Part shown: piece by piece, positions 1 to 64,000 of the stretch
Layout: each line of letters begins with the position of its first letter
How positions within the stretch are numbered: the stretch's first letter is position 1
Source of the DNA: an uncultured Verrucomicrobiae bacterium
GTDB lineage: Bacteria; Verrucomicrobiota; Verrucomicrobiia; Chthoniobacterales; UBA10450
Direction: 5' to 3'
Assembly (NCBI GenBank): GCA_963834385.1
Contig: CAWIBO010000005.1
Span: forward strand, 704,001 to 768,000
Length of the DNA stretch: 64,000 nucleotides
Position numbers and translations under genes: made by a program
The notes under the pieces: model-generated
Database searches by the model: none
What the model saw: the letters and a program-made list of their open reading frames with translations, nothing else
Told to the model about the DNA's origin: nothing

Positions 1-612
1 ACGCAGCTCCTCCTCGCTGTGCGCCAGTTCGTGTTCGCCCACCGGTTCAAGCCGGAAAAGATATTTCAGGATCTTGTTGGCCGTGCCGTTGAGGAACCAG
101 ATCGCGGGCTTGAAAACGACGTAGAACGCGCCCAGCGGCCGGCTGACCCAAAGGGTGGTCGCGACCGATTTGCGAATCGCGAGCGATTTGGGCGCCAGCT
201 CGCCCAGGACGATGTGCAGGATCGTGATGATCCCGAAGGCGAGGGCAAACGAGGTTCCATGGATGACGGTGGGCGAATCCACCCCCGCCCAGAGAAAGGC
301 CGGCTCGATCATGCGGGCGAGGAACGGCTCGCCCACCCACCCGAGTCCCAGGCTGGCGAGGGTGATGCCGAGCTGGGTGGCCGAGAGATACGCATCGAGG
401 TGGGCGGTGACGTGCCGGGCGAAAACGGCACGCTTCACGCCCTGGTCGATCAAGGCCTCGAGCTGGCTGGTCCGCACTTTGACGATGGCGAACTCGGCCG
501 CGACGAAAAAGCCGTTCAGGAAGACCAGCAGGGCAATCACTGCCAGCTTTAGCAGGATGATCTCAGGCGCATCCCAGCTTTCCATGGGAGCCGCCACGAC
601 AGCGAAATTCAT
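1..612 (-). CDS. HlyC/CorC (hemolysin/CNNM, DUF21) family membrane protein, 5' part; runs off window
   Basis: Manual translation from ATG at 612: MNFAVVAAPMESWDAPEIILLKLAVIALLVFLNGFFVAAEFAIVKVR...LHIVLGELAPKSLAIR...SEEELR, the DUF21 signature. Not in the ORF track because there is no stop in the window. Confidence 0.9.
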   Translation of the reverse strand, partial: MNFAVVAAPMESWDAPEIILLKLAVIALLVFLNGFFVAAEFAIVKVRTSQLEALIDQGVKRAVFARHVTAHLDAYLSATQLGITLASLGLGWVGEPFLARMIEPAFLWAGVDSPTVIHGTSFALAFGIITILHIVLGELAPKSLAIRKSVATTLWVSRPLGAFYVVFKPAIWFLNGTANKILKYLFRLEPVGEHELAHSEEELR

Positions 613-667
613 GGGAATAATATCCCGCGGCCGCGCAACGCCGAAGCGTCCGCCAACCGGGGCGAGC

Positions 668-937
668 CTACCAGCTCGACTTTGTCACGCCCGGGATGAG
701 TCCCGCCGAGGCCAGCTCGCGGAAGGTCAGGCGCGAAATCTTGAAACGGCGGATGAAAGCGCGCCGGCGACCGCTCACTTCGCAACGGTTGACCACCCGG
801 GTGGGGCTGGCATTGCGCGGGAGCTGGGAGAGCGCGGCGTAGTCTTTCTTCGCCTTAAGTTCCGCCCGGAGCGCGGCATATTTCTGCACGGTGGCCCGTT
901 TGCGCTCGTTGCGGTTGATCCAGGAAGTTTTCGCCAT
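668..937 (-). CDS. rpsN: 30S ribosomal protein S14, 89-aa zinc-independent (C-) form
   Basis: MAKTSWINRNERKR...LPRNASPTRVVNRCEVSGRRRAFIRRFKISRLTFRELASAGLIPGVTKSSW; only one Cys. Confidence 0.97.
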   Translation of the reverse strand: MAKTSWINRNERKRATVQKYAALRAELKAKKDYAALSQLPRNASPTRVVNRCEVSGRRRAFIRRFKISRLTFRELASAGLIPGVTKSSW

Positions 938-946
938 AAGGAGCGC

Positions 947-965
947 GGAAGTTATACAAACTTCC
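947..965. promoter_or_regulatory. 7-5-7 inverted repeat overlapping the putative rpsN -10 box (candidate operator)
   Basis: GGAAGTT-ATACA-AACTTCC; minus strand reads TTGCAA-N16-TAACTT upstream of the rpsN ATG. Confidence 0.35.
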
Positions 966-1044
966 CGGCATTGCAAATGGTTTTCCCGGCGTCACCCGGG
1001 ACGGGGACTTGAGCCGGCCCGGCCGCCGCGGAGAATACCCCTCC

Positions 1045-1839
1045 ATGCTGCCCCTCGCCCGCACCTTGCCGCCCGCCTCCGCCCCGGAGCTCCGCGACGC
1101 CCTCGAGGAGGGACTGCGCCGCCTTTTCTCCCGCGACGGCGACCTGGTCTCGGTGACCGGGGGCACCTTCCCCGGGCTGGAGACCCTTTCCCTCAACCTC
1201 GACGGAGCGCAACTCCGCCCGGACGTCCCCCGCCCGCCCGCCCTGCAGCCTGGCGGGCCGACCATTTCCGTCCGCGCCTTCCTTCTCCATGGCCGTCCGT
1301 TGCAGGTGCAGGGCGCGCCTATCGACCTCCGCCTCGAGGCGCAGGACGTGGTCTTTCGCTGCGCGGCGGACCGCGCCGGGCAACTCTTTCTGCAACTGGA
1401 GCGCGCCTCACAGGGCGAACTCGCCGCGGCGGTCGCCGTGGGTGACCTGGAGCGGCTGATCTTTGAGCGGGCGCGTCACGAGGCCTCGCGCCATGGCGTC
1501 ACCATTGAGTCCGTCGCGCTCTCTCTCCAGTCGAGCGGCCCGCGCGCCCTCGAGATCGCCGCGGAGGTCAAAGCCCGCAAAATGTTCCTCAGCGCCCGGC
1601 TTCGCCTGCTCGGAAGCGTCTCAGTTGACCAGGATCTCAACGCCCACGTCCGCGGCCTCCGTTGCGAGGGCACCGGCGCCATCGCCGCGCTCGCCTGCAG
1701 CGTGCTTGATCCCCATCTGCAACGGGTCAATGGCCGCGCCTTTTCCCTCCTGGCCCTGCCGCTGGGCGACATTCGCCTGCGCGACATCAGCCTGGCCCTG
1801 GACGACCGCATCGAGGTTCGCGCCCTCTTCAGCGCCTGA
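1045..1839 (+). CDS. hypothetical protein
   Basis: Long ORF with host-like codon usage; ATG at 1045 (MLPLARTLPP). Confidence 0.7.
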   Translation: MLPLARTLPPASAPELRDALEEGLRRLFSRDGDLVSVTGGTFPGLETLSLNLDGAQLRPDVPRPPALQPGGPTISVRAFLLHGRPLQVQGAPIDLRLEAQDVVFRCAADRAGQLFLQLERASQGELAAAVAVGDLERLIFERARHEASRHGVTIESVALSLQSSGPRALEIAAEVKARKMFLSARLRLLGSVSVDQDLNAHVRGLRCEGTGAIAALACSVLDPHLQRVNGRAFSLLALPLGDIRLRDISLALDDRIEVRALFSA

Positions 1840-1848
1840 CTGCCCGCG

Positions 1849-2319
1849 CTACTGAGGCGGGAGATAGTAGCGAAGATTGATCTCTTCAACCAGCCAGCGG
1901 CCGCTGTGCTGGGTCACGGTCAGGTCGAGGTAGGCCGGCATTCCCGGGTAGTTAAGCTGCGCCTTGTAAACGCCCACGGGGGAGAAGAAACCGGAGGTGA
2001 ACCGGACCTCGCCCGTCACTTCCACCGGGGTCATCGGTGTGCCGAACGACTTGAGCCGCTCCATCATGCGTTCGCGCCAGACGGGGGGATGCGCCACCTG
2101 GGCGCGCGGGCTCAGGCGCTGGTCGAGAAACTTGCGGTCGTGCTGGACGGCAACCCTCGTCGCCATTTCCTGCACAAAATCGCGGGAACCCTCGCGCGCG
2201 CTGGCCCGCGAGGAATGCAGGAGCCAGTAGCCTCCGCCGGCGATGGCCAGAAGGATGACAAGGAGAAAAACGATCTGGCCGCTTTCCCTGGTCCTCCCCG
2301 GCCCGGAAGGTAAATGCAT
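1849..2319 (-). CDS. hypothetical membrane-anchored protein
   Basis: MHLPSGPGRTRESGQIVFLLVILLAIAGGGYWLL; single N-terminal TM; follows gltA. Confidence 0.7.
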   Translation of the reverse strand: MHLPSGPGRTRESGQIVFLLVILLAIAGGGYWLLHSSRASAREGSRDFVQEMATRVAVQHDRKFLDQRLSPRAQVAHPPVWRERMMERLKSFGTPMTPVEVTGEVRFTSGFFSPVGVYKAQLNYPGMPAYLDLTVTQHSGRWLVEEINLRYYLPPQ

Positions 2320-2330
2320 GCCGACGTTTT

Positions 2331-3455
2331 CTACGGGCGCTGGTCGATCGGCAAGACTTTCTTTCCCACCGGTTCGCCCGTGTATTCGCTCAACGGGCGG
2401 AAAAGACGGTTGTCTTCGAGCTGCTCGAGAACATGCGCGCACCAGCCCGAGCACCGGGCAATGGCGAATACCGGCGTGAAAAGGTCGGTCGGAATCCCCA
2501 GCGAATAATAGACCGTGGCCGAGTAGAAATCGACGTTGGCGTTCAGGTTCTTCTTCTCCTTCATGAGCTGCGCGATTCGCTCCGACATCCGGATCCATTT
2601 CGGATCGCCCAGTTTCTCGCTCAGCTTGACCGCCATCCGCTGCAGATGCGGGGCCCGCGGGTCGAGCGTCCGATACACCCGGTGCCCGATGCCCATGATC
2701 TTCTTCTTCTGCGCCAGCTGTTCCTCGATGTAGGCATCGACCCGGTCCTCGCTCCCGATTTCCTCCAGCATTTGGATGACGCCTTCATTGGCGCCGCCGT
2801 GCAACGGACCTTTCAGGGTGCCGATGGCGGAAGTGATGGCGGAGTAAATGTCGGAGAGAGTGGAGGTGGTCACCCGCGCGCTGAAGGTGGAGGCGTTCGT
2901 GCCATGGTCGGCATGCAGGACATAAGCCACATCAAGAGTGTCAGCCGCTTCCCTGGTCGGTTCCTCCCCGCTCATGAGGTAGAGGAAATGGGCGGCGGAT
3001 CCGAGATCGGTCCGGACGGGAGGCAGCGATTTGCCGGTGCGAGCCCGGTGAAAGTAGGCGGCGATCACGCCGATCTTGGCCGTGATGCTGCGGGCGCGCT
3101 TCCTGTTGATCTCGGGGGTGATTTCCCGGCCGTGATCGGGGTCATAAAGCGCCAGCATGGAGACACCCGTGCGGATGACATCCATGGGCGGGGCGTCTTT
3201 CGGGGCCGCCTTCAGGAAATCGATCACTCCCTGCGGCAGCTCGCGCTGGGCGCGCAAACTGGTGGTGCAATCATCCAGCTCGGCCTGGTTGGGGAGCTTG
3301 TTGTTCCAGAGCAGGTAAAGCGTTTCCTCGAAGCTGACCTTCCCGGCGAGCTCGTTGATATCGTAGCCACAGTAAATCAGCTGGCCTTTGTCCCCGATGA
3401 CGTCACTCAGCCGGGTTTCGTTCGCGACAATGCCTTCCAGGCCCCGTGAAATCAT
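2331..3455 (-). CDS. gltA: citrate synthase
   Basis: [45 protein letters not shown] motifs; ATGA overlap with the sucD stop. Confidence 0.96.
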
Positions 3456-4339
3456 TTTGCTTTCCCTTTCGGCAGGCGCGCGATGAGCGTCTCCGCCATC
3501 GTGGCCGGTGTTTCCGCCACCGCAATCCCCGCTTTCCTGAGGGCCTCGATCTTCCCCGCCGCCGTCCCCTTCCCCCCGGAGACGATCGCTCCGGCATGCC
3601 CCATGCGACGGCCGGGCGGGGCCGTGGCCCCGGCAATGAAGGCCGCCACCGGTTTCCGGCAATTTGCCTGGATCCACTCAGCGGCCTCCTCCTCGGCGCT
3701 GCCCCCGATCTCGCCGATCAGGATCATTGCCTCGGTCTCCGGGTCGTCGTTGAAAAGTTTCACCGCATCGAGGTGCGACATGCCGTTGATCGGATCGCCC
3801 CCGATGCCGATGCAGGTCGACTGCCCGTAGCCGCGCGAGGTCAACTGCCAGACCGCCTCGTAGGTCAGGGTGCCGGAACGTGAAATGACGCCGACGTTCC
3901 CCGGCTGGTGAATGTAGCCGGGCATGATCCCGATCTTGCAGGCGCCGGGCGTGATGATGCCCGGACAGTTCGGCCCAATCAGCCGGCTCTTCTTCCCCGC
4001 CATCTGCGCCTTCACCCGCATCATGTCCATGACCGGGATGCCTTCGGTGATGCAGATGACCAGCTCGACTCCTGCGTCCACCGCCTCGAGGATGCTGTCG
4101 GCCGCGCCGGCCGCGGGCACGAAAATCACGGAAACATTGCAGCCGGTTTCCCGGCGTGCTTCCGCCATGGTGTCGAAGACCGGCACTTTGCTGTCAAACT
4201 TCTGGCCGCCTTTGCCCGGCGTCACCCCTGCGACAACGTTCGTGCCGTATTCCATGCATTGCCGGGCGTGAAAGCCTCCGGCGCTGCCGGTGATCCCCTG
4301 CACGCAGAGCCTGGTGTTCTGATCGACGAGAATGGACAT
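3452..4339 (-). CDS. sucD: succinyl-CoA ligase alpha subunit
   Basis: [40 protein letters not shown]. Confidence 0.98.
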
Positions 4340-4344
4340 GCTAG

Positions 4345-4379
4345 GAATGACGAGGGACGAATGACGGATGACGAATGAC
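4345..4379. repeat. heptamer tandem repeat (GAATGAC)x5, degenerate
   Basis: gaatgac gagggac gaatgac ggatgac gaatgac immediately upstream of sucD. Confidence 0.85.
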
Positions 4380-4429
4380 CGCGGAGTCGTTGCTCCTGCC
4401 TGCACGGGCTGGTCGTGGAAGTTGTCTGA

Positions 4430-4795
4430 TCATGTGGAACTGATCGTTTTGCGCTGGTGCAACATCAGCTTGTTGCCGTCCGGGTCGCGGAACTGGGCCA
4501 TCCAGCAGATGGGCGTCTCTGTTTTCTCCATCTCGAAGGAGACTCCGCGTTCGTTGAGCCGGCTGATGGCGGCGTCGATCGTCTCCACCTCGAAGGCGAC
4601 GGTGGTGCCGTCGCGCGACGGTTCCCAGCCCGGCCAGCAGCCGACGCCGATGGTGGTCCCACCAAGATCATACTCCACCCAGGCCCCTTCCATGGCCGTA
4701 AGGGACGGCTTCAGTTCCAGCGTTTCCTGGTAAAATTTCCGGGCCCGCTCTCGGTCGGAGACGGCAATCGCCACAAAGGCCACTTCGCTGATCAT
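4430..4795 (-). CDS. VOC/glyoxalase family protein
   Basis: [22 protein letters not shown]...[11 protein letters not shown]. Confidence 0.9.
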
Positions 4796-5982
4796 TTTCC
4801 TTCCTCCGCCGCCCGGACCGCTTTTTGCGCGGCATCCGCCAGGTCGTCCGCGGTGGTCACGGCCAGTCCTGAGTCCGCGATGATCTTTTTGCCCGCCTCG
4901 ACGTTCGTGCCCTCGAGCCGGACCACCAGCGGAACGGGCAGCCGGACTTTCTTGACCGCGTTGACGATCCCCTGGGCAATGACGTCGCACCGCATAATGC
5001 CGCCGAAAATATTGACCAGGATGGCTTTCACGTTTTCGTCCGAGACCAGGAGCTGGAACGCTTCGGTCACCTGCTCTTCCGTGGCGCCGCCCCCGACATC
5101 GAGGAAATTGGCGGGGCTGCCGCCGTAGAACTTGATGATGTCCATCGTGGCCATGGCCAGGCCGGCCCCATTGACCAGGCAGGCAATGTTTCCGTCGAGG
5201 CCGATGTAGTTCAGCCCATGCCGCGAGGCCTCGACTTCGCGCGGATCTTCCTCCGCCGTGTCGCGCAACGCCGCCACTTCCGGATGCCGGTAAAGAGCGT
5301 TGTCATCGAAGGTGAATTTGGCATCGAGCGCCAGCACTTCGCCCTCCTTCGTTACCACCAGCGGATTCACCTCCACCATGGAGCAATCAAGCCCGAGGAA
5401 GGTACGATAAAGGCCGTCAAAAAGTTTCGCCGCCGCCTTGATCTGCCCGGACTCGAAACCGAGTTGCCGCGCCAGCTTCCGTGCCTGGTAGGGCTGCAGA
5501 CCGGCCAGCCGATCAACCGGTTCACGCATGATTTTTTCCGGCGATTTTTCCGCCACCGCCTCGATCTCCACGCCCCCCTCGGTGCTGGCCACGATGAGCG
5601 GCGCGGCCGTGGCGCGGTCGAGCAGGATGGCAAAATAAATCTCGCGCGCGATTTCGACCGACCGGGCCACCAGCACCTTGTTCACCGTCCGGCCCTGCGG
5701 ACCGGTCTGGTGCGTCACCAGTGTCTGGCCCAGCATTTTTCCGGCAATCTCGCCGGCCTGCGCCGGCGCCTGGCAAAGATGCACGCCCCCTTTGAAACCA
5801 TTCTGGAAGGTCCCCTTCCCGCGGCCGCCCGCGTGGATCTGCGCCTTCACCACCAGGTCGTTTGTCCCCAGTTCGCGCGCCACCGCTTCCGCTTCCGCGG
5901 CGCTGGTGGCAGCCTTCCCCGGCGGGGTCGCCACACCGAACTTCTGCAGAAGTTCCTTGGCCTGGTATTCGTGAATGTTCAT
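4792..5982 (-). CDS. sucC: succinyl-CoA ligase beta subunit
   Basis: [44 protein letters not shown]. Confidence 0.98.
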
Positions 5983-6059
5983 GCGCGACGCGGTAAAGGC
6001 AGCGCAGCACTAAGCCTTCGAACCGCAAAGGCGGCAATCGTTTTTCTTCCGCGCGCTTT

Positions 6060-6362
6060 TCAGGCGGGCACCAGCTCAGGATGCGCCACCGGCATTTCCG
6101 CCTCCGCTTCCTCTTCGGTGGTCGAGAGCGGCGCGAAACGCTCGGCGCGAAAGCCGCGCTCGATCCCGTGGGCATTGAGCGGGCCGCGAATCTCGATCAG
6201 GTAAACCGCCACCTCCCCCTCCTCTCCGGTCAGGCCCACGCCGGGCACGATGTCCCGGATGATGTAAGTCTGCCCCTCCTTCGGGAGCTCGGCGTAGAGC
6301 TGCTCGATCCCGAGCGGAAATTTTCCGTCGATGCAAACCACTTTCTGGTTCGGAAGGAACAT
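6060..6362 (-). CDS. hypothetical protein (100 aa)
   Basis: Clean ORF (KVVCIDGKFP...ERGFRAERFAPL) upstream of sucC. Confidence 0.7.
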   Translation of the reverse strand: MFLPNQKVVCIDGKFPLGIEQLYAELPKEGQTYIIRDIVPGVGLTGEEGEVAVYLIEIRGPLNAHGIERGFRAERFAPLSTTEEEAEAEMPVAHPELVPA

Positions 6363-6493
6363 CCCGGCAAGATAGCCGCCGGCCCGCCGCCATCAAACGC
6401 GGAACGCTCCGCCGCGGGCTCCGGAATTGTGCGCCGCGCCACCGGGCGCGGCAAAAGCCTTGCAATGCCCGGCCGCTCGGGAACTTTCTCGGC

Positions 6494-8458
6494 ATGTTCT
6501 CCGGGCGACACGAATTGGAAAAAGCCGCCGCGGCAGGAAGACTTCTGCCCGAGAGCCTCCGCAACATCGACTTTTTTCTGGAAGCGACGGGCGACGGCCC
6601 TGAGCGGCGCGCGGTGGAGGAGCTCGTCGCGCAGGAGAATTGGGATGAGCTGAACGATCGCTTTTACAAGACGCTCGCCTTCGGCACCGGTGGCCTGCGC
6701 GGACGCACCATCGGCAAAATCGTGACCCGCGCGGAACGGGGCGCTGCGGCACAGGACCAGCCCCCGCAGTTCCCCTGCGCCGGCACGAATGCGATGAATT
6801 TTTTCAACATCCGCCGCGCCACCCGCGGCCTGGTCGAGTACGTGCTGGACTGGCGGGCGCGGAACCCGCCCGGCCCGGGCCGGCCGCTCATCGTGATCGC
6901 GCACGACACCCGCCATTTCTCCCGCGCCTTTGCCGAAATGGCTGCGCAGGTGGCACTCGAGCAGGGCTGTGATGCCGCCCTTTTCGACGGGCCGCGTTCC
7001 ACGCCCGAACTTTCCTTTGCCGTCCGCCATCTTGGGGCTGACGCCGGCGTCGTCATCACCGCGAGCCACAACCCGCCACATGACAACGGCTACAAGGTCT
7101 ATTTCAACGACGGCGCCCAGGTGGTTGAGCCTCACGCGAGCGGCATCATTGCCCGGGTCAACGCCGCCGGCAGCGGCGCGCCCGCCGCCGGCTCCGGGCG
7201 CGGCGAGTTGAAAAATCTCGGCGAAGAGATCGACCGCGCCTATCTCGAGAGACTGGAGACGTTGATCCTGGATCGCGAGGTGGTGCGCGCCGCCTCGTCG
7301 CTCCGGATCATCTTCACGCCGATCCACGGCACCGGTGGCGTTATCATCAAACCGCTGCTCCGGCGGGCCGGCTTCGATTTCAAGGTGGTGCCCGAACAGG
7401 ACGGATTCGACGGGGACTTCCCCACGGTCAAGTCGCCCAATCCCGAGAACGCCGAGGCGCTCTCCCTCGCCCTTGCCCTGGCCGACCGCGAGAAAGCCGA
7501 CCTGGTGGTCGCGACCGACCCGGACTGCGATCGCATGGGCGTGGCCGTGCGCGATGCCGCCGGCCGCATGCAACTTCTGACGGGAAACCAGATCGGGTCG
7601 CTCATGGCCTGGTATCGCGCGCGCACCCTTTTCGCGCAGGGCGTCTTGAACCGCGACAACGCGAAGCGCGGCGTCATCATCAAGACGTTTGTCACGACCG
7701 ACCTGCAAAAGGCGATCGCGGAGCATTTCGGGCTTCGCTGTGTCGAGACGCTCACCGGGTTCAAGTACATCGGCGCCAAACTTGGCCAGTACGAGCAGGC
7801 TCTCGGCGGCGGGGCCGACTACCGCACGTTGTCGGAAGCGGAGACCCGCCGGCTCCGGCTGGAGAAATCGAGCTTTTATGTTTTTGGAGGCGAGGAAAGC
7901 TACGGTTATAGCGGGGGCGATTTTGTGCGCGACAAGGATGGAAACGGCGCCACCCTCATGTTCTGCGAAGTGGCCGCCTACGCCCTGAGCGAGGGTCTGA
8001 CGGTGGATGCTCTCCTCGACCGGATCTATTGCGAGCTCGGCTATTACACGGAGAAGAATGGCGCCATGACCTTTGAAGGCGCGGAGGGCGCCGATAAAAT
8101 CCGGCGCCTCGTGGAATCGTACGTGACCGCGCCGCCGGCGGAGATGGCGGGCACGGCCGTGCGCGGGGTGCGCGATTTCGCGCGCGAAACCATCCGGGAC
8201 GTCGAAGGGGACGAAATTCCGAAGGAGAAGATGCTGATCTTTACGCTGGCGGATGAAACACGCATCGCGGTGCGCGCTTCCGGAACGGAACCGAAGATCA
8301 AATATTACCTGTTTGCGCAGAAGCGCCCGGAGCAGGGAAGGTTTTCGGCGGAGGAGCTGGAAGAAGTGAGGAAAACGATCGCCGCGCGGCTGGACCAGCT
8401 TTGGACCTGGCTGCAGAAGGACGCGCACGCCCGGCTGGGCGCGGAAAAGGCTGCCTGA
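6494..8458 (+). CDS. pgm: phosphoglucomutase/phosphomannomutase family protein
   Basis: FGTGGLRG, TASHNP, DPDCDR, GEESYG, RASGTEPKIK. Confidence 0.93.
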   Translation: MFSGRHELEKAAAAGRLLPESLRNIDFFLEATGDGPERRAVEELVAQENWDELNDRFYKTLAFGTGGLRGRTIGKIVTRAERGAAAQDQPPQFPCAGTNAMNFFNIRRATRGLVEYVLDWRARNPPGPGRPLIVIAHDTRHFSRAFAEMAAQVALEQGCDAALFDGPRSTPELSFAVRHLGADAGVVITASHNPPHDNGYKVYFNDGAQVVEPHASGIIARVNAAGSGAPAAGSGRGELKNLGEEIDRAYLERLETLILDREVVRAASSLRIIFTPIHGTGGVIIKPLLRRAGFDFKVVPEQDGFDGDFPTVKSPNPENAEALSLALALADREKADLVVATDPDCDRMGVAVRDAAGRMQLLTGNQIGSLMAWYRARTLFAQGVLNRDNAKRGVIIKTFVTTDLQKAIAEHFGLRCVETLTGFKYIGAKLGQYEQALGGGADYRTLSEAETRRLRLEKSSFYVFGGEESYGYSGGDFVRDKDGNGATLMFCEVAAYALSEGLTVDALLDRIYCELGYYTEKNGAMTFEGAEGADKIRRLVESYVTAPPAEMAGTAVRGVRDFARETIRDVEGDEIPKEKMLIFTLADETRIAVRASGTEPKIKYYLFAQKRPEQGRFSAEELEEVRKTIAARLDQLWTWLQKDAHARLGAEKAA

Positions 8459-8464
8459 CCCGCC

Positions 8465-8773
8465 ATGGAACGCGAAATCAAGCTGAGCGGGAGTGAAATC
8501 TCCGTCCTGAAAACCCTGGGAACGTCCGGTTCCCAGATGTACGGCGGGATCATGCTCGACCGGCTCAAGGAAATGCTGCCGTCCGAGTTGATCGACACGC
8601 TCGGCGGATTGATGGCGGAGGGATACGTCCTCTCCAACCGGGTGAACATTCGGCGCATCGAGGAGGTGGAAACCGCCTTTTTCCGGGTCAATCCCGCCGA
8701 AGCCAAGGACCTGCGGCGCGCGCTGCGGCCGGGCAAACGCGAGAAGGAACGCCGGCGTCCCCGCCGCGGCTGA
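8465..8773 (+). CDS. hypothetical protein, possibly winged-helix
   Basis: ORF tightly packed between pgm and lnt. Confidence 0.7.
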   Translation: MEREIKLSGSEISVLKTLGTSGSQMYGGIMLDRLKEMLPSELIDTLGGLMAEGYVLSNRVNIRRIEEVETAFFRVNPAEAKDLRRALRPGKREKERRRPRRG

Positions 8774-8776
8774 CAC

Positions 8777-10465
8777 GTGGAACGTTCCTGGAAATTTCTG
8801 CGGCTCTGGCCGTGGCCCGCGGCGGTTGCCACCGGGCTTCTGCTCGCCGCCTGCTTCCCCCCTTTCAACCAGAGCTGGCTGGCCTGGTTTGCCCTCGGGC
8901 CGCTTCTCGCCGCCATCTGGTTCTCGGATCCCAACCCGCGCCGCCGTCCGCTGCGCAATCTTCTTCTCGGCTACGTGGCTGGGCTCTCCTTTTTCTGGAC
9001 CGTTTTTTCGTGGCTCACCACCGTGACCGTCCCCGGCTGGTTCCTGCTCCAGTTCTACATGGCGATCTATTTCGCCTTCTTCGGCTGGTTTGCCGGCCTG
9101 CTCGCCCCGGTCCCGCGCAAACCGGCGCGCCCGGGCTGGGCCCGGGTGGAGGCGCCGACGCCTGATGATCCGGCAACGGCCGAGCTGCGCCGGTCACCGT
9201 GGCTCAGTTCGCTGGCCAATCTGCGCCTCGCCCTTCTTATCGCCGCCGGCTGGGTCGCGCACGAGTGGGTGCGAAGCTGGTTCTTCACCGGCTGGGGCTG
9301 GAATACGCTCGGCTCCGCCCTGCACGAGAACATCACCCTCATCCAGATGGCGGAGTATACCGGCGTGGCCGGGCTCTCCTTCATCGTGGCCTTCGCCAAC
9401 GTCATCGCGCTCGCTTCCGTGCGCCGTTTCATCCTCGAGACCAAGGTCCGCCCGATGAAACCGCACTACGACCTGACCCTGACGGCGGCGGTCATCCTGG
9501 GCCTGTTCGGCTTCGGTTTGCGCGCGCTGCAGGAGCGTCCGCCCGCCCGCTCCCTCCGGGTCGCGCTGCTCCAGCCGAACGTGCCACGGGACGAGAAGTT
9601 CACGGTCGAGCACACGCAAAAAACCTTCGACCAGTTTACCCGGCTGACCGACCTGGCGGTGCAGGGGGCGGTCCCGCCCGACCTCGTGGTCTGGCCCGAG
9701 AGCGCCATGCCCGCCCCGGTCATGAACGACGAACAGAACCACGCTTTTGTCGTCGCCACCTCGAAGCGAATCGGCGTGGACCTTCTCCTCGGTTCGATTC
9801 ATGCCGACGAAAAGGGGGTATACAACGCGGCCCTCCTCGTCTCCAACGGCGGCCAGAACATCCAGCTCTACCGCAAGGTCCATCTCGTTCCCTTTGGCGA
9901 ATACGTTCCCGGCCGCCACACGCTTCCGCTGCTCGCCCGCATCATCGGCGATCAGGTGCCGTCCGATTTTGCCTTCGGCACCGAGCACACCAACTTCCGT
10001 CTGACCGGCCGGAACGTCCTGGTTGCGCCGCTCATCTGTTTCGAGGACACCATCGGCGAACTGACCCGGCAGTTCGTGCGCGGGGGCAGCACCCTCCTGG
10101 CCAACGTGACCAACGACGGCTGGTTCAAGGAGTCGGCCGGCTCGCGCCAGCACCTGGCCAATGCCGTCTTCCGCTGCGTGGAAACGCGGCGACCGATGGT
10201 GCGCTCGGCCAACACCGGTGTGACCTGTTTCATCGACATCTTCGGCCGGGTCACGCAGCAGCTCGTGGACGAGCACGGCAGCCAGTTCACCGAGGGAGTG
10301 CTCACCGGCGACGTCTCCGTCCCCCTCCAGGGCCGGACCACCTTTTATCTCAAGCATGGCGAGGTTTTCGCGCACGCTTGCGCCGCGCTGACCGGCGCCG
10401 TTCTCCTGCTGATCATCCCGTGGCGCTGGCTTACTCGGCGGGGCGCCACCGCGCCCTCGCCCTGA
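8777..10465 (+). CDS. lnt: apolipoprotein N-acyltransferase
   Basis: WPESA, RKVHLVPFGEY, ICFED, NDGWF, RSANTG plus N-terminal TMs. Confidence 0.96.
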   Translation: MERSWKFLRLWPWPAAVATGLLLAACFPPFNQSWLAWFALGPLLAAIWFSDPNPRRRPLRNLLLGYVAGLSFFWTVFSWLTTVTVPGWFLLQFYMAIYFAFFGWFAGLLAPVPRKPARPGWARVEAPTPDDPATAELRRSPWLSSLANLRLALLIAAGWVAHEWVRSWFFTGWGWNTLGSALHENITLIQMAEYTGVAGLSFIVAFANVIALASVRRFILETKVRPMKPHYDLTLTAAVILGLFGFGLRALQERPPARSLRVALLQPNVPRDEKFTVEHTQKTFDQFTRLTDLAVQGAVPPDLVVWPESAMPAPVMNDEQNHAFVVATSKRIGVDLLLGSIHADEKGVYNAALLVSNGGQNIQLYRKVHLVPFGEYVPGRHTLPLLARIIGDQVPSDFAFGTEHTNFRLTGRNVLVAPLICFEDTIGELTRQFVRGGSTLLANVTNDGWFKESAGSRQHLANAVFRCVETRRPMVRSANTGVTCFIDIFGRVTQQLVDEHGSQFTEGVLTGDVSVPLQGRTTFYLKHGEVFAHACAALTGAVLLLIIPWRWLTRRGATAPSP

Positions 10466-10542
10466 TCGTCTGGTCGCCCGCCCCAAAGGCAGAGAGGAAT
10501 TTTAGTCGCTCTCGCCCGACGCTTTGCGTTTAGATCGCCGGA

Positions 10543-11475
10543 ATGACCAGCCCGGAAATGGCCATCTCGGCCCGCGGTTTGCGCAAGTCCTACGGACCGC
10601 TCGAGGCGGTCAAGGGCATCGATTTCGAGGTGCGGAGCGGTGAGGTCTTTGGCCTGCTCGGCCCCAATGGCGCCGGCAAAACCACCACGGTTGAGATCCT
10701 CGAGGGACTGCGCCCGCGCTCAGCCGGCGAGGTGCGGGTCCTCGGCCTCGATCCCGACCGGCAAAATAAAACGCTCAAGGACCGCATCGGCGTCTGCCTG
10801 CAGGCGACCAATCTGCCCGACAAAATGCGCGTGGATGAGGCGCTGGCTCTTTTCGCCTCCTTTTACTCGAAATCAATCCCGGCCGATCCGCTGCTCGACC
10901 GTCTGCAGTTGACCGAGAAAAAGAAGGCGCCTTACGCGACCCTTTCGGGCGGACAAAAACAGCGGCTGGCCATTGCCCTCGCCCTGATCAACCAGCCCCA
11001 GCTTCTTTTCCTCGATGAACCGACCACCGGTCTCGACCCGCAGGTTCGTCTCGAGATCCGGGATTTGATTGAGGAGCTGCGCGAGGAGAAGCGCACCATT
11101 GTCCTGACCACGCACTACATCGAGGAGGCCGAGCGCCTCTGCGACCGCGTCGCCATCATCGACGCCGGGGAGATCATCGCCCTTGGTTCTCCCCGCGAAC
11201 TCCAGGAAAAAAGCGCCGAACAATCGGTCATCGAGATCACCCTGGCGCAACCGGCGCCCGGCCTCGCTCTTCCCAGCTTCAGCGGTGCGCTCAGCGCCGA
11301 TGTTTCCGCGGACGGCCGCGGCCTCAAGGTCCGGTCGTCCCAACCGGCCCGCACCCTCGTGGAACTGGTGAAATGGCTCGATGCGCAGGGGCGCGAACTC
11401 GCGGACGTGCATCTGAAACGGCCAACGCTCGAGGACGTCTTCATCGAGATGACGGGAAAGAAACTGCGCGATTAA
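10543..11475 (+). CDS. ABC exporter ATP-binding protein
   Basis: GPNGAGKTT, LSGGQKQR, LDEPTTG. Confidence 0.95.
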   Translation: MTSPEMAISARGLRKSYGPLEAVKGIDFEVRSGEVFGLLGPNGAGKTTTVEILEGLRPRSAGEVRVLGLDPDRQNKTLKDRIGVCLQATNLPDKMRVDEALALFASFYSKSIPADPLLDRLQLTEKKKAPYATLSGGQKQRLAIALALINQPQLLFLDEPTTGLDPQVRLEIRDLIEELREEKRTIVLTTHYIEEAERLCDRVAIIDAGEIIALGSPRELQEKSAEQSVIEITLAQPAPGLALPSFSGALSADVSADGRGLKVRSSQPARTLVELVKWLDAQGRELADVHLKRPTLEDVFIEMTGKKLRD

Positions 11476-11481
11476 CCGGCC

Positions 11482-13680
11482 ATGAAATCCTTTCTCTCCT
11501 TGCTCAAGATCGACCTGCTCCTCGCGGCGCGAAACCGCGGCGTCCTCTTCTTCAACTACCTTTTCCCGCTCGTCTTCTTCTTCTTCTTTGCCTGGGCCTT
11601 CGACGCCGGCCAGGGCCGCACCATCCTGCTGGTGGTCGCCATGGTCATCGTCATCGGCATCCTCGGCAACGGCCTCTTCGGCGCCGGCATGCGCGCGGTG
11701 CAGGAACGCGAGGAAAACATCCTGCGGCGTTACAAGGTGACGCCGATCACGCCCGTCCCGCTCCTGGCCGCCTCCATGATCACCGGGGTGCTGATCTACC
11801 TGCCCAGCGTTGTCCTCCTCCTCTTCCTGGCCAACCGCTTCTACGGCATGGCGCTCCCGGCCGATCTCTTTTCCCTTTTCCTCTTCATCTGCATCGGCAC
11901 CATCGCCTTCCGCGCGCTCGGCCTCATCATCGCCGCGGTGGTCAATTCCAGCCAGGAGGCGACCATCCTCACGCAGCTGGTCTACATGCCGATGCTCTTC
12001 CTCAGCGGCGCCACCATTCCGCTGGCTCGTCTGCCGGAGTGGGCCCAGATCGTGACCCAGTTCATTCCGGCCACCTACCTCATGAGCGGCATCTCCGGGA
12101 TCATTCAGCATGGCGAGTCGGTCCTGCAAAACAGCAAGTCGGTCGCCGCCCTTCTCGTGGCCGCCGGCGTCGGCCTCTTTATCGCCACCAAACTTTTCCG
12201 CTGGGAAAAGGAGGAGAAATTGCGGCCGGCCGCCAAGGTCTGGGTCATCGCCGTCCTGCTCCCCTTTTTCGCGCTGGGTGGCTACCAGGCCTGGAGCAGG
12301 CAGGACATTGCCAAGGCCAAGATCCTCTGGCGCGATCTGCGCCGCGGCAACAACTGGCTGGTGGAGAACGCCCGCATCTTCGTGGGCGACGGCCAGGTTT
12401 ATGAACGGGGCGCCATCCTGGTCAAAGGCGGGAAGATCGCCGCCGTTTACCAGGGCAGCGCTCCCGACGCCGAGTCGCTCAAGGCGGAAAAGATCGACGC
12501 GGCCGGCAAGACGCTGCTCCCCGGCCTGATCGACCTGCACGTACACCTGGGCGCCTCCGGCGGGTTCTACGAGGACATGTCGAAAGCCTTCGACCCGGCG
12601 AACATGGAGCGTGCTCTCGCGGCGTATCTCTACTGCGGAGTCACGGCCGTGCGGAGCGCCGGCGACCAACTGAACGAGCTGCAGCGCCTGCGGGGCCGTT
12701 TTGGCACCGGCGAAAAGGTCGGGGCGGAGCTTTTCTTCTGCGGCCCGCTCTTCACCACCGAGGGCGGCCACGGCACCCAGTATGGGAAATTCATGCCCGA
12801 GGCCCTCGCCGCCTCCTTTAACGCGCAGTTTGTCCGCCTGCCAAAATCCGAGGCGGAAGCGCGCGCCCAGGTCGATGCCCTGGCCGTTGCCGGCGTGGAC
12901 GCGATCAAGGCGGTGCTCGAGGCCGGCGTGCCCGGCTACACTTTTCGGCGCCTCGACCCCGCCCTCCTCCGCGCCATCACGGAAGCGGCCCACGCCCACA
13001 ACCTCCCCGTGGCCATCCACACCGGCAATGCCGCGGATGTGGCCGAGGCCGTGACCATGGGGCCCGACTCCATCGAGCATGGTTCCGTGCTTGATGTCAT
13101 TGCGGACGAGGTTTTCGCGCGCATGGCCGAACAGAAAATCGCCTACAACCCTACCCTCAGCGTGGTGGAAGGTTTTACGAATTTTGCCCGGGGCGATACC
13201 GCCTCGCTCAAGCGTTCCCTCGTCCAGCAGGTCACCACCCGCGAATTGCTCAGCGGGACCGAGGCCGCGGCGCAAAGCGAGCGCTACCAGCCGCTGCGCG
13301 ACGGCCTGCGACAATACCCCATGTCGATGGAAACCGGGGGCCGGAACCTCCGCCAGGCGCACGCCGCCGGGGTCATGCTCATCACCGGGTCCGATGCCGG
13401 CAACTTCCTCGTCCTCCACGGCCCGACAGTGCAGCGCGAGCTCGAGCTTTGGGTCGCCGCCGGCATTCCGGTGGAGGTCGCCCTGCAGGCCGCCACGGGC
13501 AACGCCGCCAAGGTTCTGCGCGCGGAGGATCGCATCGGCACCATCACCGTCGGAAAAGAAGCTTCCTTCCTCATCGTCGACGGCAACCCGCTCCAGGATG
13601 TGAAAGCGCTTTCCGCCATCTCCGCCGTCTTCTTCAAGGGCGAACGCATCAATCGCTCCGAGCTTTTCGAGCAAAAATAA
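11482..13680 (+). CDS. ABC-2 permease fused to a metal-dependent amidohydrolase domain
   Basis: N-terminal ~270 aa multi-TM ABC-2 (EREENILRR, FLSGATIP); C-terminal LLPGLIDLHVHL, SIEHG, GSDAG, IGTITVGKEASFLIVDGNP. Confidence 0.88.
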   Translation: MKSFLSLLKIDLLLAARNRGVLFFNYLFPLVFFFFFAWAFDAGQGRTILLVVAMVIVIGILGNGLFGAGMRAVQEREENILRRYKVTPITPVPLLAASMITGVLIYLPSVVLLLFLANRFYGMALPADLFSLFLFICIGTIAFRALGLIIAAVVNSSQEATILTQLVYMPMLFLSGATIPLARLPEWAQIVTQFIPATYLMSGISGIIQHGESVLQNSKSVAALLVAAGVGLFIATKLFRWEKEEKLRPAAKVWVIAVLLPFFALGGYQAWSRQDIAKAKILWRDLRRGNNWLVENARIFVGDGQVYERGAILVKGGKIAAVYQGSAPDAESLKAEKIDAAGKTLLPGLIDLHVHLGASGGFYEDMSKAFDPANMERALAAYLYCGVTAVRSAGDQLNELQRLRGRFGTGEKVGAELFFCGPLFTTEGGHGTQYGKFMPEALAASFNAQFVRLPKSEAEARAQVDALAVAGVDAIKAVLEAGVPGYTFRRLDPALLRAITEAAHAHNLPVAIHTGNAADVAEAVTMGPDSIEHGSVLDVIADEVFARMAEQKIAYNPTLSVVEGFTNFARGDTASLKRSLVQQVTTRELLSGTEAAAQSERYQPLRDGLRQYPMSMETGGRNLRQAHAAGVMLITGSDAGNFLVLHGPTVQRELELWVAAGIPVEVALQAATGNAAKVLRAEDRIGTITVGKEASFLIVDGNPLQDVKALSAISAVFFKGERINRSELFEQK

Positions 13681-13684
13681 GACG

Positions 13685-14774
13685 ATGGCCGTCCTGCTGC
13701 CGGTCGATCATCTTGACGAAGTCTGGCCGGACCATCTCCGCGGCGCACGCCTTGGCGCGCTGCTTCATCCGGCTTCGGTCGGCGCCGCTCTCGAGCACAC
13801 TTCCACCCTCCTCGAGCGCCGGGAGGGCGAACTTTTCCGGCTCCGTGCCTTCTTCGGTCCCCAGCATGGTTATCTCGGGCAGACGCAGGACAACATGATC
13901 GAGTGGCAGGGGTTCACCCATCCGCGGCTCAATCTCCCGGTTTACAGCCTTTACGGCGCCGCCCGGGAGCCGACCCCGGAGATGCTGGAGGGCCTTGATC
14001 TTCTCCTGATCGATCTGCAGGACGTCGGCGCACGCTACTACACGTTTATCTGGACCATGTATCTCTGCCTGCGCGCCTGCGCCCGCGCCGGCCTCGAGGT
14101 GGTGATCTGCGATCGTCCCAACCCGATCAACGGCGTCACCACCGAGGGGCCAATGCTCGATCCCGCCTACAGCCTCGTTTGTCGGGCTCCACCCGCTCCC
14201 TGTCCGGCACGCGCGCACCATCGGCGAGCTTTGCCTCCAGTTTCGGGAGGAAGCGTTCCCGAACCTGAAGGCGTCCGTGCTCCCGATGCGCGGCTGGGAA
14301 CGCGCCATGTGGTTTGACCAGACTGGTCTGCCCTGGGTGATGCCCTCTCCCAACATGCCCACCCTGGAAACCGCCACGGTTTACCCGGGCTTGTGTCTCC
14401 TCGAAGGCACCAACATTTCCGAAGGACGCGGGACCACGCGCCCCTTCGAGATTTTCGGCGCGCCCTTCCTCGATGCCGATGAGGTCGCCCGCGATCTGCA
14501 GGCGGAGAATCTCCCCGGCGTCCATTTTCGTCCCTGTCATTTTCAGCCGACGTTTCAAAAGTTCGCCGGGGAACTGTGTCACGGCGCGCAGCTGCATGTC
14601 ACCGGGCGCGATCGCTTCCGGCCGTGGGAGACCGCACTGACGATTATCCGTTACCTGCGCCGGCGTTACCCCGGCTCGTTCCAATGGAAACAGCCTCCCT
14701 ACGAATACGAGGAAAAGCGTTTGCCGATCGAAGTCCTGCTCGGCGGACCCTGCAACGATTTCTTCCCGGAATGA
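13685..14774 (+). CDS. namZ: exo-beta-N-acetylmuramidase NamZ (DUF1343), +1 frameshift near 14174
   Basis: FGPQHG, DLQDVGARYYTF, DRPNP, then PSPNMPT, EGRGTTRPFE in the second frame; removing C14174 joins the frames (PAYSSFVGLHPLPVRH). Confidence 0.88.
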
Positions 14775-15442
14775 AAAGCTTTGCCCCGATTTCCCTGGCC
14801 CTGCTCTTGCTCGGGAGCGGCCCCGCCGTGCAGGCCGATATCCCTTGGGAGGAGGCAAAGAAAAAGCTCCGGGAAGAAAACGCGCGGCTGGCTGCCCGCC
14901 CGGAAGGACATGCCGGTGTCTATTTTGTGATCTGCACCGTCTATTACACGCCCACCGAGGCCGGGATCACCGCGGAGCGGGGCTTTGATGTCACGCCCAC
15001 CACCGCACCCGGCCTGCGCGGCCGCCATTATCCGAAGGATTTCCTCCGCGTGGTCAAACTCGAAGGCTACGGGCGGCTGCTCGAGCCGGTCGACGGCAAG
15101 GGCTATCTTTTCTACGACGGCGATGGGCGCTACGGGTTTGCCCGGGAGCCCGGCGGCATGGGCGGACGTTTTACTCTTGTCCCGCGAGTCTCCGCTGCGG
15201 CCCGGCTCGGGCAACGGAAGTTGAAAGAGGGCGCTGAATTGATTACGAAGGAGGCGGTGGTGCGCGAGATATTCGGGAGCGATCGCTGGAAGATCGTGGA
15301 CACGGGGGGCGGGCTGAAGCGGTGGCAACTCGATCTATACTGGGGGGAGGACGAGCCGCGGGGACCCGACGCGCTGGGGCGGCCGAAGGGGACGGAGTTT
15401 GAGTATTGCTATGCGGAGATTGAATTGGTTGAGCCGGATTAA
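14771..15442 (+). CDS. secreted protein with 3D/MltA-like domain
   Basis: Signal peptide MKSFAPISLALLLLG; TVYYTP...IVDTGGGLKRWQLDLYWG resembles the 3D motif. Confidence 0.6.
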   Translation: MKSFAPISLALLLLGSGPAVQADIPWEEAKKKLREENARLAARPEGHAGVYFVICTVYYTPTEAGITAERGFDVTPTTAPGLRGRHYPKDFLRVVKLEGYGRLLEPVDGKGYLFYDGDGRYGFAREPGGMGGRFTLVPRVSAAARLGQRKLKEGAELITKEAVVREIFGSDRWKIVDTGGGLKRWQLDLYWGEDEPRGPDALGRPKGTEFEYCYAEIELVEPD

Positions 15443-15463
15443 ACTTATCACCAGGAGACTTTT

Positions 15464-15940
15464 GTGGCTGATCTTATTGTTAAACTTTACGAACTAAAGA
15501 CCGCCGCGGTCGAGGCCGGGGAGGATCCCCCCTTCACCGTGCGCCGGGCTTTCTCGGCCGAGCAGCGCATGATCGTCCGTTTCGTCGCGGCCGAGTTCGG
15601 CGATGGCTGGGCCTCGGAGTGCGAAGCCGCTTTCGCCCGATCCCCCGTTTCCTGTTTTATCGCGGTCGACTCCTCCCGCCTGGTCGGTTTTTCCTGCTAC
15701 GACGCCACCGCCCGCGCCATGTATGGACCGGTCGGCGTGGCCCGGGACAGCCGCAAGCAGGGCATTGGCCGCGTCCTGCTCCTGGCCACGCTGCACGACA
15801 TGGCCTCGCAGGGATATGCCTACGCGGTGATCGGCGGGGCGGGCCCTGAGCAGCTCGCCTTCTATCGGCAGGCCGTCGGCGCCATTGATATCCCCGACTC
15901 GACCCCGGGCTTCTACCGGGGCATGTTGCGCGTCCGCTAA
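15464..15940 (+). CDS. GNAT family N-acetyltransferase
   Basis: GPVGVARDSRKQGIGRVLL (motif A). Confidence 0.88.
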   Translation: MADLIVKLYELKTAAVEAGEDPPFTVRRAFSAEQRMIVRFVAAEFGDGWASECEAAFARSPVSCFIAVDSSRLVGFSCYDATARAMYGPVGVARDSRKQGIGRVLLLATLHDMASQGYAYAVIGGAGPEQLAFYRQAVGAIDIPDSTPGFYRGMLRVR

Positions 15941-15991
15941 AGCCGGCGGCAGAGCGGTGAAGCGATTGCGCGGCCACCGCGTCCAATCCTT

Positions 15992-17107
15992 ATGCGTTAC
16001 TTTTTTGTCTTTATCCTCAGCCTCGCCCTCGCCCCGGTCGTTCCCGCCTGGGGACCCGAAGGCCACCGCATCGTCGGGGCAATTGCCGACCAGCGGCTGG
16101 CGGAAACCGAGACCGGACGGCAGGTGGCGCTTCTGCTCGACGGGTTCACCCTGGAAAAAGCGGCGCTGATTCCGGACGAGATCAAGGGCTGGGACAAGGA
16201 TGGGCCGGACAAGCCGGGCATTTTTCACTACACCTCGCGCCCGCGGATCGACGAACAGCTGACGGCATTCTGGAAAGCGAATCCTCCTACGCGCGACCAC
16301 GCCTCGAGCGCCCCCTCCCACCATTGGTTTCACTATACCGATGTGCCGGTTGTTTCCGGTGCGCGCTACGGTGAGGGCAAGGCGGGCCGCAGCCGGTGGG
16401 ACATCGTGCAGACGATGAAATACTGCCTGCGCGTCCTCGAAGGGACCGAACCGGAAGATAACCCCCGCGCCATTACAAAGCCCATCGCCATCATCCTGCT
16501 CGCCCATTTCGTGGGCGACCTCCACCAACCGATGCACGTGGGCGCACAGTTCTACGACCGCCAGGGCCGGCCGGCCGACCCCGACAAGGTCGACGAAACC
16601 TTCCCGAACCACGGGGGGAACACCATCACGCTCTGGCTCGATTCAGACCAGCGCAAGCGGGCCCGGCCCAAGCTGCACAGTTTCTGGGACAGCCAGGCCG
16701 TAACCGCCCTGTTTCCTCCCATGCCCGACGAGATCGAGAAAGAGGAACGCCGTCGGCGGACCGACGAGAATGTCGCGGGATTCGTCGCCCGGGCGGCCGG
16801 GGAGGAACCAGCCGGCTGGAAGATGCCGGGTGACCTCCCCCTTACGGCATGGCCGGAGACGTGGGCCGACGAAGTGCTGCCGTTGGCGCACGAGGCCTAC
16901 GACAGGCTTCGTTTCGGCCGGGTCACTCCCCGAGAGATCAAGGGGGAAATGTCTGCTTCCGGGCGCGCTTACGAGGCGAAAATGCCCGACGGGATCGGGT
17001 ATCTCGACTGGGCTTCCACGGTGGCCCGGCGTCAGGTGCACCTGGCGGGGTGGCGCCTGGCCGACCTCCTCGAGAACGCGCTCGCGGCGCCGTCGGCTGG
17101 GAAGTGA
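15992..17107 (+). CDS. S1/P1 nuclease family protein, secreted
   Basis: WGPEGHRIV, HFVGDLHQPMH, LHSFWD, AGWRLA. Confidence 0.92.
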   Translation: MRYFFVFILSLALAPVVPAWGPEGHRIVGAIADQRLAETETGRQVALLLDGFTLEKAALIPDEIKGWDKDGPDKPGIFHYTSRPRIDEQLTAFWKANPPTRDHASSAPSHHWFHYTDVPVVSGARYGEGKAGRSRWDIVQTMKYCLRVLEGTEPEDNPRAITKPIAIILLAHFVGDLHQPMHVGAQFYDRQGRPADPDKVDETFPNHGGNTITLWLDSDQRKRARPKLHSFWDSQAVTALFPPMPDEIEKEERRRRTDENVAGFVARAAGEEPAGWKMPGDLPLTAWPETWADEVLPLAHEAYDRLRFGRVTPREIKGEMSASGRAYEAKMPDGIGYLDWASTVARRQVHLAGWRLADLLENALAAPSAGK

Positions 17108-17145
17108 AGCCTTGCGCGCGCCGCTCCCGGCGTGGAAATTCCGGT

Positions 17146-17529
17146 ATGAAACGTCTCGCGCTCTTCCTCCTGCTCGCGCTGGGCGCGGTGGCGGCCTCAC
17201 CTACCCCGAAACCCGCTCCGGCCGCTACACCCGATTTCACCGCCACCTCCGACTCGAAGTGGGGGGTGTATCCGATCGGTTACAAGCAGATCATCACAGA
17301 GTGGCTCGAGAACAAGCTGATTGATCCGCAGAGCGCCGCGATCGAGTTCCTGACTGAGCCCCGGAAAGCCGGTCTCACGGGCAAAGGTGACGCCAAACTC
17401 TTCGGCTACTACGTGGAGCTCCGGGTCAACGCCCGGAACAAGTTCGGCGCCCCCACCGGCTGGCAAAAGCGATGGGTCCTGATCCGCAACGGCGGCATCC
17501 TGAAAGACGGAACCGGCTCCGGGTCGTGA
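17146..17529 (+). CDS. hypothetical secreted protein
   Basis: MKRLALFLLLALGAVA signal peptide; LIDPQSA...VNARNKFGAPTG. Confidence 0.75.
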   Translation: MKRLALFLLLALGAVAASPTPKPAPAATPDFTATSDSKWGVYPIGYKQIITEWLENKLIDPQSAAIEFLTEPRKAGLTGKGDAKLFGYYVELRVNARNKFGAPTGWQKRWVLIRNGGILKDGTGSGS

Positions 17530-17543
17530 AACCCGGAGCCGGT
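17512..17543. terminator. 13-bp perfect GC hairpin at the stop codon, between convergent genes
   Basis: ACCGGCTCCGGGT-cgtgaa-ACCCGGAGCCGGT; no U-tract. Confidence 0.45.
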
Positions 17544-17594
17544 CCTGTGATCACCTTATGAACTGAGCCGGGAAACAGCCCGGCGCAGCGAAAA

Positions 17595-17918
17595 TCAGCT
17601 CTGTTTCTTTTCCTTGGCGGAAGCTTCGCAATGCGCCTTGAACTTGGCGTATTGCTCGGCCGAAAGGATGTCCTTCGCGCCTGCCTGGAATTTCTCCATG
17701 CTCTCCTTGGAGCAGCCGGCCTTGGCGCAGTCGGCTTCGAGGTTCTTCAGCTTCGTTTCCTGCTCGGCGGAAAGGTTCAGCTGGGCATAGCTCATGCCGA
17801 CCTTGGTTTCGTTCGAGGCCGTCTTCATGCAGCAGCCGGCTTTGTCCCCGGCATAGAGGGAAACGGAGGCGGAGGCGACCAGGGTCGCGGTTAAAAAGGC
17901 AAGGGCTTTGGTCTTCAT
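17595..17918 (-). CDS. small secreted Cys-containing protein
   Basis: MKTKALAFLTATLVASASVSLYA signal; GCC, CAKAGC; LNLSAEQ/ILSAEQ (LTxxQ-like) motifs. Confidence 0.75.
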   Translation of the reverse strand: MKTKALAFLTATLVASASVSLYAGDKAGCCMKTASNETKVGMSYAQLNLSAEQETKLKNLEADCAKAGCSKESMEKFQAGAKDILSAEQYAKFKAHCEASAKEKKQS

Positions 17919-18008
17919 CGTGCGGGGTGAGACAAGGCGCCGGGCGGGACCGTTCAAAAAAATGACCGGTTCGCCAGGGCCCGCTTCCTCATTATCTTCC
18001 CGCCCGCC

Positions 18009-19136
18009 ATGTTCGAGCTCCTTTGCACCGATCCTTCCTCGCGCGCCCGGCGCGGCCGGTTGCAGACAAACCATGGCCCGATCGAGACGCCCGCCTTCAT
18101 GCCGGTCGGCACCCAGGGAACGGTGAAGGCCGTCACCCCGGCTGAGCTGAGGGCCTTGCGGGCCCAGATCATCCTGGGCAACACCTATCACCTCTTTGTC
18201 CGGCCCGGCCTCGAGGTCATCCGGCATTTCGGCGGTCTCCACCGCTTCATGAACTGGTCGGGCCCGATCCTGACTGACAGCGGCGGTTACCAGATTTTCT
18301 CCCTCGCCAAATTGCGCCGGATCACGCCGGAGGGGGCGCATTTCCAGAACCATCTCGACGGCAGCCCGGCTTTTATCTCGCCCGAGATCGCGATGGAGAT
18401 CCAGCAGACCCTCGGGAGCGATATCGCCATGGTCCTGGATGAATGCCCGCCCTGGCCCTGTGCCCGCGACGAGGCCGCCCGCAGCCTCGAGCTCACCCTC
18501 GGGTGGGCCCGCCGGTGCCGTGACGCCCATGGGCCGGCCGCCGGGCGCGGCCTCCTCTTTGGGATCGTCCAGGGAGCGACCTACGCCGATCTGCGCCGGC
18601 AGGCCGCCGAGGCCCTGGTGGAGATCGGCTTCGACGGCTACGCCATCGGCGGGGTCAGCGTCGGCGAACCGGAAGAGGAAATGATGAAGGCGGTGGAGGC
18701 GAGCGTGCCTTTCCTGCCGGCCGACCGCCCCCGCTATGCCATGGGGCTCGGCACCCCGCCGCAGATGATCGAGATGGTGGCGCGCGGGGTCGACCTGTTT
18801 GATTGCGTCCTGCCGACGCGCCTGGCGCGCAACGGCACCGCCTTCACCGCGGCCGGGACGCTGAATCTCAAGAACGCGGAGTTTACCCTCGACCGGGGAC
18901 CGATCGAGGAAGGCTGCGCCTGCCCGGCCTGCGCGGAGTTCAGCCGCGGTTACCTTCGCCACCTGCTCAAGGCGGAGGAAATTCTCGGGCTTCGCCTGGT
19001 CACCCTGCACAACCTCCACTTTTATCTGCATCTCATGACCCGCGCGCGGCAGGCGCTGGATGAAGGCACCTTCGCCGCCTTTCGCGACCGCGTGGTTTCG
19101 GGTTATCGGGTGCGCGGCGAATCGGCCGGCGCCTGA
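18009..19136 (+). CDS. tgt: tRNA-guanine transglycosylase
   Basis: TPAFMPVGT, DSGGYQIFSL, FDCVLPTR, CACPAC zinc site. Confidence 0.98.
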   Translation: MFELLCTDPSSRARRGRLQTNHGPIETPAFMPVGTQGTVKAVTPAELRALRAQIILGNTYHLFVRPGLEVIRHFGGLHRFMNWSGPILTDSGGYQIFSLAKLRRITPEGAHFQNHLDGSPAFISPEIAMEIQQTLGSDIAMVLDECPPWPCARDEAARSLELTLGWARRCRDAHGPAAGRGLLFGIVQGATYADLRRQAAEALVEIGFDGYAIGGVSVGEPEEEMMKAVEASVPFLPADRPRYAMGLGTPPQMIEMVARGVDLFDCVLPTRLARNGTAFTAAGTLNLKNAEFTLDRGPIEEGCACPACAEFSRGYLRHLLKAEEILGLRLVTLHNLHFYLHLMTRARQALDEGTFAAFRDRVVSGYRVRGESAGA

Positions 19137-19240
19137 GCGCGCCCTTGCCAAGAGCCCTACTCTATGCTCAATAGAAACCTCGTTTCGGCAGGCGCACCGT
19201 GAGCAAACGCGGGCCCATCTCCGCGAACGAACCCTTTCTC

Positions 19241-19561
19241 ATGCTACCGATTTTTCTCGCGCAGACGGCGACGCCGGCTTCCCCCAGCCCCTTCACGTCG
19301 TTCATCCCGCTCATCCTCATCTTCATCATCATGTACTTCCTGCTCTTTCGGCCGCAGATTAAGCGGCAGAAGGAACAGCAACGCCTGGTGGCCGCGGTCA
19401 AGACCGGCGACCGCGTGGTCACCAGCTCCGGCATTCACGGCATCATCAGCAATGTGAAGGAGACCACCTTCACCGTGAAGATTGCCGATAACGTGAAGAT
19501 CGAGATCGAGAAAAACGCCGTCACCAGCGTCCTCAAGCCGGCCGAGCCGGCCAAAGCCTGA
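19241..19561 (+). CDS. yajC: preprotein translocase subunit YajC
   Basis: YFLLFRPQIKRQK...GDRVVTSSGIHG; tgt-yajC-secDF synteny. Confidence 0.95.
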   Translation: MLPIFLAQTATPASPSPFTSFIPLILIFIIMYFLLFRPQIKRQKEQQRLVAAVKTGDRVVTSSGIHGIISNVKETTFTVKIADNVKIEIEKNAVTSVLKPAEPAKA

Positions 19562-19587
19562 GCCTCGCTCCACCCGGTCCCTTCTCC

Positions 19588-21936
19588 ATGAGCCCCACCC
19601 TTACCTTTTTCGTCGGCCTTCTCCTCCTCATCCTCTTTGGCTGGTACTTCGCGACCGACCAGGGCCTGCGCAAGCATATCCTCGCTTCCGTCCTGATGCT
19701 GCTGCTCGTCGGCTTCAGTCTCGTCACCATCTATCCGCCGGAGAAGAAGATCGCCCTCGGCCTCGATATCAAGGGAGGGACGTCGTTCCTTATCCGCCTT
19801 GTCTCCGCCGACGGCCAGGTGGCCAGGGAAATCATCGACGAAGCGGTCGAGGTCATCCGCAAACGCGTTGATTACTTCGGCGGCGGCGAACCGGTCATCA
19901 GCCCGGTCGGAACCGACCGCATCCTGGTGCAGATCCCCGGCCTTGGCGCCGGCCGCATCCAGGAGGCGCGCGACCAGCTCTCGCGCGTGGCCAAGCTCGA
20001 ATTTCGCCTGGTCTATCCCGATAACGGGGAAAAACTCGCCGCGATCGACTCCGGCCAGGATGTCATCCCGCCGGATTACCGCGTCGAGACCTACCAAATG
20101 CGCCCGGCCACCGAGGGCGGCACTCCCCGCGAGGAACGTCTCCTCGTGAAGAAGAAGGCCGATCTCGGCGGTGACCGCGTGGCCGCGTCCAGCGCCTACT
20201 ACGGCAACGAGGGCTGGACGGTCCAGCTCAAGTTCGACAGTGAGGGCGCCAAACAATTCGGCAAAATCACCGAGCAATTCAAAGGCTACCGCTTTGCCAT
20301 CGACCTCGACGGCGTCATCCAGTCGGCCCCATCCATCCGCGAACCGATCTACGGAGGCGAGGCCGTCATCACCGGCAGCTTCCAGGAAACCGAGGCGCGC
20401 AGCCTGGCCAGCGTCCTGGAAAATCCGCTCCAGACCCCGGTCAGCATCGAGGAGGAACGGAGCGTTTCCCCCACCCTCGGCGCCGATTCGGTCCGGAGCA
20501 GCGTCCTGGCCGGCCTGGTGGGCCTGCTCATCACCATGATCGCGGTGGCCGTTTATTACCGGCTGCTCGGGCTCATCGCGAACCTTGCCCTCATCATCAA
20601 CCTGATCATGCTCATCGGCGCGCTCACGATGTTTAACTTCGTCCTGACGCTCCCGGGCATCGCCGGCATCATCCTCACCATCGGCATGGCGGTCGACGCC
20701 AACGTCCTCATCTACGAGCGTCTGCGCGAGGAAATGGCCCTCGGGAAATCGCTGCGCACCGCCATGGAAGCGGGCTACGACAAGGCGTTCTCCTCCATCT
20801 TGGATGCGAACGTCACCACCCTGATCACGGCCGTCATCCTCTTCTGGCAGGCCACCGGGCCGGTCAAGGGTTTCGCCATCTCGCTGACCCTCGGCATCAT
20901 CGCTTCCATGTTTGCCGTCCTGATTGTCGGCCGCAACGCCACCGGCTGGCTGATCGAGACGAACACGGTGAAAAAGGTCTCGATGATGAGCCTGATCCCG
21001 CCGCTGAACATCGATTTCCTCAAGCGCGGACTTCTCGCCACCATTCTCTCCCTCCTCGTCCTCGGGGCGGGCGCCACCGTCTTTACCATGCGCGGCGAGA
21101 AAAACTTCGGCGTCGATTTCCGCGGGGGCGACCTCCTCACCCTCAGCACGGAGCAACCGGTCGCCGTGGCTGACGTCCGCCGCGCTCTCGAGCCGCTCCA
21201 GCTCGCCGACGCCACCATCCAGAAATCGGAGCAGGCCGGCCGCAGCTATCTTTCCATCCGCAGCCCGCTCAACACGAGCGATGCCATCAAAACCCGCATT
21301 GGCGAGGCACTGCCCCAGGCGGGGCTGAAAACCGAGGGATCGGAGCGGGTCGGGGCGCTCGTCGGCGGCGAGCTCGCCCGCAAATCGCTCATGGCCCTCG
21401 GCCTCGGCCTCATCGGCATTCTGATCTACGTCACCTTCCGCTTCGAGCTCTCCTTCGCCATCGGCGCCATCGTGGCCGTGCTGCACGATGTCCTCATGAC
21501 CGTGGGCATCTTCGCTCTGCTCGGCCGCGAGCTCAGCCTGACCCTTGTCGGCGCCATTCTCACCATCGCCGGCTATTCGATCAACGACACCATTGTCGTC
21601 TTTGACCGCATCCGCGAGGGGCTCGCCAGTGGGCGCAAGGGGACCATTGAGCAGATCATGAACGAGAGCATCAACCAGACGATCAGCCGCACCGTCCTCA
21701 CCGGCGGCGCCACCCTCATCCCGATCTTCTGCCTCTTTCTCTTTGGCGGCACGGTCCTGCGCGATTTCGCCCTCGCCATCCTCATCGGCGTCCTCGTCGG
21801 CACCTATTCCTCGATCTTCATCGCCTCACCCATCGTGCTCTGGTGGACCCGCGCACGCGGTCGCTCGACCAGTTCGCTCCGGCGCGAGGTCATTGAGACC
21901 ACCGCTGCGACCAAAAATCCCCGTCCCACCAGCTAA
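19588..21936 (+). CDS. secDF: fused protein translocase subunit SecDF
   Basis: LGLDIKGG, GMAVDANVLIYER, GVDFRGG, GYSINDTIVVFDRIRE. Confidence 0.97.
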   Translation: MSPTLTFFVGLLLLILFGWYFATDQGLRKHILASVLMLLLVGFSLVTIYPPEKKIALGLDIKGGTSFLIRLVSADGQVAREIIDEAVEVIRKRVDYFGGGEPVISPVGTDRILVQIPGLGAGRIQEARDQLSRVAKLEFRLVYPDNGEKLAAIDSGQDVIPPDYRVETYQMRPATEGGTPREERLLVKKKADLGGDRVAASSAYYGNEGWTVQLKFDSEGAKQFGKITEQFKGYRFAIDLDGVIQSAPSIREPIYGGEAVITGSFQETEARSLASVLENPLQTPVSIEEERSVSPTLGADSVRSSVLAGLVGLLITMIAVAVYYRLLGLIANLALIINLIMLIGALTMFNFVLTLPGIAGIILTIGMAVDANVLIYERLREEMALGKSLRTAMEAGYDKAFSSILDANVTTLITAVILFWQATGPVKGFAISLTLGIIASMFAVLIVGRNATGWLIETNTVKKVSMMSLIPPLNIDFLKRGLLATILSLLVLGAGATVFTMRGEKNFGVDFRGGDLLTLSTEQPVAVADVRRALEPLQLADATIQKSEQAGRSYLSIRSPLNTSDAIKTRIGEALPQAGLKTEGSERVGALVGGELARKSLMALGLGLIGILIYVTFRFELSFAIGAIVAVLHDVLMTVGIFALLGRELSLTLVGAILTIAGYSINDTIVVFDRIREGLASGRKGTIEQIMNESINQTISRTVLTGGATLIPIFCLFLFGGTVLRDFALAILIGVLVGTYSSIFIASPIVLWWTRARGRSTSSLRREVIETTAATKNPRPTS

Positions 21937-21958
21937 AAACGGCCCCAAAAGGGCGCAT

Positions 21959-21987
21959 TTGACACCACCTCGGGCGACGACTACGAT
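21959..21987 (+). promoter_or_regulatory. sigma70-type promoter of rpsU
   Basis: TTGACA-N17-TACGAT. Confidence 0.75.
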
Positions 21988-22031
21988 TTGCGCCGCCCGT
22001 AGGGGCAATTTTACAGGATCGAGGTGAAATA

Positions 22032-22229
22032 ATGCCAGAAGTCATCGTACGAAAAGGGGAACCGGTTGACCGGGCTCTGAAGCGACTGAAAAACAAGCTC
22101 GACGCCGAGGGAATCCTTGAGGAGGTCCGACGGCTCCGCGCCTTTGAGACGCCATCGCAAAAGACCCGGCGGAAGGCCAAGGCCAACGCCAAGCGCGGCC
22201 GGACAAAGTTCCGCTTTAACCCCTCCTAG
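22032..22229 (+). CDS. rpsU: 30S ribosomal protein S21
   Basis: MPEVIVRKGEPVDRALKRLK...FETPSQKTRRK; GAGGTG Shine-Dalgarno. Confidence 0.95.
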   Translation: MPEVIVRKGEPVDRALKRLKNKLDAEGILEEVRRLRAFETPSQKTRRKAKANAKRGRTKFRFNPS

Positions 22230-22245
22230 AGAGAGACTTAGCTTT

Positions 22246-22286
22246 AACGCGACTTTGCCGACAGTGCCGGCGAAGTCGCGTTTTTT
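22246..22286 (+). terminator. intrinsic terminator after rpsU
   Basis: AACGCGACTTTGCCG-loop-CGGCGAAGTCGCG followed by TTTTTT. Confidence 0.85.
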
Positions 22287-22307
22287 GCTTGGTCCCCGGC
22301 AGACGGC

Positions 22308-23948
22308 TTAGCCGCCCAGGCTCTCGCATTCGCACACGACCCGGAACCCAAGGTCGTTGCACGAATAGCTCGGGATATTGCACGCGCGGGTGGTCGCCCG
22401 CAGGCTGCTAAAGCGCGATTTCCAGCTTCCCCCGCGGTAAACCCGCTTCTGCCCACTCGGGGCTCCCCGCGGATTCACCCGGGTGCCGCCCCGGTACATT
22501 TCGAAATAGTCCAGGCACCATTCCCAGACGTTTCCGGCCATGTCCTGCATGCCGAAAGGGCTCGCGCCCAACGGGTAAGCGCCCACGGGTGAGCTTTCGC
22601 TGAACCCGTCGTCGATTTCCCGGTCGCTCCAGGCGAAAACCGTGTTCCGGTCGGCAAAATTGGCCAGATCCCCCCGGCGTTCCAGGCTTCCCCAGGGAAA
22701 CTTGCGCCCGTCCAGCCCGCGCGCGGCATATTCCCACTCGGCCTCGCTGGGCAGCCGGTAACGCCGGCGCTCACGCGTGCTGAGCCATTGGCAAAATTTC
22801 ATCGCGTCGAGGCTGCTCACATAGAGCACCGGGTGCTGGTCGCCCGCCCCGGGGGCCCGTTTGCGGCTGTGGCTGGGATCGAATTCCTCATACTGGGCAT
22901 TCGTCACGGGATGGCACGACATGTAAAAGCGGCTCACCAGCACTTTGGTCAGCGGCTTTTCGTTCGGCGGAGAATCAGGCGCCTCCGAGCCCATGGTGAA
23001 CTCCCCGCTGGGGACAAAAAGCATCTGCGCCCCCGCGGTGTTCACGAACGGGGTAAAATTGCCCACCTCGGTGGCGGCATCCATCACCGACTCCTTCACC
23101 TCCACAGCCGGCGCCGGGGAAGCGGTGGCCGACGTCGCGGCGTGTCCCGGAGACTCCGGCAAATAGGACGGGTCGGTCAGCCGGTCGGCTTCCTCCAGGT
23201 AGGCGTCAACCAGGCCCTCAGCCTCGTCCACGTCGATCCCGAGGTTCTCGGCCATGTTCACAAAGGCGTCCCGTTGATCGTCGGTCATCGCATCGCTGTC
23301 GAGACCGCTCAATCGCAGCATGCGCATGAAATCTTCCGTCGGCCCGAGGGAATTCGAACGGCGGACACGGGCCGGGGCGGGCGCGGGAGGATCGACCGGA
23401 ACCGGCGCCGCCGCCACCGGGGCGGGCGCGCTCACGCGCACGGCGTTGCTGTCGCGCAGCTCCGCCTCGATGTAGCGCGCCATTTCCTCCAGACTCAGGC
23501 CCTGTTGCTGGCCGAAATTGAGCAGGTTCTGCTCTTCATCCGCCGTCAGCCGGCCATCCCCGAGGGCAAAGGTCAGATACTTGTGGAACTCGATCACGGA
23601 TTCTTCGTGCAACTGGGCCGCAATCTCCGCATCGACCCGCTGGCGCCGGGCCGGGTCCAGCAGTTCGAGCCTCGCCTGGGCCAGGTAACGCGGCGATTCG
23701 TCCAGGCCGGACCGGAGCATTTGCGCGATCGGGTTGCTCGGCTGGTTTTTCAACGGCAGCTTCTTCTGCCACCACCGCAGGAGCGCGCGGCAATGTTCCT
23801 CGATCAGCTCGTTGCTCGGTTTGGTCGAGGGATCAAGGCAGAGGCGCTCGTAATAGTTCGGCGACTTGTACTTGCTCCAGCCGTCCCATTTGTTGGGATC
23901 GTCCGGGAGCGGCGCCGGGAACGAGACGTTCGAGTTGACCATCACCAT
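22308..23948 (-). CDS. multidomain protein: degenerate J-like domain, two helical (TerB-like) repeats, C-terminal FGE-sulfatase/SUMF1-fold domain
   Basis: NYYERLCLD...LAQARLELLDPARRQRVD; FTMGS, VTNAQY, RLPSEAEWEYAARG, DMAGNVWEWC, RGGSW, LGFRVV. Confidence 0.85.
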   Translation of the reverse strand: MVMVNSNVSFPAPLPDDPNKWDGWSKYKSPNYYERLCLDPSTKPSNELIEEHCRALLRWWQKKLPLKNQPSNPIAQMLRSGLDESPRYLAQARLELLDPARRQRVDAEIAAQLHEESVIEFHKYLTFALGDGRLTADEEQNLLNFGQQQGLSLEEMARYIEAELRDSNAVRVSAPAPVAAAPVPVDPPAPAPARVRRSNSLGPTEDFMRMLRLSGLDSDAMTDDQRDAFVNMAENLGIDVDEAEGLVDAYLEEADRLTDPSYLPESPGHAATSATASPAPAVEVKESVMDAATEVGNFTPFVNTAGAQMLFVPSGEFTMGSEAPDSPPNEKPLTKVLVSRFYMSCHPVTNAQYEEFDPSHSRKRAPGAGDQHPVLYVSSLDAMKFCQWLSTRERRRYRLPSEAEWEYAARGLDGRKFPWGSLERRGDLANFADRNTVFAWSDREIDDGFSESSPVGAYPLGASPFGMQDMAGNVWEWCLDYFEMYRGGTRVNPRGAPSGQKRVYRGGSWKSRFSSLRATTRACNIPSYSCNDLGFRVVCECESLGG

Positions 23949-25510
23949 TACGCGATGCGAAGCCCGTTCAGGTCTGATTTCGCCTGCTCAAATTCCTGCG
24001 GCGTCAGGCCGGTGTTCCGTTCAATGCTGACGCGGGTGGTGTTTCCGCAGGCCTCGACCGAGACCTCCAGGACCTGGTTGGCGTTGTATTCGTAGGTCAG
24101 TTCCACCGGCGAACCCTTGGGAAGGAAACCGGGCAGCTCGATCTCGCAGGTGCCGAGCGGGGTGCACTCGAACGGGACGGTGCTCTCGCCTTCCACCACG
24201 CGCACGACCGCGCGTTCCATGTTCGCCGTGGCCGTGCCAAAGGCGTTGCGGGCCGTGGCCGGGACGGCGGACATCTTGCGGATCATGGGAAAAACGTATT
24301 CCTCGAGATGACTTTCGTCCCAGAGGACGACCCCCAGGGTGTGCGAGGTGATGTTCGCCACCTGGATCAGTTTTCCTTCGCGCGAGGAAAACTGGTCGCG
24401 CATGTCGGCCGACAAAATCTTCTCACCGGAATCATCCTCCTCGCCCAGCAGGGAAAGCACGGCCTGGATGGAGGCCCCGATCGCGACGGCTTCGTCCGGG
24501 TTCACCTCGTCACTCACGGGCACGCCGGAAAGTTCCACGATCATTTCGCGCACCATCGGCATGCGGGTCATGCCGCCGACGAGGAGAACTTTGTCGATCT
24601 CGCTCCATTTCATCCCGGCCTCCTGCATCACCATTTCACAGATGGTCTTGCAGCGCTCGACCAGGTGCTGGGTGCGCTTCTCGAATTCTTCCCGGCTCAG
24701 CTCCACCTTGACGCTCTTGCCGTTGTGATGGTGCACGAGGGTCGTGCCCGGCCGGCTCGAAAGCTGAATCTTGGCCGAAAGGGCCCGCGTGTGCAGGTCC
24801 TGGTAACTGTGCAGGTCCAGCAGCGGATTCTCCCCGTGCGCGCGGTCAAACTCTTCCGCGATGTGGTTCACGATAACGTCATCCCAATCCTTGCCGCCGA
24901 GCCGGTGATCGCCATTGGTCGCGAGCACGGCCAGGTTATGGTCCTGGATCCGCATGATCGTGACGTCAAAGGTGCCGCCGCCGAGGTCGAAGACGAAAAC
25001 GGTCTGGTTGGAATCGAGCTTGTCGAGGCCGTAGGCCAGGGCGGCCGCGGTCGGCTCGTTGATGATGCGCAGGACGTTGAAGCCGGCGAGCTGGCCGGCG
25101 GTGATGGTGGCGGTGCGCTCGGCGTCGTTGAAATAGGCCGGCACGGTGATGACCGCGTCGGTGATCGGTTCCTGCAGATATTTTTCAGCGTCGTTCTTGA
25201 GCTTTTTCAGGATCAGGGCGGAAAGCTCCTCCGCGGCATAAACGCGCCCGTTGAAATCGCGGTTGAACTGCTCCTTCGGTTTGCCCATCTCCCGCTTCAC
25301 GAAATCGACGATCTGCCCCGGCTCGGCCACGGCGCTGTTCTTGGCCACCGTGCCGACGATCACGCCTTCCTCCTCGAAAAGAATGACGGAGGGGGTGATC
25401 CGCTCGCTCTCGCTGTTCGGGATGATTTGCGGTTTGCCGTAGGCGTCAATGTGCGCCACGGCGGAGAAGGTCGTGCCCAGGTCAATGCCAACTGCTTTGC
25501 GTTTGCTCAT
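23948..25510 (-). CDS. Hsp70 family protein (non-canonical, 520 aa)
   Basis: GIDLGTTFS, VITVPAYF, INEPTAAALAYG, FDLGGGTFDV, LVGGMTRMP, NPDEAVAIGA. Confidence 0.95.
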   Translation of the reverse strand: MSKRKAVGIDLGTTFSAVAHIDAYGKPQIIPNSESERITPSVILFEEEGVIVGTVAKNSAVAEPGQIVDFVKREMGKPKEQFNRDFNGRVYAAEELSALILKKLKNDAEKYLQEPITDAVITVPAYFNDAERTATITAGQLAGFNVLRIINEPTAAALAYGLDKLDSNQTVFVFDLGGGTFDVTIMRIQDHNLAVLATNGDHRLGGKDWDDVIVNHIAEEFDRAHGENPLLDLHSYQDLHTRALSAKIQLSSRPGTTLVHHHNGKSVKVELSREEFEKRTQHLVERCKTICEMVMQEAGMKWSEIDKVLLVGGMTRMPMVREMIVELSGVPVSDEVNPDEAVAIGASIQAVLSLLGEEDDSGEKILSADMRDQFSSREGKLIQVANITSHTLGVVLWDESHLEEYVFPMIRKMSAVPATARNAFGTATANMERAVVRVVEGESTVPFECTPLGTCEIELPGFLPKGSPVELTYEYNANQVLEVSVEACGNTTRVSIERNTGLTPQEFEQAKSDLNGLRIA

Positions 25511-25636
25511 GTCTCGAAAAAAGAGGAGGCGCTCTTCGCCCCTCGCTCCCTCTGGGAAGGAATGCAGTTTCCATGCCCCGCGCGGACAAGAACGGCGGCG
25601 CTTGCCCCGGCCGCCGAAATGACCCCGGCCCGCCCC

Positions 25637-26332
25637 CTATTCGAAACGCTTGGCGATGACTTCTTCCTGGCGCAGGACGCTCTCCCGCCAGAGGAAACCG
25701 CGCTTCAACCGCAGGACGATTGAGCCGTCTTCCTCCTTGAAATCGGCCGGTTCAAAGCTCATGACCCGGTGCAGGGTCCGGTCGACCTTCTCGCCCGGCT
25801 CGATCAGGGTCACCTCGAGGCGGCGCAGGACCTCCAGGAGGGAATGGATCGCGTTCTCCAGGTTGGCATGCCATTGCCCGATGATGCCGGCTGCCGCTCC
25901 GTCCGCCTCCGCCCGGCCCAGTTGCGTGGAAAGCTTGCTCAGGTCGTCAAAAAGCACGATCAGATCGCGGATAAACGGTTTCTGGAGCGATTCCCGGAGG
26001 AAATCGTCGCGGTATTTCACCATCTCCTCGTGCATCGAGTCGAAAAGACGCTGGTTCACGCTTTCGCTGCTCCGGATCGCCTTCATCTGCTCTTCCACCC
26101 GGTCCAGCTTCTCGGACAGCCCCTTGGACACGCTCAAGGCCAGCCCCTCCAGCCGGGCCGCCGTGCTCATGGCAAACTGGTCGAGGGACTTCTGCAGCGC
26201 GGCCACCTCTTCCCCACCGTCCCCATGGTCGGCCACGGTCCCGTTTCTCCCCGGTCCCTTGCCCGAGGCCTGCGCGCTCAGTTCCTGCATGGCCGAGGCG
26301 AAATCGTCGTCGATCCTGATCACGTCCTGCAT
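25637..26332 (-). CDS. GrpE-like nucleotide exchange factor
   Basis: Coiled coil, then FIRDLIVLFDDL...LEVTLIEPGEKVDRTLHRV...LKRGFLWRESVLRQEEV (GrpE beta-domain pattern). Confidence 0.8.
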   Translation of the reverse strand: MQDVIRIDDDFASAMQELSAQASGKGPGRNGTVADHGDGGEEVAALQKSLDQFAMSTAARLEGLALSVSKGLSEKLDRVEEQMKAIRSSESVNQRLFDSMHEEMVKYRDDFLRESLQKPFIRDLIVLFDDLSKLSTQLGRAEADGAAAGIIGQWHANLENAIHSLLEVLRRLEVTLIEPGEKVDRTLHRVMSFEPADFKEEDGSIVLRLKRGFLWRESVLRQEEVIAKRFE

Positions 26333-26333
26333 C

Positions 26334-27851
26334 CTAGGCGTTCCTTCCGAAATATTTGCGAATGGCGTCGACCAGCCCGGGGATGTCGTGCCGCGGCGCT
26401 TCGACCGCCACTTCGAGGCCGTGGTCCCGGGCCGTTTTCGAGGTGATCGGACCAATGCTCGCCACCTTCATGCCGGCGGGCCAGGCCAGCCCAAGGGCAA
26501 GAAAATTGTCGACCGTGGAGGAGCTGGTGAACGTGATCAGATCAGCGCCCTCCTCCAGCAAACGCTGCCGGGCGCCTGTAAGATCACGCGTTTCTCCCAC
26601 CGTCCGATATGCAAAACCTTCATCGACAATTGCCCCCAGCTTCGAGAGTTCTTTCGGTAGCACGTCCCGCGCCTGTTCCGCGCGCGCCAGCAAGATTCGC
26701 AGATTTTCCACCCCGCCCTCTTTCTTGAACTCCTTCACGATGGCCTCAGCCACGAACTCCTCCGGCTGCAGGTCGACCTTGAGCCGAAAATCGCGCACCC
26801 GTTGCGCCGTTGCGGGCCCGATCGCGGCAATCCGCGCCCCGCCGATCTCGCGGGCGTCATCGTAGAGCTTGTAGAAAAGGTCGAAGAACGCGTCCACGCC
26901 ATTCGGGCTGGTGAAAATGATCCAGTCGTAGCCATGGGCATCCTGCACCAGCTCGGCAAAGGCGCGCAGATCGGTCGGCGGCTCAATTCGGATGGTGGGC
27001 AGCTCCAGGATATCGGCCCCCAGCGCCTGCAGCCGACGGCTGAGCTCGCCCGCCTGCTTCCGCGTCCGGGTCACCACGATGCGCCGGCCCGAAAGCGGTC
27101 GTTCCTCAAACCAGTTCAGTTCGCGGCGAAGAGTCACCACCTCGCCAAAGATGGCCACCGCCGGCGGGCGAAAATCCTCTTCCAAGGCCCGGCCGGCCAC
27201 CTGCCCCAGCGTGCTCACCAGCGTCTGCTGTCTTCCTGTTGTTCCCCAGCGCACCAGCGCCACCGGCAGATCCTCCCGGAACCCCTGCGCCGTCATCTCC
27301 GCCGTGATCTCCTTTAATCGCTCAATCCCCATCAGCATCACCTGGGTTCCACCCAGCCGGGCCAACGCCGCGTAATCGATGGAACTTTCGCCCGTTTCCT
27401 CGTGCCCGGTGAAAAAGGTCACGCTGGTGGCAAGACCCCGGTGCGTCACCGGCACGCCGGCATAAGCCGCGGCCGCCACGGCCGAGCTGATCCCCGGGAC
27501 GATCTCGAACGGAATCCCGGCCCGGGCCAGCGCCAGCGCCTCTTCGCCGCCCCGCCCAAAGACAAAAGGATCGCCCCCTTTCAAGCGGACGACGCATTTG
27601 CCGGCCGCGGCTTTCTCCACCAGCAGGGCGTTGATCTCCTCCTGCCCGAGCGTATGCGCGCCGGCCTTTTTGCCCGCGTAGATGATCTCGGCCGTTTCGG
27701 GCGCCCACTTCAGGATCTCGGGATTGCTCAGGTAATCGTAAACCACGACCTCCGCCTGCCCGACGCATTCCTTCGCCCGCAGGGTCACCAGCCCGGGATC
27801 TCCCGGTCCCGCGCCCACGAGAAAACATTTACCCTTCTCTTTTTTCGCCAT
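26334..27851 (-). CDS. cobA/hemD: uroporphyrinogen-III C-methyltransferase / uroporphyrinogen-III synthase fusion
   Basis: LVGAGPGDPGL, RLKGGDPFVFGRGGEE; IVVTRT, FTSPNGV, FTSSST. Confidence 0.96.
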   Translation of the reverse strand: MAKKEKGKCFLVGAGPGDPGLVTLRAKECVGQAEVVVYDYLSNPEILKWAPETAEIIYAGKKAGAHTLGQEEINALLVEKAAAGKCVVRLKGGDPFVFGRGGEEALALARAGIPFEIVPGISSAVAAAAYAGVPVTHRGLATSVTFFTGHEETGESSIDYAALARLGGTQVMLMGIERLKEITAEMTAQGFREDLPVALVRWGTTGRQQTLVSTLGQVAGRALEEDFRPPAVAIFGEVVTLRRELNWFEERPLSGRRIVVTRTRKQAGELSRRLQALGADILELPTIRIEPPTDLRAFAELVQDAHGYDWIIFTSPNGVDAFFDLFYKLYDDAREIGGARIAAIGPATAQRVRDFRLKVDLQPEEFVAEAIVKEFKKEGGVENLRILLARAEQARDVLPKELSKLGAIVDEGFAYRTVGETRDLTGARQRLLEEGADLITFTSSSTVDNFLALGLAWPAGMKVASIGPITSKTARDHGLEVAVEAPRHDIPGLVDAIRKYFGRNA

Positions 27852-28773
27852 GAATTTTCTCCATCAGTTCGCGGGCGATTCCCTCCGGATCATCCGGTGA
27901 ACCCTCGGCTTCCACCATGATCGGTGCCGCCGCCTCTCCTTGAAAAAGTTGGACGCGCCCCTTCAGTCCGCCCGCTGCCACCGCCGCCGCCACGCCCACC
28001 GGAGTTCCGCAATCCCCCTCGAGCAGACGCAAGAACTCACGTTCCAGGCGCAGGCAGGTCATCGTTTCGGCATCGTTGAAACCACCGGCGGTCTCCAGCA
28101 GGAAGGCGTCGTCGGCCCGGGCTTGCACGGCAATGACGCCCTGCCCGCCCGCGGGCACGAAGAGGGCCGGATCCAGCCGCTGCAGGTGGATGTTTTCCCC
28201 CTCAAAGACAATCTGGTCGCCCGAGCAATCAAACCCAAGACGCTCCAGGCCCGCCCGCGCGAGCACCATGGCGTCGTGTGCGCCGCCCGAGAGTTTGCGC
28301 AGACGGGTCGGGACGTTGCCCCGCAGGTCGGCCAGGAGAAGATCGGGCCGCTGCCAGCGCAACTGGCGTTGCCGGCGCACACTGCCCGTGGCCACGGTCG
28401 CTCCGTGCGCGAGCGTTTCCAGGGCGACGGCTTGCCGCGCCAGGAGCAGGTCCTCCGTGGCGGCCCGGGGCAGCACCGCCGCCAGCCGAAACTCGTCCCC
28501 CATGGCGCTGGGCAGATCCTTGGCGCTGTGCACCGCCAAATCCACTTCGCCGGCCGCGAGGGCGCGTTCGATCTCGGCCGTAAACATTCCTTTCCGCCCC
28601 GCCATTTCCTCCGCGGGCACCGCCCCTCTTTCATCACCACGCGTGCGGATCACCCGCACCTCGAGAGGCTGGCCCCCGAGCAACGGCCGCAGGGCCGCCT
28701 CCACCAGGGCGGTCTGGGTCCGGGCCAGGTCGCTCCCTCGTGTCCCAAGGACAATGCGATCACGATCAGCCAT
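27829..28773 (-). CDS. hemC: hydroxymethylbilane synthase
   Basis: GTRGSDLA, KGMFT, VHSAKDLP, RGNVPTRL, GDCGTP. Confidence 0.96.
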   Translation of the reverse strand: MADRDRIVLGTRGSDLARTQTALVEAALRPLLGGQPLEVRVIRTRGDERGAVPAEEMAGRKGMFTAEIERALAAGEVDLAVHSAKDLPSAMGDEFRLAAVLPRAATEDLLLARQAVALETLAHGATVATGSVRRQRQLRWQRPDLLLADLRGNVPTRLRKLSGGAHDAMVLARAGLERLGFDCSGDQIVFEGENIHLQRLDPALFVPAGGQGVIAVQARADDAFLLETAGGFNDAETMTCLRLEREFLRLLEGDCGTPVGVAAAVAAGGLKGRVQLFQGEAAAPIMVEAEGSPDDPEGIARELMEKIHGEKREG

Positions 28774-28779
28774 CTTGCC

Positions 28780-29853
28780 CTAGGACGCGGGGGAACGCAG
28801 GGAAGCGTCGCTCAGCGGGACTTCGTTCCGTTCCGCCCGCGGCCCCCGCCCGCGCCCCTCATTCAGCCAGTCGCAGAACTCGGTCACGTGCTCCTCGATG
28901 ATCGCTTCGCCCGCCGCGATTTGCCGGCGGCGCAGGGCCAGCGATTCATCCGCAATCGCCTGCAGCGAATCCATGTCATAGAGGTAAACACCCTCCATCT
29001 CGTTCACCTCCGGGGCCACGTCGCGCGGCACCGCGATGTCGATCAGGAACAACGGGCGGGCCCGTCGTGCGCGCACGATCGGTTGCAGAATCTCGCGCGT
29101 CACGATCGGCTCCGTCGCCGCGGTCGAGGAGATCAGGATGTCGATCTCGCGGCATTCCTCCTGCCAGGCGGTGAAGGGAATGCTCCGCCCGTTCACCAGG
29201 GCCGCCAGGTTGGCCGCCCGCTCCCCCGTGCGGTTGGTCACCCGCAGATCGCACACCCCGCGCGAGACCAGGGCCCGCGCGGTCCGTTCGCTGTTCTCCC
29301 CCGCGCCCAAAAGCAGCACCTTGCACCGGGTCAGGTCGCCAAAAATCTTGCCCGCAAGGTCCACCGCGACCGACCCGACGGAAACGGCGCCCCGCGTGAT
29401 GTCGGTCCGCGTCCGCACCTGCTTGGCCACCCGGAAACCGCGCTGGAAAAGACGGTGCAGAAGCGGGCCCGCGCTGCCGGCCTGGCGCGCCTCCGCATAG
29501 GCTTTCTTCGCCTGCCCCAGGATCTCGCTCTCGCCCACCACCATGGAATCAAATCCGCACGCGACCCGAAACAGGTGACGCACGCAGTCGGACCCTTCCA
29601 GCCGGTAAAAAACGCCCGCATCCTCCTCCGCTCCCCCCGGCGCCTGCTGCCGAAGCTGCCGCCGGATGGTTTCGGTGGAAACTGATTCCTCCGAGGCCGC
29701 ATAAACTTCCACCCGGTTGCAGGTGGTCAGCAGAAGCATTTCCCGGCAGCCACTGGCCTGGCGCAGCGCGCTCGCCGACAGGCCGCACCCGTAGCGCTCG
29801 CGTGTTTCCACCGTCGCGGTGTGATGGCTCAGGCCCACGCAGAAGAGGTTCAT
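28780..29853 (-). CDS. hemA: glutamyl-tRNA reductase (short C-terminus)
   Basis: TCNRVE, DSMVVGESEILGQ, GAGE, DIAVPRD. Confidence 0.95.
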   Translation of the reverse strand: MNLFCVGLSHHTATVETRERYGCGLSASALRQASGCREMLLLTTCNRVEVYAASEESVSTETIRRQLRQQAPGGAEEDAGVFYRLEGSDCVRHLFRVACGFDSMVVGESEILGQAKKAYAEARQAGSAGPLLHRLFQRGFRVAKQVRTRTDITRGAVSVGSVAVDLAGKIFGDLTRCKVLLLGAGENSERTARALVSRGVCDLRVTNRTGERAANLAALVNGRSIPFTAWQEECREIDILISSTAATEPIVTREILQPIVRARRARPLFLIDIAVPRDVAPEVNEMEGVYLYDMDSLQAIADESLALRRRQIAAGEAIIEEHVTEFCDWLNEGRGRGPRAERNEVPLSDASLRSPAS

Positions 29854-30647
29854 GAAACCGGGGGGCGCTCCGAGATAAAGGTGATGCCCCAGAGCAGGCC
29901 GACCGAGGCGATAAACGCGGCCACGCAAAGTCCGGCCACCCGGCGCGGCGCCAGGCGCCCCCAGTGGCGACCCTGCAGGATCACCGCATAGAGAACCCAG
30001 ACCGCGACCGCGAGGATCATTTTCACCACCGGCAACGGTTGCCCGGTGAAAAAGCCGCTGGCAATCCCGGCCGTATAAAGAGCAAACCCGACCCAGACCA
30101 GCCGCGTCATCGCGGCGTAAAGCGTGGTCAGCGGCGGCAGATTGCGAAAGAGGGAATGCACGTCGCGCGCCTTGAGTTGGCGTTCCTGCAGCAGGTACAT
30201 CAGGCCGGCAATGCAGGCGAGGGCGAAGGCGCCGTAGGCCAGCATCGACATGGAGGCGTGAAACTCGAGCCAGGGATTCACCTCGATCCGCCGGACCGGC
30301 GGCCGGTCAATCGGCATCAGGAGGGCAAACGCCTGCAAAAGAAACACCAGGGGCGCGGTGAAGGTGCCCATGAGGGAAAGCCGGTAGACCGGCCCGACCG
30401 CCATGTAAAAGAGCGCGATCGCCCAGGCCAGGAAGGCGAAGACCTCGAAGAGATTCGTCAGCGGACAACGCCCAAGCTCTTCCCCGCGGAAATACAGGAA
30501 AAGGGTCTGGAGGACGAACCCCGCGAGGACGGCGAAAAAGGTGAACGGCGTCGGCTGAAACCCGCCCGCGCGCACGGAAAAAACGGAGCGCGCCACCGCG
30601 AGCAGGAAGCAAAGGGTGGAGGCATGCAGGTAAAGCCGTTCGTCCAT
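29850..30647 (-). CDS. ccsA: cytochrome c assembly CcsA / HemX-like membrane protein
   Basis: RCPLTNLFE, WLEFH, YLLQERQLK, LPPL; 8 hydrophobic segments; upstream of hemA. Confidence 0.8.
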   Translation of the reverse strand: MDERLYLHASTLCFLLAVARSVFSVRAGGFQPTPFTFFAVLAGFVLQTLFLYFRGEELGRCPLTNLFEVFAFLAWAIALFYMAVGPVYRLSLMGTFTAPLVFLLQAFALLMPIDRPPVRRIEVNPWLEFHASMSMLAYGAFALACIAGLMYLLQERQLKARDVHSLFRNLPPLTTLYAAMTRLVWVGFALYTAGIASGFFTGQPLPVVKMILAVAVWVLYAVILQGRHWGRLAPRRVAGLCVAAFIASVGLLWGITFISERPPVS

Positions 30648-30710
30648 CTCCGGCGCACCTTACGGGCGGCTGACTTTCCTGGCAATTCCCGGGTCCCCGC
30701 CCCGGCGGGC

Positions 30711-32060
30711 TCAGTTGATCGTGACCAGCGTTCCCACCGGGATCTCGGCGAAGAGCTTTTGCGCCTTTTCCGAGGGGAGACGGATGCAGCCGTGCGAGGC
30801 CGGGTAATTCGGCACCACCCCGGCGTGCATCCCGAAATCAAGGCAGTTCAACCGCATGAAGAACGGCATCTGCACATGGTAAATGCTGGAGCGATGGCTC
30901 CGCTTCTTGTCCGTCACCACGAACTCGCCCGCCGGCGTGGCAAACCCTTTTCGGCCGGTGGAGACCGGCGTTTTCATGATCTCCACCCCGTTGCGGAAAA
31001 CGGTGGCCCGCTGTTCCGAAAGGGAGATCTCCACCCGCAGTTCGCTGGGCTCCGGCCCTTTCCCGAGCAGCATCTGCACGCAGCGCCATTTTTTCGTCCG
31101 GGAGGCAAAATAAAGCGCGATCATCTTGTTGCGGCCGGTCTTCCGGAAACGCTCCGCCCCCGCGTCCAGCAGGGCGCGAACATAGTCTTCCCGGCCCATT
31201 CCCGCCGCCAGCATGAGCACGGTCAGCCCCCGGTCGCTCGTGAGAAAGCTCCGCAGAAAGCTGCTCTCGACCTTGTCCATGAATTCTTTCTCCGGCGGCC
31301 CGGGCAGGATGGCGTTCGGATCGATCCCCGCGCCCAGCAGAGTGGTAAAAAGCGGCATGTCGTCCTCCATGATGGCCGCCGCCAGCAAGGGCACGGTCGA
31401 GCCTTCCGCCGTCGGCATGGCCGCATGCTTGCCCAGGAGAAAACGGACGGTCTCGACGTCCCCCTCCACCGCAGCCTGGCGCAGCGCCGCGCGCGTTTCC
31501 GGTCTCCATGGCAGCTCGCCGCCGGTCCGTTGCAGCACGGTCTTGATCAACTGGACGTCGCCGGTGGCGCACGCCATCTCGAGCAGGGTCCGGCCATCTT
31601 CCCCCGCCGATTCCACCCGGTGCACCTTCGGCAGGAGCAGCTCAAACGCCTCGCGGTTTTTCCCCAGCAAGGCGTGATGCGCAGCTGACCATCCTTGCAG
31701 GTCGGTCGCATTCGGATGCACGGAACGGGCCAGCAACATTTGTAATAGCTCCAGGTCGCCCCGGCGCGCCGCGATCATCAACGGCGTCACCCCAAATTCA
31801 TCCGGCACATCCACCCGCGCCCCCTGCTCCATCAGTTCGCGCGCCAGCTCCACCTTGTTCTGCATCACCGCGGCCAGGAGCAGGCTCCGGCCCTCTTCCC
31901 CACGCGCATCCGGGTCCAGCGGCACCGGCGCAGACACCTTCGCCACCGCCACAGGAACGGCCGTGCCCGGCACCTCCTGACGGGTCGGTTGCAGGGCGAT
32001 GGCGGCGTAGATGACGGCCGCGCTAAGCATCGCCGGGAGCAATCGTAAGGTTGTGTTCAC
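30711..32060 (-). CDS. ankyrin-repeat protein with C-terminal L,D-transpeptidase (YkuD) domain
   Basis: GVTPLMIAA, GWSAAHHA, GRTLLEMAC, GLTVLMLAA repeats; VSTG...TPAG, GMHAG...ASHGCIRL; GGAGG + GTG start at 32060. Confidence 0.88.
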   Translation of the reverse strand: MNTTLRLLPAMLSAAVIYAAIALQPTRQEVPGTAVPVAVAKVSAPVPLDPDARGEEGRSLLLAAVMQNKVELARELMEQGARVDVPDEFGVTPLMIAARRGDLELLQMLLARSVHPNATDLQGWSAAHHALLGKNREAFELLLPKVHRVESAGEDGRTLLEMACATGDVQLIKTVLQRTGGELPWRPETRAALRQAAVEGDVETVRFLLGKHAAMPTAEGSTVPLLAAAIMEDDMPLFTTLLGAGIDPNAILPGPPEKEFMDKVESSFLRSFLTSDRGLTVLMLAAGMGREDYVRALLDAGAERFRKTGRNKMIALYFASRTKKWRCVQMLLGKGPEPSELRVEISLSEQRATVFRNGVEIMKTPVSTGRKGFATPAGEFVVTDKKRSHRSSIYHVQMPFFMRLNCLDFGMHAGVVPNYPASHGCIRLPSEKAQKLFAEIPVGTLVTIN

Positions 32061-32176
32061 TACCTCCCAAGCTACCCGGTTCCCCCGAAATCCAGTCAAG
32101 TTCAATCGCTGCCGGAGAGCCAGTTTCACGCCATATTTCACGCTTTTCCCTCCCTTTACCCCGCTCGCCCTGCCGG

Positions 32177-32204
32177 TTGACGCCGGTCTCCCACGGGTTA
32201 GCAT
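32177..32204 (+). promoter_or_regulatory. putative promoter of apt (leaderless-type spacing)
   Basis: TTGACG-N16-TAGCAT, 8 nt before the ATG. Confidence 0.45.
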
Positions 32205-32212
32205 CGCGCCAC

Positions 32213-32743
32213 ATGGATTCCGTTTCGCTCGACCAACTCCGCGCCGCCGTGCGCGACGTCCCCGATTTCCCCAAACCGGGCATCATTTTCAAGGATATCA
32301 CCCCCATTCTCGCCGATGGCGCGCTCTTCCGCGCCGCCATCGATCTTTTCCGCGCCCGTTGCCAGGAACTCAAGATCGACAAGATCGTCTGCATCGACGC
32401 CCGCGGCTTTCTCTTCGGCTCCGCCGTCGCCTACGAACTCGGGCTTGGCCTCATTCCCATCCGCAAACGGGGCAAGCTTCCCTACAAGACCAACCGCGCC
32501 GCCTACACCCTCGAATACGGCGAAGCCGAGGTCGAAGTGCACATCGACGCCATCCAGCCCGGCGAAAAAATCGTCCTGGTCGACGATCTTCTCGCCACCG
32601 GCGGAACCTCCGCCTCGGCCATGACCCTGGTGGAGAAGATGGGAGGCGAAATCGTGGAAGCGCAGTTCCTCATCGAGCTCGAGTTCCTCCAGGGCCGGGA
32701 AAAACTCGGGCGCACCCCGGTCGTTTCGTTCCTCAAATACTAG
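32213..32743 (+). CDS. apt: adenine phosphoribosyltransferase
   Basis: PDFPKPGIIFKDIT, DARGF, LEYG, VDDLLATGGT. Confidence 0.97.
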   Translation: MDSVSLDQLRAAVRDVPDFPKPGIIFKDITPILADGALFRAAIDLFRARCQELKIDKIVCIDARGFLFGSAVAYELGLGLIPIRKRGKLPYKTNRAAYTLEYGEAEVEVHIDAIQPGEKIVLVDDLLATGGTSASAMTLVEKMGGEIVEAQFLIELEFLQGREKLGRTPVVSFLKY

Positions 32744-33595
32744 CCGGGACCGCCCGCCGCGGCGGTCTCCCGCCTTTCGACCGCGCGCACCCGAATGGGA
32801 CGGTCAAAACCTTTCAGGCTGACTTCACCCAGGTCCTGGAACGAAACTTCCTTACCCAGGCAAAGCTCGGCCACCACGTTCGAGACCAGGATCTGGCCGG
32901 GTTCGGCCTTTGCGCACAGCCGCGCCGCCAGTTGCACGGTCGAACCGAAAATGTCGTCACCGCGTTCCACCGGCTCGCCCGCGGCACATCCAATCCGAAC
33001 GCTGATCGCCGGGCTCGTCCCCGCGTCGCTCCCCAGCTCGCTCTGTATCTGCGCGGCGCAGCGCACTGCCGAGGCGGAGGAATGGAACGAAGCCATGATC
33101 CCGTCGCCCGTATGTTTCACCTCCCGGCCCCGGTGCTCCTCCAGCGCCTTCCGGACAATCCGATCATGCCGATGCACGAACTCCATCGCCTTCTCGTCGC
33201 CCAGCGTCTGGGTCATGGCGGTGGAGTTGACGATATCGGTGAAAAGGACGGTCCGAATTCCGGGGTCCCGCGGCGCGGTTGAGCCTCCGGGAAGCAGAGC
33301 CGCGCCGTGCGGATTCGTGTCCCCTCCGCCCAGAAAGGCGTCCGCGAGCTCCGGCGGTTTTATCTCGATGATCTTTTCCGCGACGAAGCCGTGGGCTTCC
33401 CGGTGCACCGCCGCGGCCGCCTCCGCGCTGGGCGCTTCCACCAGACAGAAGACCTTTCCGCATCCCTCGTTCACCCAGTACCTTCTTGTATTCCACCCCG
33501 TGCCGGCCCTGCACGGCGAGGTCCGCCGCGTGCGCCTGGGCCAGCTGCTCCGGCGTCACTCCCGGCATTTCATGGATGTCCATGTAAAGCGGCAT
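32740..33595 (-). CDS. DUF4242 (SCO4226-like) domain fused to class III adenylate/guanylate cyclase, +1 frameshift near 33481
   Basis: MPLYMDIHEMPG...AHAADLAVQGRHGVEYKK-YWVNE...FCLVEAPSAEAAAAVHREAHG; FTDIVNST, KHTGDG, DIFGSTVQLAARL, LKGF. Confidence 0.88.
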
Positions 33596-33641
33596 AACCA
33601 GCGAAAGCGTAGGCCTCGTAACGGCGACTGGCCAGCCTGCT

Positions 33642-34099
33642 TTACCCTTCGTGGCAGGTGCAGCCCCCGCCGCATCCATTTGCCTCGGCCACCACCACCT
33701 GCAGCTCGATCTCCTGCAGCTCCAGCTGGTCGTGGATGACGTGGAGCAGCCCCAGCGCCCGCTCGTCCGGCATAAAGTCGGAGCGCAGCTCAATCCGCGC
33801 TTTCTTCTGCGCCAGTTCCGGGTGCGCCTCCACCATCTCCCCGTCGAGCAGAAAGGAGACGTAGGCGTTGAACTTCTCCTGCAACTGGTGCAGCCGCTCG
33901 TCGCTCCCATCCCAGGCCCGCGTCTCGGTCATGACCATCACCACTTCGTCGCGCGCCGCGTCCAATCCGAAAAGATCAATCACTCCCGCTTCCGCCACCC
34001 CCGCCCGGCCCGGTTCGCTCTTCGGCTCATGCTCGTGCTCATGCTCCTGCTCCTGCTCATGCTCGTGCTCTGCTCGTGCTCGTGTCCGTCGCAACCCAT
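33642..34099 (-). CDS. His/Glu-repeat N-tail + DUF6572-like domain + Cys-rich C-tail; 1-nt deletion inside the repeat
   Basis: ATG at 34099 gives MGCDGHEHEQ; one hexamer unit lacks a base; continues EHEHEQEQEHEHEHE...VIDL...WDGSDERLHQLQEKFNAY...GCGGGCTCHEG. Confidence 0.75.
34026..34084. repeat. hexamer tandem repeat (CTC[A/G/C]TG) x~10
   Basis: ctcatg ctcgtg ctcatg ctcctg ctcctg ctcatg ctcgtg ctc-tg ctcgtg ctcgtg. Confidence 0.9.
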
Positions 34100-34178
34100 A
34101 GACGCCTAATTTGCCGCAGTTGCCGCCCGCGTCCACCCGCACCCTCGACAGCGCCCCGCCCCACCCGCATGGTGCTCC

Positions 34179-35039
34179 ATGAAACTTCTCCTCCTCGCCG
34201 CTCTTCTTTGCCTGACCGCCCTGGTGCCGGCTGAGGCCCAGTTTTCGCCCGCCTTTCTCCAGAACGGCAGCTACTGGGGCAACGGCAAGGCGGAGTTCAA
34301 TATCTACCAGGCCGAGATCACCCGTTACGGCCAGCCTCGCTCCGGCGAAGCGCTCCATATCCTGGTGCCCGAGCCTTACGACGAGAAACAGTTCGTCAAG
34401 CCGGACGACTGGAAGCGGCCCGGCATCATCCCGGTCATGAAACTCAACCAGGTCCTGCACATTCCCACCGGCCTCTACGTCTACCAGCAGATGCACTCGA
34501 ACTTCTGGCGCATCGACGATGGCCGGCTTTGGAAGTTTTCCCTCACCAGCAACGACAGTTGCGGCAACACCTACAAGGAGGCGCGTCGGCAGGAGGAGAA
34601 TTTCCAGTACGAATACCGGACCTACTGGGATGGCATGGCCCGCGGCGAGGAGGAGGTCGCGCTGCCGCCCGGCGGCCGCTTTTACGACGAGCTGCCGCTC
34701 CTGGTGCGGCTGCTCGATTTCTCGAAGGCCAAAGGCGAGGCGGAAGTTCCGCTGGCCGGCACCACGATCGGTTCAAAGAAGGACACCTTTAAGTTTTTCC
34801 CCGCTCGCTTCGCCTGGTCTGTGACCAAAGAGGGAATCATCGTGGAAGTCAGCCACGGCGGCGGCACCGACCGGATGGTTCTCGAAACGGAGTTTCCGCA
34901 CCTTCTGCGCGAATGGAAAACGGCTGATGGCAGCAGCTACCGGTTGAAGCGCAGCCTGCGGGTCGACTACTGGAACTATAATCAGCCGGGCGACCGGGAA
35001 CGCGCCCTCGACGACCCGAAACTGCAGCACCCCGATTGA
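34179..35039 (+). CDS. conserved secreted hypothetical protein
   Basis: Signal peptide MKLLLLAALLCLTALVPAEA; YWGNGKAEF, VMKLN, PTGLYVY, DYWNYN. Confidence 0.8.
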   Translation: MKLLLLAALLCLTALVPAEAQFSPAFLQNGSYWGNGKAEFNIYQAEITRYGQPRSGEALHILVPEPYDEKQFVKPDDWKRPGIIPVMKLNQVLHIPTGLYVYQQMHSNFWRIDDGRLWKFSLTSNDSCGNTYKEARRQEENFQYEYRTYWDGMARGEEEVALPPGGRFYDELPLLVRLLDFSKAKGEAEVPLAGTTIGSKKDTFKFFPARFAWSVTKEGIIVEVSHGGGTDRMVLETEFPHLLREWKTADGSSYRLKRSLRVDYWNYNQPGDRERALDDPKLQHPD

Positions 35040-35088
35040 TTCCTGCTCGTCGTCGCTCTTTCCAGCCTCTACTTTCCTCTCCGCGCGC

Positions 35089-35502
35089 ATGACTAAAAAA
35101 CAAAAGAAGCAGGACGGCCTCTCGCTGCTTGGCCGCAGTGAAACGCGCCTGCCCGCGTCCCCCGACCACGCCACCCTGGAGACGTTTCCGAACCCGGCCC
35201 GGCGGCGTTACACCATTCGCTTCGAGACCGCCGACTTCACCTCTCTTTGCCCGATCACCGGGCAGATGGATTTTGCCCACCTCTCGCTCGAGTACGTCCC
35301 CGACGCGCTTTGCGTCGAGACGAAGTCGCTCAAGTTCTACCTCGCCTCCTTCCGGAACGAGAAAGGTTTCAACGAGAAAATCGCCAACCGCATCCTCGAC
35401 GATTTCGTGCGGGCCTGCTCGCCGCATGAGGCCACCCTCGTGGCCGAATTCTCCCCGCGCGGCGGGATCGGTCTGACCGTTCGGGTCAGCCACCCGGAAT
35501 GA
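35089..35502 (+). CDS. queF: preQ0 reductase (monomodular)
   Basis: [24 protein letters not shown]. Confidence 0.93.
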
Positions 35503-36176
35503 AGCCGGCGGTGGTTCTCCTCAGCGGCGGCCTCGATTCCGCCACGGTCCTCGGGATTGCGGTGCGCGACGGTTTCGCCGCCCATGCCCTTTCCTTCGAA
35601 TACGGCCAGCGGCATCGGACCGAGGTGGAGGCGGCGCGCCGGGTGGCCACCACCCTTGGAGCGACGGCGCATCGCGTGGCCCGGATCGATCTCCGCGTTT
35701 TTGGCGGGTCCGCCCTCACCGCCGACATCGCCGTGCCCAAGGAAGGCCCCGGCGCCGACGAGGTGCCGATCACCTATGTTCCGGCGCGCAACACCATCTT
35801 CCTCTCCTACGCCCTCGCCTGGGCCGAGGTCCTGGAGGCCGCGGATATCTTTATCGGGGTGAACGCGGTGGATTACAGCGGTTACCCCGATTGCCGCCCG
35901 GAATTCATCGCTGCTTTCGAAACCGTGGCACGCCTCGGCACAAAGGCGGGAATCGCCGGCGCACCTTTTCGCATCCATGCCCCGCTCCTCCGGTTGACCA
36001 AGGGTGACATCATCCGTCAGGGGCTCTCGCTCGGCCTCGATTATTCGCTCACCCGCAGTTGCTATGATCCGGCGCCGGATGATGTCGCCTGCGGCCGGTG
36101 CGATTCCTGCCGGCTCCGTCTCCAGGGATTCGCGGACGCCGGGGTGGCCGATCCCATCGCCTACGCCGCGCCGTGA
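35499..36176 (+). CDS. queC: 7-cyano-7-deazaguanine synthase
   Basis: SGGLDS, YGQRH, YVPARN, YPDCR, SCY..CGRCDSC. Confidence 0.97.
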
Positions 36177-36346
36177 AACGCGTTTTCCGTTTCTTTGTCC
36201 TGACTCCGGCCGAACAGCGCCTTGTCCTGGTCGTGATGCTGGTGCTGGTCGCGGTGGTTCTTCTTTCTCGCGAGATCTCGCGGCGGCGCGAGACCACCAC
36301 ACCCCTGCCGGAAACGGCCCCCTCTCCCGCGGCCACCGCCCGCTGA
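36173..36346 (+). CDS. small membrane protein
   Basis: GTG overlapping the queC stop: [31 protein letters not shown]. Confidence 0.6.
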
Positions 36347-36347
36347 C

Positions 36348-37381
36348 TCAGCCTTTCCCGAGGCCGGGAATGCGACCGTAACCGATGAAGCGCGGCCTGC
36401 GGCCGTTGGCCGCCGCCCGCCCCGGCCGCGACACCTTGAAATCGAAGACGCTCACGCCATGGCGTGATTTGTCGTGATAAGTACGTCCGTCACTCGCCCC
36501 GACCATGACCCGTTTGCCCGTCTCCTTTTCGCGCCCAAGATAGATCATCGTGTGCGTGATCGGCGGATCGCGCTCGATGTCGTAAGTCCCCGTCCAAAAC
36601 AGGAGGTCCCCCGGTTGCAGGCCCTCCAGCTCGAAGCTGTCATCCTTCTCGCTCAGGACCGCCTCGAACGTTCCCGCCTTGCGCACCCAGACATACTGCT
36701 GGCTCGAGTCACGGGGAACGTCGCTGAAGCCCTGCTCCCTCAGCACGTGGTAGATGAACCCGGAACAATCCATGCCGCCTTGCGTCGGATCAGCCGACCC
36801 ATATTTGTAGGTGAGATTCTTTTCCGTCAGAAGCAACGCGGCCCGCACCATTTCCTGCACGCGCGCCGGATACTCCGCAAATCCCTTGAGCTGGTCGGGT
36901 TGCAGAACCGCCACGGTGGCCACCTTCTTCTTCGGGGAAGCGGTCGCGCTCGGTTCCGGTGACACGCTCGGATCGGGCGATGTTCCCTTCTCCGGCGACG
37001 CTTCTGGCGAGGGTGAAGGTTCCGGGGAGATCGTGGCCGTCGCCGTCGCGCTGGGGCGTCGGCGATGCCGTCGGCGTGGGCGTTGGGGTTGGGGTTGGAG
37101 AGGGCAAGGCCGCTTTCTTTTTTTTCTTTGTCGGCACCGGCGTGGGGCTGCTCTTTTTCTTCAGCCGGCGACGGGCTGGTCTTCGCTTTCGGACGCGGCG
37201 TCGCCGTGGGCGTCGAGCGCGCCTTTTTTGAACTGGTTCGCCGCGGTGTCGGCGTCGGGGTGGGCTCGAAAATCTGCCTGATCTTTTCCCCGAGCGATTC
37301 TGGACGCGGCGCGGCCTGGCCCCCGGGCGGAACGGCGAAGCTCAGGAGCAGGGCGAGAACGAGCAGCCGGTCCGGTCTCAC
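36348..37381 (-). CDS. NlpC/P60 peptidase with long Pro/Thr/Lys linker; two +1 frameshifts (~37167, ~37054)
   Basis: Signal (VRPDRLLVLALLLSFA), PTPTP linker spread over three frames, YKYG..GMDCSGF, PGDLLFW, THTMIY. Confidence 0.85.
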
Positions 37382-38712
37382 TTGGCCAGGGCCCGCAGGA
37401 CCGCCTGGTTGACGCGGATCCCCGCCTCGAGATTTTCGAGCGGGAAATTTTCGTTGGGAGAATGCGCGCGGCAATCGGGCAGGGCCAGGCCAAGCAGGAG
37501 CGTTTCCGCGTTCAGAATGGTGCGAAACTGCGTCGTAATCGGGATGCTTCCCCCTTCGCGAATCAGGGCTGGTTCTTTGCCGAAGGCATCTTTCATCGCG
37601 CGCTGCGCCGCTTTGCCCACTTCGCCGTGGGGATCGGTCAGATACCACGGACCGCTGTGCCCATCCTTCATCTCCAGGGTCACCCCCGGCGGCAGATGTT
37701 TCTCAAAATGTTTCCGCGCCAGCTGCAGGATCTTCTTCCCGTCCTGGTTCGGCACCAGCCGGAAGGTGATCTTGGCCATGGCATGGCTCGGGATCACGGT
37801 CTTGGTCCCTTTGCCCTGGTAACCCCCGCCGATGCCGTTCAGCTCCGCGGTCGGCCGCGCCCAAAGGCGTTCGAGGGTGGTGAAACCCTTTTCGCCAAAC
37901 AATGCCGGGACACCGGTCTCGGCCTTCGTCTCCTTGTCGGCATCAAGCGGAAGCTTGGCCCACATTTCGCGCTCCCACTCCTGCAACGGCAGCACATCAT
38001 CGTAAAAACCCTCGATCGCGACATGCCCGTCGGCGTTATGAATCGTCGCCACCAGGCGGCTCAGCGCCGTGATCGGGTTGGCCACCGCGCCGCCATAAAT
38101 TCCCGAGTGCAGGTCCATCTGGGACCCGGTCACCTTCAATTCCATCCCCACCACCCCGCGCAGACCGTAGCTGATCGTCGGCAATCCCCGCGCCAGCATG
38201 CCGGTGTCGGACACGACCACGGCATCGACCTTGAGCGCCTCCCGGTTCTCCTCCAAAAACGGAGCCAGGTTGCCGCTCCCGATCTCTTCTTCCCCTTCAA
38301 TGATCAGGTGCAGGTTGACCGGAAGTTCCCCCTCTTTTTCCAGCGTCTCCTGGAGACCAAGGATATGCGCAAGGATCTGGCCCTTGTTGTCGGTCGCGCC
38401 CCGCGCAAAAACATAGCCATCCTTCAAGACCGGTTCGAACGGCGGCGAATCCCACAGCTCCAACGGATCGGGCGGCTGCACGTCGTAGTGCCCGTAAATC
38501 ATCACGGTTTTCCGCCCGGCCACGTGCTTGTTCTGCGCCCAGACCACGGGATGACCCGGTGTCGGCACAAGTTTTGTCTCCAGGCCAAGGCCGGTCAGTT
38601 TCGTTACCAGCCAGTCGGCGCACGCTTTCACATCGCCCGCTGCCTCGGGATCGGTCGAGACGCTGGGGAACCGCAAGAACGTGTAAAAATCTTCGAGATG
38701 ACTCGGGCGCAT
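37378..38712 (-). CDS. M20 family dipeptidase
   Basis: YGHYDVQP, ARGATDNKG, EGEEE, DLHSG, GGSIP, HSPNE. Confidence 0.93.
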   Translation of the reverse strand: MRPSHLEDFYTFLRFPSVSTDPEAAGDVKACADWLVTKLTGLGLETKLVPTPGHPVVWAQNKHVAGRKTVMIYGHYDVQPPDPLELWDSPPFEPVLKDGYVFARGATDNKGQILAHILGLQETLEKEGELPVNLHLIIEGEEEIGSGNLAPFLEENREALKVDAVVVSDTGMLARGLPTISYGLRGVVGMELKVTGSQMDLHSGIYGGAVANPITALSRLVATIHNADGHVAIEGFYDDVLPLQEWEREMWAKLPLDADKETKAETGVPALFGEKGFTTLERLWARPTAELNGIGGGYQGKGTKTVIPSHAMAKITFRLVPNQDGKKILQLARKHFEKHLPPGVTLEMKDGHSGPWYLTDPHGEVGKAAQRAMKDAFGKEPALIREGGSIPITTQFRTILNAETLLLGLALPDCRAHSPNENFPLENLEAGIRVNQAVLRALAK

Positions 38713-38758
38713 GGTGGCAGACCCTAACCCAACTTCGGATTTTTAGCGCGAAAGATCC

Positions 38759-40027
38759 CTATCCCTGCGGCGAGGCCGCCGGCGCTGGCGCCGGGGCGGT
38801 TTTTCCTCCCGGGAGATCAAAGCTCCAGGAGGCCTGCATCTTTCGCGTGCCCGACCGCGCCTCGATGATCACCGCGACGTTCCGGTCCGCCTGTTTCCGC
38901 TGCATCTGGTAGGTGATGGTCTTCGTTTTGGCATCATAGACGGCCGGCACCTTGCCGACGCCGCCGATTCGCATGACCACGCTTTCCGCCTCGATTTCGC
39001 CGAAGGGCGCAAGGTTGGCCTTGATCAAAGGTGTCTCGTTCGGCGCCGTCGTCCCGGCGCCCGGCTGGGCCTGGATCGCCTTTGCATCCACCTGCGCCAC
39101 CGCCGGGCCGCTCCCGGTCGAGGCTCCGCCGAAATTCAACGCGTCTTCGAACACCTTCGGTTTGTTCGCCTCGATCAGGTAGCGCCCCAGCGAATCCATC
39201 GGTGACCCGAAGGTGAGCGGCTGACCGTAAACGGTGAACATCGCCTCGTAGCCGCCTTTCATGACCGCCTTCCGCACGTTCTCATCATGCTTGCCGTAGG
39301 GAACGGCGAAGGCGTTCACCCGGATGCCCAGCTTGTCCTCCAGGACCTTCTTCACCCCTGCGGTCTCGTTCGCCAGCCATTCCTCATACTCTTCCGGGGT
39401 CAGCTTTTTCTTCGCGATCGCGTCGTAGGCCTTGCGCAAATCCTGGTGGGTCGCGGAGTGCCCCTGGATATCCACGCCGGCATCCCGCATCTCCTCCAAA
39501 TTCTCCCAGCTCATCGAGCCGCCCCCGGCAAAATGGCCGGGCCGGACCCCCTCCGTGTAAATGAAGAGAGTGAAGGGAAAGCCGTACTTCTTCAGGATCG
39601 GCCAGGCCACCTCGTACTGCGTTTTCCAGCCGTCGTCGAAAGTCAGGACAACCGCGCGGGACGGGATGTTCTTTTCCCCGCGTTTCCAGGCCAGGAAATC
39701 CTGCATGGGAATCACCGGGATATTCTTCTCCTTGAGCATTTTCATCTGCTCCTCGAAAGCCTCCGGCGTGATCTCGGTGTCGGGCCGGCGAATCTTTTTC
39801 TCGAAACGATGATACCCGTAGACCACCACCTGCGCGTTCTGGTCAATGGCCGGCTTGGCCGGGGTCGCCGCCGGGACCGGGGTCGCCGGCGCCCCGCTCT
39901 CGGTCACTCCCGCCGCCGTGGCCGCGGGCGTGGCTCCGTCCTTCGGCTTCGCCACCTCCGACTTCTTTCCGCACCCCGTGAAAATTAAGGCGCCTGCGAG
40001 CGCCACCGCTGCCAATCGATTACACAT
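38759..40027 (-). CDS. lipoprotein polysaccharide deacetylase (CE4)
   Basis: Lipobox FTGC; TFDDG, HSATH, FAVPYG. Confidence 0.9.
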   Translation of the reverse strand: MCNRLAAVALAGALIFTGCGKKSEVAKPKDGATPAATAAGVTESGAPATPVPAATPAKPAIDQNAQVVVYGYHRFEKKIRRPDTEITPEAFEEQMKMLKEKNIPVIPMQDFLAWKRGEKNIPSRAVVLTFDDGWKTQYEVAWPILKKYGFPFTLFIYTEGVRPGHFAGGGSMSWENLEEMRDAGVDIQGHSATHQDLRKAYDAIAKKKLTPEEYEEWLANETAGVKKVLEDKLGIRVNAFAVPYGKHDENVRKAVMKGGYEAMFTVYGQPLTFGSPMDSLGRYLIEANKPKVFEDALNFGGASTGSGPAVAQVDAKAIQAQPGAGTTAPNETPLIKANLAPFGEIEAESVVMRIGGVGKVPAVYDAKTKTITYQMQRKQADRNVAVIIEARSGTRKMQASWSFDLPGGKTAPAPAPAASPQG

Positions 40028-40145
40028 AGCTTGTTAACCGCATTAAGACCCGATGAACAAAATACAAGCGGTTTTTGGAATCCGAATACCCGCTTGCCCG
40101 CGTTTTTCTCGTGTTATCTTCCCGCGGCGGTTCCCTGCTCGATCC

Positions 40146-40844
40146 ATGATTTCCCGACTTTCACTTCTCCTTCTCGCCCTTCTGCTCGGCGCCTGCGCCG
40201 GCGGACCCGTCACCCAGAACACCAGCCGCACTTTCAACACCGTGGTCGTCGATGCCGGCCACGGCGGCCGTGATTTCGGCGCCGTCCGCCGTTATGGCCC
40301 GCCGGAGAAAACCGCCGCGCTCGATGTCGCCCGCCGCCTCAACCGCAAGCTGCGCGAATCCCAGTTGCGCACGGTCATGACCCGCTCCAGCGACGTTTTC
40401 GTCCCGCTCGACCGGCGGGTCGCCATTCAGAACGCGCAATCCGATTCCATCGCCGTCAGCATCCATTTCAATGATTCGCGCCGGCGCGGCATCAGCGGGA
40501 TTGAGACCTATTACTCCTCTCCGCACGCCGCCTCTCTCGCCCGCCGGATCCAGGGGAAGCTCGTTTCCCTTCCTGGCACGGCCAACCGCGGGGTTCGCCG
40601 CGGCAACTTTCGCGTGCTCCGGAACGCCCGGTATCCCGCCGTTTTGGTGGAATGCGGCTACCTGAGCAACCGGACCGAGGGGCGACGCGCCGGCAGCGCC
40701 GCGCATCGCGAGCGGATCGCCGACAAGATTGCCGAAGCGATCGTGGAGGAACGCTACGGGGCGGGGGTCTACCATGCGCGGGCCCGCGCGGCCGCCGCCA
40801 CCGGGTCGACTACCTCGACCCCCTTCCACAACCCGGTCAACTAG
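40146..40844 (+). CDS. N-acetylmuramoyl-L-alanine amidase (Amidase_3), lipoprotein
   Basis: LGAC; VDAGHGG, EK, SIHFN, AVLVECGY. Confidence 0.92.
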   Translation: MISRLSLLLLALLLGACAGGPVTQNTSRTFNTVVVDAGHGGRDFGAVRRYGPPEKTAALDVARRLNRKLRESQLRTVMTRSSDVFVPLDRRVAIQNAQSDSIAVSIHFNDSRRRGISGIETYYSSPHAASLARRIQGKLVSLPGTANRGVRRGNFRVLRNARYPAVLVECGYLSNRTEGRRAGSAAHRERIADKIAEAIVEERYGAGVYHARARAAAATGSTTSTPFHNPVN

Positions 40845-40849
40845 AACAT

Positions 40850-40873
40850 ATCGACGCATCATGATGCGTCGAT
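40850..40873. promoter_or_regulatory. perfect 24-bp palindrome upstream of metH (candidate operator)
   Basis: ATCGACGCATCA|TGATGCGTCGAT, 7 bp upstream of a TTGCCT -35-like box. Confidence 0.65.
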
Positions 40874-40915
40874 TTGTCTCTTGCCTCCCGCCGCCGTTCG
40901 CCGTTTAGTTCCGGC

Positions 40916-44777
<3,862 letters not shown>

Positions 44778-44787
<10 letters not shown>

Positions 44788-44966
44788 GAAACCAGGAACT
44801 CAGGAAAAGAGCGAACGCGGAGCAAGGACCCGAAAAGGCCGCTGATCTCTCGCCCCACCACTCCTGCTCCTGCTCATGATCCTGATCTTGCTCTTCCTGC
44901 GACGCTGCCGCGCCTAAAGTTAGCGAATCAGGGAGAAAACGAATTAGGAAACCAGGAACTCAGGAA
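44778..44966 (+). repeat. two exact 29-bp direct repeats 160 bp apart
   Basis: AACGAATTAGGAAACCAGGAACTCAGGAA at 44778-44806 (includes the metH stop) and 44938-44966. Confidence 0.92.
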
Positions 44967-44976
44967 GGGGACTGCG

Positions 44977-45064
44977 TCACCGCTCACCGCTGACGGTTCA
45001 CGATTCACGATTCACGATTCACGGTTCACGATTCACGATTCACGGTTCACGGTTCACGATTCAC
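44977..45064. repeat. heptamer tandem repeat (TCACGRT) x12
   Basis: tcaccgc tcaccgc tgacggt tcacgat tcacgat tcacgat tcacggt... Confidence 0.95.
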
Positions 45065-45143
45065 TTCATTCACGCACTCCCCCCTTGTCTGGAATCTCAC
45101 AACCTCCGGATGTGCATTTGGCGAACGCAGCTACATTCGACGG

Positions 45144-45677
45144 GTGAATCGGCTTTGGTTTCTTCTGTTTTTCGTTTTCGCCTGTGTCCGGTCTGTCCCC
45201 GGGCAGGCCATGTTTTCCGACCAGGTGCTTTCCTCGCCCTCGCCCTCGCCCACCGCGTCCGTGGCGACGAAGCCCACCCCCACTCCCATTCCTTCCATCC
45301 TGCCGCCGGATATCGGCGCACCCGCTCTTCCCTCGGAGCTGCCGAACCTGCCTGACATTTCCGAGCTGGATCAGGCTTTCGAAAAATCGGATCTCGGCAA
45401 GGAAGCGGAGGAGAATCGTTATCGCGTGGAGCTGCGGAAGCTCAAGAATCAGGTCGCGCAGGACGAGGAAATCCGGAAAGCCCGCAAGACCGCCGACCGT
45501 GCCCGGACCGATCTCGAGCGCCGGCGGCTCCGCCGCGAATACTACGAACTTTATTATGGCCGAATGCGCGGGCTCGCCTCGAGCGAAGGCTTGAAGCGGT
45601 ATATCGACCGGATCAGGGACGGCCATATCGCCACGCTCGCCCAGCCCAGGGTGCGCCCCTCCTCTGCGGCAGAATAA
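45144..45677 (+). CDS. hypothetical secreted protein
   Basis: Hydrophobic N-terminus, Pro-rich linker, charged helical C-terminus. Confidence 0.7.
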   Translation: MNRLWFLLFFVFACVRSVPGQAMFSDQVLSSPSPSPTASVATKPTPTPIPSILPPDIGAPALPSELPNLPDISELDQAFEKSDLGKEAEENRYRVELRKLKNQVAQDEEIRKARKTADRARTDLERRRLRREYYELYYGRMRGLASSEGLKRYIDRIRDGHIATLAQPRVRPSSAAE

Positions 45678-45690
45678 ACCTCCGTTGCAG

Positions 45691-46410
45691 ATGACACCTG
45701 CTTCCAGCGACGCGCGTCTGCCGCTCGGGACAACCCGTTTGCTGGAATGGAGTCCGCTCATCCTCCTGGGCGGTTTTTGGTTCGCGATGGTCCTGCCGGC
45801 CACCCAGGATTTCTGTGCCCTCCTCCTGCGCGAGAATTATCCGGTCGAACTGCTCACGTTTCTCGCCGCGCTCGCTGGTGCCGTGATCGGTTTTCGGCTG
45901 GTGGCCCGCCTGCGCGCAGTCGGCGCGCCCGCCGGCGTTCGCCTCTTTTTCCTTCTTTTTTCGATCGGCCTGCTCTTGCTGGCCGGCGAAGAGGTCTCCT
46001 GGGGCCAGGACTTCTACTGGTACAAGACTCCCCGCTTCATCCGCCTCCATAACGCGCAAAACCAGGTGACCCTGCACAACCTCGAAATCTGGCACGGGCA
46101 CAATCATCTGCTCCGGCTCTTCTTCGGCGTCGGCGGCCTTCTCGGTCTCTGGCTCGGCCGCTTCCCGGCACTTCGCCCGGTCACGCCTCCACCCCTTCTC
46201 TGGCTCTGGTTCTCTCTCATCACCATGAAGAGTCTGGTCGATGTTTACGTCAAGAACGTGCCGGTCAGCGCCATGACCTTCTACGAGATCAACAAGGTCA
46301 GCGAAGTGGTCGAAATGATGGTCGCCTTCACCGGCCTGCTTTACCTCTGGCTGAAAACCCGCGCTGCCACAGGGCGAGCCGACCCCGCCTTGATCAGCGC
46401 CCGGGCCTGA
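45691..46410 (+). CDS. hypothetical multi-pass membrane protein
   Basis: RENYPVE, GEEVSWGQ, HNAQNQVTLHN; ~6 TMs. Confidence 0.78.
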   Translation: MTPASSDARLPLGTTRLLEWSPLILLGGFWFAMVLPATQDFCALLLRENYPVELLTFLAALAGAVIGFRLVARLRAVGAPAGVRLFFLLFSIGLLLLAGEEVSWGQDFYWYKTPRFIRLHNAQNQVTLHNLEIWHGHNHLLRLFFGVGGLLGLWLGRFPALRPVTPPPLLWLWFSLITMKSLVDVYVKNVPVSAMTFYEINKVSEVVEMMVAFTGLLYLWLKTRAATGRADPALISARA

Positions 46411-46430
46411 CTATCTTCCGTCTCTTCCAC

Positions 46431-46502
46431 GGCGCGTTCGTCTAGTGGTTAGGACACAGCCCTCTCAAGGCTGGTACACGGGTTCGACTCCCGTACGCGC
46501 TG
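46431..46502 (+). tRNA. tRNA-Glu (anticodon CTC), CCA not encoded
   Basis: GGCGCGT acceptor stem pairs with ACGCGCT; D-loop TAGTGGTTAGG; CAGCC-CTCTCAA-GGCTG anticodon arm; GGTTCGACTCC T-arm. Confidence 0.96.
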
Positions 46503-46511
46503 CGTTTTCTT

Positions 46512-47210
46512 TCAGACGGAAAACCCGAAGTGGCTCAGGTAAATCCGGAGATCCCAGAAGAGGGTCGCGATCTGGAAGCTGACCACGAAAAGAAGAGCGT
46601 GCGCCAGGGCCGGGCGCGCCTCGAAAAAGCGCCCCGTCGCTCCAGCCCAGGCACGGCGCACCGGACCGGCCGTGAGGAAGACCACGGTGCCAATGCCCAG
46701 CAACGCGCCCGCCAGCAGATCAGTCGGATAATGCACGCCCACGTAAATCCGCGGCAGGGCAATCACGAACACTATATAGAGAAGGAGCCAGTTCCCCACT
46801 TTCCGGTGCGCCAGCCAAATCCCGCACCAGAGCGCAAAAAACAACGAGGCGTGATCGCTCGGGAACGAACTCCAGTGTGACCAGTTCGCCTGGTCGGGCA
46901 ACCCGGTCGGCGGACGAAACTCCAGCCCATCAGCCAAAACCGGTCGCACCCGCAGCGGCAGGGTTTGCGCCAGCACCCGGGCCAGCACCAGCGCCAGGAG
47001 CGATCCCAGCACCCCGGCCAGCAGGGTCATCCGGCGGGCGGCTTCCTCCCGCATCGGCCGCGAAAACCAGAGACCCCAAAACACCGCCATGATGGCCGCT
47101 CCCTTCACCACATCACTGTTTGAGAGCACCACCACGATCCGGTCAAACAGCTCCCACTGTTGCGCTCCCTGATTCAGAAAAGTGATGACCGAGCGGTCGA
47201 ACGGATTCAT
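46512..47210 (-). CDS. PAP2 family phosphatase
   Basis: RVRP, SFPSDH, PRIYVGVHYPTD. Confidence 0.92.
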   Translation of the reverse strand: MNPFDRSVITFLNQGAQQWELFDRIVVVLSNSDVVKGAAIMAVFWGLWFSRPMREEAARRMTLLAGVLGSLLALVLARVLAQTLPLRVRPVLADGLEFRPPTGLPDQANWSHWSSFPSDHASLFFALWCGIWLAHRKVGNWLLLYIVFVIALPRIYVGVHYPTDLLAGALLGIGTVVFLTAGPVRRAWAGATGRFFEARPALAHALLFVVSFQIATLFWDLRIYLSHFGFSV

Positions 47211-47309
47211 CGGCCCTTCCGTTCTACAGGAGCCCGCCCGTTCTTCGCAACTGCTCGTCTCTCTTTCCTTTCATTGTGCCAAAGCGCAATTTCGGCTCTT
47301 CCTTCACCC

Positions 47310-48029
47310 GTGCCCGCTCGCGTTGCCCTCCTCCTTTGCATTTCCCTCCTCGCCGCCTGCGAACGGCCCGAAATCTTTGAGGGACGCGCCACCATCCTCG
47401 CGGTCGATGGCGACGCGGTCCTGCGCCGGGGCGACGCCCGCATTCCGCTGACCACCGCGGTGCAACCGCGCCCCGGCGATCGCATCCGCCTCGCTAAAGG
47501 CGCCACGGCGACCATCTCGCCCCTCCCGGGTCTGCGGCTGACTCTTTCCGATCGGGCCGAAATTCTCTTTGAGGAATTGCGGGTGCAAAAGCGCGGTGAC
47601 GCCACCTCCGGAGCGATGCGCTCGCGGCGGGCCGAGTTCTGGCTCTTTCGCGGAAAAGTCCGGGTCGGCGTGGCCGGATTTCGTGAGGGCGCGGAGACCA
47701 GTCTTCTTCTCCGCATGGACCCGGGCGCGATCGAGGCCGGCCGCGGCGCCATTTTTTCCGTTGAAACCGGCCCTGCCGGGGCGCAGGCCGTTTGTGCCGA
47801 TGGCCGGATCCGCTTCTACAAGCAGGGCCTCGATGAGATGACGGAAATTCCCCAGCGGCGCTGGAAAAGCTGGACGCCCGCCGGGGATACCGTGACCAAT
47901 CTCGCCAGCGTTCGCGGCCACCCGGAACTCGAGGAAGAGCTGGGAGCCAGCCTCGCCGCCGCCCGGGCTGCCTTTAATATGGAACAGGGCCGGCGAGGGC
48001 TGTTGCCGGGTAAACCCTCTTCACCCTGA
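47310..48029 (+). CDS. lipoprotein with FecR-like beta domain
   Basis: GTG start, LLAAC lipobox; GDRIRL, GKVRV, RGAIFSV, CADGRI pattern. Confidence 0.6.
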
Positions 48030-48100
48030 AGTATTTTATTGCCGAAACGCGTGGAAAAGATACAATCACGCGCTCTAATCAGAAGTTCCAGAATAAGCCT

Positions 48101-48430
48101 ATGACCCTCCGTTCCCTCTCCCGCCTTGCTCTTGCCACCCTCCTCAGTGCGTCGCTTTCCCTCTCGGCGACCGCTCAGACCACCACCAGCGGCGACGACG
48201 CCCGCAAGGTGAAATCGCCCGAAAAGCCGACGCCGACGCCCAAGCCGTCGCCCACGCCCAAACCTTCTCCGACCCCAAAGCCGTCGCCTACCCCGAAACC
48301 GTCTCCGACTCCGACGCCTAATCCGACGCCAAAGCCGACCAAGCCGCCGAAGCCAACTCCGACGCCTAAGCCGTCGCCGACGCCGAAGCCAACGGCTACG
48401 CCTAAACCGACGGCTACGCCTCGGCCCTGA
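48101..48430 (+). CDS. secreted Pro/Thr/Lys hexapeptide-repeat protein
   Basis: Signal peptide followed by ~11 P[S/T]PTPK units with synonymous DNA variation. Confidence 0.8.
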
Positions 48431-48477
48431 GCGGACTTCCAACCTCACCGACCGCAGTTCCGCACTTGGGTATCTTT

Positions 48478-49909
48478 ATGAGGCAGCCAGGCCGCTCCGG
48501 GCTGGTTCGCCCCATGTTCTCACGCCTGTTTGTGCTTCTCGGGCTGCTCGCCAGCGCTTCCCTGCTTGCCGGCGGAGGAGATCACGGATTTTGCCGCCCC
48601 GGACCCGGCACCGGCCTACGCCGCGGCTGATCCGGTCACGGAGTATGCCGCCTTGGACGAAGCCCTCCTCCCGGTCGAACCGGCCTACCTCACGGCCCAA
48701 CCGGACGCGGTGGCCGAAGTCGACGCGGAGACCCCATTGCCGGAGAACGACGGGCCACAGGTGATCACCTCCCCGGACCAGGAGGTCTCAGCGCACGTCC
48801 GCCGCTTTCATTACCGGCTTCGTGTCACCGTGCGCGGCGCCTACGACGACAACATCAATCTCTCGAATGTGAATCCAGTCGAGGATTACTACGTCTCGGT
48901 CGAACCGTCGCTGATGCTCGGTTTCGGCGCGATCGAGGGGGGCGGCGATAATTTTCTCAAGGCGGAATACACCCCCATCTTCACCGCCTTCATGGAGAAC
49001 ACACAGTTCAACACTCTCCAGCATACTTTCCAGGCTTCCGGTCAATGGAAACTGAGCCGGCTTACCCTCGGGCTCAGCCAGCAGATTCAATTGCTTGAGG
49101 GACCGGACATCGATCTGCTCAGCAACCTCGAAGGCGTCACCTTTTCCAACGTCAACATCGACGCCGGCGGCCGCCAAAAAACGAACATTTACGGCACCAC
49201 CCTGACCGCCGCTTACGATTTCACCGGCAAAACGTTCGTCAGCAGCACGCTCAACTGGGGCTTGAGCGACCCGGAAGGCCTGATCGGCACCCAGACATTC
49301 AGCGGCGATCTTTTCCTGAACTATCGCTACAGCCAAAAGCTCACCGTCGGCCTCGGCGGTGGCGCCGGCCAGCAGTTCGTCGAGGCGCCCAGCCCCGATT
49401 CCCATTTCGAGGAGGCACGGGTTCGTCTCGGCTACGACGCCACGGGCAAAGTGCAGTTCAACGGGTCGGCCGGTGTCCAGTTCCGGCATTCGGATGGCGA
49501 TAACTCCACCTACACCACGCCCGTTTTTCAGCTCGGCATGAATTACAAGCCGTTTGACGGCACCACGGTCAACATTTCCGGCACCCGGCGCACCACCGCT
49601 TCGGCCGCCCTCGCCGGGCAGGACTTCGCCGCCACGGAGTTTGTCGGCAGCATTCGCCAGCGCTTTCTCGGCCGGTTCCTGCTTGGGCTGACCGGAGGTT
49701 ACAGCAATCTCGCTTATTTCGGCTCGGCCAGCGGGGTCAGCGGCGGTCGCGAGGATAACTACTATTTTATCCAGCCTTCGGTTGATGTTAGACTGACGAA
49801 CTTCTGGTTCGTCGGCCTTTACGCCGTTCACCGCGAGAATGACAGCACCGCCACCCTTTTCAGTTTCGAGGAGAATCAGGCGGGCCTCCGGACCGGTCTT
49901 CAGTTCTAG
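48478..49909 (+). CDS. outer-membrane beta-barrel of the EPS export locus; probable +1 frameshift ~48571
   Basis: Signal MFSRLFVLLGLLASASLLA in an adjacent frame; GAYDDNI, amphipathic strands, C-terminal Phe. Confidence 0.8.
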
Positions 49910-49934
49910 GTCCTTCTTTCCCCGGCGTCACCCT

Positions 49935-50647
49935 ATGCTTTGTCGTCTTTTCATGCCCTTGCTCCTTGCGGCCACCTGCGTCACGGCCGGCGCGCAACAA
50001 CCCTCGCCCGGAACCGCCGCCGCTTCACCCGCGGCCACCCCCCTGGTCGATCTCGGCCCACCCCGTGCCGTGCCCGTCGCCCCGCCCCGCACCTCTTCCG
50101 CCACGGCCAACCCGAACGCCATCAGCGCCCCCAGCAGTTACCGTCTCGCGCCCAAGCGACCAGGTCGTCCATCGAGGTTTTCGGCGAGGACGATCTGCGC
50201 ACCAACGCCCGCCTTAATTCCGACGGCGCCCTCAGCCTGCCGCTCCTCGGCGCGGTCAAACTGGCCGGGCTGACCCTGAACGAGGCGGCATCACGCCTGA
50301 CCGAGCTTTACGGTCGCGATTATCTCGTCAGCCCGAAGGTCAACGTCACCCTCGTCGGATACGCCAAACGTCGCTTCACCATCCTTGGCCAGGTCAATCG
50401 CCCCGGCAGCTTCGAGATGCCCGACGGCAGCCCGAATGGCATTGATTTGCTCGAGGCCATCGCCATCGCCGGCGGTTACACCCGTATCGCCGCCCCTGAA
50501 CGGATCAGCGTCCGCCGCAAAAGCGAAGGCGGCGACAAAGTCCTGCGCGTCAACGCCAAGCGCCTCGCCAAAGGCCAGGGCGCCAACGCCGGCGGCTTCC
50601 GCGTCGAACCCGGCGACACCATCACCGTAGGCGAATCGATCTTTTAA
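49935..50647 (+). CDS. polysaccharide export protein (Wza/OPX-like); extra bases near 50154 and 50170
   Basis: YRLAP-SDQV-IEVFGEDDL...DGALSLPLLG (PES motif), SLBB GQVNRPG, AIAIAGG. Confidence 0.88.
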
Positions 50648-50828
50648 AAAGCTGAAAACTGAAAAGCTGAAAAGCTGACATAAGAATGAATCAGGAAAGC
50701 AGGAGGGAAAGAGGATGGAGAGTAGAGGATAGAGAATCGCCGCTCCCCGATAACCAATAACCAATAACCGATCACCGCGCCGTCCCGGCGCTCCCCCTTC
50801 TTCCTTCATAATTCATAATTCTTAATTC
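50648..50828. repeat. mosaic of short tandem repeats (AAAAGCTG, GGATAGA-like, TAACCAA, ATAATTC) plus the 16-mer hairpin
   Basis: Read directly in the wza-wzc intergenic region. Confidence 0.85.
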
Positions 50829-50836
50829 AATCAGCA

Positions 50837-53325
50837 ATGCCCCTCCCAGAAACACCGCGCCCCGCCAAAGCCGCACCCCTTACCTACGCCGAACCGCCGC
50901 GCGGCTTTGATTTCCGCCAGCTCTGGCATGCCGTCCTCGAGCGCGCCTGGATCGTCATCCTCTGCACCGCTCGCCGGTCTTTTTCTCGCGCTCGGACATC
51001 TCGCCCGTACCCCGAAGATTTATCAGGGCCACATCACGCTCGAAGTCGATGTCGCGGAGCAAGGCATCAATGCCGCCGATTCCGGCGACACCGCCGGGCG
51101 GGTCCGCTCCATGTTCCTCGCCAGCCAGGAAGCGCTCCGCACCATTGAACAGAATCTCACCAACCGTTCCATGCTCGCCCGGGTCATCCGCTCGGAAGGG
51201 CTCGCCTCGGACGAGGGCCGCGCCCTCCTTGGTCACACCGACAAAAAAGCGCCCACACCGCCGCCCGCCCCCGCAAAACCTGCCGCAGCCTCGGAGCGCG
51301 AGTCGGCCTTTACCCCCATCGAGAACGCGCTCGCCGGCGCTCTTGCCGGCATGGTCAAGCCGGTGGTCCGTCGCGGCACCCGCCTGATCGACGTTTATGT
51401 CACGCACACGGACCCCGCCATGGCCCAGCGCCTGGTCGAGGCGGTCGGCCGCGAATACATCCGCGGCTCGGTGGCCCGCCGCGCTTCCTCCACCCAGGAC
51501 ACCCTCCGTTATCTCCTCGAGGAAGAGGAACGGCTGAAAGCGAATTTGCAGAAGAGCGAGGCGGCCGTGGCCGAATACAAAGCGAAGACGCCTGACGCCC
51601 TCCAGCTCGGCGGCGGCGCCGCCTCCACCGGCAGCCAGCAGGGCGCCGGTTCGGGCTCGGGCGGCAGCCGGGGCGGGTTGGTCGAGGATCGGTTGCAGGA
51701 AATGAGCGGGAAGTTCACCGGGGCCAAAACGGAACGGCTCCGACTCGAGGGCGAGCTCGGGCCAGGTCGAACGCGCCGGGGAAGATGTGGACGCGCTCCT
51801 CGCCATTCCCAGCATCGCCAGCGCGCCTGTGGTCATGGACCGCCGCCGCGAGCTGGCGCAGGTGCAGGCGGCCGTGGCCACGCTTTCCCAGCGCTACAAG
51901 GAACAGCATCCCCGCATGATCGCGGCCAAGGCGGCCCTCGAGGAAGTTCAGGCCGCCCTGAAACGCGCCGTGCTCGAGCAGCCCGCCACGCTCCGCAACG
52001 CCCTCCAGCAGGCTCGCGCCACCGAGGAACAAATGGCCGCCGCCGTCACGGAACAGGAGAAAGCCGCCATCGCCCTCAACCGCGCCGCCATTGGCTACCA
52101 GGAACTGGCCCGGCAGGCCGAGACCGACCGCGCGCTCTACGAAAGCGTCCTGCGCCAGATCAAATCCACCGACCTCAGCAAAGGCGTAAAGAGCAACGCC
52201 GTCAGCGTCGTGCAAAATTCACCCTTGCCCGGCCGCCCGATCAGTCCGCAGCCCATGAAAACGATCATGCTCGGCCTTTTCGGCGGTCTCGCCGCCGGCC
52301 TCGGCGTCATCTACGCCCTGAACATGATCGATCGTTCCCTGAAAACGGTGGACGAAGCGGAATCGAACCTCGGCATGCCGGTGCTCGCCGCCGTTCCGGA
52401 AGTGAAAAATCGCGAAGCGTCCAGCCGTCCGAAGGAGGAGATGGAGGGCGAGATCGGGAGCGCCAGTTACCGGCTCCTTGCGGAAGCGCCGGAAGGCCCT
52501 GCGGCCGAGGCCTTCCGCAACCTGCGCGCCGCGCTTTCCTTGCTCGGGCCCGAGGCCGAACGTCGCGTTTTCCTCTTCACCAGCGCGCTCCCGGCGGAAG
52601 GCAAAAGTTTCACCAGCGCGAATTACGCCCTTTCCCTCGCGCAGCAGGGGCACAAGGTGCTCCTGATCGACGGCGATCTGCGCCGGCCGAGTCTCGACAA
52701 GATTTTTCGCCGGGTGCTTCCCCCTAACGCCCGGCCCACGGATGAGTTCGGGATCGTCGATTACCTGATCGGCAACACCACCCTGCAGGAGGCGATGCAT
52801 CCTGTCTCCGCCTCGCAGGTGGACGTGCTCGGGTCGCGCGAGAACCGGCAGGCCACCGTCACCGCCACGGGCGGCGAACTTTTCCTGCTCGCCGGCGGCC
52901 AGCGCGCCCCCAACCCGGCCGAGCTGCTCAGCGGCCACGTCTTTGCCGAGCTGGTCGCGGCCGCTTCCAAGCTTTTCGACCGCGTGGTCATCGACAGCGC
53001 GCCCGTCCTGGCGGTGAGCGATACCCTGCTCATGACCGCCTACGTCCAGACCGTCTGCATGGTGGTGCGCTCCCGCAAAACCCCGCGCAACGCCGTGCAG
53101 CGCGCCCTCGCCATGATCGCCGGCACCGGCATTCGCCCGGCCGGCGTGATCCTGAACCGGATGCCGCGCCAGCGCGGCGCCGGCTACTATTATTACTACG
53201 CGTCGCCCGGCTACGGCGCCGGCGAAGGCGCCTACAGCGGCGCGGGGTATGAGAGGAAGCCGGCTGGGCGCAGCCCGGCTGCCGGTGGTCAGAAGTCTGA
53301 AGTCGGAAATCGGAATTCAGGCTGA
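50837..53325 (+). CDS. polysaccharide co-polymerase / tyrosine autokinase (Wzc/GumC); +1 frameshifts ~50969 and ~51760
   Basis: DFRQLW, YKEQHP, AEAFRNLR, ALPAEGKS, DGDLRRP, VIDSAP, GYYYYY cluster. Confidence 0.92.
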
Positions 53326-53426
53326 TCGCACAAGCGCAGCCGGCTGCCCGCGAGCTGCGGAAGCTTTAGGTCTTAAGCTTTAAGTTTTAAGTGTGCGCGC
53401 GCGCGCTGCGCGGCATCTTCCCCCGC

Positions 53427-53450
53427 GGAGGGACGAGCTTCTGCTCGTCC
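53427..53450 (+). repeat. REP-like element: GGAG tag + 8-bp hairpin
   Basis: GGAG-GGACGAGC-TTCT-GCTCGTCC. Confidence 0.55.
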
Positions 53451-53465
53451 AAGCCTGCAGCAAAC

Positions 53466-53591
53466 TAACCAATAACCAATAACCAATAACCAATAACCAA
53501 TAACCAATAACCGCGCCGCCCCCGCCGCCCATCACCGATCACCGATCACCGATCACCGATCACCGATCACCGATCACTGATCACCGATCAC
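53466..53591. repeat. heptamer arrays (TAACCAA)x6 and (ATCACCG)x8
   Basis: 53466-53512 and 53531-53591. Confidence 0.95.
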
Positions 53592-53646
53592 TCGCGCCGT
53601 CCCGGCGCCCCCCGGCCTCCGACCTCCGGCACCCTCCGACCTCCGG

Positions 53647-53895
53647 CTAGCCTTCATTTTCCTGCACGCGAGATCCATTCCCGATCTGCTGATGCAGGCC
53701 GGTCATGGTGAGGAGCGGTAAAATATCGAAGCTCTCACCCTCGTCCTTTGCGTTGAACACAATGACGTAGCCGGCCTTATTCGGCGGAAGGGCAATATAA
53801 TCCCGGTGGGGAACGGAATACTGAAGCCCGTCTGCCATTTTCAGAACAAAAGGCAGATTACTCTCCACCGCTCTCTCAATCTGACTCCGCGTCAC
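53647..53895 (-). CDS. small hypothetical protein (PFxLxMADGxxYxVPH type)
   Basis: 82 aa, lower GC than neighbours, own promoter-like TTGAAA-N18-TATTGT 7 nt before the GTG. Confidence 0.75.
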   Translation of the reverse strand: MTRSQIERAVESNLPFVLKMADGLQYSVPHRDYIALPPNKAGYVIVFNAKDEGESFDILPLLTMTGLHQQIGNGSRVQENEG

Positions 53896-53975
53896 AACGC
53901 AAACAATATCAACGGCCGCCCGGTCCTTTCAACTCCATTCACCGCCTGGCGGGAACAGTTATCGAAGGTGAGATG

Positions 53976-54197
53976 TCAGTGATCAGCGGTCAGCGCTCGC
54001 CCTTCCGATCTCCGACTCCATCTTCCGGCTGCTTCGCAGCGCCTTTCAGCTTGTCAGCTTTTCAGCATTTTCCCCTCTCCGCTCCCGGCCTCCGACTTCC
54101 GACTTCCTCCCCCTGATAACCGATAACTGACAACTGATCACCGCGCCGTCCCGGCGCCCTGCCTCTTAACTCTTAATTCTTAATTCTTAATTCTTAA
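53976..54197. repeat. mosaic of heptamer/octamer arrays and GC hairpins
   Basis: CAGTGAT/CAGCGGT, TCCGATC, CAGCTTTT, CCGACTT, ATAACYG and CTTAATT arrays; 16-mer hairpin at 54142. Confidence 0.85.
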
Positions 54198-56128
54198 TTT
54201 CCCCCGTTCCCCAACAGATCCCCAAATACACCGCCACATAAAGCTGGATCGAAAAGATCTGTAACGGAAAATCCACCAGCGCGTGCAGCGCCACCCCGCC
54301 CAGCGCCAGGACCACCAGCGGAACCAGCAACCGATGCCGCGGCAACCAGGACGGCGGGGAAGAATTTTCGATTCTCGATTTTCGATTCTCGATTGCTCCC
54401 TTCAGCTTCTCGCGTTCTCCTTCCTCCCATTAACCGATAACCGATAACCGATAACCGGCTGCCCGCAGCCTACCGACAACTGATCACCGATTACCGGCCG
54501 CTCCGCGGCCCTTGTCAGCTTTTCAGCGTTTTCTCCTTCCTCCCCATTAACCGATAACCGATCACCGATAACCGGCTGCCCCGCAGCCTCCACCGATAAC
54601 CGATCACCGATTACCGGCCGCTCCGCGGCCCCTGTCAGCTTTTCAGCGTTTTCTTCTTCTTCTTCCCCACTAACCGATAACCGATCACCGATAACCGGCT
54701 GCCCCGCAGCCTCCACCGATAACCGATCACCGATAACCGGCTGCCTCCGCAGCCATCTCCCATCTCCTATCTTCCCGGCCGCTTCGGCCGCTCGCAGCAG
54801 CCGCCCCCCCAAAGAACAGCGCCGCCCAGAGCGCGCCCCCCAGCCACCCCCATTCCAGCAGCGTTTGCAGATAATCCTGGTGCAGATACCGCCACCCTTC
54901 CCGCAGCTCCGTCCCTTCCCCGCGCGCCACGTGCGGAAAGATGGTGCGGAACGTGCCCGGACCGTACCCCAGCAGCCCGGCCTCCGGCACCCCGCGCAGC
55001 GCCGTCCGCGCCGCCGGCCAGCGCAGGTCCTGAGCACACTTTCCCCGGTGTTTTGCCAGCGCTCGATCGGACGATCCAAACGGCTCGCCTGCCCAATGGC
55101 GTAGATGGCCACGACCAGCAGCAGCACCGTGGCCGCGCCGGTGATCTTCTCCGCGCCCCGCATCAAGCCCGCGCACCCGCGGCAAAGCTGCGACGATCAG
55201 CACCAGCATCAGGAGCAACCCGATCGCCTGCGCGGCCCGCGACGTGTTCGAAACCACCGCGCCGGCCGTGACCAGCGCCGCCGCGATCCAGCCCCCGCGC
55301 ACCAGCGGACTCGCGCGATGATGCAACGCCCGGTAAGCCAGACCAAAGACCACCGGCAGGACGAGGTTCAGGTAGGCGCCCGCGTTGGCGTGATAAAAGT
55401 AGGTCGCAAAGAACTGCGGCGGACCGTAACGCGATTCACCCCAGAAAATCATCTCGGCGCCCGTGCCTTTCTGGAGCAACCCCAGCAGCGCGATGGACGT
55501 GCCGGTCAGGGCCACGCCCGTGAGCAGACGCAGAAACCACTGCGGACGCCGGCAAAGATCAGCCACAAAGAGGAGCACGCCCAGGAGAAGCGTGGCTCGC
55601 GTCATCCAGGCGAGACTTACCGCCTTGTCCGCCGACCCCGGCCAGCCCGGCCAGGCCTGGTCAATCGGCACCCAGAGATCAAACTCCGTGTCATAGATCC
55701 CCTTCCCATTCCAGGCCATCGCCCATCCGAGGAGCAGCAAAGCCCCCACGATCCCCCAAAGGACCCACCGCCCCGTTCCCCTTTTTCCTTTTTCCTTTTT
55801 CCTTTTGCCTTCCGCCCCCCTCCTCTTCTCCGACCTCCGACCTCCGACCACCGATAACCGGCCGCTTCGCGGCCTTCTTCCCAATAACCATTAACCAATA
55901 ACCAATAACCGGCGGCTGCCCCGCAGCCGCCCCCACCCACAGCAACAGCACCGCTGCAAGCATCCATTCGAGGATCCGGCCGCTCTCCAGCGTCGTGGTG
56001 CCGTAAGCCCACGGCGCCCAGACCAGCGCCACCACCAAACCCCACCCGGCCACACCGCCCAGCAGCGTAGAAAACTTCCAGCCCCGCGGCAGCGGCGGCA
56101 GCCATTGAATACGCGGTCGACGCGACAT
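54187..56128 (-). CDS. O-antigen ligase/polymerase (Wzy_C)-like membrane protein with repeat-derived insertions and several frameshifts
   Basis: [47 protein letters not shown]; final [23 protein letters not shown], stop at 54187-54189. Confidence 0.8.
54415..54755. repeat. ~120-bp composite unit repeated ~2.7 times inside the ligase gene
   Basis: GATCACCGATTACCGGCCGCTCCGCGGCCC at 54482 and 54602 (period 120); units are heptamer triplets alternating with hairpins. Confidence 0.9.
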
Positions 56129-56183
56129 GCGGCCAACACTAAGCCAGGAAGAACCCCGGAAGGAATCGGAAGTTGGTTACTTG

Positions 56184-56612
56184 TTATTTGTTATCAGTTA
56201 TTGGTTCTCGCGCGAAATTCGTTCCCGTTGCCCCGGCGCGTTTAAGATAAGCCATGTAGCCATTCAAGAGACGGACCGCCGTGCTGACGAGATCGCGACC
56301 CTCTTCGAGCATCTCACTCGAAATCATTTTCTCGTCCTGCGCGGCGATCAGATGATCGAGGACTTCCCAGCATGAGCCGCGCGCGTTGCTGCAGAATTTC
56401 GCGTTATCGAGATGATGAAATCGTCCGTAACCCTCCGCGATATTTGCCGTCGTCGAGCGTGCCGCGCGTAAGATTTGATCCCCCAGACGGTATCGCTCCT
56501 CTTTCGGGAGCGCCGGGATTACGGAGCCGGAAACGAATTTCCGTAACTCACGACACGCCTGCCAGCACTCAAGATCTTCAAAGCTCCGAATGGGGGCACG
56601 TTCACCACTCAC
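56184..56612 (-). CDS. four helix bundle protein (23S rRNA IVP / S23-like family)
   Basis: SFEDLECWQ, LPKEERYRLGDQILRAARSTTANIAEGYGR, ARGSCWE, LLNGY. Confidence 0.93.
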   Translation of the reverse strand: MSGERAPIRSFEDLECWQACRELRKFVSGSVIPALPKEERYRLGDQILRAARSTTANIAEGYGRFHHLDNAKFCSNARGSCWEVLDHLIAAQDEKMISSEMLEEGRDLVSTAVRLLNGYMAYLKRAGATGTNFAREPITDNK

Positions 56613-56645
56613 CGGCTAACGTTATCAGACCGGTCAATCCTCCCG

Positions 56646-56724
56646 ACCAATAACCCATAACGAGTAACCAATAACGATCTTCCCTCACCGCCTCCCAATA
56701 ACCAATAACCAATAACCAGTTACC
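56646..56724. repeat. (CCAATAA)-type heptamer arrays upstream of the four-helix-bundle gene
   Basis: accaataacccataacgagtaaccaataac and ccaataaccaataaccaataaccagttacc; inverted relative to 56172-56206. Confidence 0.9.
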
Positions 56725-56825
56725 ATTTCCCCTTCTCATCGAGCAGCCTTTATTGTAATTTCAAGAACCGCTTTTCGCCGCGCCTTGCCGCCTCCAGGCA
56801 GCGGGCGGCGGTCGCCCCGCACTCC

Positions 56826-58347
56826 ATGCTCGCCACCGATCATCTCGACACCCAGCCATCCGCGCCGATGGCCGTCGAGCCGATCCCGCCTCCTGCGCCG
56901 GTCCGGCCGGCCCCGGCCCCGACCCAAAGCCGCTGGCGCCGGTTCGCCCGCACCGCTGTCCGGCAGGACTGGTCCGCGCCGGCCCTTTGCCTCCTGATCG
57001 ACGTCGGCCTTTGGAGCGTGATCTACGGCACGACCGCCTACGTCCGCGGCGATTCCTTTTATTCCACGCCGCTCCAGTTTGCGGTCATCAACCTGATCCC
57101 GCTCGCGGTTCTCTTTGCCGCCCTTTTCATCATTGGCGGATACGATCGCCGGACCCCGATGCGCAGCCTGGTCTATACCAGCGAACACATCCTGGCCATG
57201 ATCACGGCGGCCGTCGTCTCCTCCCTCCTGATTTACGCCGCCGCCGCTTACGACCAGCAGATGCGTCCCAGCCGCGGCGCCCTGCTTGATCAGCTTCATC
57301 CTCTTTTCTCCGCTCTCCCTCATCTACCGCCGGATCATCTGGCGGTATCTCGCGGTCTCGACCGCCAACCGCGCGTTTCTGGTCATCGGCGCGGGCGAAC
57401 TGGCTGCTTCGTTTTATCGGGCCTACAAAACCTCGCCCAACCGCCAGCGACTCGAGTTCGTCGCGCTCGAACGCGACCGGGTGGGCGAACCGATCTTTGG
57501 GCCCGGGTCACCGATCATCGAGGGCGACCTCGCGACCAAGCTGGAACGGCTCGACTCCCAGTATAGCGGCGTGATTCTGGCGGAAGCGGTCGATCGCCTC
57601 AGCCCGAAGCTGCTGGATCGTTTGGTCCGGACCCAGTTTCATTCCACCCGGGTTTACACCATGGAATCGTTTTACGAGGCGCACTGGCGACACGTCCCGG
57701 TGCAGGCGCTTGACCCGTTCTGGCCGTTGCAGACCGGGTTCCAGCTCGCCAGCATCTCGCCTTATCATTACGTGAAACGCCTCTTCGACATCCTCCTCAC
57801 CGGCCTATTGCTGGTCGTGTGTGCCCCGGTCATGGCCTTGATCGCCGTTGCCATCTGGCTTGAGACCGGCCGGCCGATCATCTTTCGTCAGACCCGGCTG
57901 GGGCGCGAGGAGCTGCCCTTCAGCGCCCTGAAGTTCCGGACCATGTTTTTGCGGACGGGGGAAGAAGCCGGGGAAGACATTTACACCCGGCAAAACGATC
58001 CGCGGATCACCCGGGTGGGCCGGCTCCTGCGCAAGCTGCGTCTGGACGAACTGCCGCAGCTTTGGAACGTGTTCCGGGGCGAGATGAGCCTGATCGGTCC
58101 CCGGGCCGAGTGGGACCGTTGCGCCGAGCGTTACGCCGCCGTGATCCCGTTCTATCATTTCCGGCACCTGGTAAAGCCGGGGATCACCGGCTGGGCCCAG
58201 GTCAATTATCCGTATGGCGAAAGCGACGCCGACGCGATCGAGAAACTAAAGTTCGACCTCTACTACATCCGCCACTACTCCCTGAAGCTCGATCTCATGA
58301 TCGTCCTGAAAACGATTCACACCGTCCTTTTCGGAAAAGGAAGGTGA
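56826..58347 (+). CDS. priming polyprenyl-phosphate sugar transferase; +1 frameshift ~57287
   Basis: N-terminal TMs; [41 protein letters not shown]. Confidence 0.93.
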
Positions 58348-58581
58348 GGTTTAAGAGTTAAGTTTTAGGTTTTAAGGGTTCAGGGTTCAGGACCACGGCA
58401 GTTCACCAAAGCTTAAGCCATGCGGCTGCCAATTTCAGCATTTCAGTTGTCAGCGTTTCAGCATTTTCTTCTTACTTCCGACTGCTCCGCAGTCCGTCTT
58501 CCCAATAACCAATAACCAATAACCAGTTCACCGCGCCGTCCCGGCGCCCCCCGACCTCCGATCTCCGATCTCCGACTTCCG
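58348..58581. repeat. mosaic of TTTTAAG/GTTCAGG, TTTCAGC, TAACCAA and CCGATCT arrays with hairpins
   Basis: Read directly; 16-mer hairpin at 58532. Confidence 0.85.
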
Positions 58582-58588
58582 AATGCCC

Positions 58589-58765
58589 CCGCAGTTTCTC
58601 TTCACAGAGCCGAAGCGAAAGCAGCAGCTCCGCGATGACGCGTTGCGCGACATAAAACCAGCCGCGCCAGCCATCGAGAATGAGGCCGCGCCCGAACAAG
58701 AGGTAAAGAAACATCACCGGCGGCGCCAAAACGATTTTCAACCGCAACCGATCCTGCAGGCTCAG
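58589..58765 (-). pseudogene. orphan 3' fragment of a family-2 glycosyltransferase (paralog of 62198-62986)
   Basis: DRLR...LAPPVMFLYLLF..GL.LDGW.GWFYV.QRVIAEL.LSLRLCE.KLR: 45/55 aa identical to 62231-62395. Confidence 0.88.
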
Positions 58766-58805
58766 CGGTTCCGCATTCTCCTTTCCGCCTTCTTCTCGCT
58801 CCCGG

Positions 58806-58886
58806 CTCCGCGCCCCGTGCTCCGCGCCCCGCGCCCCGTGCTCCGTGCTCCGTGCTCCGTGCTCCGTGCTCCGTGCTCCCTGCTCC
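58806..58886. repeat. heptamer array (CTCCGTG) x11
   Basis: ctccgcg ccccgtg ctccgcg ccccgcg ccccgtg (ctccgtg)x5 ctccctg. Confidence 0.95.
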
Positions 58887-58914
58887 AAACGACATCACTT
58901 CGTGAGCAGATCAT
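58885..58914 (-). pseudogene. probable PemK/MazF-type toxin N-terminal stub
   Basis: MICSRSDVVW overlapping the antitoxin stop, then cut off by the heptamer array. Confidence 0.45.
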
Positions 58915-59104
58915 TGAAGATATCATCGCCCGGATTATCCCAGACGTTCGCAAGCGATTCTTCTGATACCCTCAGCCATGCCGCACGCGAAGTATCTGCG
59001 TCCGCGGGTTCAACCGTCGACAACACTAGAGTGTCATCCGGGAGCGGAAGCGGTTCTTTCAAAATGAGTTTCCCTTCCAGATATTGCGCTTCCACCGTCG
59101 TCAC
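58895..59104 (-). CDS. putative antitoxin (AF2212/DUF104-like N-terminus, WDNPxDD C-terminus)
   Basis: MTTVEAQYLEGKLILKEPLPLPDDTLVL...WLRVSEESLANVWDNPGDDIFNDLL. Confidence 0.65.
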   Translation of the reverse strand: MTTVEAQYLEGKLILKEPLPLPDDTLVLSTVEPADADTSRAAWLRVSEESLANVWDNPGDDIFNDLLTK

Positions 59105-60962
59105 GAGACAAACAATAATGCTGGCGGACCATAGCCAGCAAGTTTTTCCCTGACGGACCCAGCCGTGCCCCCAGCGAATGCCGGGCAATAAAGTTGTCGA
59201 GGGCAAAAAGGCACCACGATCGATACCAGCTTTTTAGCGGCACCGGGCTTCGCTCACCAATCTTCTTGAAAATATCGTCCCACTCTCCTGTCACCCACTC
59301 CTGGAACGGAAAAGTGAACCCCTGCTTGGGACGATTCCGAACCCATTCGGGAATCTCTGGCACAGCATCAAGCACAAGCTTTTTTCCGCGGGCCAGCCTG
59401 ACTGCCGCCGGGATGGATTCGATCGCCTCGACCAGACGGCTGTCCACGAACGGCACCCGCAGCTCCAGGCTCCAGGCCATGCTCATAACGTCGCTGTCGC
59501 GCAGGAGCTGGTTTCGAATATACCGCCCAATCTCCACATAACTGACCTCATCCTCGATCGTTGGCTGGCTGGGGACATGAAACCCTGCCTGGATGGGACG
59601 GCCCAGTTCTTCACAGCCGTAATACGGGAGCAGCGCGCTAACCTCGGCCGGAGTGAAAATGCCGCGCATGGCCCAGTAGGCCGACGCCGTCAGGGGGGCG
59701 TCGCGCAGGAAATGCCCGAGGCGCGCCGTTCGGGGGGAGACGTGGAGGGCTTGCAACAATCGGCCGGCTCCCATCTTCAGAGGCCAGATCGGGGTCAGGG
59801 CGCGGCTGGCGCGGACCAGCTTTGGCACGGTCTGGAATGATTGATAGCCGCCAAACAGCTCGTCTCCGCCGAGGCCGGAAAGCACTACTTTCAGCCCCTG
59901 CTCGTGAGCAAGTTTAGCAACGCAGAAAGTATTAAATCCGTCGATGCTCGGCTGATCCGAGACCGCCAGGAATTTAGCCAGGAGCGATTTTGCCGTAGCC
60001 GAATCCAGCTCCCAGTCGACATGGTCAGTCCCGAAATGGCGCGCGGTGCGGGCCGCCACCTTTCCCTCATTGATCGATTGGTCGGCAAAAGATATGCAAA
60101 ATGTCTTTAACTGCGTGCTCTGCCGGGCGGAACTGAGCGCAACCATCGCAGTGGAGTCGATTCCTCCGCTCAAGAAAATCCCGACCGGCACATCGCTCAC
60201 CAAATGGCGCGCGACCGATTCTTCCAGCGCCTGCCGAACCCGTGGCGGACTCTCTTCGGCCGGAATGCCCCCATCGGAAAACCGGATGTCCCAGTATTTG
60301 CGCAGCGTCGTCTGACCACGACGCCAGACCAGGTAATGGCCCGGCGAAAGCGCTCGGACGCCTTCAACCAGCGTCAGAGGCTCCTGCACCGCTCCGAAAA
60401 GCAGGTAGCCGGAAACGGCTTCGGGCGATAAACTGAGCGGCACCAGGCCCGAACGAATAAGCGCGTTAACTTCCGAAGCGAAAATCAGGGCGCCATTCCG
60501 GTCAGTGTAATAGAGGGGCTTCACCCCGAGAGGGTCGCGCGCCAGGAAACAGGATTGCTCCGCTGCGTCCCAGATCGCGACCGCGAACATCCCCGCAAGT
60601 TCCCGGACAAACTCCGGGCCGTCGCGCTGGAACATCCGCAGAACTACCTCCGTGTCGGAATGCGACTCGAACTGCTCGCCTTTCGCTTCCAGTTCGCCGC
60701 GCAGCGCCTTGAAATTGTATATCTCCCCATTGAAAACGATCCGGTAACGCCCGTCGCGCGAGCTCATCGGTTGATGACCGGCGTGCGATAAATCGAGAAT
60801 CGCCAGACGGGTATTCACCAGCCCGGCCAGTCCATCCTCCGACTGGAACACGCCGGAATCATCCGGCCCCCGATGACGGAGGTCCCCTTCCATTTGCGCG
60901 AGGGCCCGCGCCACTCGCCGCGGCTCCGAGGTTGTCCCAATCGCTCCGGCGATCCCGCACAT
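59034..60962 (-). CDS. asnB: asparagine synthase-like glutamine amidotransferase (EPS modification)
   Basis: MCGIAG, HRGPD, FNGEIYN, LSGGIDS, SGLGGDE, ELRVPF; C-terminal ~45 aa overlap the antitoxin locus and are doubtful. Confidence 0.93.
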   Translation of the reverse strand: MCGIAGAIGTTSEPRRVARALAQMEGDLRHRGPDDSGVFQSEDGLAGLVNTRLAILDLSHAGHQPMSSRDGRYRIVFNGEIYNFKALRGELEAKGEQFESHSDTEVVLRMFQRDGPEFVRELAGMFAVAIWDAAEQSCFLARDPLGVKPLYYTDRNGALIFASEVNALIRSGLVPLSLSPEAVSGYLLFGAVQEPLTLVEGVRALSPGHYLVWRRGQTTLRKYWDIRFSDGGIPAEESPPRVRQALEESVARHLVSDVPVGIFLSGGIDSTAMVALSSARQSTQLKTFCISFADQSINEGKVAARTARHFGTDHVDWELDSATAKSLLAKFLAVSDQPSIDGFNTFCVAKLAHEQGLKVVLSGLGGDELFGGYQSFQTVPKLVRASRALTPIWPLKMGAGRLLQALHVSPRTARLGHFLRDAPLTASAYWAMRGIFTPAEVSALLPYYGCEELGRPIQAGFHVPSQPTIEDEVSYVEIGRYIRNQLLRDSDVMSMAWSLELRVPFVDSRLVEAIESIPAAVRLARGKKLVLDAVPEIPEWVRNRPKQGFTFPFQEWVTGEWDDIFKKIGERSPVPLKSWYRSWCLFALDNFIARHSLGARLGPSGKNLLAMVRQHYCLSRDDGGSAISGRETHFERTASAPG

Positions 60963-60965
60963 GAC

Positions 60966-62114
60966 CTAGGTGCCGCCTCCTTTCCGGAGCTGAGCCACCC
61001 TTTGGATCAACTGCCGCAGATTCTCCCTGAATCGATCGTAATCATACGCCTCGCATACTCGGCGGCGCAGTTCGGTGGGATCCTGGAGGACCGCCAGCGG
61101 ATGGGCCCCTCGCAGAATGGCGATAACCTGCTGTCCCAGTTCGTCGACGCTGTCGGGATCGATCAGCGCGCCGATCGCGCCCCCCAGGAGAGCGTCGACC
61201 GATCCATCCTTGTTCCCGGCCAGGACCGGTTTCCCGCAGGCCAGCGCTTCCAGAAAAACGATTCCGAACCCTTCCCCTTTGCTCGGCATGGCGAAGAGAT
61301 CGCAAAGATTATAATGATCGCAAAGTTCGTGCTCCGGAATGTAGCCGGCGAGCGTGACCTGTTTGCTCACGCCTGCCTCGTCGATCAGCCTCTCCACCCG
61401 CCCCCGATCGGGTCCCTGCCCGCCAAGAATGTAGCGGATATCGGGGAAAGCATCGCGAATCGACGGCAGGGCCTGCAGCACCTGATCGTAACCCTTGTAA
61501 CGCTCGGCGCTGGCCAGACGGGCGATGGTCAGGATCACAGGCTGTTCCGGGGAAAGCCCGTAGCGTTTAAGAAGAAAGCGCGGCTTGGGACCCGGCACGA
61601 AATGACGGGAATCAAAGGTGTTTGGCAGAAGATTGATGGAATCTTCTATACGTCCGATCACCTCGGTCATCCGCCCCCGTGTGAACTCGCTCACGGCCGC
61701 CAGGCCGGGTGCTTCCTGCAAGGCACGGCGGACAGACTGGCGCGGGATGTCCCAGACTTCGATGCCGTGTCCGATGGCAAGGTAAGGAATTCCAAACCAC
61801 GTCCATAACGTTCGCGCCACCGGCGCGAAATTCACATGCGTCGTCAGAATCACGGTGGGCCGCAGCCGGACACCAGCCATTATAAGGCGGCCGGCGAAAG
61901 CCGCGGTTCGCAGAGACGCCGGCCACCAGCCTAGGGGTGTAAAACTGGTGGCCACATCATCATTCGGCGCTGGAAAACAGGTGTCGTTCTTCGAAAACAC
62001 ATGGACTTCAGCGTCCGGAAAAGCTTCGGCCAGCGCACGGATGGCAAAGCGGGAGAACGTCTGAATCCCACCCGTAGCCGAGGCATATTCCGGAACCCAG
62101 ACATGAATTCTCAC
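60966..62114 (-). CDS. glycosyltransferase family 4
   Basis: GGIQ, HGIEVW, YKGYD, EGFGIVFLEALACGKP. Confidence 0.93.
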   Translation of the reverse strand: MRIHVWVPEYASATGGIQTFSRFAIRALAEAFPDAEVHVFSKNDTCFPAPNDDVATSFTPLGWWPASLRTAAFAGRLIMAGVRLRPTVILTTHVNFAPVARTLWTWFGIPYLAIGHGIEVWDIPRQSVRRALQEAPGLAAVSEFTRGRMTEVIGRIEDSINLLPNTFDSRHFVPGPKPRFLLKRYGLSPEQPVILTIARLASAERYKGYDQVLQALPSIRDAFPDIRYILGGQGPDRGRVERLIDEAGVSKQVTLAGYIPEHELCDHYNLCDLFAMPSKGEGFGIVFLEALACGKPVLAGNKDGSVDALLGGAIGALIDPDSVDELGQQVIAILRGAHPLAVLQDPTELRRRVCEAYDYDRFRENLRQLIQRVAQLRKGGGT

Positions 62115-62169
62115 CCGCTTGTCTTAAGGGCACCTCGCGATCGCTGAAAGCTCCTTTTTCCTGCCGCCC

Positions 62170-62206
62170 CTTTTCAGCTTCTCAGGTTGTCAGCTTTTCA
62201 GCGTTT
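62170..62206. repeat. TTTCAGC-type octamer array at the 3' end of the GT2 gene
   Basis: ttttcagctt ctcaggttgt cagcttttca gcgttt. Confidence 0.7.
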
Positions 62207-62986
62207 TGTGTCGCCGTCCTCCGAACTGCTTCGCAGTTTCGCTTCACAAAGCCGAAGAGAGAGGAAAAGTTCTGCGATCACGCGTTGCACCACATAAAAC
62301 CACCCGGACCAGCCGTCTAAAGCCAACCCTTTGACGAAAAGCAGGTAAAGGAACATCACCGGCGGCGCCAGGAAGACTTTCTTTCTTAACCGATCGGCAA
62401 AGTTAAGGGCGGCATCTGAGGTCTGCAGTAAATGGGCCACCTCGATCTGGGCATACCGATCCTGAGCTGCGAGCCAGCGCGTTAAAGGTTTTCGATCGTC
62501 GTGGACAATTTCTCCGGTCAAGCGCGCAACTTCGCCGGTAATAACGAGCCTTTGGGTGTGCCCATCATCAACGTAATGGGCGCCCTCACGTCGAAAAAGG
62601 ACAATGTGAGCGGGATAGACTGACGTTCGGAGATTTCTGCTAAAGATCCTAAACTGAAAGCAAGCAGAGTAACCATTCGCCGTTGCAGGTATCAGATCCT
62701 GAATTTCCCTCGCCAACGCCGCTGTAACCTCGTAATCCGCATCGAGCGCGAGGACCCAACTAGTTGAAATCTGTCCTAGCCCAAAATTCCACTGCGCCGC
62801 GTGCGTGTCAAAATCACGTGAAATCGCGATGACGCCGGGATGACACTCTCTTGCTCTCTGTATCGTGTCGTCGGTACTGAAACTATCGATGATGACAATT
62901 TTTTCCAGCCAATGCAGAGCCCTTACCGTGCGTTCAATATTCTCGTTCTCATTATAAGTCAGAATGAGCGCGGTTATTGATAGCAT
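62198..62986 (-). CDS. glycosyltransferase family 2
   Basis: ILTYNENENI, DSFSTD, LDAD, HDDRKP. Confidence 0.93.
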   Translation of the reverse strand: MLSITALILTYNENENIERTVRALHWLEKIVIIDSFSTDDTIQRARECHPGVIAISRDFDTHAAQWNFGLGQISTSWVLALDADYEVTAALAREIQDLIPATANGYSACFQFRIFSRNLRTSVYPAHIVLFRREGAHYVDDGHTQRLVITGEVARLTGEIVHDDRKPLTRWLAAQDRYAQIEVAHLLQTSDAALNFADRLRKKVFLAPPVMFLYLLFVKGLALDGWSGWFYVVQRVIAELFLSLRLCEAKLRSSSEDGDTKR

Positions 62987-62991
62987 ATCAA

Positions 62992-64000
62992 TTAATTTTG
63001 TTGCAGCGATCGATACAGATCGACGAGCGCGTCGGCCACTGCGCGTCTCGAGTAACACCTTTCTCCCATCTGTCGGCCTCGTTCAGACATCTCAGCGGCC
63101 GCCTTGGGATTTGTCAGTATCCAGTCAATCGCATCAGCAATGGACTCCGGGTTTCGTTCGACGACCATTCCGCCATCCACCGCACGGACCTCACTGCTGA
63201 TTGCTACTTCGGGAGAAATGATCACGGGAATGCCGGCTGAGTAGTGCCTCCGCCGGCGCAATGCCGAAATTCTCGGAGGCAGAAGGCAAGACAAACACTT
63301 TTGCAGCTGCGAAGGCGGCGGCCTTTTCCTCCGGCCGTAAATGACCTGTCCACACGATGTGCCCCTCCAGAAACTGTTTCGTAACGAGTCTTTTCAGCTC
63401 GGTGACAAACGATTCCTCACCATCGCCGGCAATGACAAGCAATAAGGCAGGATGCTGATTGAGCAGTTTACCCAACGCTTCCAGCAAAAGCTCAATCCCT
63501 TTCTTCCGATCGATTCGGGAGAGGAACAGGATTACATCCCGATGCGTGACACCAGGAAAGCAATTACTGAAGGCCGCTGGCCCGGCTCTTTTAGGCACAG
63601 CCACCGGCAGAGGAATGATAGCTGTGCGCTTCACTGCGACCTCACGCCCAACATCAAGTGCTTCAGCCGCCTCCGCCTCCGACGTAAAATGCAGGGCGGC
63701 AGCTCCGCGAATCATTGGAAGCTCGACAACCTTTAGAGAAAGCTTTTTTGACCAAGCCCGCCGATTTGCCAAGCCCCATCGATTCAGGACACCAAGCGGC
63801 CGAATAATATAGGGAACGCCCGCTCGCCATGCAGCAGCAGCAGCAGCCGTGCTCAGAAATGAAAACACGGCATGAATGTGAATTACATCATACTCTCGCG
63901 CATGCGTCCGGAGCCAAAACGCCGCGCCGATCGAAATCTTGTATCGCAAGACGTTGCGCGGGAAGTACACGAAGTTGACGCCATCTTCCCGGATATGCTG
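62992..64000 (-). CDS. glycosyltransferase family 4, 5' end outside window; +1 frameshift ~63242
   Basis: HIHAVFS, SRIDRKKG, SENFGIAPAEAL-SAGIPV. Confidence 0.9.

What the first reader, a model, noticed from the sequence alone, without database searches (positions are those of the whole stretch)
50648..62238. Repeat-delimited cassette landscape in the EPS locus: candidate integrase-free gene shuffling/regulation system
Seen: almost every long intergenic gap of the EPS locus is a mosaic of different 7-bp (some 8-bp) tandem arrays: TAACCAA, ATCACCG, CCGACYT, CTTAATT, TTTTAAG, TYTCGAT, CCTTTTT, CTCCGTG, CAGCTTTT. They are punctuated by 6-bp-stem/3-nt-loop GC hairpins. The arrays (i) bracket small lower-GC cargo genes as inverted pairs, (ii) are translated inside genes, and (iii) lie exactly at the breakpoints of a truncated TA pair and a duplicated glycosyltransferase end. 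No integrase or transposase is encoded here. Known: heptameric STRR repeats are described in cyanobacteria, and four-helix-bundle genes occur in 23S rRNA intervening sequences. Inference: the repeats are functional recombination and/or RNA-structure elements that let small cassettes enter, leave and remodel surface-polysaccharide operons.
Basis: partly seen in the sequence, partly recalled or inferred. Interest (0 to 1): 0.85.

Follow-up and report, generated by a model that had tools for sequence, protein, structure and literature searches.

The report
Cassette-arm repeat mosaics in polysaccharide locus
The short 7-base repeats that fill the gaps of this soil bacterium's polysaccharide gene cluster are real and mostly match the end pieces of small 'four-helix-bundle' gene cassettes, each gene lineage with its own repeat; they pile up, are copied as blocks and sit at some rearrangement points, but probably do not form a dedicated gene-shuffling system.

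Summary
The arrays are real: 107 period-7 arrays genome-wide against 0 after shuffling, in all 8 spacers of the locus. They match the arms of four-helix-bundle (PF05635) cassettes. In the family the arm unit follows the protein tree (112 of 139 nearest neighbours, shuffled 11.6), and 105 of 202 free arrays equal such a unit (control 15). The site between wcaJ and the O-antigen-ligase-like gene is filled in 8 of 27 relatives and empty in the rest. Mosaics are copied locally as blocks. Arrays recur in frame at the same protein loops in relatives; translation here is unresolved because this assembly has many frameshifts. The toxin gene is cut exactly at an array edge, and wcaJ is inverted, splitting a former 29-bp arm pair. 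But two duplicated gene ends in relatives have no array at the junction, only the four-helix gene is a true bracketed cassette, and the genome encodes an integron integrase and a RAYT elsewhere. Verdict: selfish or domesticated cassette arms with BIME-like build-up; a shuffling system is not supported. The scan found the gene-plus-arms design before in other genomes.

The parts
50647..50678 (+). 8-mer array (AAAAGCTG) directly after the wza stop; same unit as the arms of the PF05635 gene at G000:C5:789487
50688..50829 (.). Composite block: 8-mer of the type flanking a GxxExxY gene, GAGGATA run, CCAATAA/CCGATAA array, triloop hairpin 50777-50791, TTCATAA/CTTAATT array; 85% identical over 136 bp to G000:C5:792347-792480
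53288..53320 (+). GTCAGAA array in the last codons of wzc
53361..53645 (.). Mosaic between wzc and the small gene: TTTTAAG array, REP-like palindrome 53425-53450 (resembles the palindromes flanking the RAYT-like gene at G000:C2:395381), TAACCAA x6.7, ATCACCG x8.7, hairpin 53594-53608, CCGACCT array
53647..53895 (-). Small conserved gene of unknown function (53% GC), own promoter-like site at 53932-53903; homologues in 19 of 150 family genomes; a passenger, not a bracketed cassette
53975..54199 (.). Mosaic: short arm before the small gene, hairpins 54028-54040 and 54143-54157, CAGCTTTT, CCGACTT, GATAACC and CTTAATT arrays; 78% identical over 121 bp to G000:C5:799864-799983
54187..56128 (-). O-antigen-ligase-like gene (weak Wzy_C match, below cut-off), frames broken in this assembly
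54360..54790 (-). Insert 2 in the ligase-like gene (+411 nt): a 123-bp array-hairpin-array-hairpin unit in about three tandem copies plus TYTCGAT array
55780..55931 (-). Insert 1 in the ligase-like gene (+124 nt): hairpin, GGTTATT array, hairpin, CCGACCT and CCTTTTT arrays
56176..56677 (-). Four-helix-bundle cassette: G-rich arm 56677-56649, PF05635/TIGR02436 gene 56612-56184, C-rich arm 56206-56176 overlapping the gene end
56693..56721 (+). Copy 1 of a 29-bp direct repeat (CCAATAA array); inferred to be one arm of the former GT2-wcaJ spacer hairpin
56826..58347 (+). wcaJ-type priming sugar transferase, inverted relative to all 27 relatives in which wcaJ and the ligase-like gene were both in view
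58350..58582 (.). Mosaic: TTTTAAG, AGGGTTC, ATTTCAGC arrays, hairpins 58480-58494 and 58533-58547, copy 2 of the 29-bp repeat (58500-58528), CCGACCT array
58580..58780 (-). 3' remnant (about 67 codons) of a family-2 glycosyltransferase, 76% amino-acid identical to the end of the intact copy at 62198-63058
58805..58887 (-). GGAGCAC x11.7 array in the position of the GT2 loop that carries inserts in relatives; its edge is the deletion junction
58888..58914 (-). First 9 codons of a PemK/MazF-like toxin gene (label from sequence pattern, recalled), cut at the array edge
58895..59104 (-). Antitoxin-like gene (53% GC); all 14 homologues fetched are followed by the toxin reading frame
62170..62238 (-). 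CAGCTTTT-type array after the intact GT2 stop and triloop hairpin 62224-62238 inside its last codons

Best explanation
The arrays are gene-less arms of several lineages of four-helix-bundle (PF05635) cassettes, mixed with arms of GxxExxY genes and pieces of RAYT-type REPs. Shown: each cassette lineage carries its own unit as a complementary pair, most free arrays equal such units, the cassette is present or absent at one site, and arms of different type have fused into mosaics that recur as blocks within about 60 kb. Inferred: arms are copied by a still unknown route tied to the cassette (as REPs are tied to RAYT), settle just behind stop codons and in tolerant protein loops, and attract further arms; slippage lengthens some. 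In RNA the G-rich arm comes first and pairs with a later C-rich arm, giving RNase III-type stems and keeping C-rich, Rho-loading sequence from lying bare after a stop codon. The polysaccharide locus collects them because it is exchanged often and tolerates them; deletions and inversions then end in them by short-homology joining, as a by-product.
For: Arms on all 8 PF05635 loci of G000 as read (two of them weak); 96 of 142 family copies with complementary units on both sides, 112 of 139 nearest neighbours sharing the unit against 11.6 shuffled; 105 of 202 free 7-mer arrays equal a family arm unit against 15.4 for letter-shuffled units, own genes excluded; 11 close homologues of this window's gene all have GGTTAT(T/C) arms, behind at least four different upstream genes; wcaJ-ligase site filled in 8 of 27 relatives, by at least three lineages with different units; blocks 78-85% identical at distant sites; G-rich strand on the coding strand after 59 of 73 stop codons, p 1e-7; 14 of 15 loop inserts of 30 nt or more in relatives' ligase-like genes keep the frame; RNase III and Rho are encoded.
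Against: No enzyme that copies the arms is identified; no reverse transcriptase found in this 89.6% complete genome. Unit and protein may share a tree only because they are inherited as one piece, and at the site that reads as sdhA-sdhB (label recalled) related genes carry 8-mer or 7-mer arms. 36 of 54 unit types have no exact match in the sample. Kin are not independent, so the p values overstate. No close relative and no reads were available, so no single event is caught in the act.
Confidence: 0.6

Rival explanations
1. One reading: the arrays are the working sites of an integrase-free system that moves many kinds of small genes in and out of the polysaccharide operon.
For: Toxin cut 0-2 nt from an array edge; wcaJ inversion ends in array-rich spacers, with a 7-bp inverted match at both ends; filled and empty sites; small low-GC genes 1.9-fold enriched beside arrays; very variable cargo in relatives' loci.
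Against: The 7-bp match has a 15% chance level and the 29-bp arm pair was split rather than used; junctions of duplicated gene ends in G021 and G292 have no array; the small gene and the antitoxin lack cassette-type arms; arrays fill 43% of spacer DNA; most array-flanked genes genome-wide are ordinary genes.
Confidence: 0.12
2. The arrays are kept mainly as an RNA-level control layer: paired arms are cut by RNase III or bound by the four-helix pentamer to set the stability and translation of each segment of the long operon.
For: Strong polarity to transcription and preference for convergent (30 of 157) over divergent (18 of 384) gaps; stable folds of several spacers (z -3.2, -4.6) and of the rebuilt pre-inversion spacer (z -4.5 against +1.2 now); the Coxiella IVS with heptamer repeats is cut by RNase III in its stem (PMC4990558, passages); TAACTGA repeats sit before start codons in Beggiatoaceae (PMC4679880, passages).
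Against: Units and presence change freely between relatives at the same site; several spacers here have only one polarity and fold no better than shuffles (z -0.9 to -1.3); polarity can come from purifying selection alone. Not exclusive with the best explanation.
Confidence: 0.2
3. Neutral microsatellites made on the spot by polymerase slippage (the 7-nt slippage idea of Mrazek et al. 2007, as cited in PMC4692102 and PMC4679880).
For: A tail of long, near-perfect arrays (7 to 24 copies) fits slippage; heptamer excess is widespread in bacteria.
Against: Units match cassette arms far above chance, are strand-polarised, cluster at about 4-5 degenerate copies (149 of 204, lower end cut by the detection threshold) and are copied with their neighbours as blocks.
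Confidence: 0.05

Closest known systems
ORF-bearing 23S rRNA intervening sequences (Coxiella S23p element; PMC4990558, passages read)
   Same: PF05635 gene inside a stem formed by inverted ends; tandem heptamers before the start codon, copy number varying between strains.
   Different: Here the cassettes sit in mRNA spacers, occur as many lineages with different units, and leave gene-less arms all over the genome; excision from RNA not tested.
REP/BIME with RAYT (PMC6006769 and PMC3733652, passages read)
   Same: One gene type per repeat type; gene-less repeats spread, cluster into mosaics, lie mostly downstream of coding regions, sometimes in frame in genes. One hairpin family here is the tip of a GTAG-tagged REP.
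   Different: The main repeats are tandem 7/8-mers, not palindromes with a GTAG tag; the linked protein is a four-helix bundle with no known cutting activity, not an HUH transposase.
Bacterial heptamer repeats: STRR, GGGAATC of Xanthomonas, TAACTGA of Beggiatoaceae (PMC4692102, PMC4679880, passages read)
   Same: Intergenic 7-mer arrays, inverted pairs, forward orientation before start codons, occasional translated copies; TAACTGA itself occurs in the arm here.
   Different: Those papers treat one unit per genome, and the passages I saw make no link to PF05635; this genome has over 50 unit types in mosaics.
Rickettsia palindromic elements (RPE; as summarised in PMC3733652)
   Same: Repeat DNA inserted in frame in tolerant protein loops.
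   Different: Inserts are tandem arrays of changing unit at the same loops across genera.
Integron gene cassettes
   Same: Small genes entering and leaving between hairpin-like sites; the genome has an integron integrase beside another array cluster.
   Different: No integrase in this locus; no attC search was run; only one gene family behaves as a cassette.

Membership tests
PF05635 / TIGR02436 four-helix-bundle protein | Profile match above the curated cut-off | tested here: met
   PF05635 90.7 bits (cut-off 33.8), TIGR02436 84.5 (cut-off 24); match to PDB 2gsc, E 1.3e-8
23S rRNA intervening sequence | Located inside a 23S rRNA gene | tested here: not met
   Lies between protein-coding genes
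23S rRNA intervening sequence | Ends pair into a stem that encloses the ORF | tested here: met
   Predicted fold closes the arms around the gene, z -2.14
23S rRNA intervening sequence | Excised from the transcript by RNase III | not testable with these tools
   RNase III gene present; no RNA data
REP/BIME | 20-40 bp palindromes with GTAG/CGTC tag | tested here: inconclusive
   The arrays are not such palindromes; the GCGCCG hairpin is a cut-down form of a tagged REP (7 of 18 copies keep the tag-side tail)
REP/BIME | Cognate HUH transposase (RAYT) flanked by the repeat | tested here: inconclusive
   A RAYT-like gene (below cut-off) with palindromes like 53425-53450 is at C2:395381; it is not flanked by heptamer arrays
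Integron cassette array | Integron integrase next to the cassettes | tested here: not met
   The only TIGR02249 hit over cut-off is about 670 kb away on C5
Integron cassette array | attC sites between cassettes | not tested
   No attC model was searched
Insertion sequence / MITE | Cognate transposase and target-site duplication | tested here: inconclusive
   No transposase in 61 ORFs scanned in and beyond the locus; no close empty-site pair to read a duplication from
Diversity-generating retroelement (Avd homologue) | Reverse transcriptase with template and variable repeats | tested here: not met
   No PF00078 match in the 89.6% complete genome
Phase-variable simple sequence repeat | Copy number varies within a population and switches a gene | not testable with these tools
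   No reads could be laid and no congeneric genome is held

The most novel reading that the evidence does not exclude
Four-helix-bundle proteins are sequence-specific partners of their arms: each lineage's pentamer binds about four to five units of its own heptamer (one per subunit) and, like its relative Avd in retrohoming, hands that nucleic acid to a host or trans-acting enzyme. The arm edge then behaves as a mobile-element end, giving local hops, nested mosaics, in-frame loop inserts and adjacent deletions such as the toxin cut seen here. This would be a non-catalytic counterpart of RAYT/REP and the source of the long-unexplained bacterial heptamer excess, with polysaccharide loci as its main playground.
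Probability: 0.2. Interest if true: 0.85.

Novelty: new variant of a known kind. Interest (0 to 1): 0.55.

Why it matters
The excess of 7-base tandem repeats in bacteria and the function of PF05635 proteins are both long-standing open questions. This family gives a direct handle: a table of protein lineage against repeat unit, one site seen filled by three lineages and empty in others, and a single genome whose free arrays mostly match those units. That makes a binding test (protein lineage against cognate and non-cognate arm) and a breakpoint test in close strains straightforward. It also shows that repeat DNA rewrites the same loops of polysaccharide enzymes again and again. The claim of a dedicated shuffling machine should not be carried forward without strain or read evidence.

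Tried and rejected
Read-level test of frameshifts, circles and inversion: one soil run holds only 5% of the words, no RNA holder listed, and no reads were laid, so these questions stay open. GNA mini-hairpins as a general insertion signal: rejected, the link is confined to C5 beyond 750 kb (10 of 54 against 1 of 197; relatives 1 of 85); the energy model gives no strand difference for the triloops, and extra stability of GNA loops in DNA is recalled, not tested. Inversion by recombination between the 29-bp arms: rejected, they are now in direct orientation. The 7-bp inverted match as crossover site: possible but at a 15% chance level. The 123-bp unit being a multiple of three and open in one frame as proof of translation: rejected as weak, and the gene has further frame shifts outside the inserts. 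Small gene as bracketed cassette: rejected; no family found in Pfam, NCBIfam or the Atlas. A retro-element partner: none found. Literature searches for a published link between PF05635 and dispersed heptamer arrays found none beyond the Coxiella IVS (open-access library only; supplements not read).
Full report
Setting. The window lies on contig C5 of a 2.9-Mb genome, 89.6% complete, with no other genome of its genus held. Homologue names point to Chthoniobacterales, Verrucomicrobiota.

The arrays are real. My detector found 107 period-7 and 17 period-8 arrays genome-wide and none in a block-shuffled genome; Tandem Repeats Finder gave 226 in 68 clusters. All 8 spacers of the locus hold arrays, 653 of 1517 bases. 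The locus is one of several dense clusters, not unique. Of 251 merged arrays, 225 are intergenic by my gene calls. The G-rich strand is the coding strand behind 59 of 73 stop codons, the C-rich strand before 20 of 28 start codons, and convergent gaps (30 of 157) are favoured over co-directional (79 of 814) and divergent ones (18 of 384). MacGregor described the same polarity for one heptamer, TAACTGA (PMC4679880; abstract, outline and passages read).

What the units are. Each of the 8 PF05635 loci of this genome sits between co-directional genes with repeat arms of its own unit, two of them weak; the 3 GxxExxY loci have 8- or 9-mer arms. I collected 145 4HB loci from the family (142 distinct proteins): 125 have an upstream array, 124 a downstream one, 96 have complementary units on both sides, and 112 of 139 share the unit with their nearest neighbour on the protein tree, against 11.6 when labels are shuffled. 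Of 202 free 7-mer arrays here, 105 equal a family arm unit exactly, against 15.4 for letter-shuffled units, with this genome's own 4HB genes left out; by type 18 of 54 against 3.9. All 11 close homologues of the window's 4HB (61-79% identical) have GGTTAT(T/C) arms: seven behind wcaJ, one behind the asparagine synthase, one behind wzc, two elsewhere. Limits: kin are not independent, shared inheritance alone can give this pattern, one hexamer-armed clade has the reverse polarity, and at one orthologous site related genes carry 8-mer or 7-mer arms. Earlier notes of this scan report the gene-plus-arms design in other genomes; I took the lead from them and tested it here.

Filled and empty sites. 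In 27 of 33 relatives' loci both wcaJ and OAL were in view; in all 27 wcaJ runs into OAL on the same strand. Eight have a 4HB gene in the gap (one of them, L046, was picked for having it), five of the window's lineage and three of others, two of which show different arm units; 19 have gaps of up to 254 bp, many with a lone arm of varying unit. So this cassette comes and goes at one site, and wcaJ is inverted in this genome. A 29-bp direct repeat flanks wcaJ (56693-56721, 58500-58528). Turning wcaJ back makes the two copies a perfect stem (z -4.5 against +1.2 now). The inversion therefore split an arm pair and did not cross over in it; a 7-bp inverted match at the wcaJ stop and between two arrays is a possible crossover but has a 15% chance level.

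Mosaics and hairpins. Whole mosaics recur: 50688-50814 is 85% identical over 136 bp to a spacer 38 kb away, 54077-54189 is 78% identical to another, and a 123-bp unit is repeated about three times inside OAL. Thirteen of 23 triloop hairpins in the locus have GGA, GAA or GGG loops on the strand where the arrays are G-rich. The GCGCCG hairpin is the tip of a GTAG-tagged REP: 9 of 18 copies have a four-base loop, 7 with the tag-side tail, while 8 of the 9 triloop copies lie in C5:754-808 kb fused to arrays. The hairpin-array pairing is local to this region and rare in relatives, so it is a lineage-specific composite, like a BIME (PMC6006769, passages).

Arrays in genes. Against an insert-free homologue the two OAL inserts are +124 and +411 nt; the frame is broken at both and twice more in ordinary coding sequence, so translation here is unresolved. 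In 33 relatives (one is the reference) the same two loops carry 15 inserts of 30 nt or more, 14 in frame; I read repeat-type peptides in about five of them. The GT2 loop before the last helices has inserts in 5 of 29 family loci, four in frame and one frame-breaking, each of a different sequence, and all 6 internal inserts among 119 database homologues fall at residues 186-192; the other inserts are near the C-terminus. A wcaJ loop is filled likewise in three relatives.

Breakpoints. All 14 antitoxin homologues are followed by a toxin frame starting like the stub here; in this genome it stops after codon 9, within 2 nt of the GGAGCAC array. That array occupies the GT2 loop just described, so the simplest reading is a deletion or replacement that joined the toxin start to a resident loop array of the older GT2 and left its 3' end. 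The intact GT2 upstream is 51% GC and probably came in from elsewhere.

Cargo. Only the 4HB gene is a bracketed cassette. The small gene has the ordinary polarity and a promoter-like site, and its homologues (19 of 150 genomes) have mixed flanks. Small low-GC genes are modestly enriched beside arrays, 35 of 227 against 127 of 1432, on home-made gene calls that include some false ORFs. No integrase or transposase was found in 18 ORFs of the locus or 43 ORFs of the next 44 kb, but the genome has an integron integrase over cut-off beside another array cluster, a RAYT-like gene and a transposase-like ORF (label recalled). No reverse transcriptase was found; RNase III and Rho are present.

Mechanism. 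Shown: unit-lineage coupling, filled and empty sites, block copying, polarity, recurrent loop inserts, one exact junction. Inferred: the arms spread by a route tied to the cassette, settle where tolerated, nest, and are lengthened by slippage; rearrangements end in them as a by-product (0.6). RNA-level control may add to this (0.2). A dedicated shuffling system is unlikely (0.12), purely local slippage more so (0.05). The copying enzyme is unknown. The 4HB is a relative of the Xanthomonas pentamer 2GSC (PMC4990558, passages) and of DGR Avd (PMC10053308, passages), which motivates the novel case of one subunit per repeat unit; 149 of 204 arrays have 4-5 copies, though the detector cuts off short ones.

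Novelty. The parts are known: heptamer repeats (PMC4692102, PMC4679880), the S23p IVS with heptamers (PMC4990558), REP/BIME and RPE (PMC6006769, PMC3733652); I read passages of each, not whole texts or supplements, and Mrazek 2007 only as cited there. Nine searches of the open library found no paper tying PF05635 lineages to dispersed heptamer units. Unpublished genomes contribute single rows only: G007, G002, G422; no claim depends on them. Verdict: real, a new variant of a known kind, interest 0.55.

Noticed in passing
G000:C5:81295-91177 (L281): An integron integrase over the TIGR02249 cut-off is followed directly by a dense cluster of about 24 heptamer arrays around small and ordinary genes; a transposase-like ORF lies just upstream. 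Whether attC sites are present was not checked.
   Followed up: partly
L020:13400-14140 (G021): GT2 followed by a toxin-antitoxin-like pair and a near-identical second copy of the GT2 3' end, the same layout as in the window but with no array at the junction.
   Followed up: partly
L274:8052-8327 (G292): The last 26 codons of wcaJ are duplicated (89% identical) with a 118-bp spacer; duplicated gene ends recur in this family's polysaccharide loci.
   Followed up: partly
L052-L073: A 4HB clade sits mostly at one site (flanks read as sdhA and sdhB, labels recalled), yet both arms switch together between 8-mer and 7-mer units, and related copies elsewhere have 9-mer arms; arms stay complementary while the unit changes.
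   Followed up: partly
L156-L165, L170, L181, L183, L188 and neighbours: One 4HB clade has hexamer arms with reversed polarity (C-rich before the gene, G-rich after).
   Followed up: no
window 53647-53895: Small conserved Verrucomicrobiota protein of no known family; homologues often have a sigma-70-like promoter ending right at the start codon (leaderless) and lie in variable loci.
   Followed up: partly
window 44993-45064 and 4345-4379: Further heptamer arrays (ACGATTC x10.3, GAATGAC x5) outside the finding; GTGAAT(C/G) is the commonest unit in the genome (45 arrays), often next to a GTAG-tagged REP.
   Followed up: partly
   Followed up: no
window 48101-48430: Secreted-looking protein with a Pro-Thr-Lys repeat tail (18-bp period, 11 copies).
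   Followed up: no
G000:C2:180018 and C2:1256100: Two full-length Rho-like genes.
   Followed up: no
window 42477-44787: A metH-like gene (label recalled) is split by a frameshift, one of many likely assembly errors.
   Followed up: no

What the first reader, a model, noticed from the sequence alone, without database searches (positions are those of the whole stretch)
56172..56724. Four-helix-bundle gene enclosed by inverted heptamer arrays, IVS-like but in an mRNA
Seen: the 3' flank (56176-56205) is the reverse complement of the 5' flank (56646-56675) at 24/30 positions, plus 2 G-U pairs. The protein's last residues (PITDNK) are encoded by the array itself. The transcript could therefore loop out the entire ORF in a ~30-bp stem. 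The same 3' arm could alternatively pair with the (GTTATTG)n array inside the downstream ligase (55881-55910), enclosing the ligase start codon. Known: this protein family was first found in 23S rRNA intervening sequences, stem-loops excised by RNase III, and is structurally related to DGR Avd. Inference: a self-contained stem-loop cassette processed at the RNA level or mobilised at the DNA level.
Basis: partly seen in the sequence, partly recalled or inferred. Interest (0 to 1): 0.8.

Follow-up and report, generated by a model that had tools for sequence, protein, structure and literature searches.

The report
Four-helix-bundle gene with matched heptamer arms
A small gene of the family first found inside ribosomal RNA genes sits between mirror-image runs of a 7-base repeat; this block comes and goes at operon junctions across bacteria, and each protein subfamily keeps its own repeat, which the protein likely binds.

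Summary
In detail: a PF05635/TIGR02436 gene (56184-56612, minus strand) lies between inverted heptamer arrays, 24 Watson-Crick plus 2 G-U pairs of 30. The layout is family-wide: 170 of 215 genes have inverted arms and 31 have direct ones. The unit tracks the protein subfamily: cross-matching rises from 1% below 35% protein identity to 59% at 70-80%. Three operon junctions, including this one, are occupied, empty, arms-only or hold another cassette in relatives, so the block is gained and lost. No RNA data exist, and the upstream gene here is inverted. Best reading: a promoterless cassette whose predicted pentameric protein binds its own repeat; the mobilising enzyme is unknown. The parts are published separately (Coxiella IVS heptamers, free heptamer arrays, Avd); eight paper searches found no paper linking them. 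This scan noted the layout before, in at least 294 other genomes.

The parts
56184..56612 (-). Four-helix-bundle gene (PF05635/TIGR02436), 142 aa if the GTG at 56612 is the start (start not verified)
   Evidence: model pLDDT 90 with four long helices; TM-score 0.77/0.93 to Xcc0516 2GSC and 0.67/0.84 to Avd 4DWL
56646..56683 (-). Proximal 5' arm, about 4 degenerate GTTATTG-type units, at the usual place just before the gene
56695..56725 (-). Distal 5' array, same unit; predicted partner of the 3' arm; near-identical copies stand free elsewhere in the locus
56168..56205 (-). 3' arm, about 4 CAATAAC-type units; encodes the last residues and the stop codon
56598..56632 (-). Degenerate complement of the proximal arm; predicted local hairpin over the start codon (-29 kcal/mol)
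   Evidence: prediction only
55881..55910 (-). Free array of the same unit inside the 5' part of the ligase gene, first block of a string of different heptamers (about 55780-55910)
54205..56128 (-). Downstream O-antigen-ligase-like gene, split in this assembly, with heptamer strings inserted at two places
56826..58347 (+). Sugar transferase gene; upstream and co-directional in relatives, inverted in this genome

Best explanation
This is a promoterless gene cassette, one four-helix-bundle gene between two mirror-image runs of about four heptamers, that is gained and lost at operon junctions, and its protein, predicted to form a five-part ring, likely binds the repeat unit of its own subfamily. 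Shown: the layout, its spread, the match of unit to subfamily, the conserved GTTA core in both arms, and occupied, empty, arms-only and replaced alleles. Inferred: (1) the ring reads the repeated core, roughly one unit per subunit, as Avd reads flipped-out bases with all five subunits; (2) recognition is strand-symmetric (two inverted DNA sites, or a hairpin on either strand), because the arms show no sense-strand wobble bias; (3) the arms are the cassette's ends, insertion is tolerated in the short spacer after a stop codon, and host transcription expresses the gene; (4) movement is slow and needs an enzyme in trans, not identified; (5) decay by internal deletion leaves gene-less arms, one source of the free heptamer arrays.
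For: Inverted arms at 170 of 215 deduplicated genes against 31 direct, and in most members of 52 of 62 subfamilies; 4 of 504 random pairs score as high. The 5' arm of one gene matches the 3' arm of another in 1.2% of pairs below 35% protein identity, 40% at 60-70%, 59% at 70-80% and 84% above 80%; the trend holds for hosts differing by over 10 GC points (1.3%, 19.5%, 39%). Period 7 in 138 of 170, 8 in 18, 6 in 6. In this subfamily the GTTA core is 85-96% conserved in both arms and positions 5-7 only 53-77%, in arrays found by periodicity, not by the motif; mean about 4.2 units per arm. The subfamily sits at more than a dozen unrelated junctions. Junction states. The 5' arm starts a median 4 nt after the upstream stop (n=119), and the upstream neighbour is co-directional in 153 of 189 callable cases (crude ORF picker). 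Fold matches pentameric Xcc0516 and Avd. Avd binds an RNA stem-loop with all five protomers (10.1101/2023.10.23.563531, passages).
Against: No binding data exist; the match of unit to subfamily could partly reflect joint descent. Kin are not independent, and the subfamily tree is mostly unresolved (4 of 52 inner branches at 95 or more). No residue-to-base code was shown (inspection only). The monomer has no net charge (20 K+R, 20 D+E), while Avd is described as positively charged. Free arrays do not need the resident gene: 8 of 53 family genomes without this subfamily have 8 or more GTTA-array matches. Only 24 of 257 arrays in this genome lie in an inverted pair. No strain-level empty allele, target-site duplication or mobilising enzyme was found. 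With this query the gene is rare on vehicles: 5 of 72,556 plasmids, 0 of 50,697 phages, 1 viral contig. 45 of 215 genes lack arms above the threshold.
Confidence: 0.5

Rival explanations
1. An intervening sequence in mRNA: the arms pair in the transcript, and RNase III cuts the stem and releases the ORF, as in 23S rRNA.
For: A stem enclosing the ORF is predicted (z -3.25; 27 expected pairs). RNase III is encoded. In the Coxiella 23S IVS the 5' arm holds GACAGAT repeats and RNase III cuts at the first one (PMC4990558, passages).
Against: No G-U excess (223 against 208; control 18 to 0). Sense and antisense duplexes are equally stable (89 against 77, p=0.55). The longest perfect run is a median 12 bp, and 10 bp here (17 with G-U). 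RNase III, recalled as largely structure-specific, does not explain subfamily-specific units. A co-directional upstream gene is missing here.
Confidence: 0.15
2. An RNA-level regulator: the ring binds one arm as single-stranded RNA, and alternative pairings gate translation of itself and of the next gene.
For: The arms abut the upstream stop and the next start (3' arm ends within 20 nt of an in-frame start in 64 of 118). A hairpin over the start codon is predicted. Free arrays are polar: G-rich just after stops in 65 of 76, C-rich just before starts in 17 of 21. MacGregor proposed such a role for TAACTGA repeats (PMC4679880).
Against: Both arms conserve the same core as reverse complements, without wobble bias. 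The same junctions work without the cassette in most relatives. The polarity could reflect selection against C-rich Rho loading sites (inference).
Confidence: 0.15
3. Neutral microsatellites: arrays grow by slippage and template switching at tolerant spacers, and the gene only travels with them.
For: 257 period-7/8 arrays in the genome against 4 per Mb in random sequence, mostly unpaired. Arms of one locus resemble each other more than other loci do (mean percentile 0.82; position 6 p=0.0005), as template switching would give.
Against: It does not explain a unit kept per subfamily across phyla and junctions, the conserved core, or inverted over direct orientation by five to one.
Confidence: 0.1
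4. A non-autonomous retroelement: the Avd-like ring pairs with a reverse transcriptase supplied in trans and copies the looped-out RNA to new sites.
For: Fold shared with Avd, which is the partner of the DGR reverse transcriptase.
Against: No PF00078 match in this genome (89.6% complete). Identity to Avd is 10%. No sense-strand bias in the arms.
Confidence: 0.08

Closest known systems
ORF-bearing intervening sequences of 23S rRNA (Coxiella, Leptospira; PMC4990558, passages read)
   Same: Same protein family; ORF between complementary arms; in Coxiella the 5' arm holds tandem heptamers.
   Different: Not in rRNA (0 of 215 neighbourhoods matched this genome's rRNA operon stretch). It sits at protein-coding junctions. 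The arms are imperfect (median 85% Watson-Crick) against a 28-bp near-perfect stem. RNase III cleavage is untested, and there is no RNA-strand bias.
Free heptamer arrays: TAACTGA in Beggiatoaceae, cyanobacteria and Bacteroidetes (PMC4679880; abstract, passages, two sections read) and GGGAATC in Xanthomonas (PMC4692102; passages read)
   Same: A unit of the same type as here (TAACTGA fits the TAAC core), about four copies, G-rich after stops and C-rich before starts, often in inverted pairs.
   Different: Neither main text links the arrays to four-helix-bundle genes (0 hits for helix bundle, S23, 23S, IVS in the first; 0 for XCC0516, S23 in the second). The first paper does suggest that an unidentified binding protein could be the mobile element.
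REPtrons (RAYT gene flanked by its REP repeats; PMC3733652, passages read)
   Same: A single gene flanked by the short repeat that is also scattered through the genome, with repeat-specific protein variants.
   Different: RAYT is a tyrosine transposase and REPs are palindromes. Here the gene has no known catalytic role and the arms are tandem heptamers.
Avd of diversity-generating retroelements (10.1101/2023.10.23.563531, passages read)
   Same: Four-helix-bundle fold (TM 0.67/0.84); a pentamer whose five protomers bind nucleic acid.
   Different: 10% identity; no reverse transcriptase found in the genome; no template or variable repeat seen at the locus.

Membership tests
PF05635 / TIGR02436 protein family | HMM score above the curated cut-off | tested here: met
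   90.7 bits against 33.8; 84.5 against 24
PF05635 / TIGR02436 protein family | Four-helix-bundle fold as in Xcc0516 | tested here: met
PF05635 / TIGR02436 protein family | Homopentamer | not tested
   Inferred from five chains in 2GSC and 2RLD; no complex job was run
23S rRNA intervening sequence | Located inside an rRNA gene | tested here: not met
   Lies in a polysaccharide locus; the only Rfam hit in 44000-64000 is a tRNA; the 23S gene is on another contig
23S rRNA intervening sequence | Complementary ends able to enclose the ORF in a stem | tested here: met
23S rRNA intervening sequence | Stem selected and formed as RNA | tested here: inconclusive
   Predicted to fold, but no G-U excess or strand asymmetry over 170 cassettes where a control shows one
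23S rRNA intervening sequence | Excision by RNase III without religation | not testable with these tools
   No RNA holder listed; the rnc gene is present
Diversity-generating retroelement | Reverse transcriptase gene with the accessory gene | tested here: not met
   No PF00078 match in G000, 89.6% complete
REPtron / insertion sequence / MITE | Transposase encoded between the ends | tested here: not met
   The single ORF hits only PF05635
REPtron / insertion sequence / MITE | Present and absent alleles at one site | tested here: met
   Among genera of one family, not among strains
REPtron / insertion sequence / MITE | Target-site duplication or defined target motif | tested here: inconclusive
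   None evident by eye; the compared genomes are too diverged
Integron gene cassette | attC site and integron integrase | not tested
   Considered from memory only; units differ by subfamily, unlike a fixed attC core

The most novel reading that the evidence does not exclude
PF05635 is a large family of sequence-specific five-part rings, each subfamily paired with its own heptamer word. Gene plus arms form a nuclease-free counterpart of REPtrons that seeds the long-unexplained heptamer arrays of bacterial genomes. It moves with a borrowed enzyme, possibly the GxxExxY (PD-(D/E)XK) nucleases that occupy the same junctions between their own inverted repeats. The ORF-bearing 23S IVS would be just such a cassette that landed in rRNA.
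Probability: 0.3. Interest if true: 0.85.

Novelty: new variant of a known kind. Interest (0 to 1): 0.6.

Why it matters
PF05635 genes occur in many copies per genome (up to 21 matches) and have no assigned function. Heptamer arrays are a known, unexplained excess in bacterial genomes (PMC4692102, PMC4679880). The pairing of subfamily and unit ties the two together and makes both testable by one experiment: protein against cognate and non-cognate arrays. If it holds, it gives dozens of natural, orthogonal protein-repeat pairs and recasts the ORF-bearing rRNA IVS as a special case. This locus is an ordinary, fairly old member of the class; the interest lies in the class.

Tried and rejected
RNA evidence: no RNA holder listed; two DNA runs of one study held 10% and 8% of the words; no reads or contigs were laid, so expression, processing and population alleles stay open. 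Reverse-transcriptase partner: none found. Switch with the ligase array: 0 expected pairs in the full fold. RNA-strand selection: not seen. Residue-to-base code: subfamily consensuses and core words were listed, but registers across subfamilies were too uncertain to test, so no claim is made. Tree of 55 subfamily members: the careful search did not finish, and the quick tree is mostly unresolved. The automatic count of 33 distinct junctions in 45 loci is inflated by shadow ORFs and was replaced by Pfam naming of 39 of the 60 neighbour representatives. Gene presence against free arrays: positive but confounded, since a cassette's own arms add matches. Phase variation of the ligase by heptamer copy number: possible (the frames differ by one base across the string), but wzc and the sugar transferase are also split without arrays, so assembly indels cannot be excluded. 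Rfam: nothing at the locus. No complex prediction was run, since a pass would follow from 2GSC. PMC8700078 (passages) held nothing relevant.

Full report
1. Observation. The gene at 56184-56612 (minus strand) is a PF05635/TIGR02436 four-helix-bundle gene. Its model (pLDDT 90) matches Xcc0516 (TM 0.77/0.93) and Avd (0.67/0.84, 10% identity). The last codons and the stop lie in the 3' array. There are two 5' arrays. The predicted fold pairs the 3' arm with the distal one and folds the proximal one over the start codon. The three possible duplexes are close in energy (-32.2, -32.0, -28.8 kcal/mol), but the ligase-internal array gets 0 expected pairs in the full fold.

2. The locus. It is a polysaccharide cluster of a probable Chthoniobacterales genome, judged from the closest homologues' titles. 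In relatives the order is sugar transferase, cassette, ligase, all co-directional (L010, L017, L057, L327). Strings of several different heptamers fill the neighbouring spacers and two places in the ligase.

3. The layout is family-wide. Of 76 usable homologue loci (78 fetched), 54 have an inverted match above the 99th percentile of shuffles, 15 a direct one, and 4 of 504 random pairs score as high. Among 215 deduplicated genes of all subfamilies, from Verrucomicrobiota, Bacteroidota, Desulfobacterota, Lentisphaerota, Cloacimonadota, a gammaproteobacterium and an archaeal bin, the figures are 170 inverted and 31 direct, with a majority in 52 of 62 subfamilies. The sample is biased towards genomes that hold this subfamily. 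The period is 7 in 138 of 170, and the 5' arm is G-rich in 150 of 170. This genome has 8 such genes (9 matches); 5 of the 7 scored pass the threshold, each with a different unit, and the others show short arms by eye. A cyanobacterial plasmid shows the same layout between cas10 and cmr3.

4. The unit follows the protein. The 5' arm of one gene matches the 3' arm of another in 1.2% of pairs below 35% protein identity, 59% at 70-80% and 84% above 80%. The trend persists between hosts of different GC content. In this subfamily (55 genes) both arms keep a GTTA core at 85-96% and vary at positions 5-7 (anchored count), with about four units per arm. The subfamily sits at more than a dozen unrelated junctions, among them V-ATPase B|D, two places in the NADH dehydrogenase operon, ABC transporter and sugar-pathway operons (39 of 60 neighbour representatives scanned). 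Kin are not independent and the tree is weak, so this is a strong pattern, not a phylogenetically controlled test.

5. Gain and loss. Of 15 relatives with the ligase, 11 have the sugar transferase directly upstream. Of these, 1 holds this subfamily, 1 a different, frameshifted subfamily gene with its own unit, 5 hold arrays without a gene (one with both arms of this unit around a possible remnant) and 4 are empty. At moxR|DUF58 (28 loci): 3 full cassettes with one unit, 1 fragment, 8 GIY-YIG genes between long palindromes, 4 palindromes alone, 12 short spacers. At metK|ahcY (28 loci): 2 full, 2 internally deleted with arms kept, 5 full and 3 deleted GxxExxY (PF13366) genes with their own inverted arms, 16 short spacers. 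These are genus-level comparisons; the direction of each event is not resolved, and the presence of this cassette at the same site in several genera shows that it is old here.

6. DNA or RNA. If the arms were selected to pair in the transcript, G-U should exceed A-C among mismatches. It does not: 223 against 208 (p=0.5), and 25 against 22 subfamilies. Sense and antisense duplexes are equally stable. Terminator-like hairpins of this genome, counted by a similar method, give 18 to 0 in 32 hairpins. This weakens the IVS-in-mRNA reading but does not exclude incidental RNase III cutting; rnc is present, and the Coxiella IVS is cut at its first heptamer. No RNA run was available.

7. Free arrays. 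The genome has 257 period-7/8 arrays against 4 per Mb in random sequence. 102 match a cassette unit exactly, against 5% of random words; the unit library includes this genome's own cassettes. Arrays within 60 nt of a stop are G-rich on the sense strand in 65 of 76, and those before a start are C-rich in 17 of 21, using a home-made gene caller; the 146 farther from genes show no polarity. Only 24 of 257 lie in inverted pairs. The 5 family genomes with this subfamily have a median of 23 GTTA-array matches against 1 in 53 without it (p=0.0003, kin and own arms not controlled), yet 8 of the 53 have 8 or more. So arrays outlast the gene or have other sources.

8. Mechanism. I commit, at 0.5, to a promoterless cassette whose predicted pentamer binds its own repeat in a strand-symmetric form. 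Binding, oligomer state and the mobilising enzyme are inferred. No reverse transcriptase was found, and the gene is rare on plasmids and phages with this query.

9. What is known. Published separately: the IVS with an S23p ORF and 5' heptamers (PMC4990558, passages); TAACTGA arrays with a proposed unknown binding protein (PMC4679880, abstract, passages, sections 16 and 23); GGGAATC arrays with the same polarity, four-unit mode and inverted pairs (PMC4692102, passages); these genes inside cas loci (PMC3936711, passage) and in rRNA insertions of CPR bacteria (10.1101/2024.02.27.582315, passages); homology to Avd (PMC10053308, passage); REPtrons (PMC3733652, passages). Searches found no paper that joins the gene family to inverted heptamer arms outside rRNA. 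The library lacks most subscription papers, and I read no supplements; those of PMC4679880 and PMC4692102 list repeat-adjacent genes and may name such genes. This scan's own unchecked notes describe the layout in at least 294 genomes; one that claimed base-by-base reading is marked as partly fallen, and I make no such claim.

10. Verdict. Real, general and apparently undescribed as a unit. It is not a 23S IVS by location, and RNA excision is unsupported. It is best filed as a new variant of the IVS-type gene-in-inverted-arms element. Interest 0.6.

Noticed in passing
window 56826-58347: The sugar transferase gene is inverted relative to the rest of the cluster, compared with relatives. Near-identical arrays stand on both sides in direct orientation. 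Real inversion or assembly error is not resolved.
   Followed up: partly
window 58595-58786 (minus): A duplicate of the 3' end of the GT2 gene (62335-62395, 79% at DNA level) sits between heptamer strings.
   Followed up: partly
window 54370-54780 and 55780-55910: About 400 nt and 130 nt of mixed heptamer strings are inserted in the ligase gene, G-rich on the sense strand, including a 123-nt unit in 2.8 copies; the reading frame is broken at or near both.
   Followed up: partly
window 53647-53895 and 58895-59134 (minus): Two small ORFs without a Pfam match, single-copy in the genome, each beside heptamer strings.
   Followed up: partly
L323, L324, L325 (G000 C3:1406, C5:656000, C3:254672); L296, L301, L305, L313, L318: GxxExxY (PF13366) genes carry their own inverted arms of about 8-10-base units and replace the four-helix-bundle cassette at metK|ahcY.
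   Followed up: partly
L265, L271, L272, L281, L282, L284, L289, L291: A small GIY-YIG gene between long inverted palindromes occupies the moxR|DUF58 junction in 8 of 28 loci; palindromes alone in 4 more. They resemble CGTC/TGTC-tagged REPs, for which PMC3733652 found no dedicated transposase and whose main text has no mention of GIY.
   Followed up: partly
L225, L226, L227, L230, L224, L106: One subfamily has 6-base units with a C-rich 5' arm, the reverse of the usual polarity; arrays of such units also stand in the window at 34025-34084, 42009-42060 and 44861-44893.
   Followed up: no
L016: An archaeal (Bathyarchaeia) bin carries this subfamily at 76% identity with the same arms, after the same kind of ABC permease gene as a Desulfobacterota locus: operon transfer or binning error.
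   Followed up: no
L011, L032: Here the cassette points the other way relative to the ligase or the sugar transferase, so the gene or its neighbours can flip.
   Followed up: no
window 46431-46502: tRNA gene.
   Followed up: no
window 50837-53325, 56826-58347: wzc and the sugar transferase are split by single-base frame changes without arrays, probably assembly indels.
   Followed up: partly
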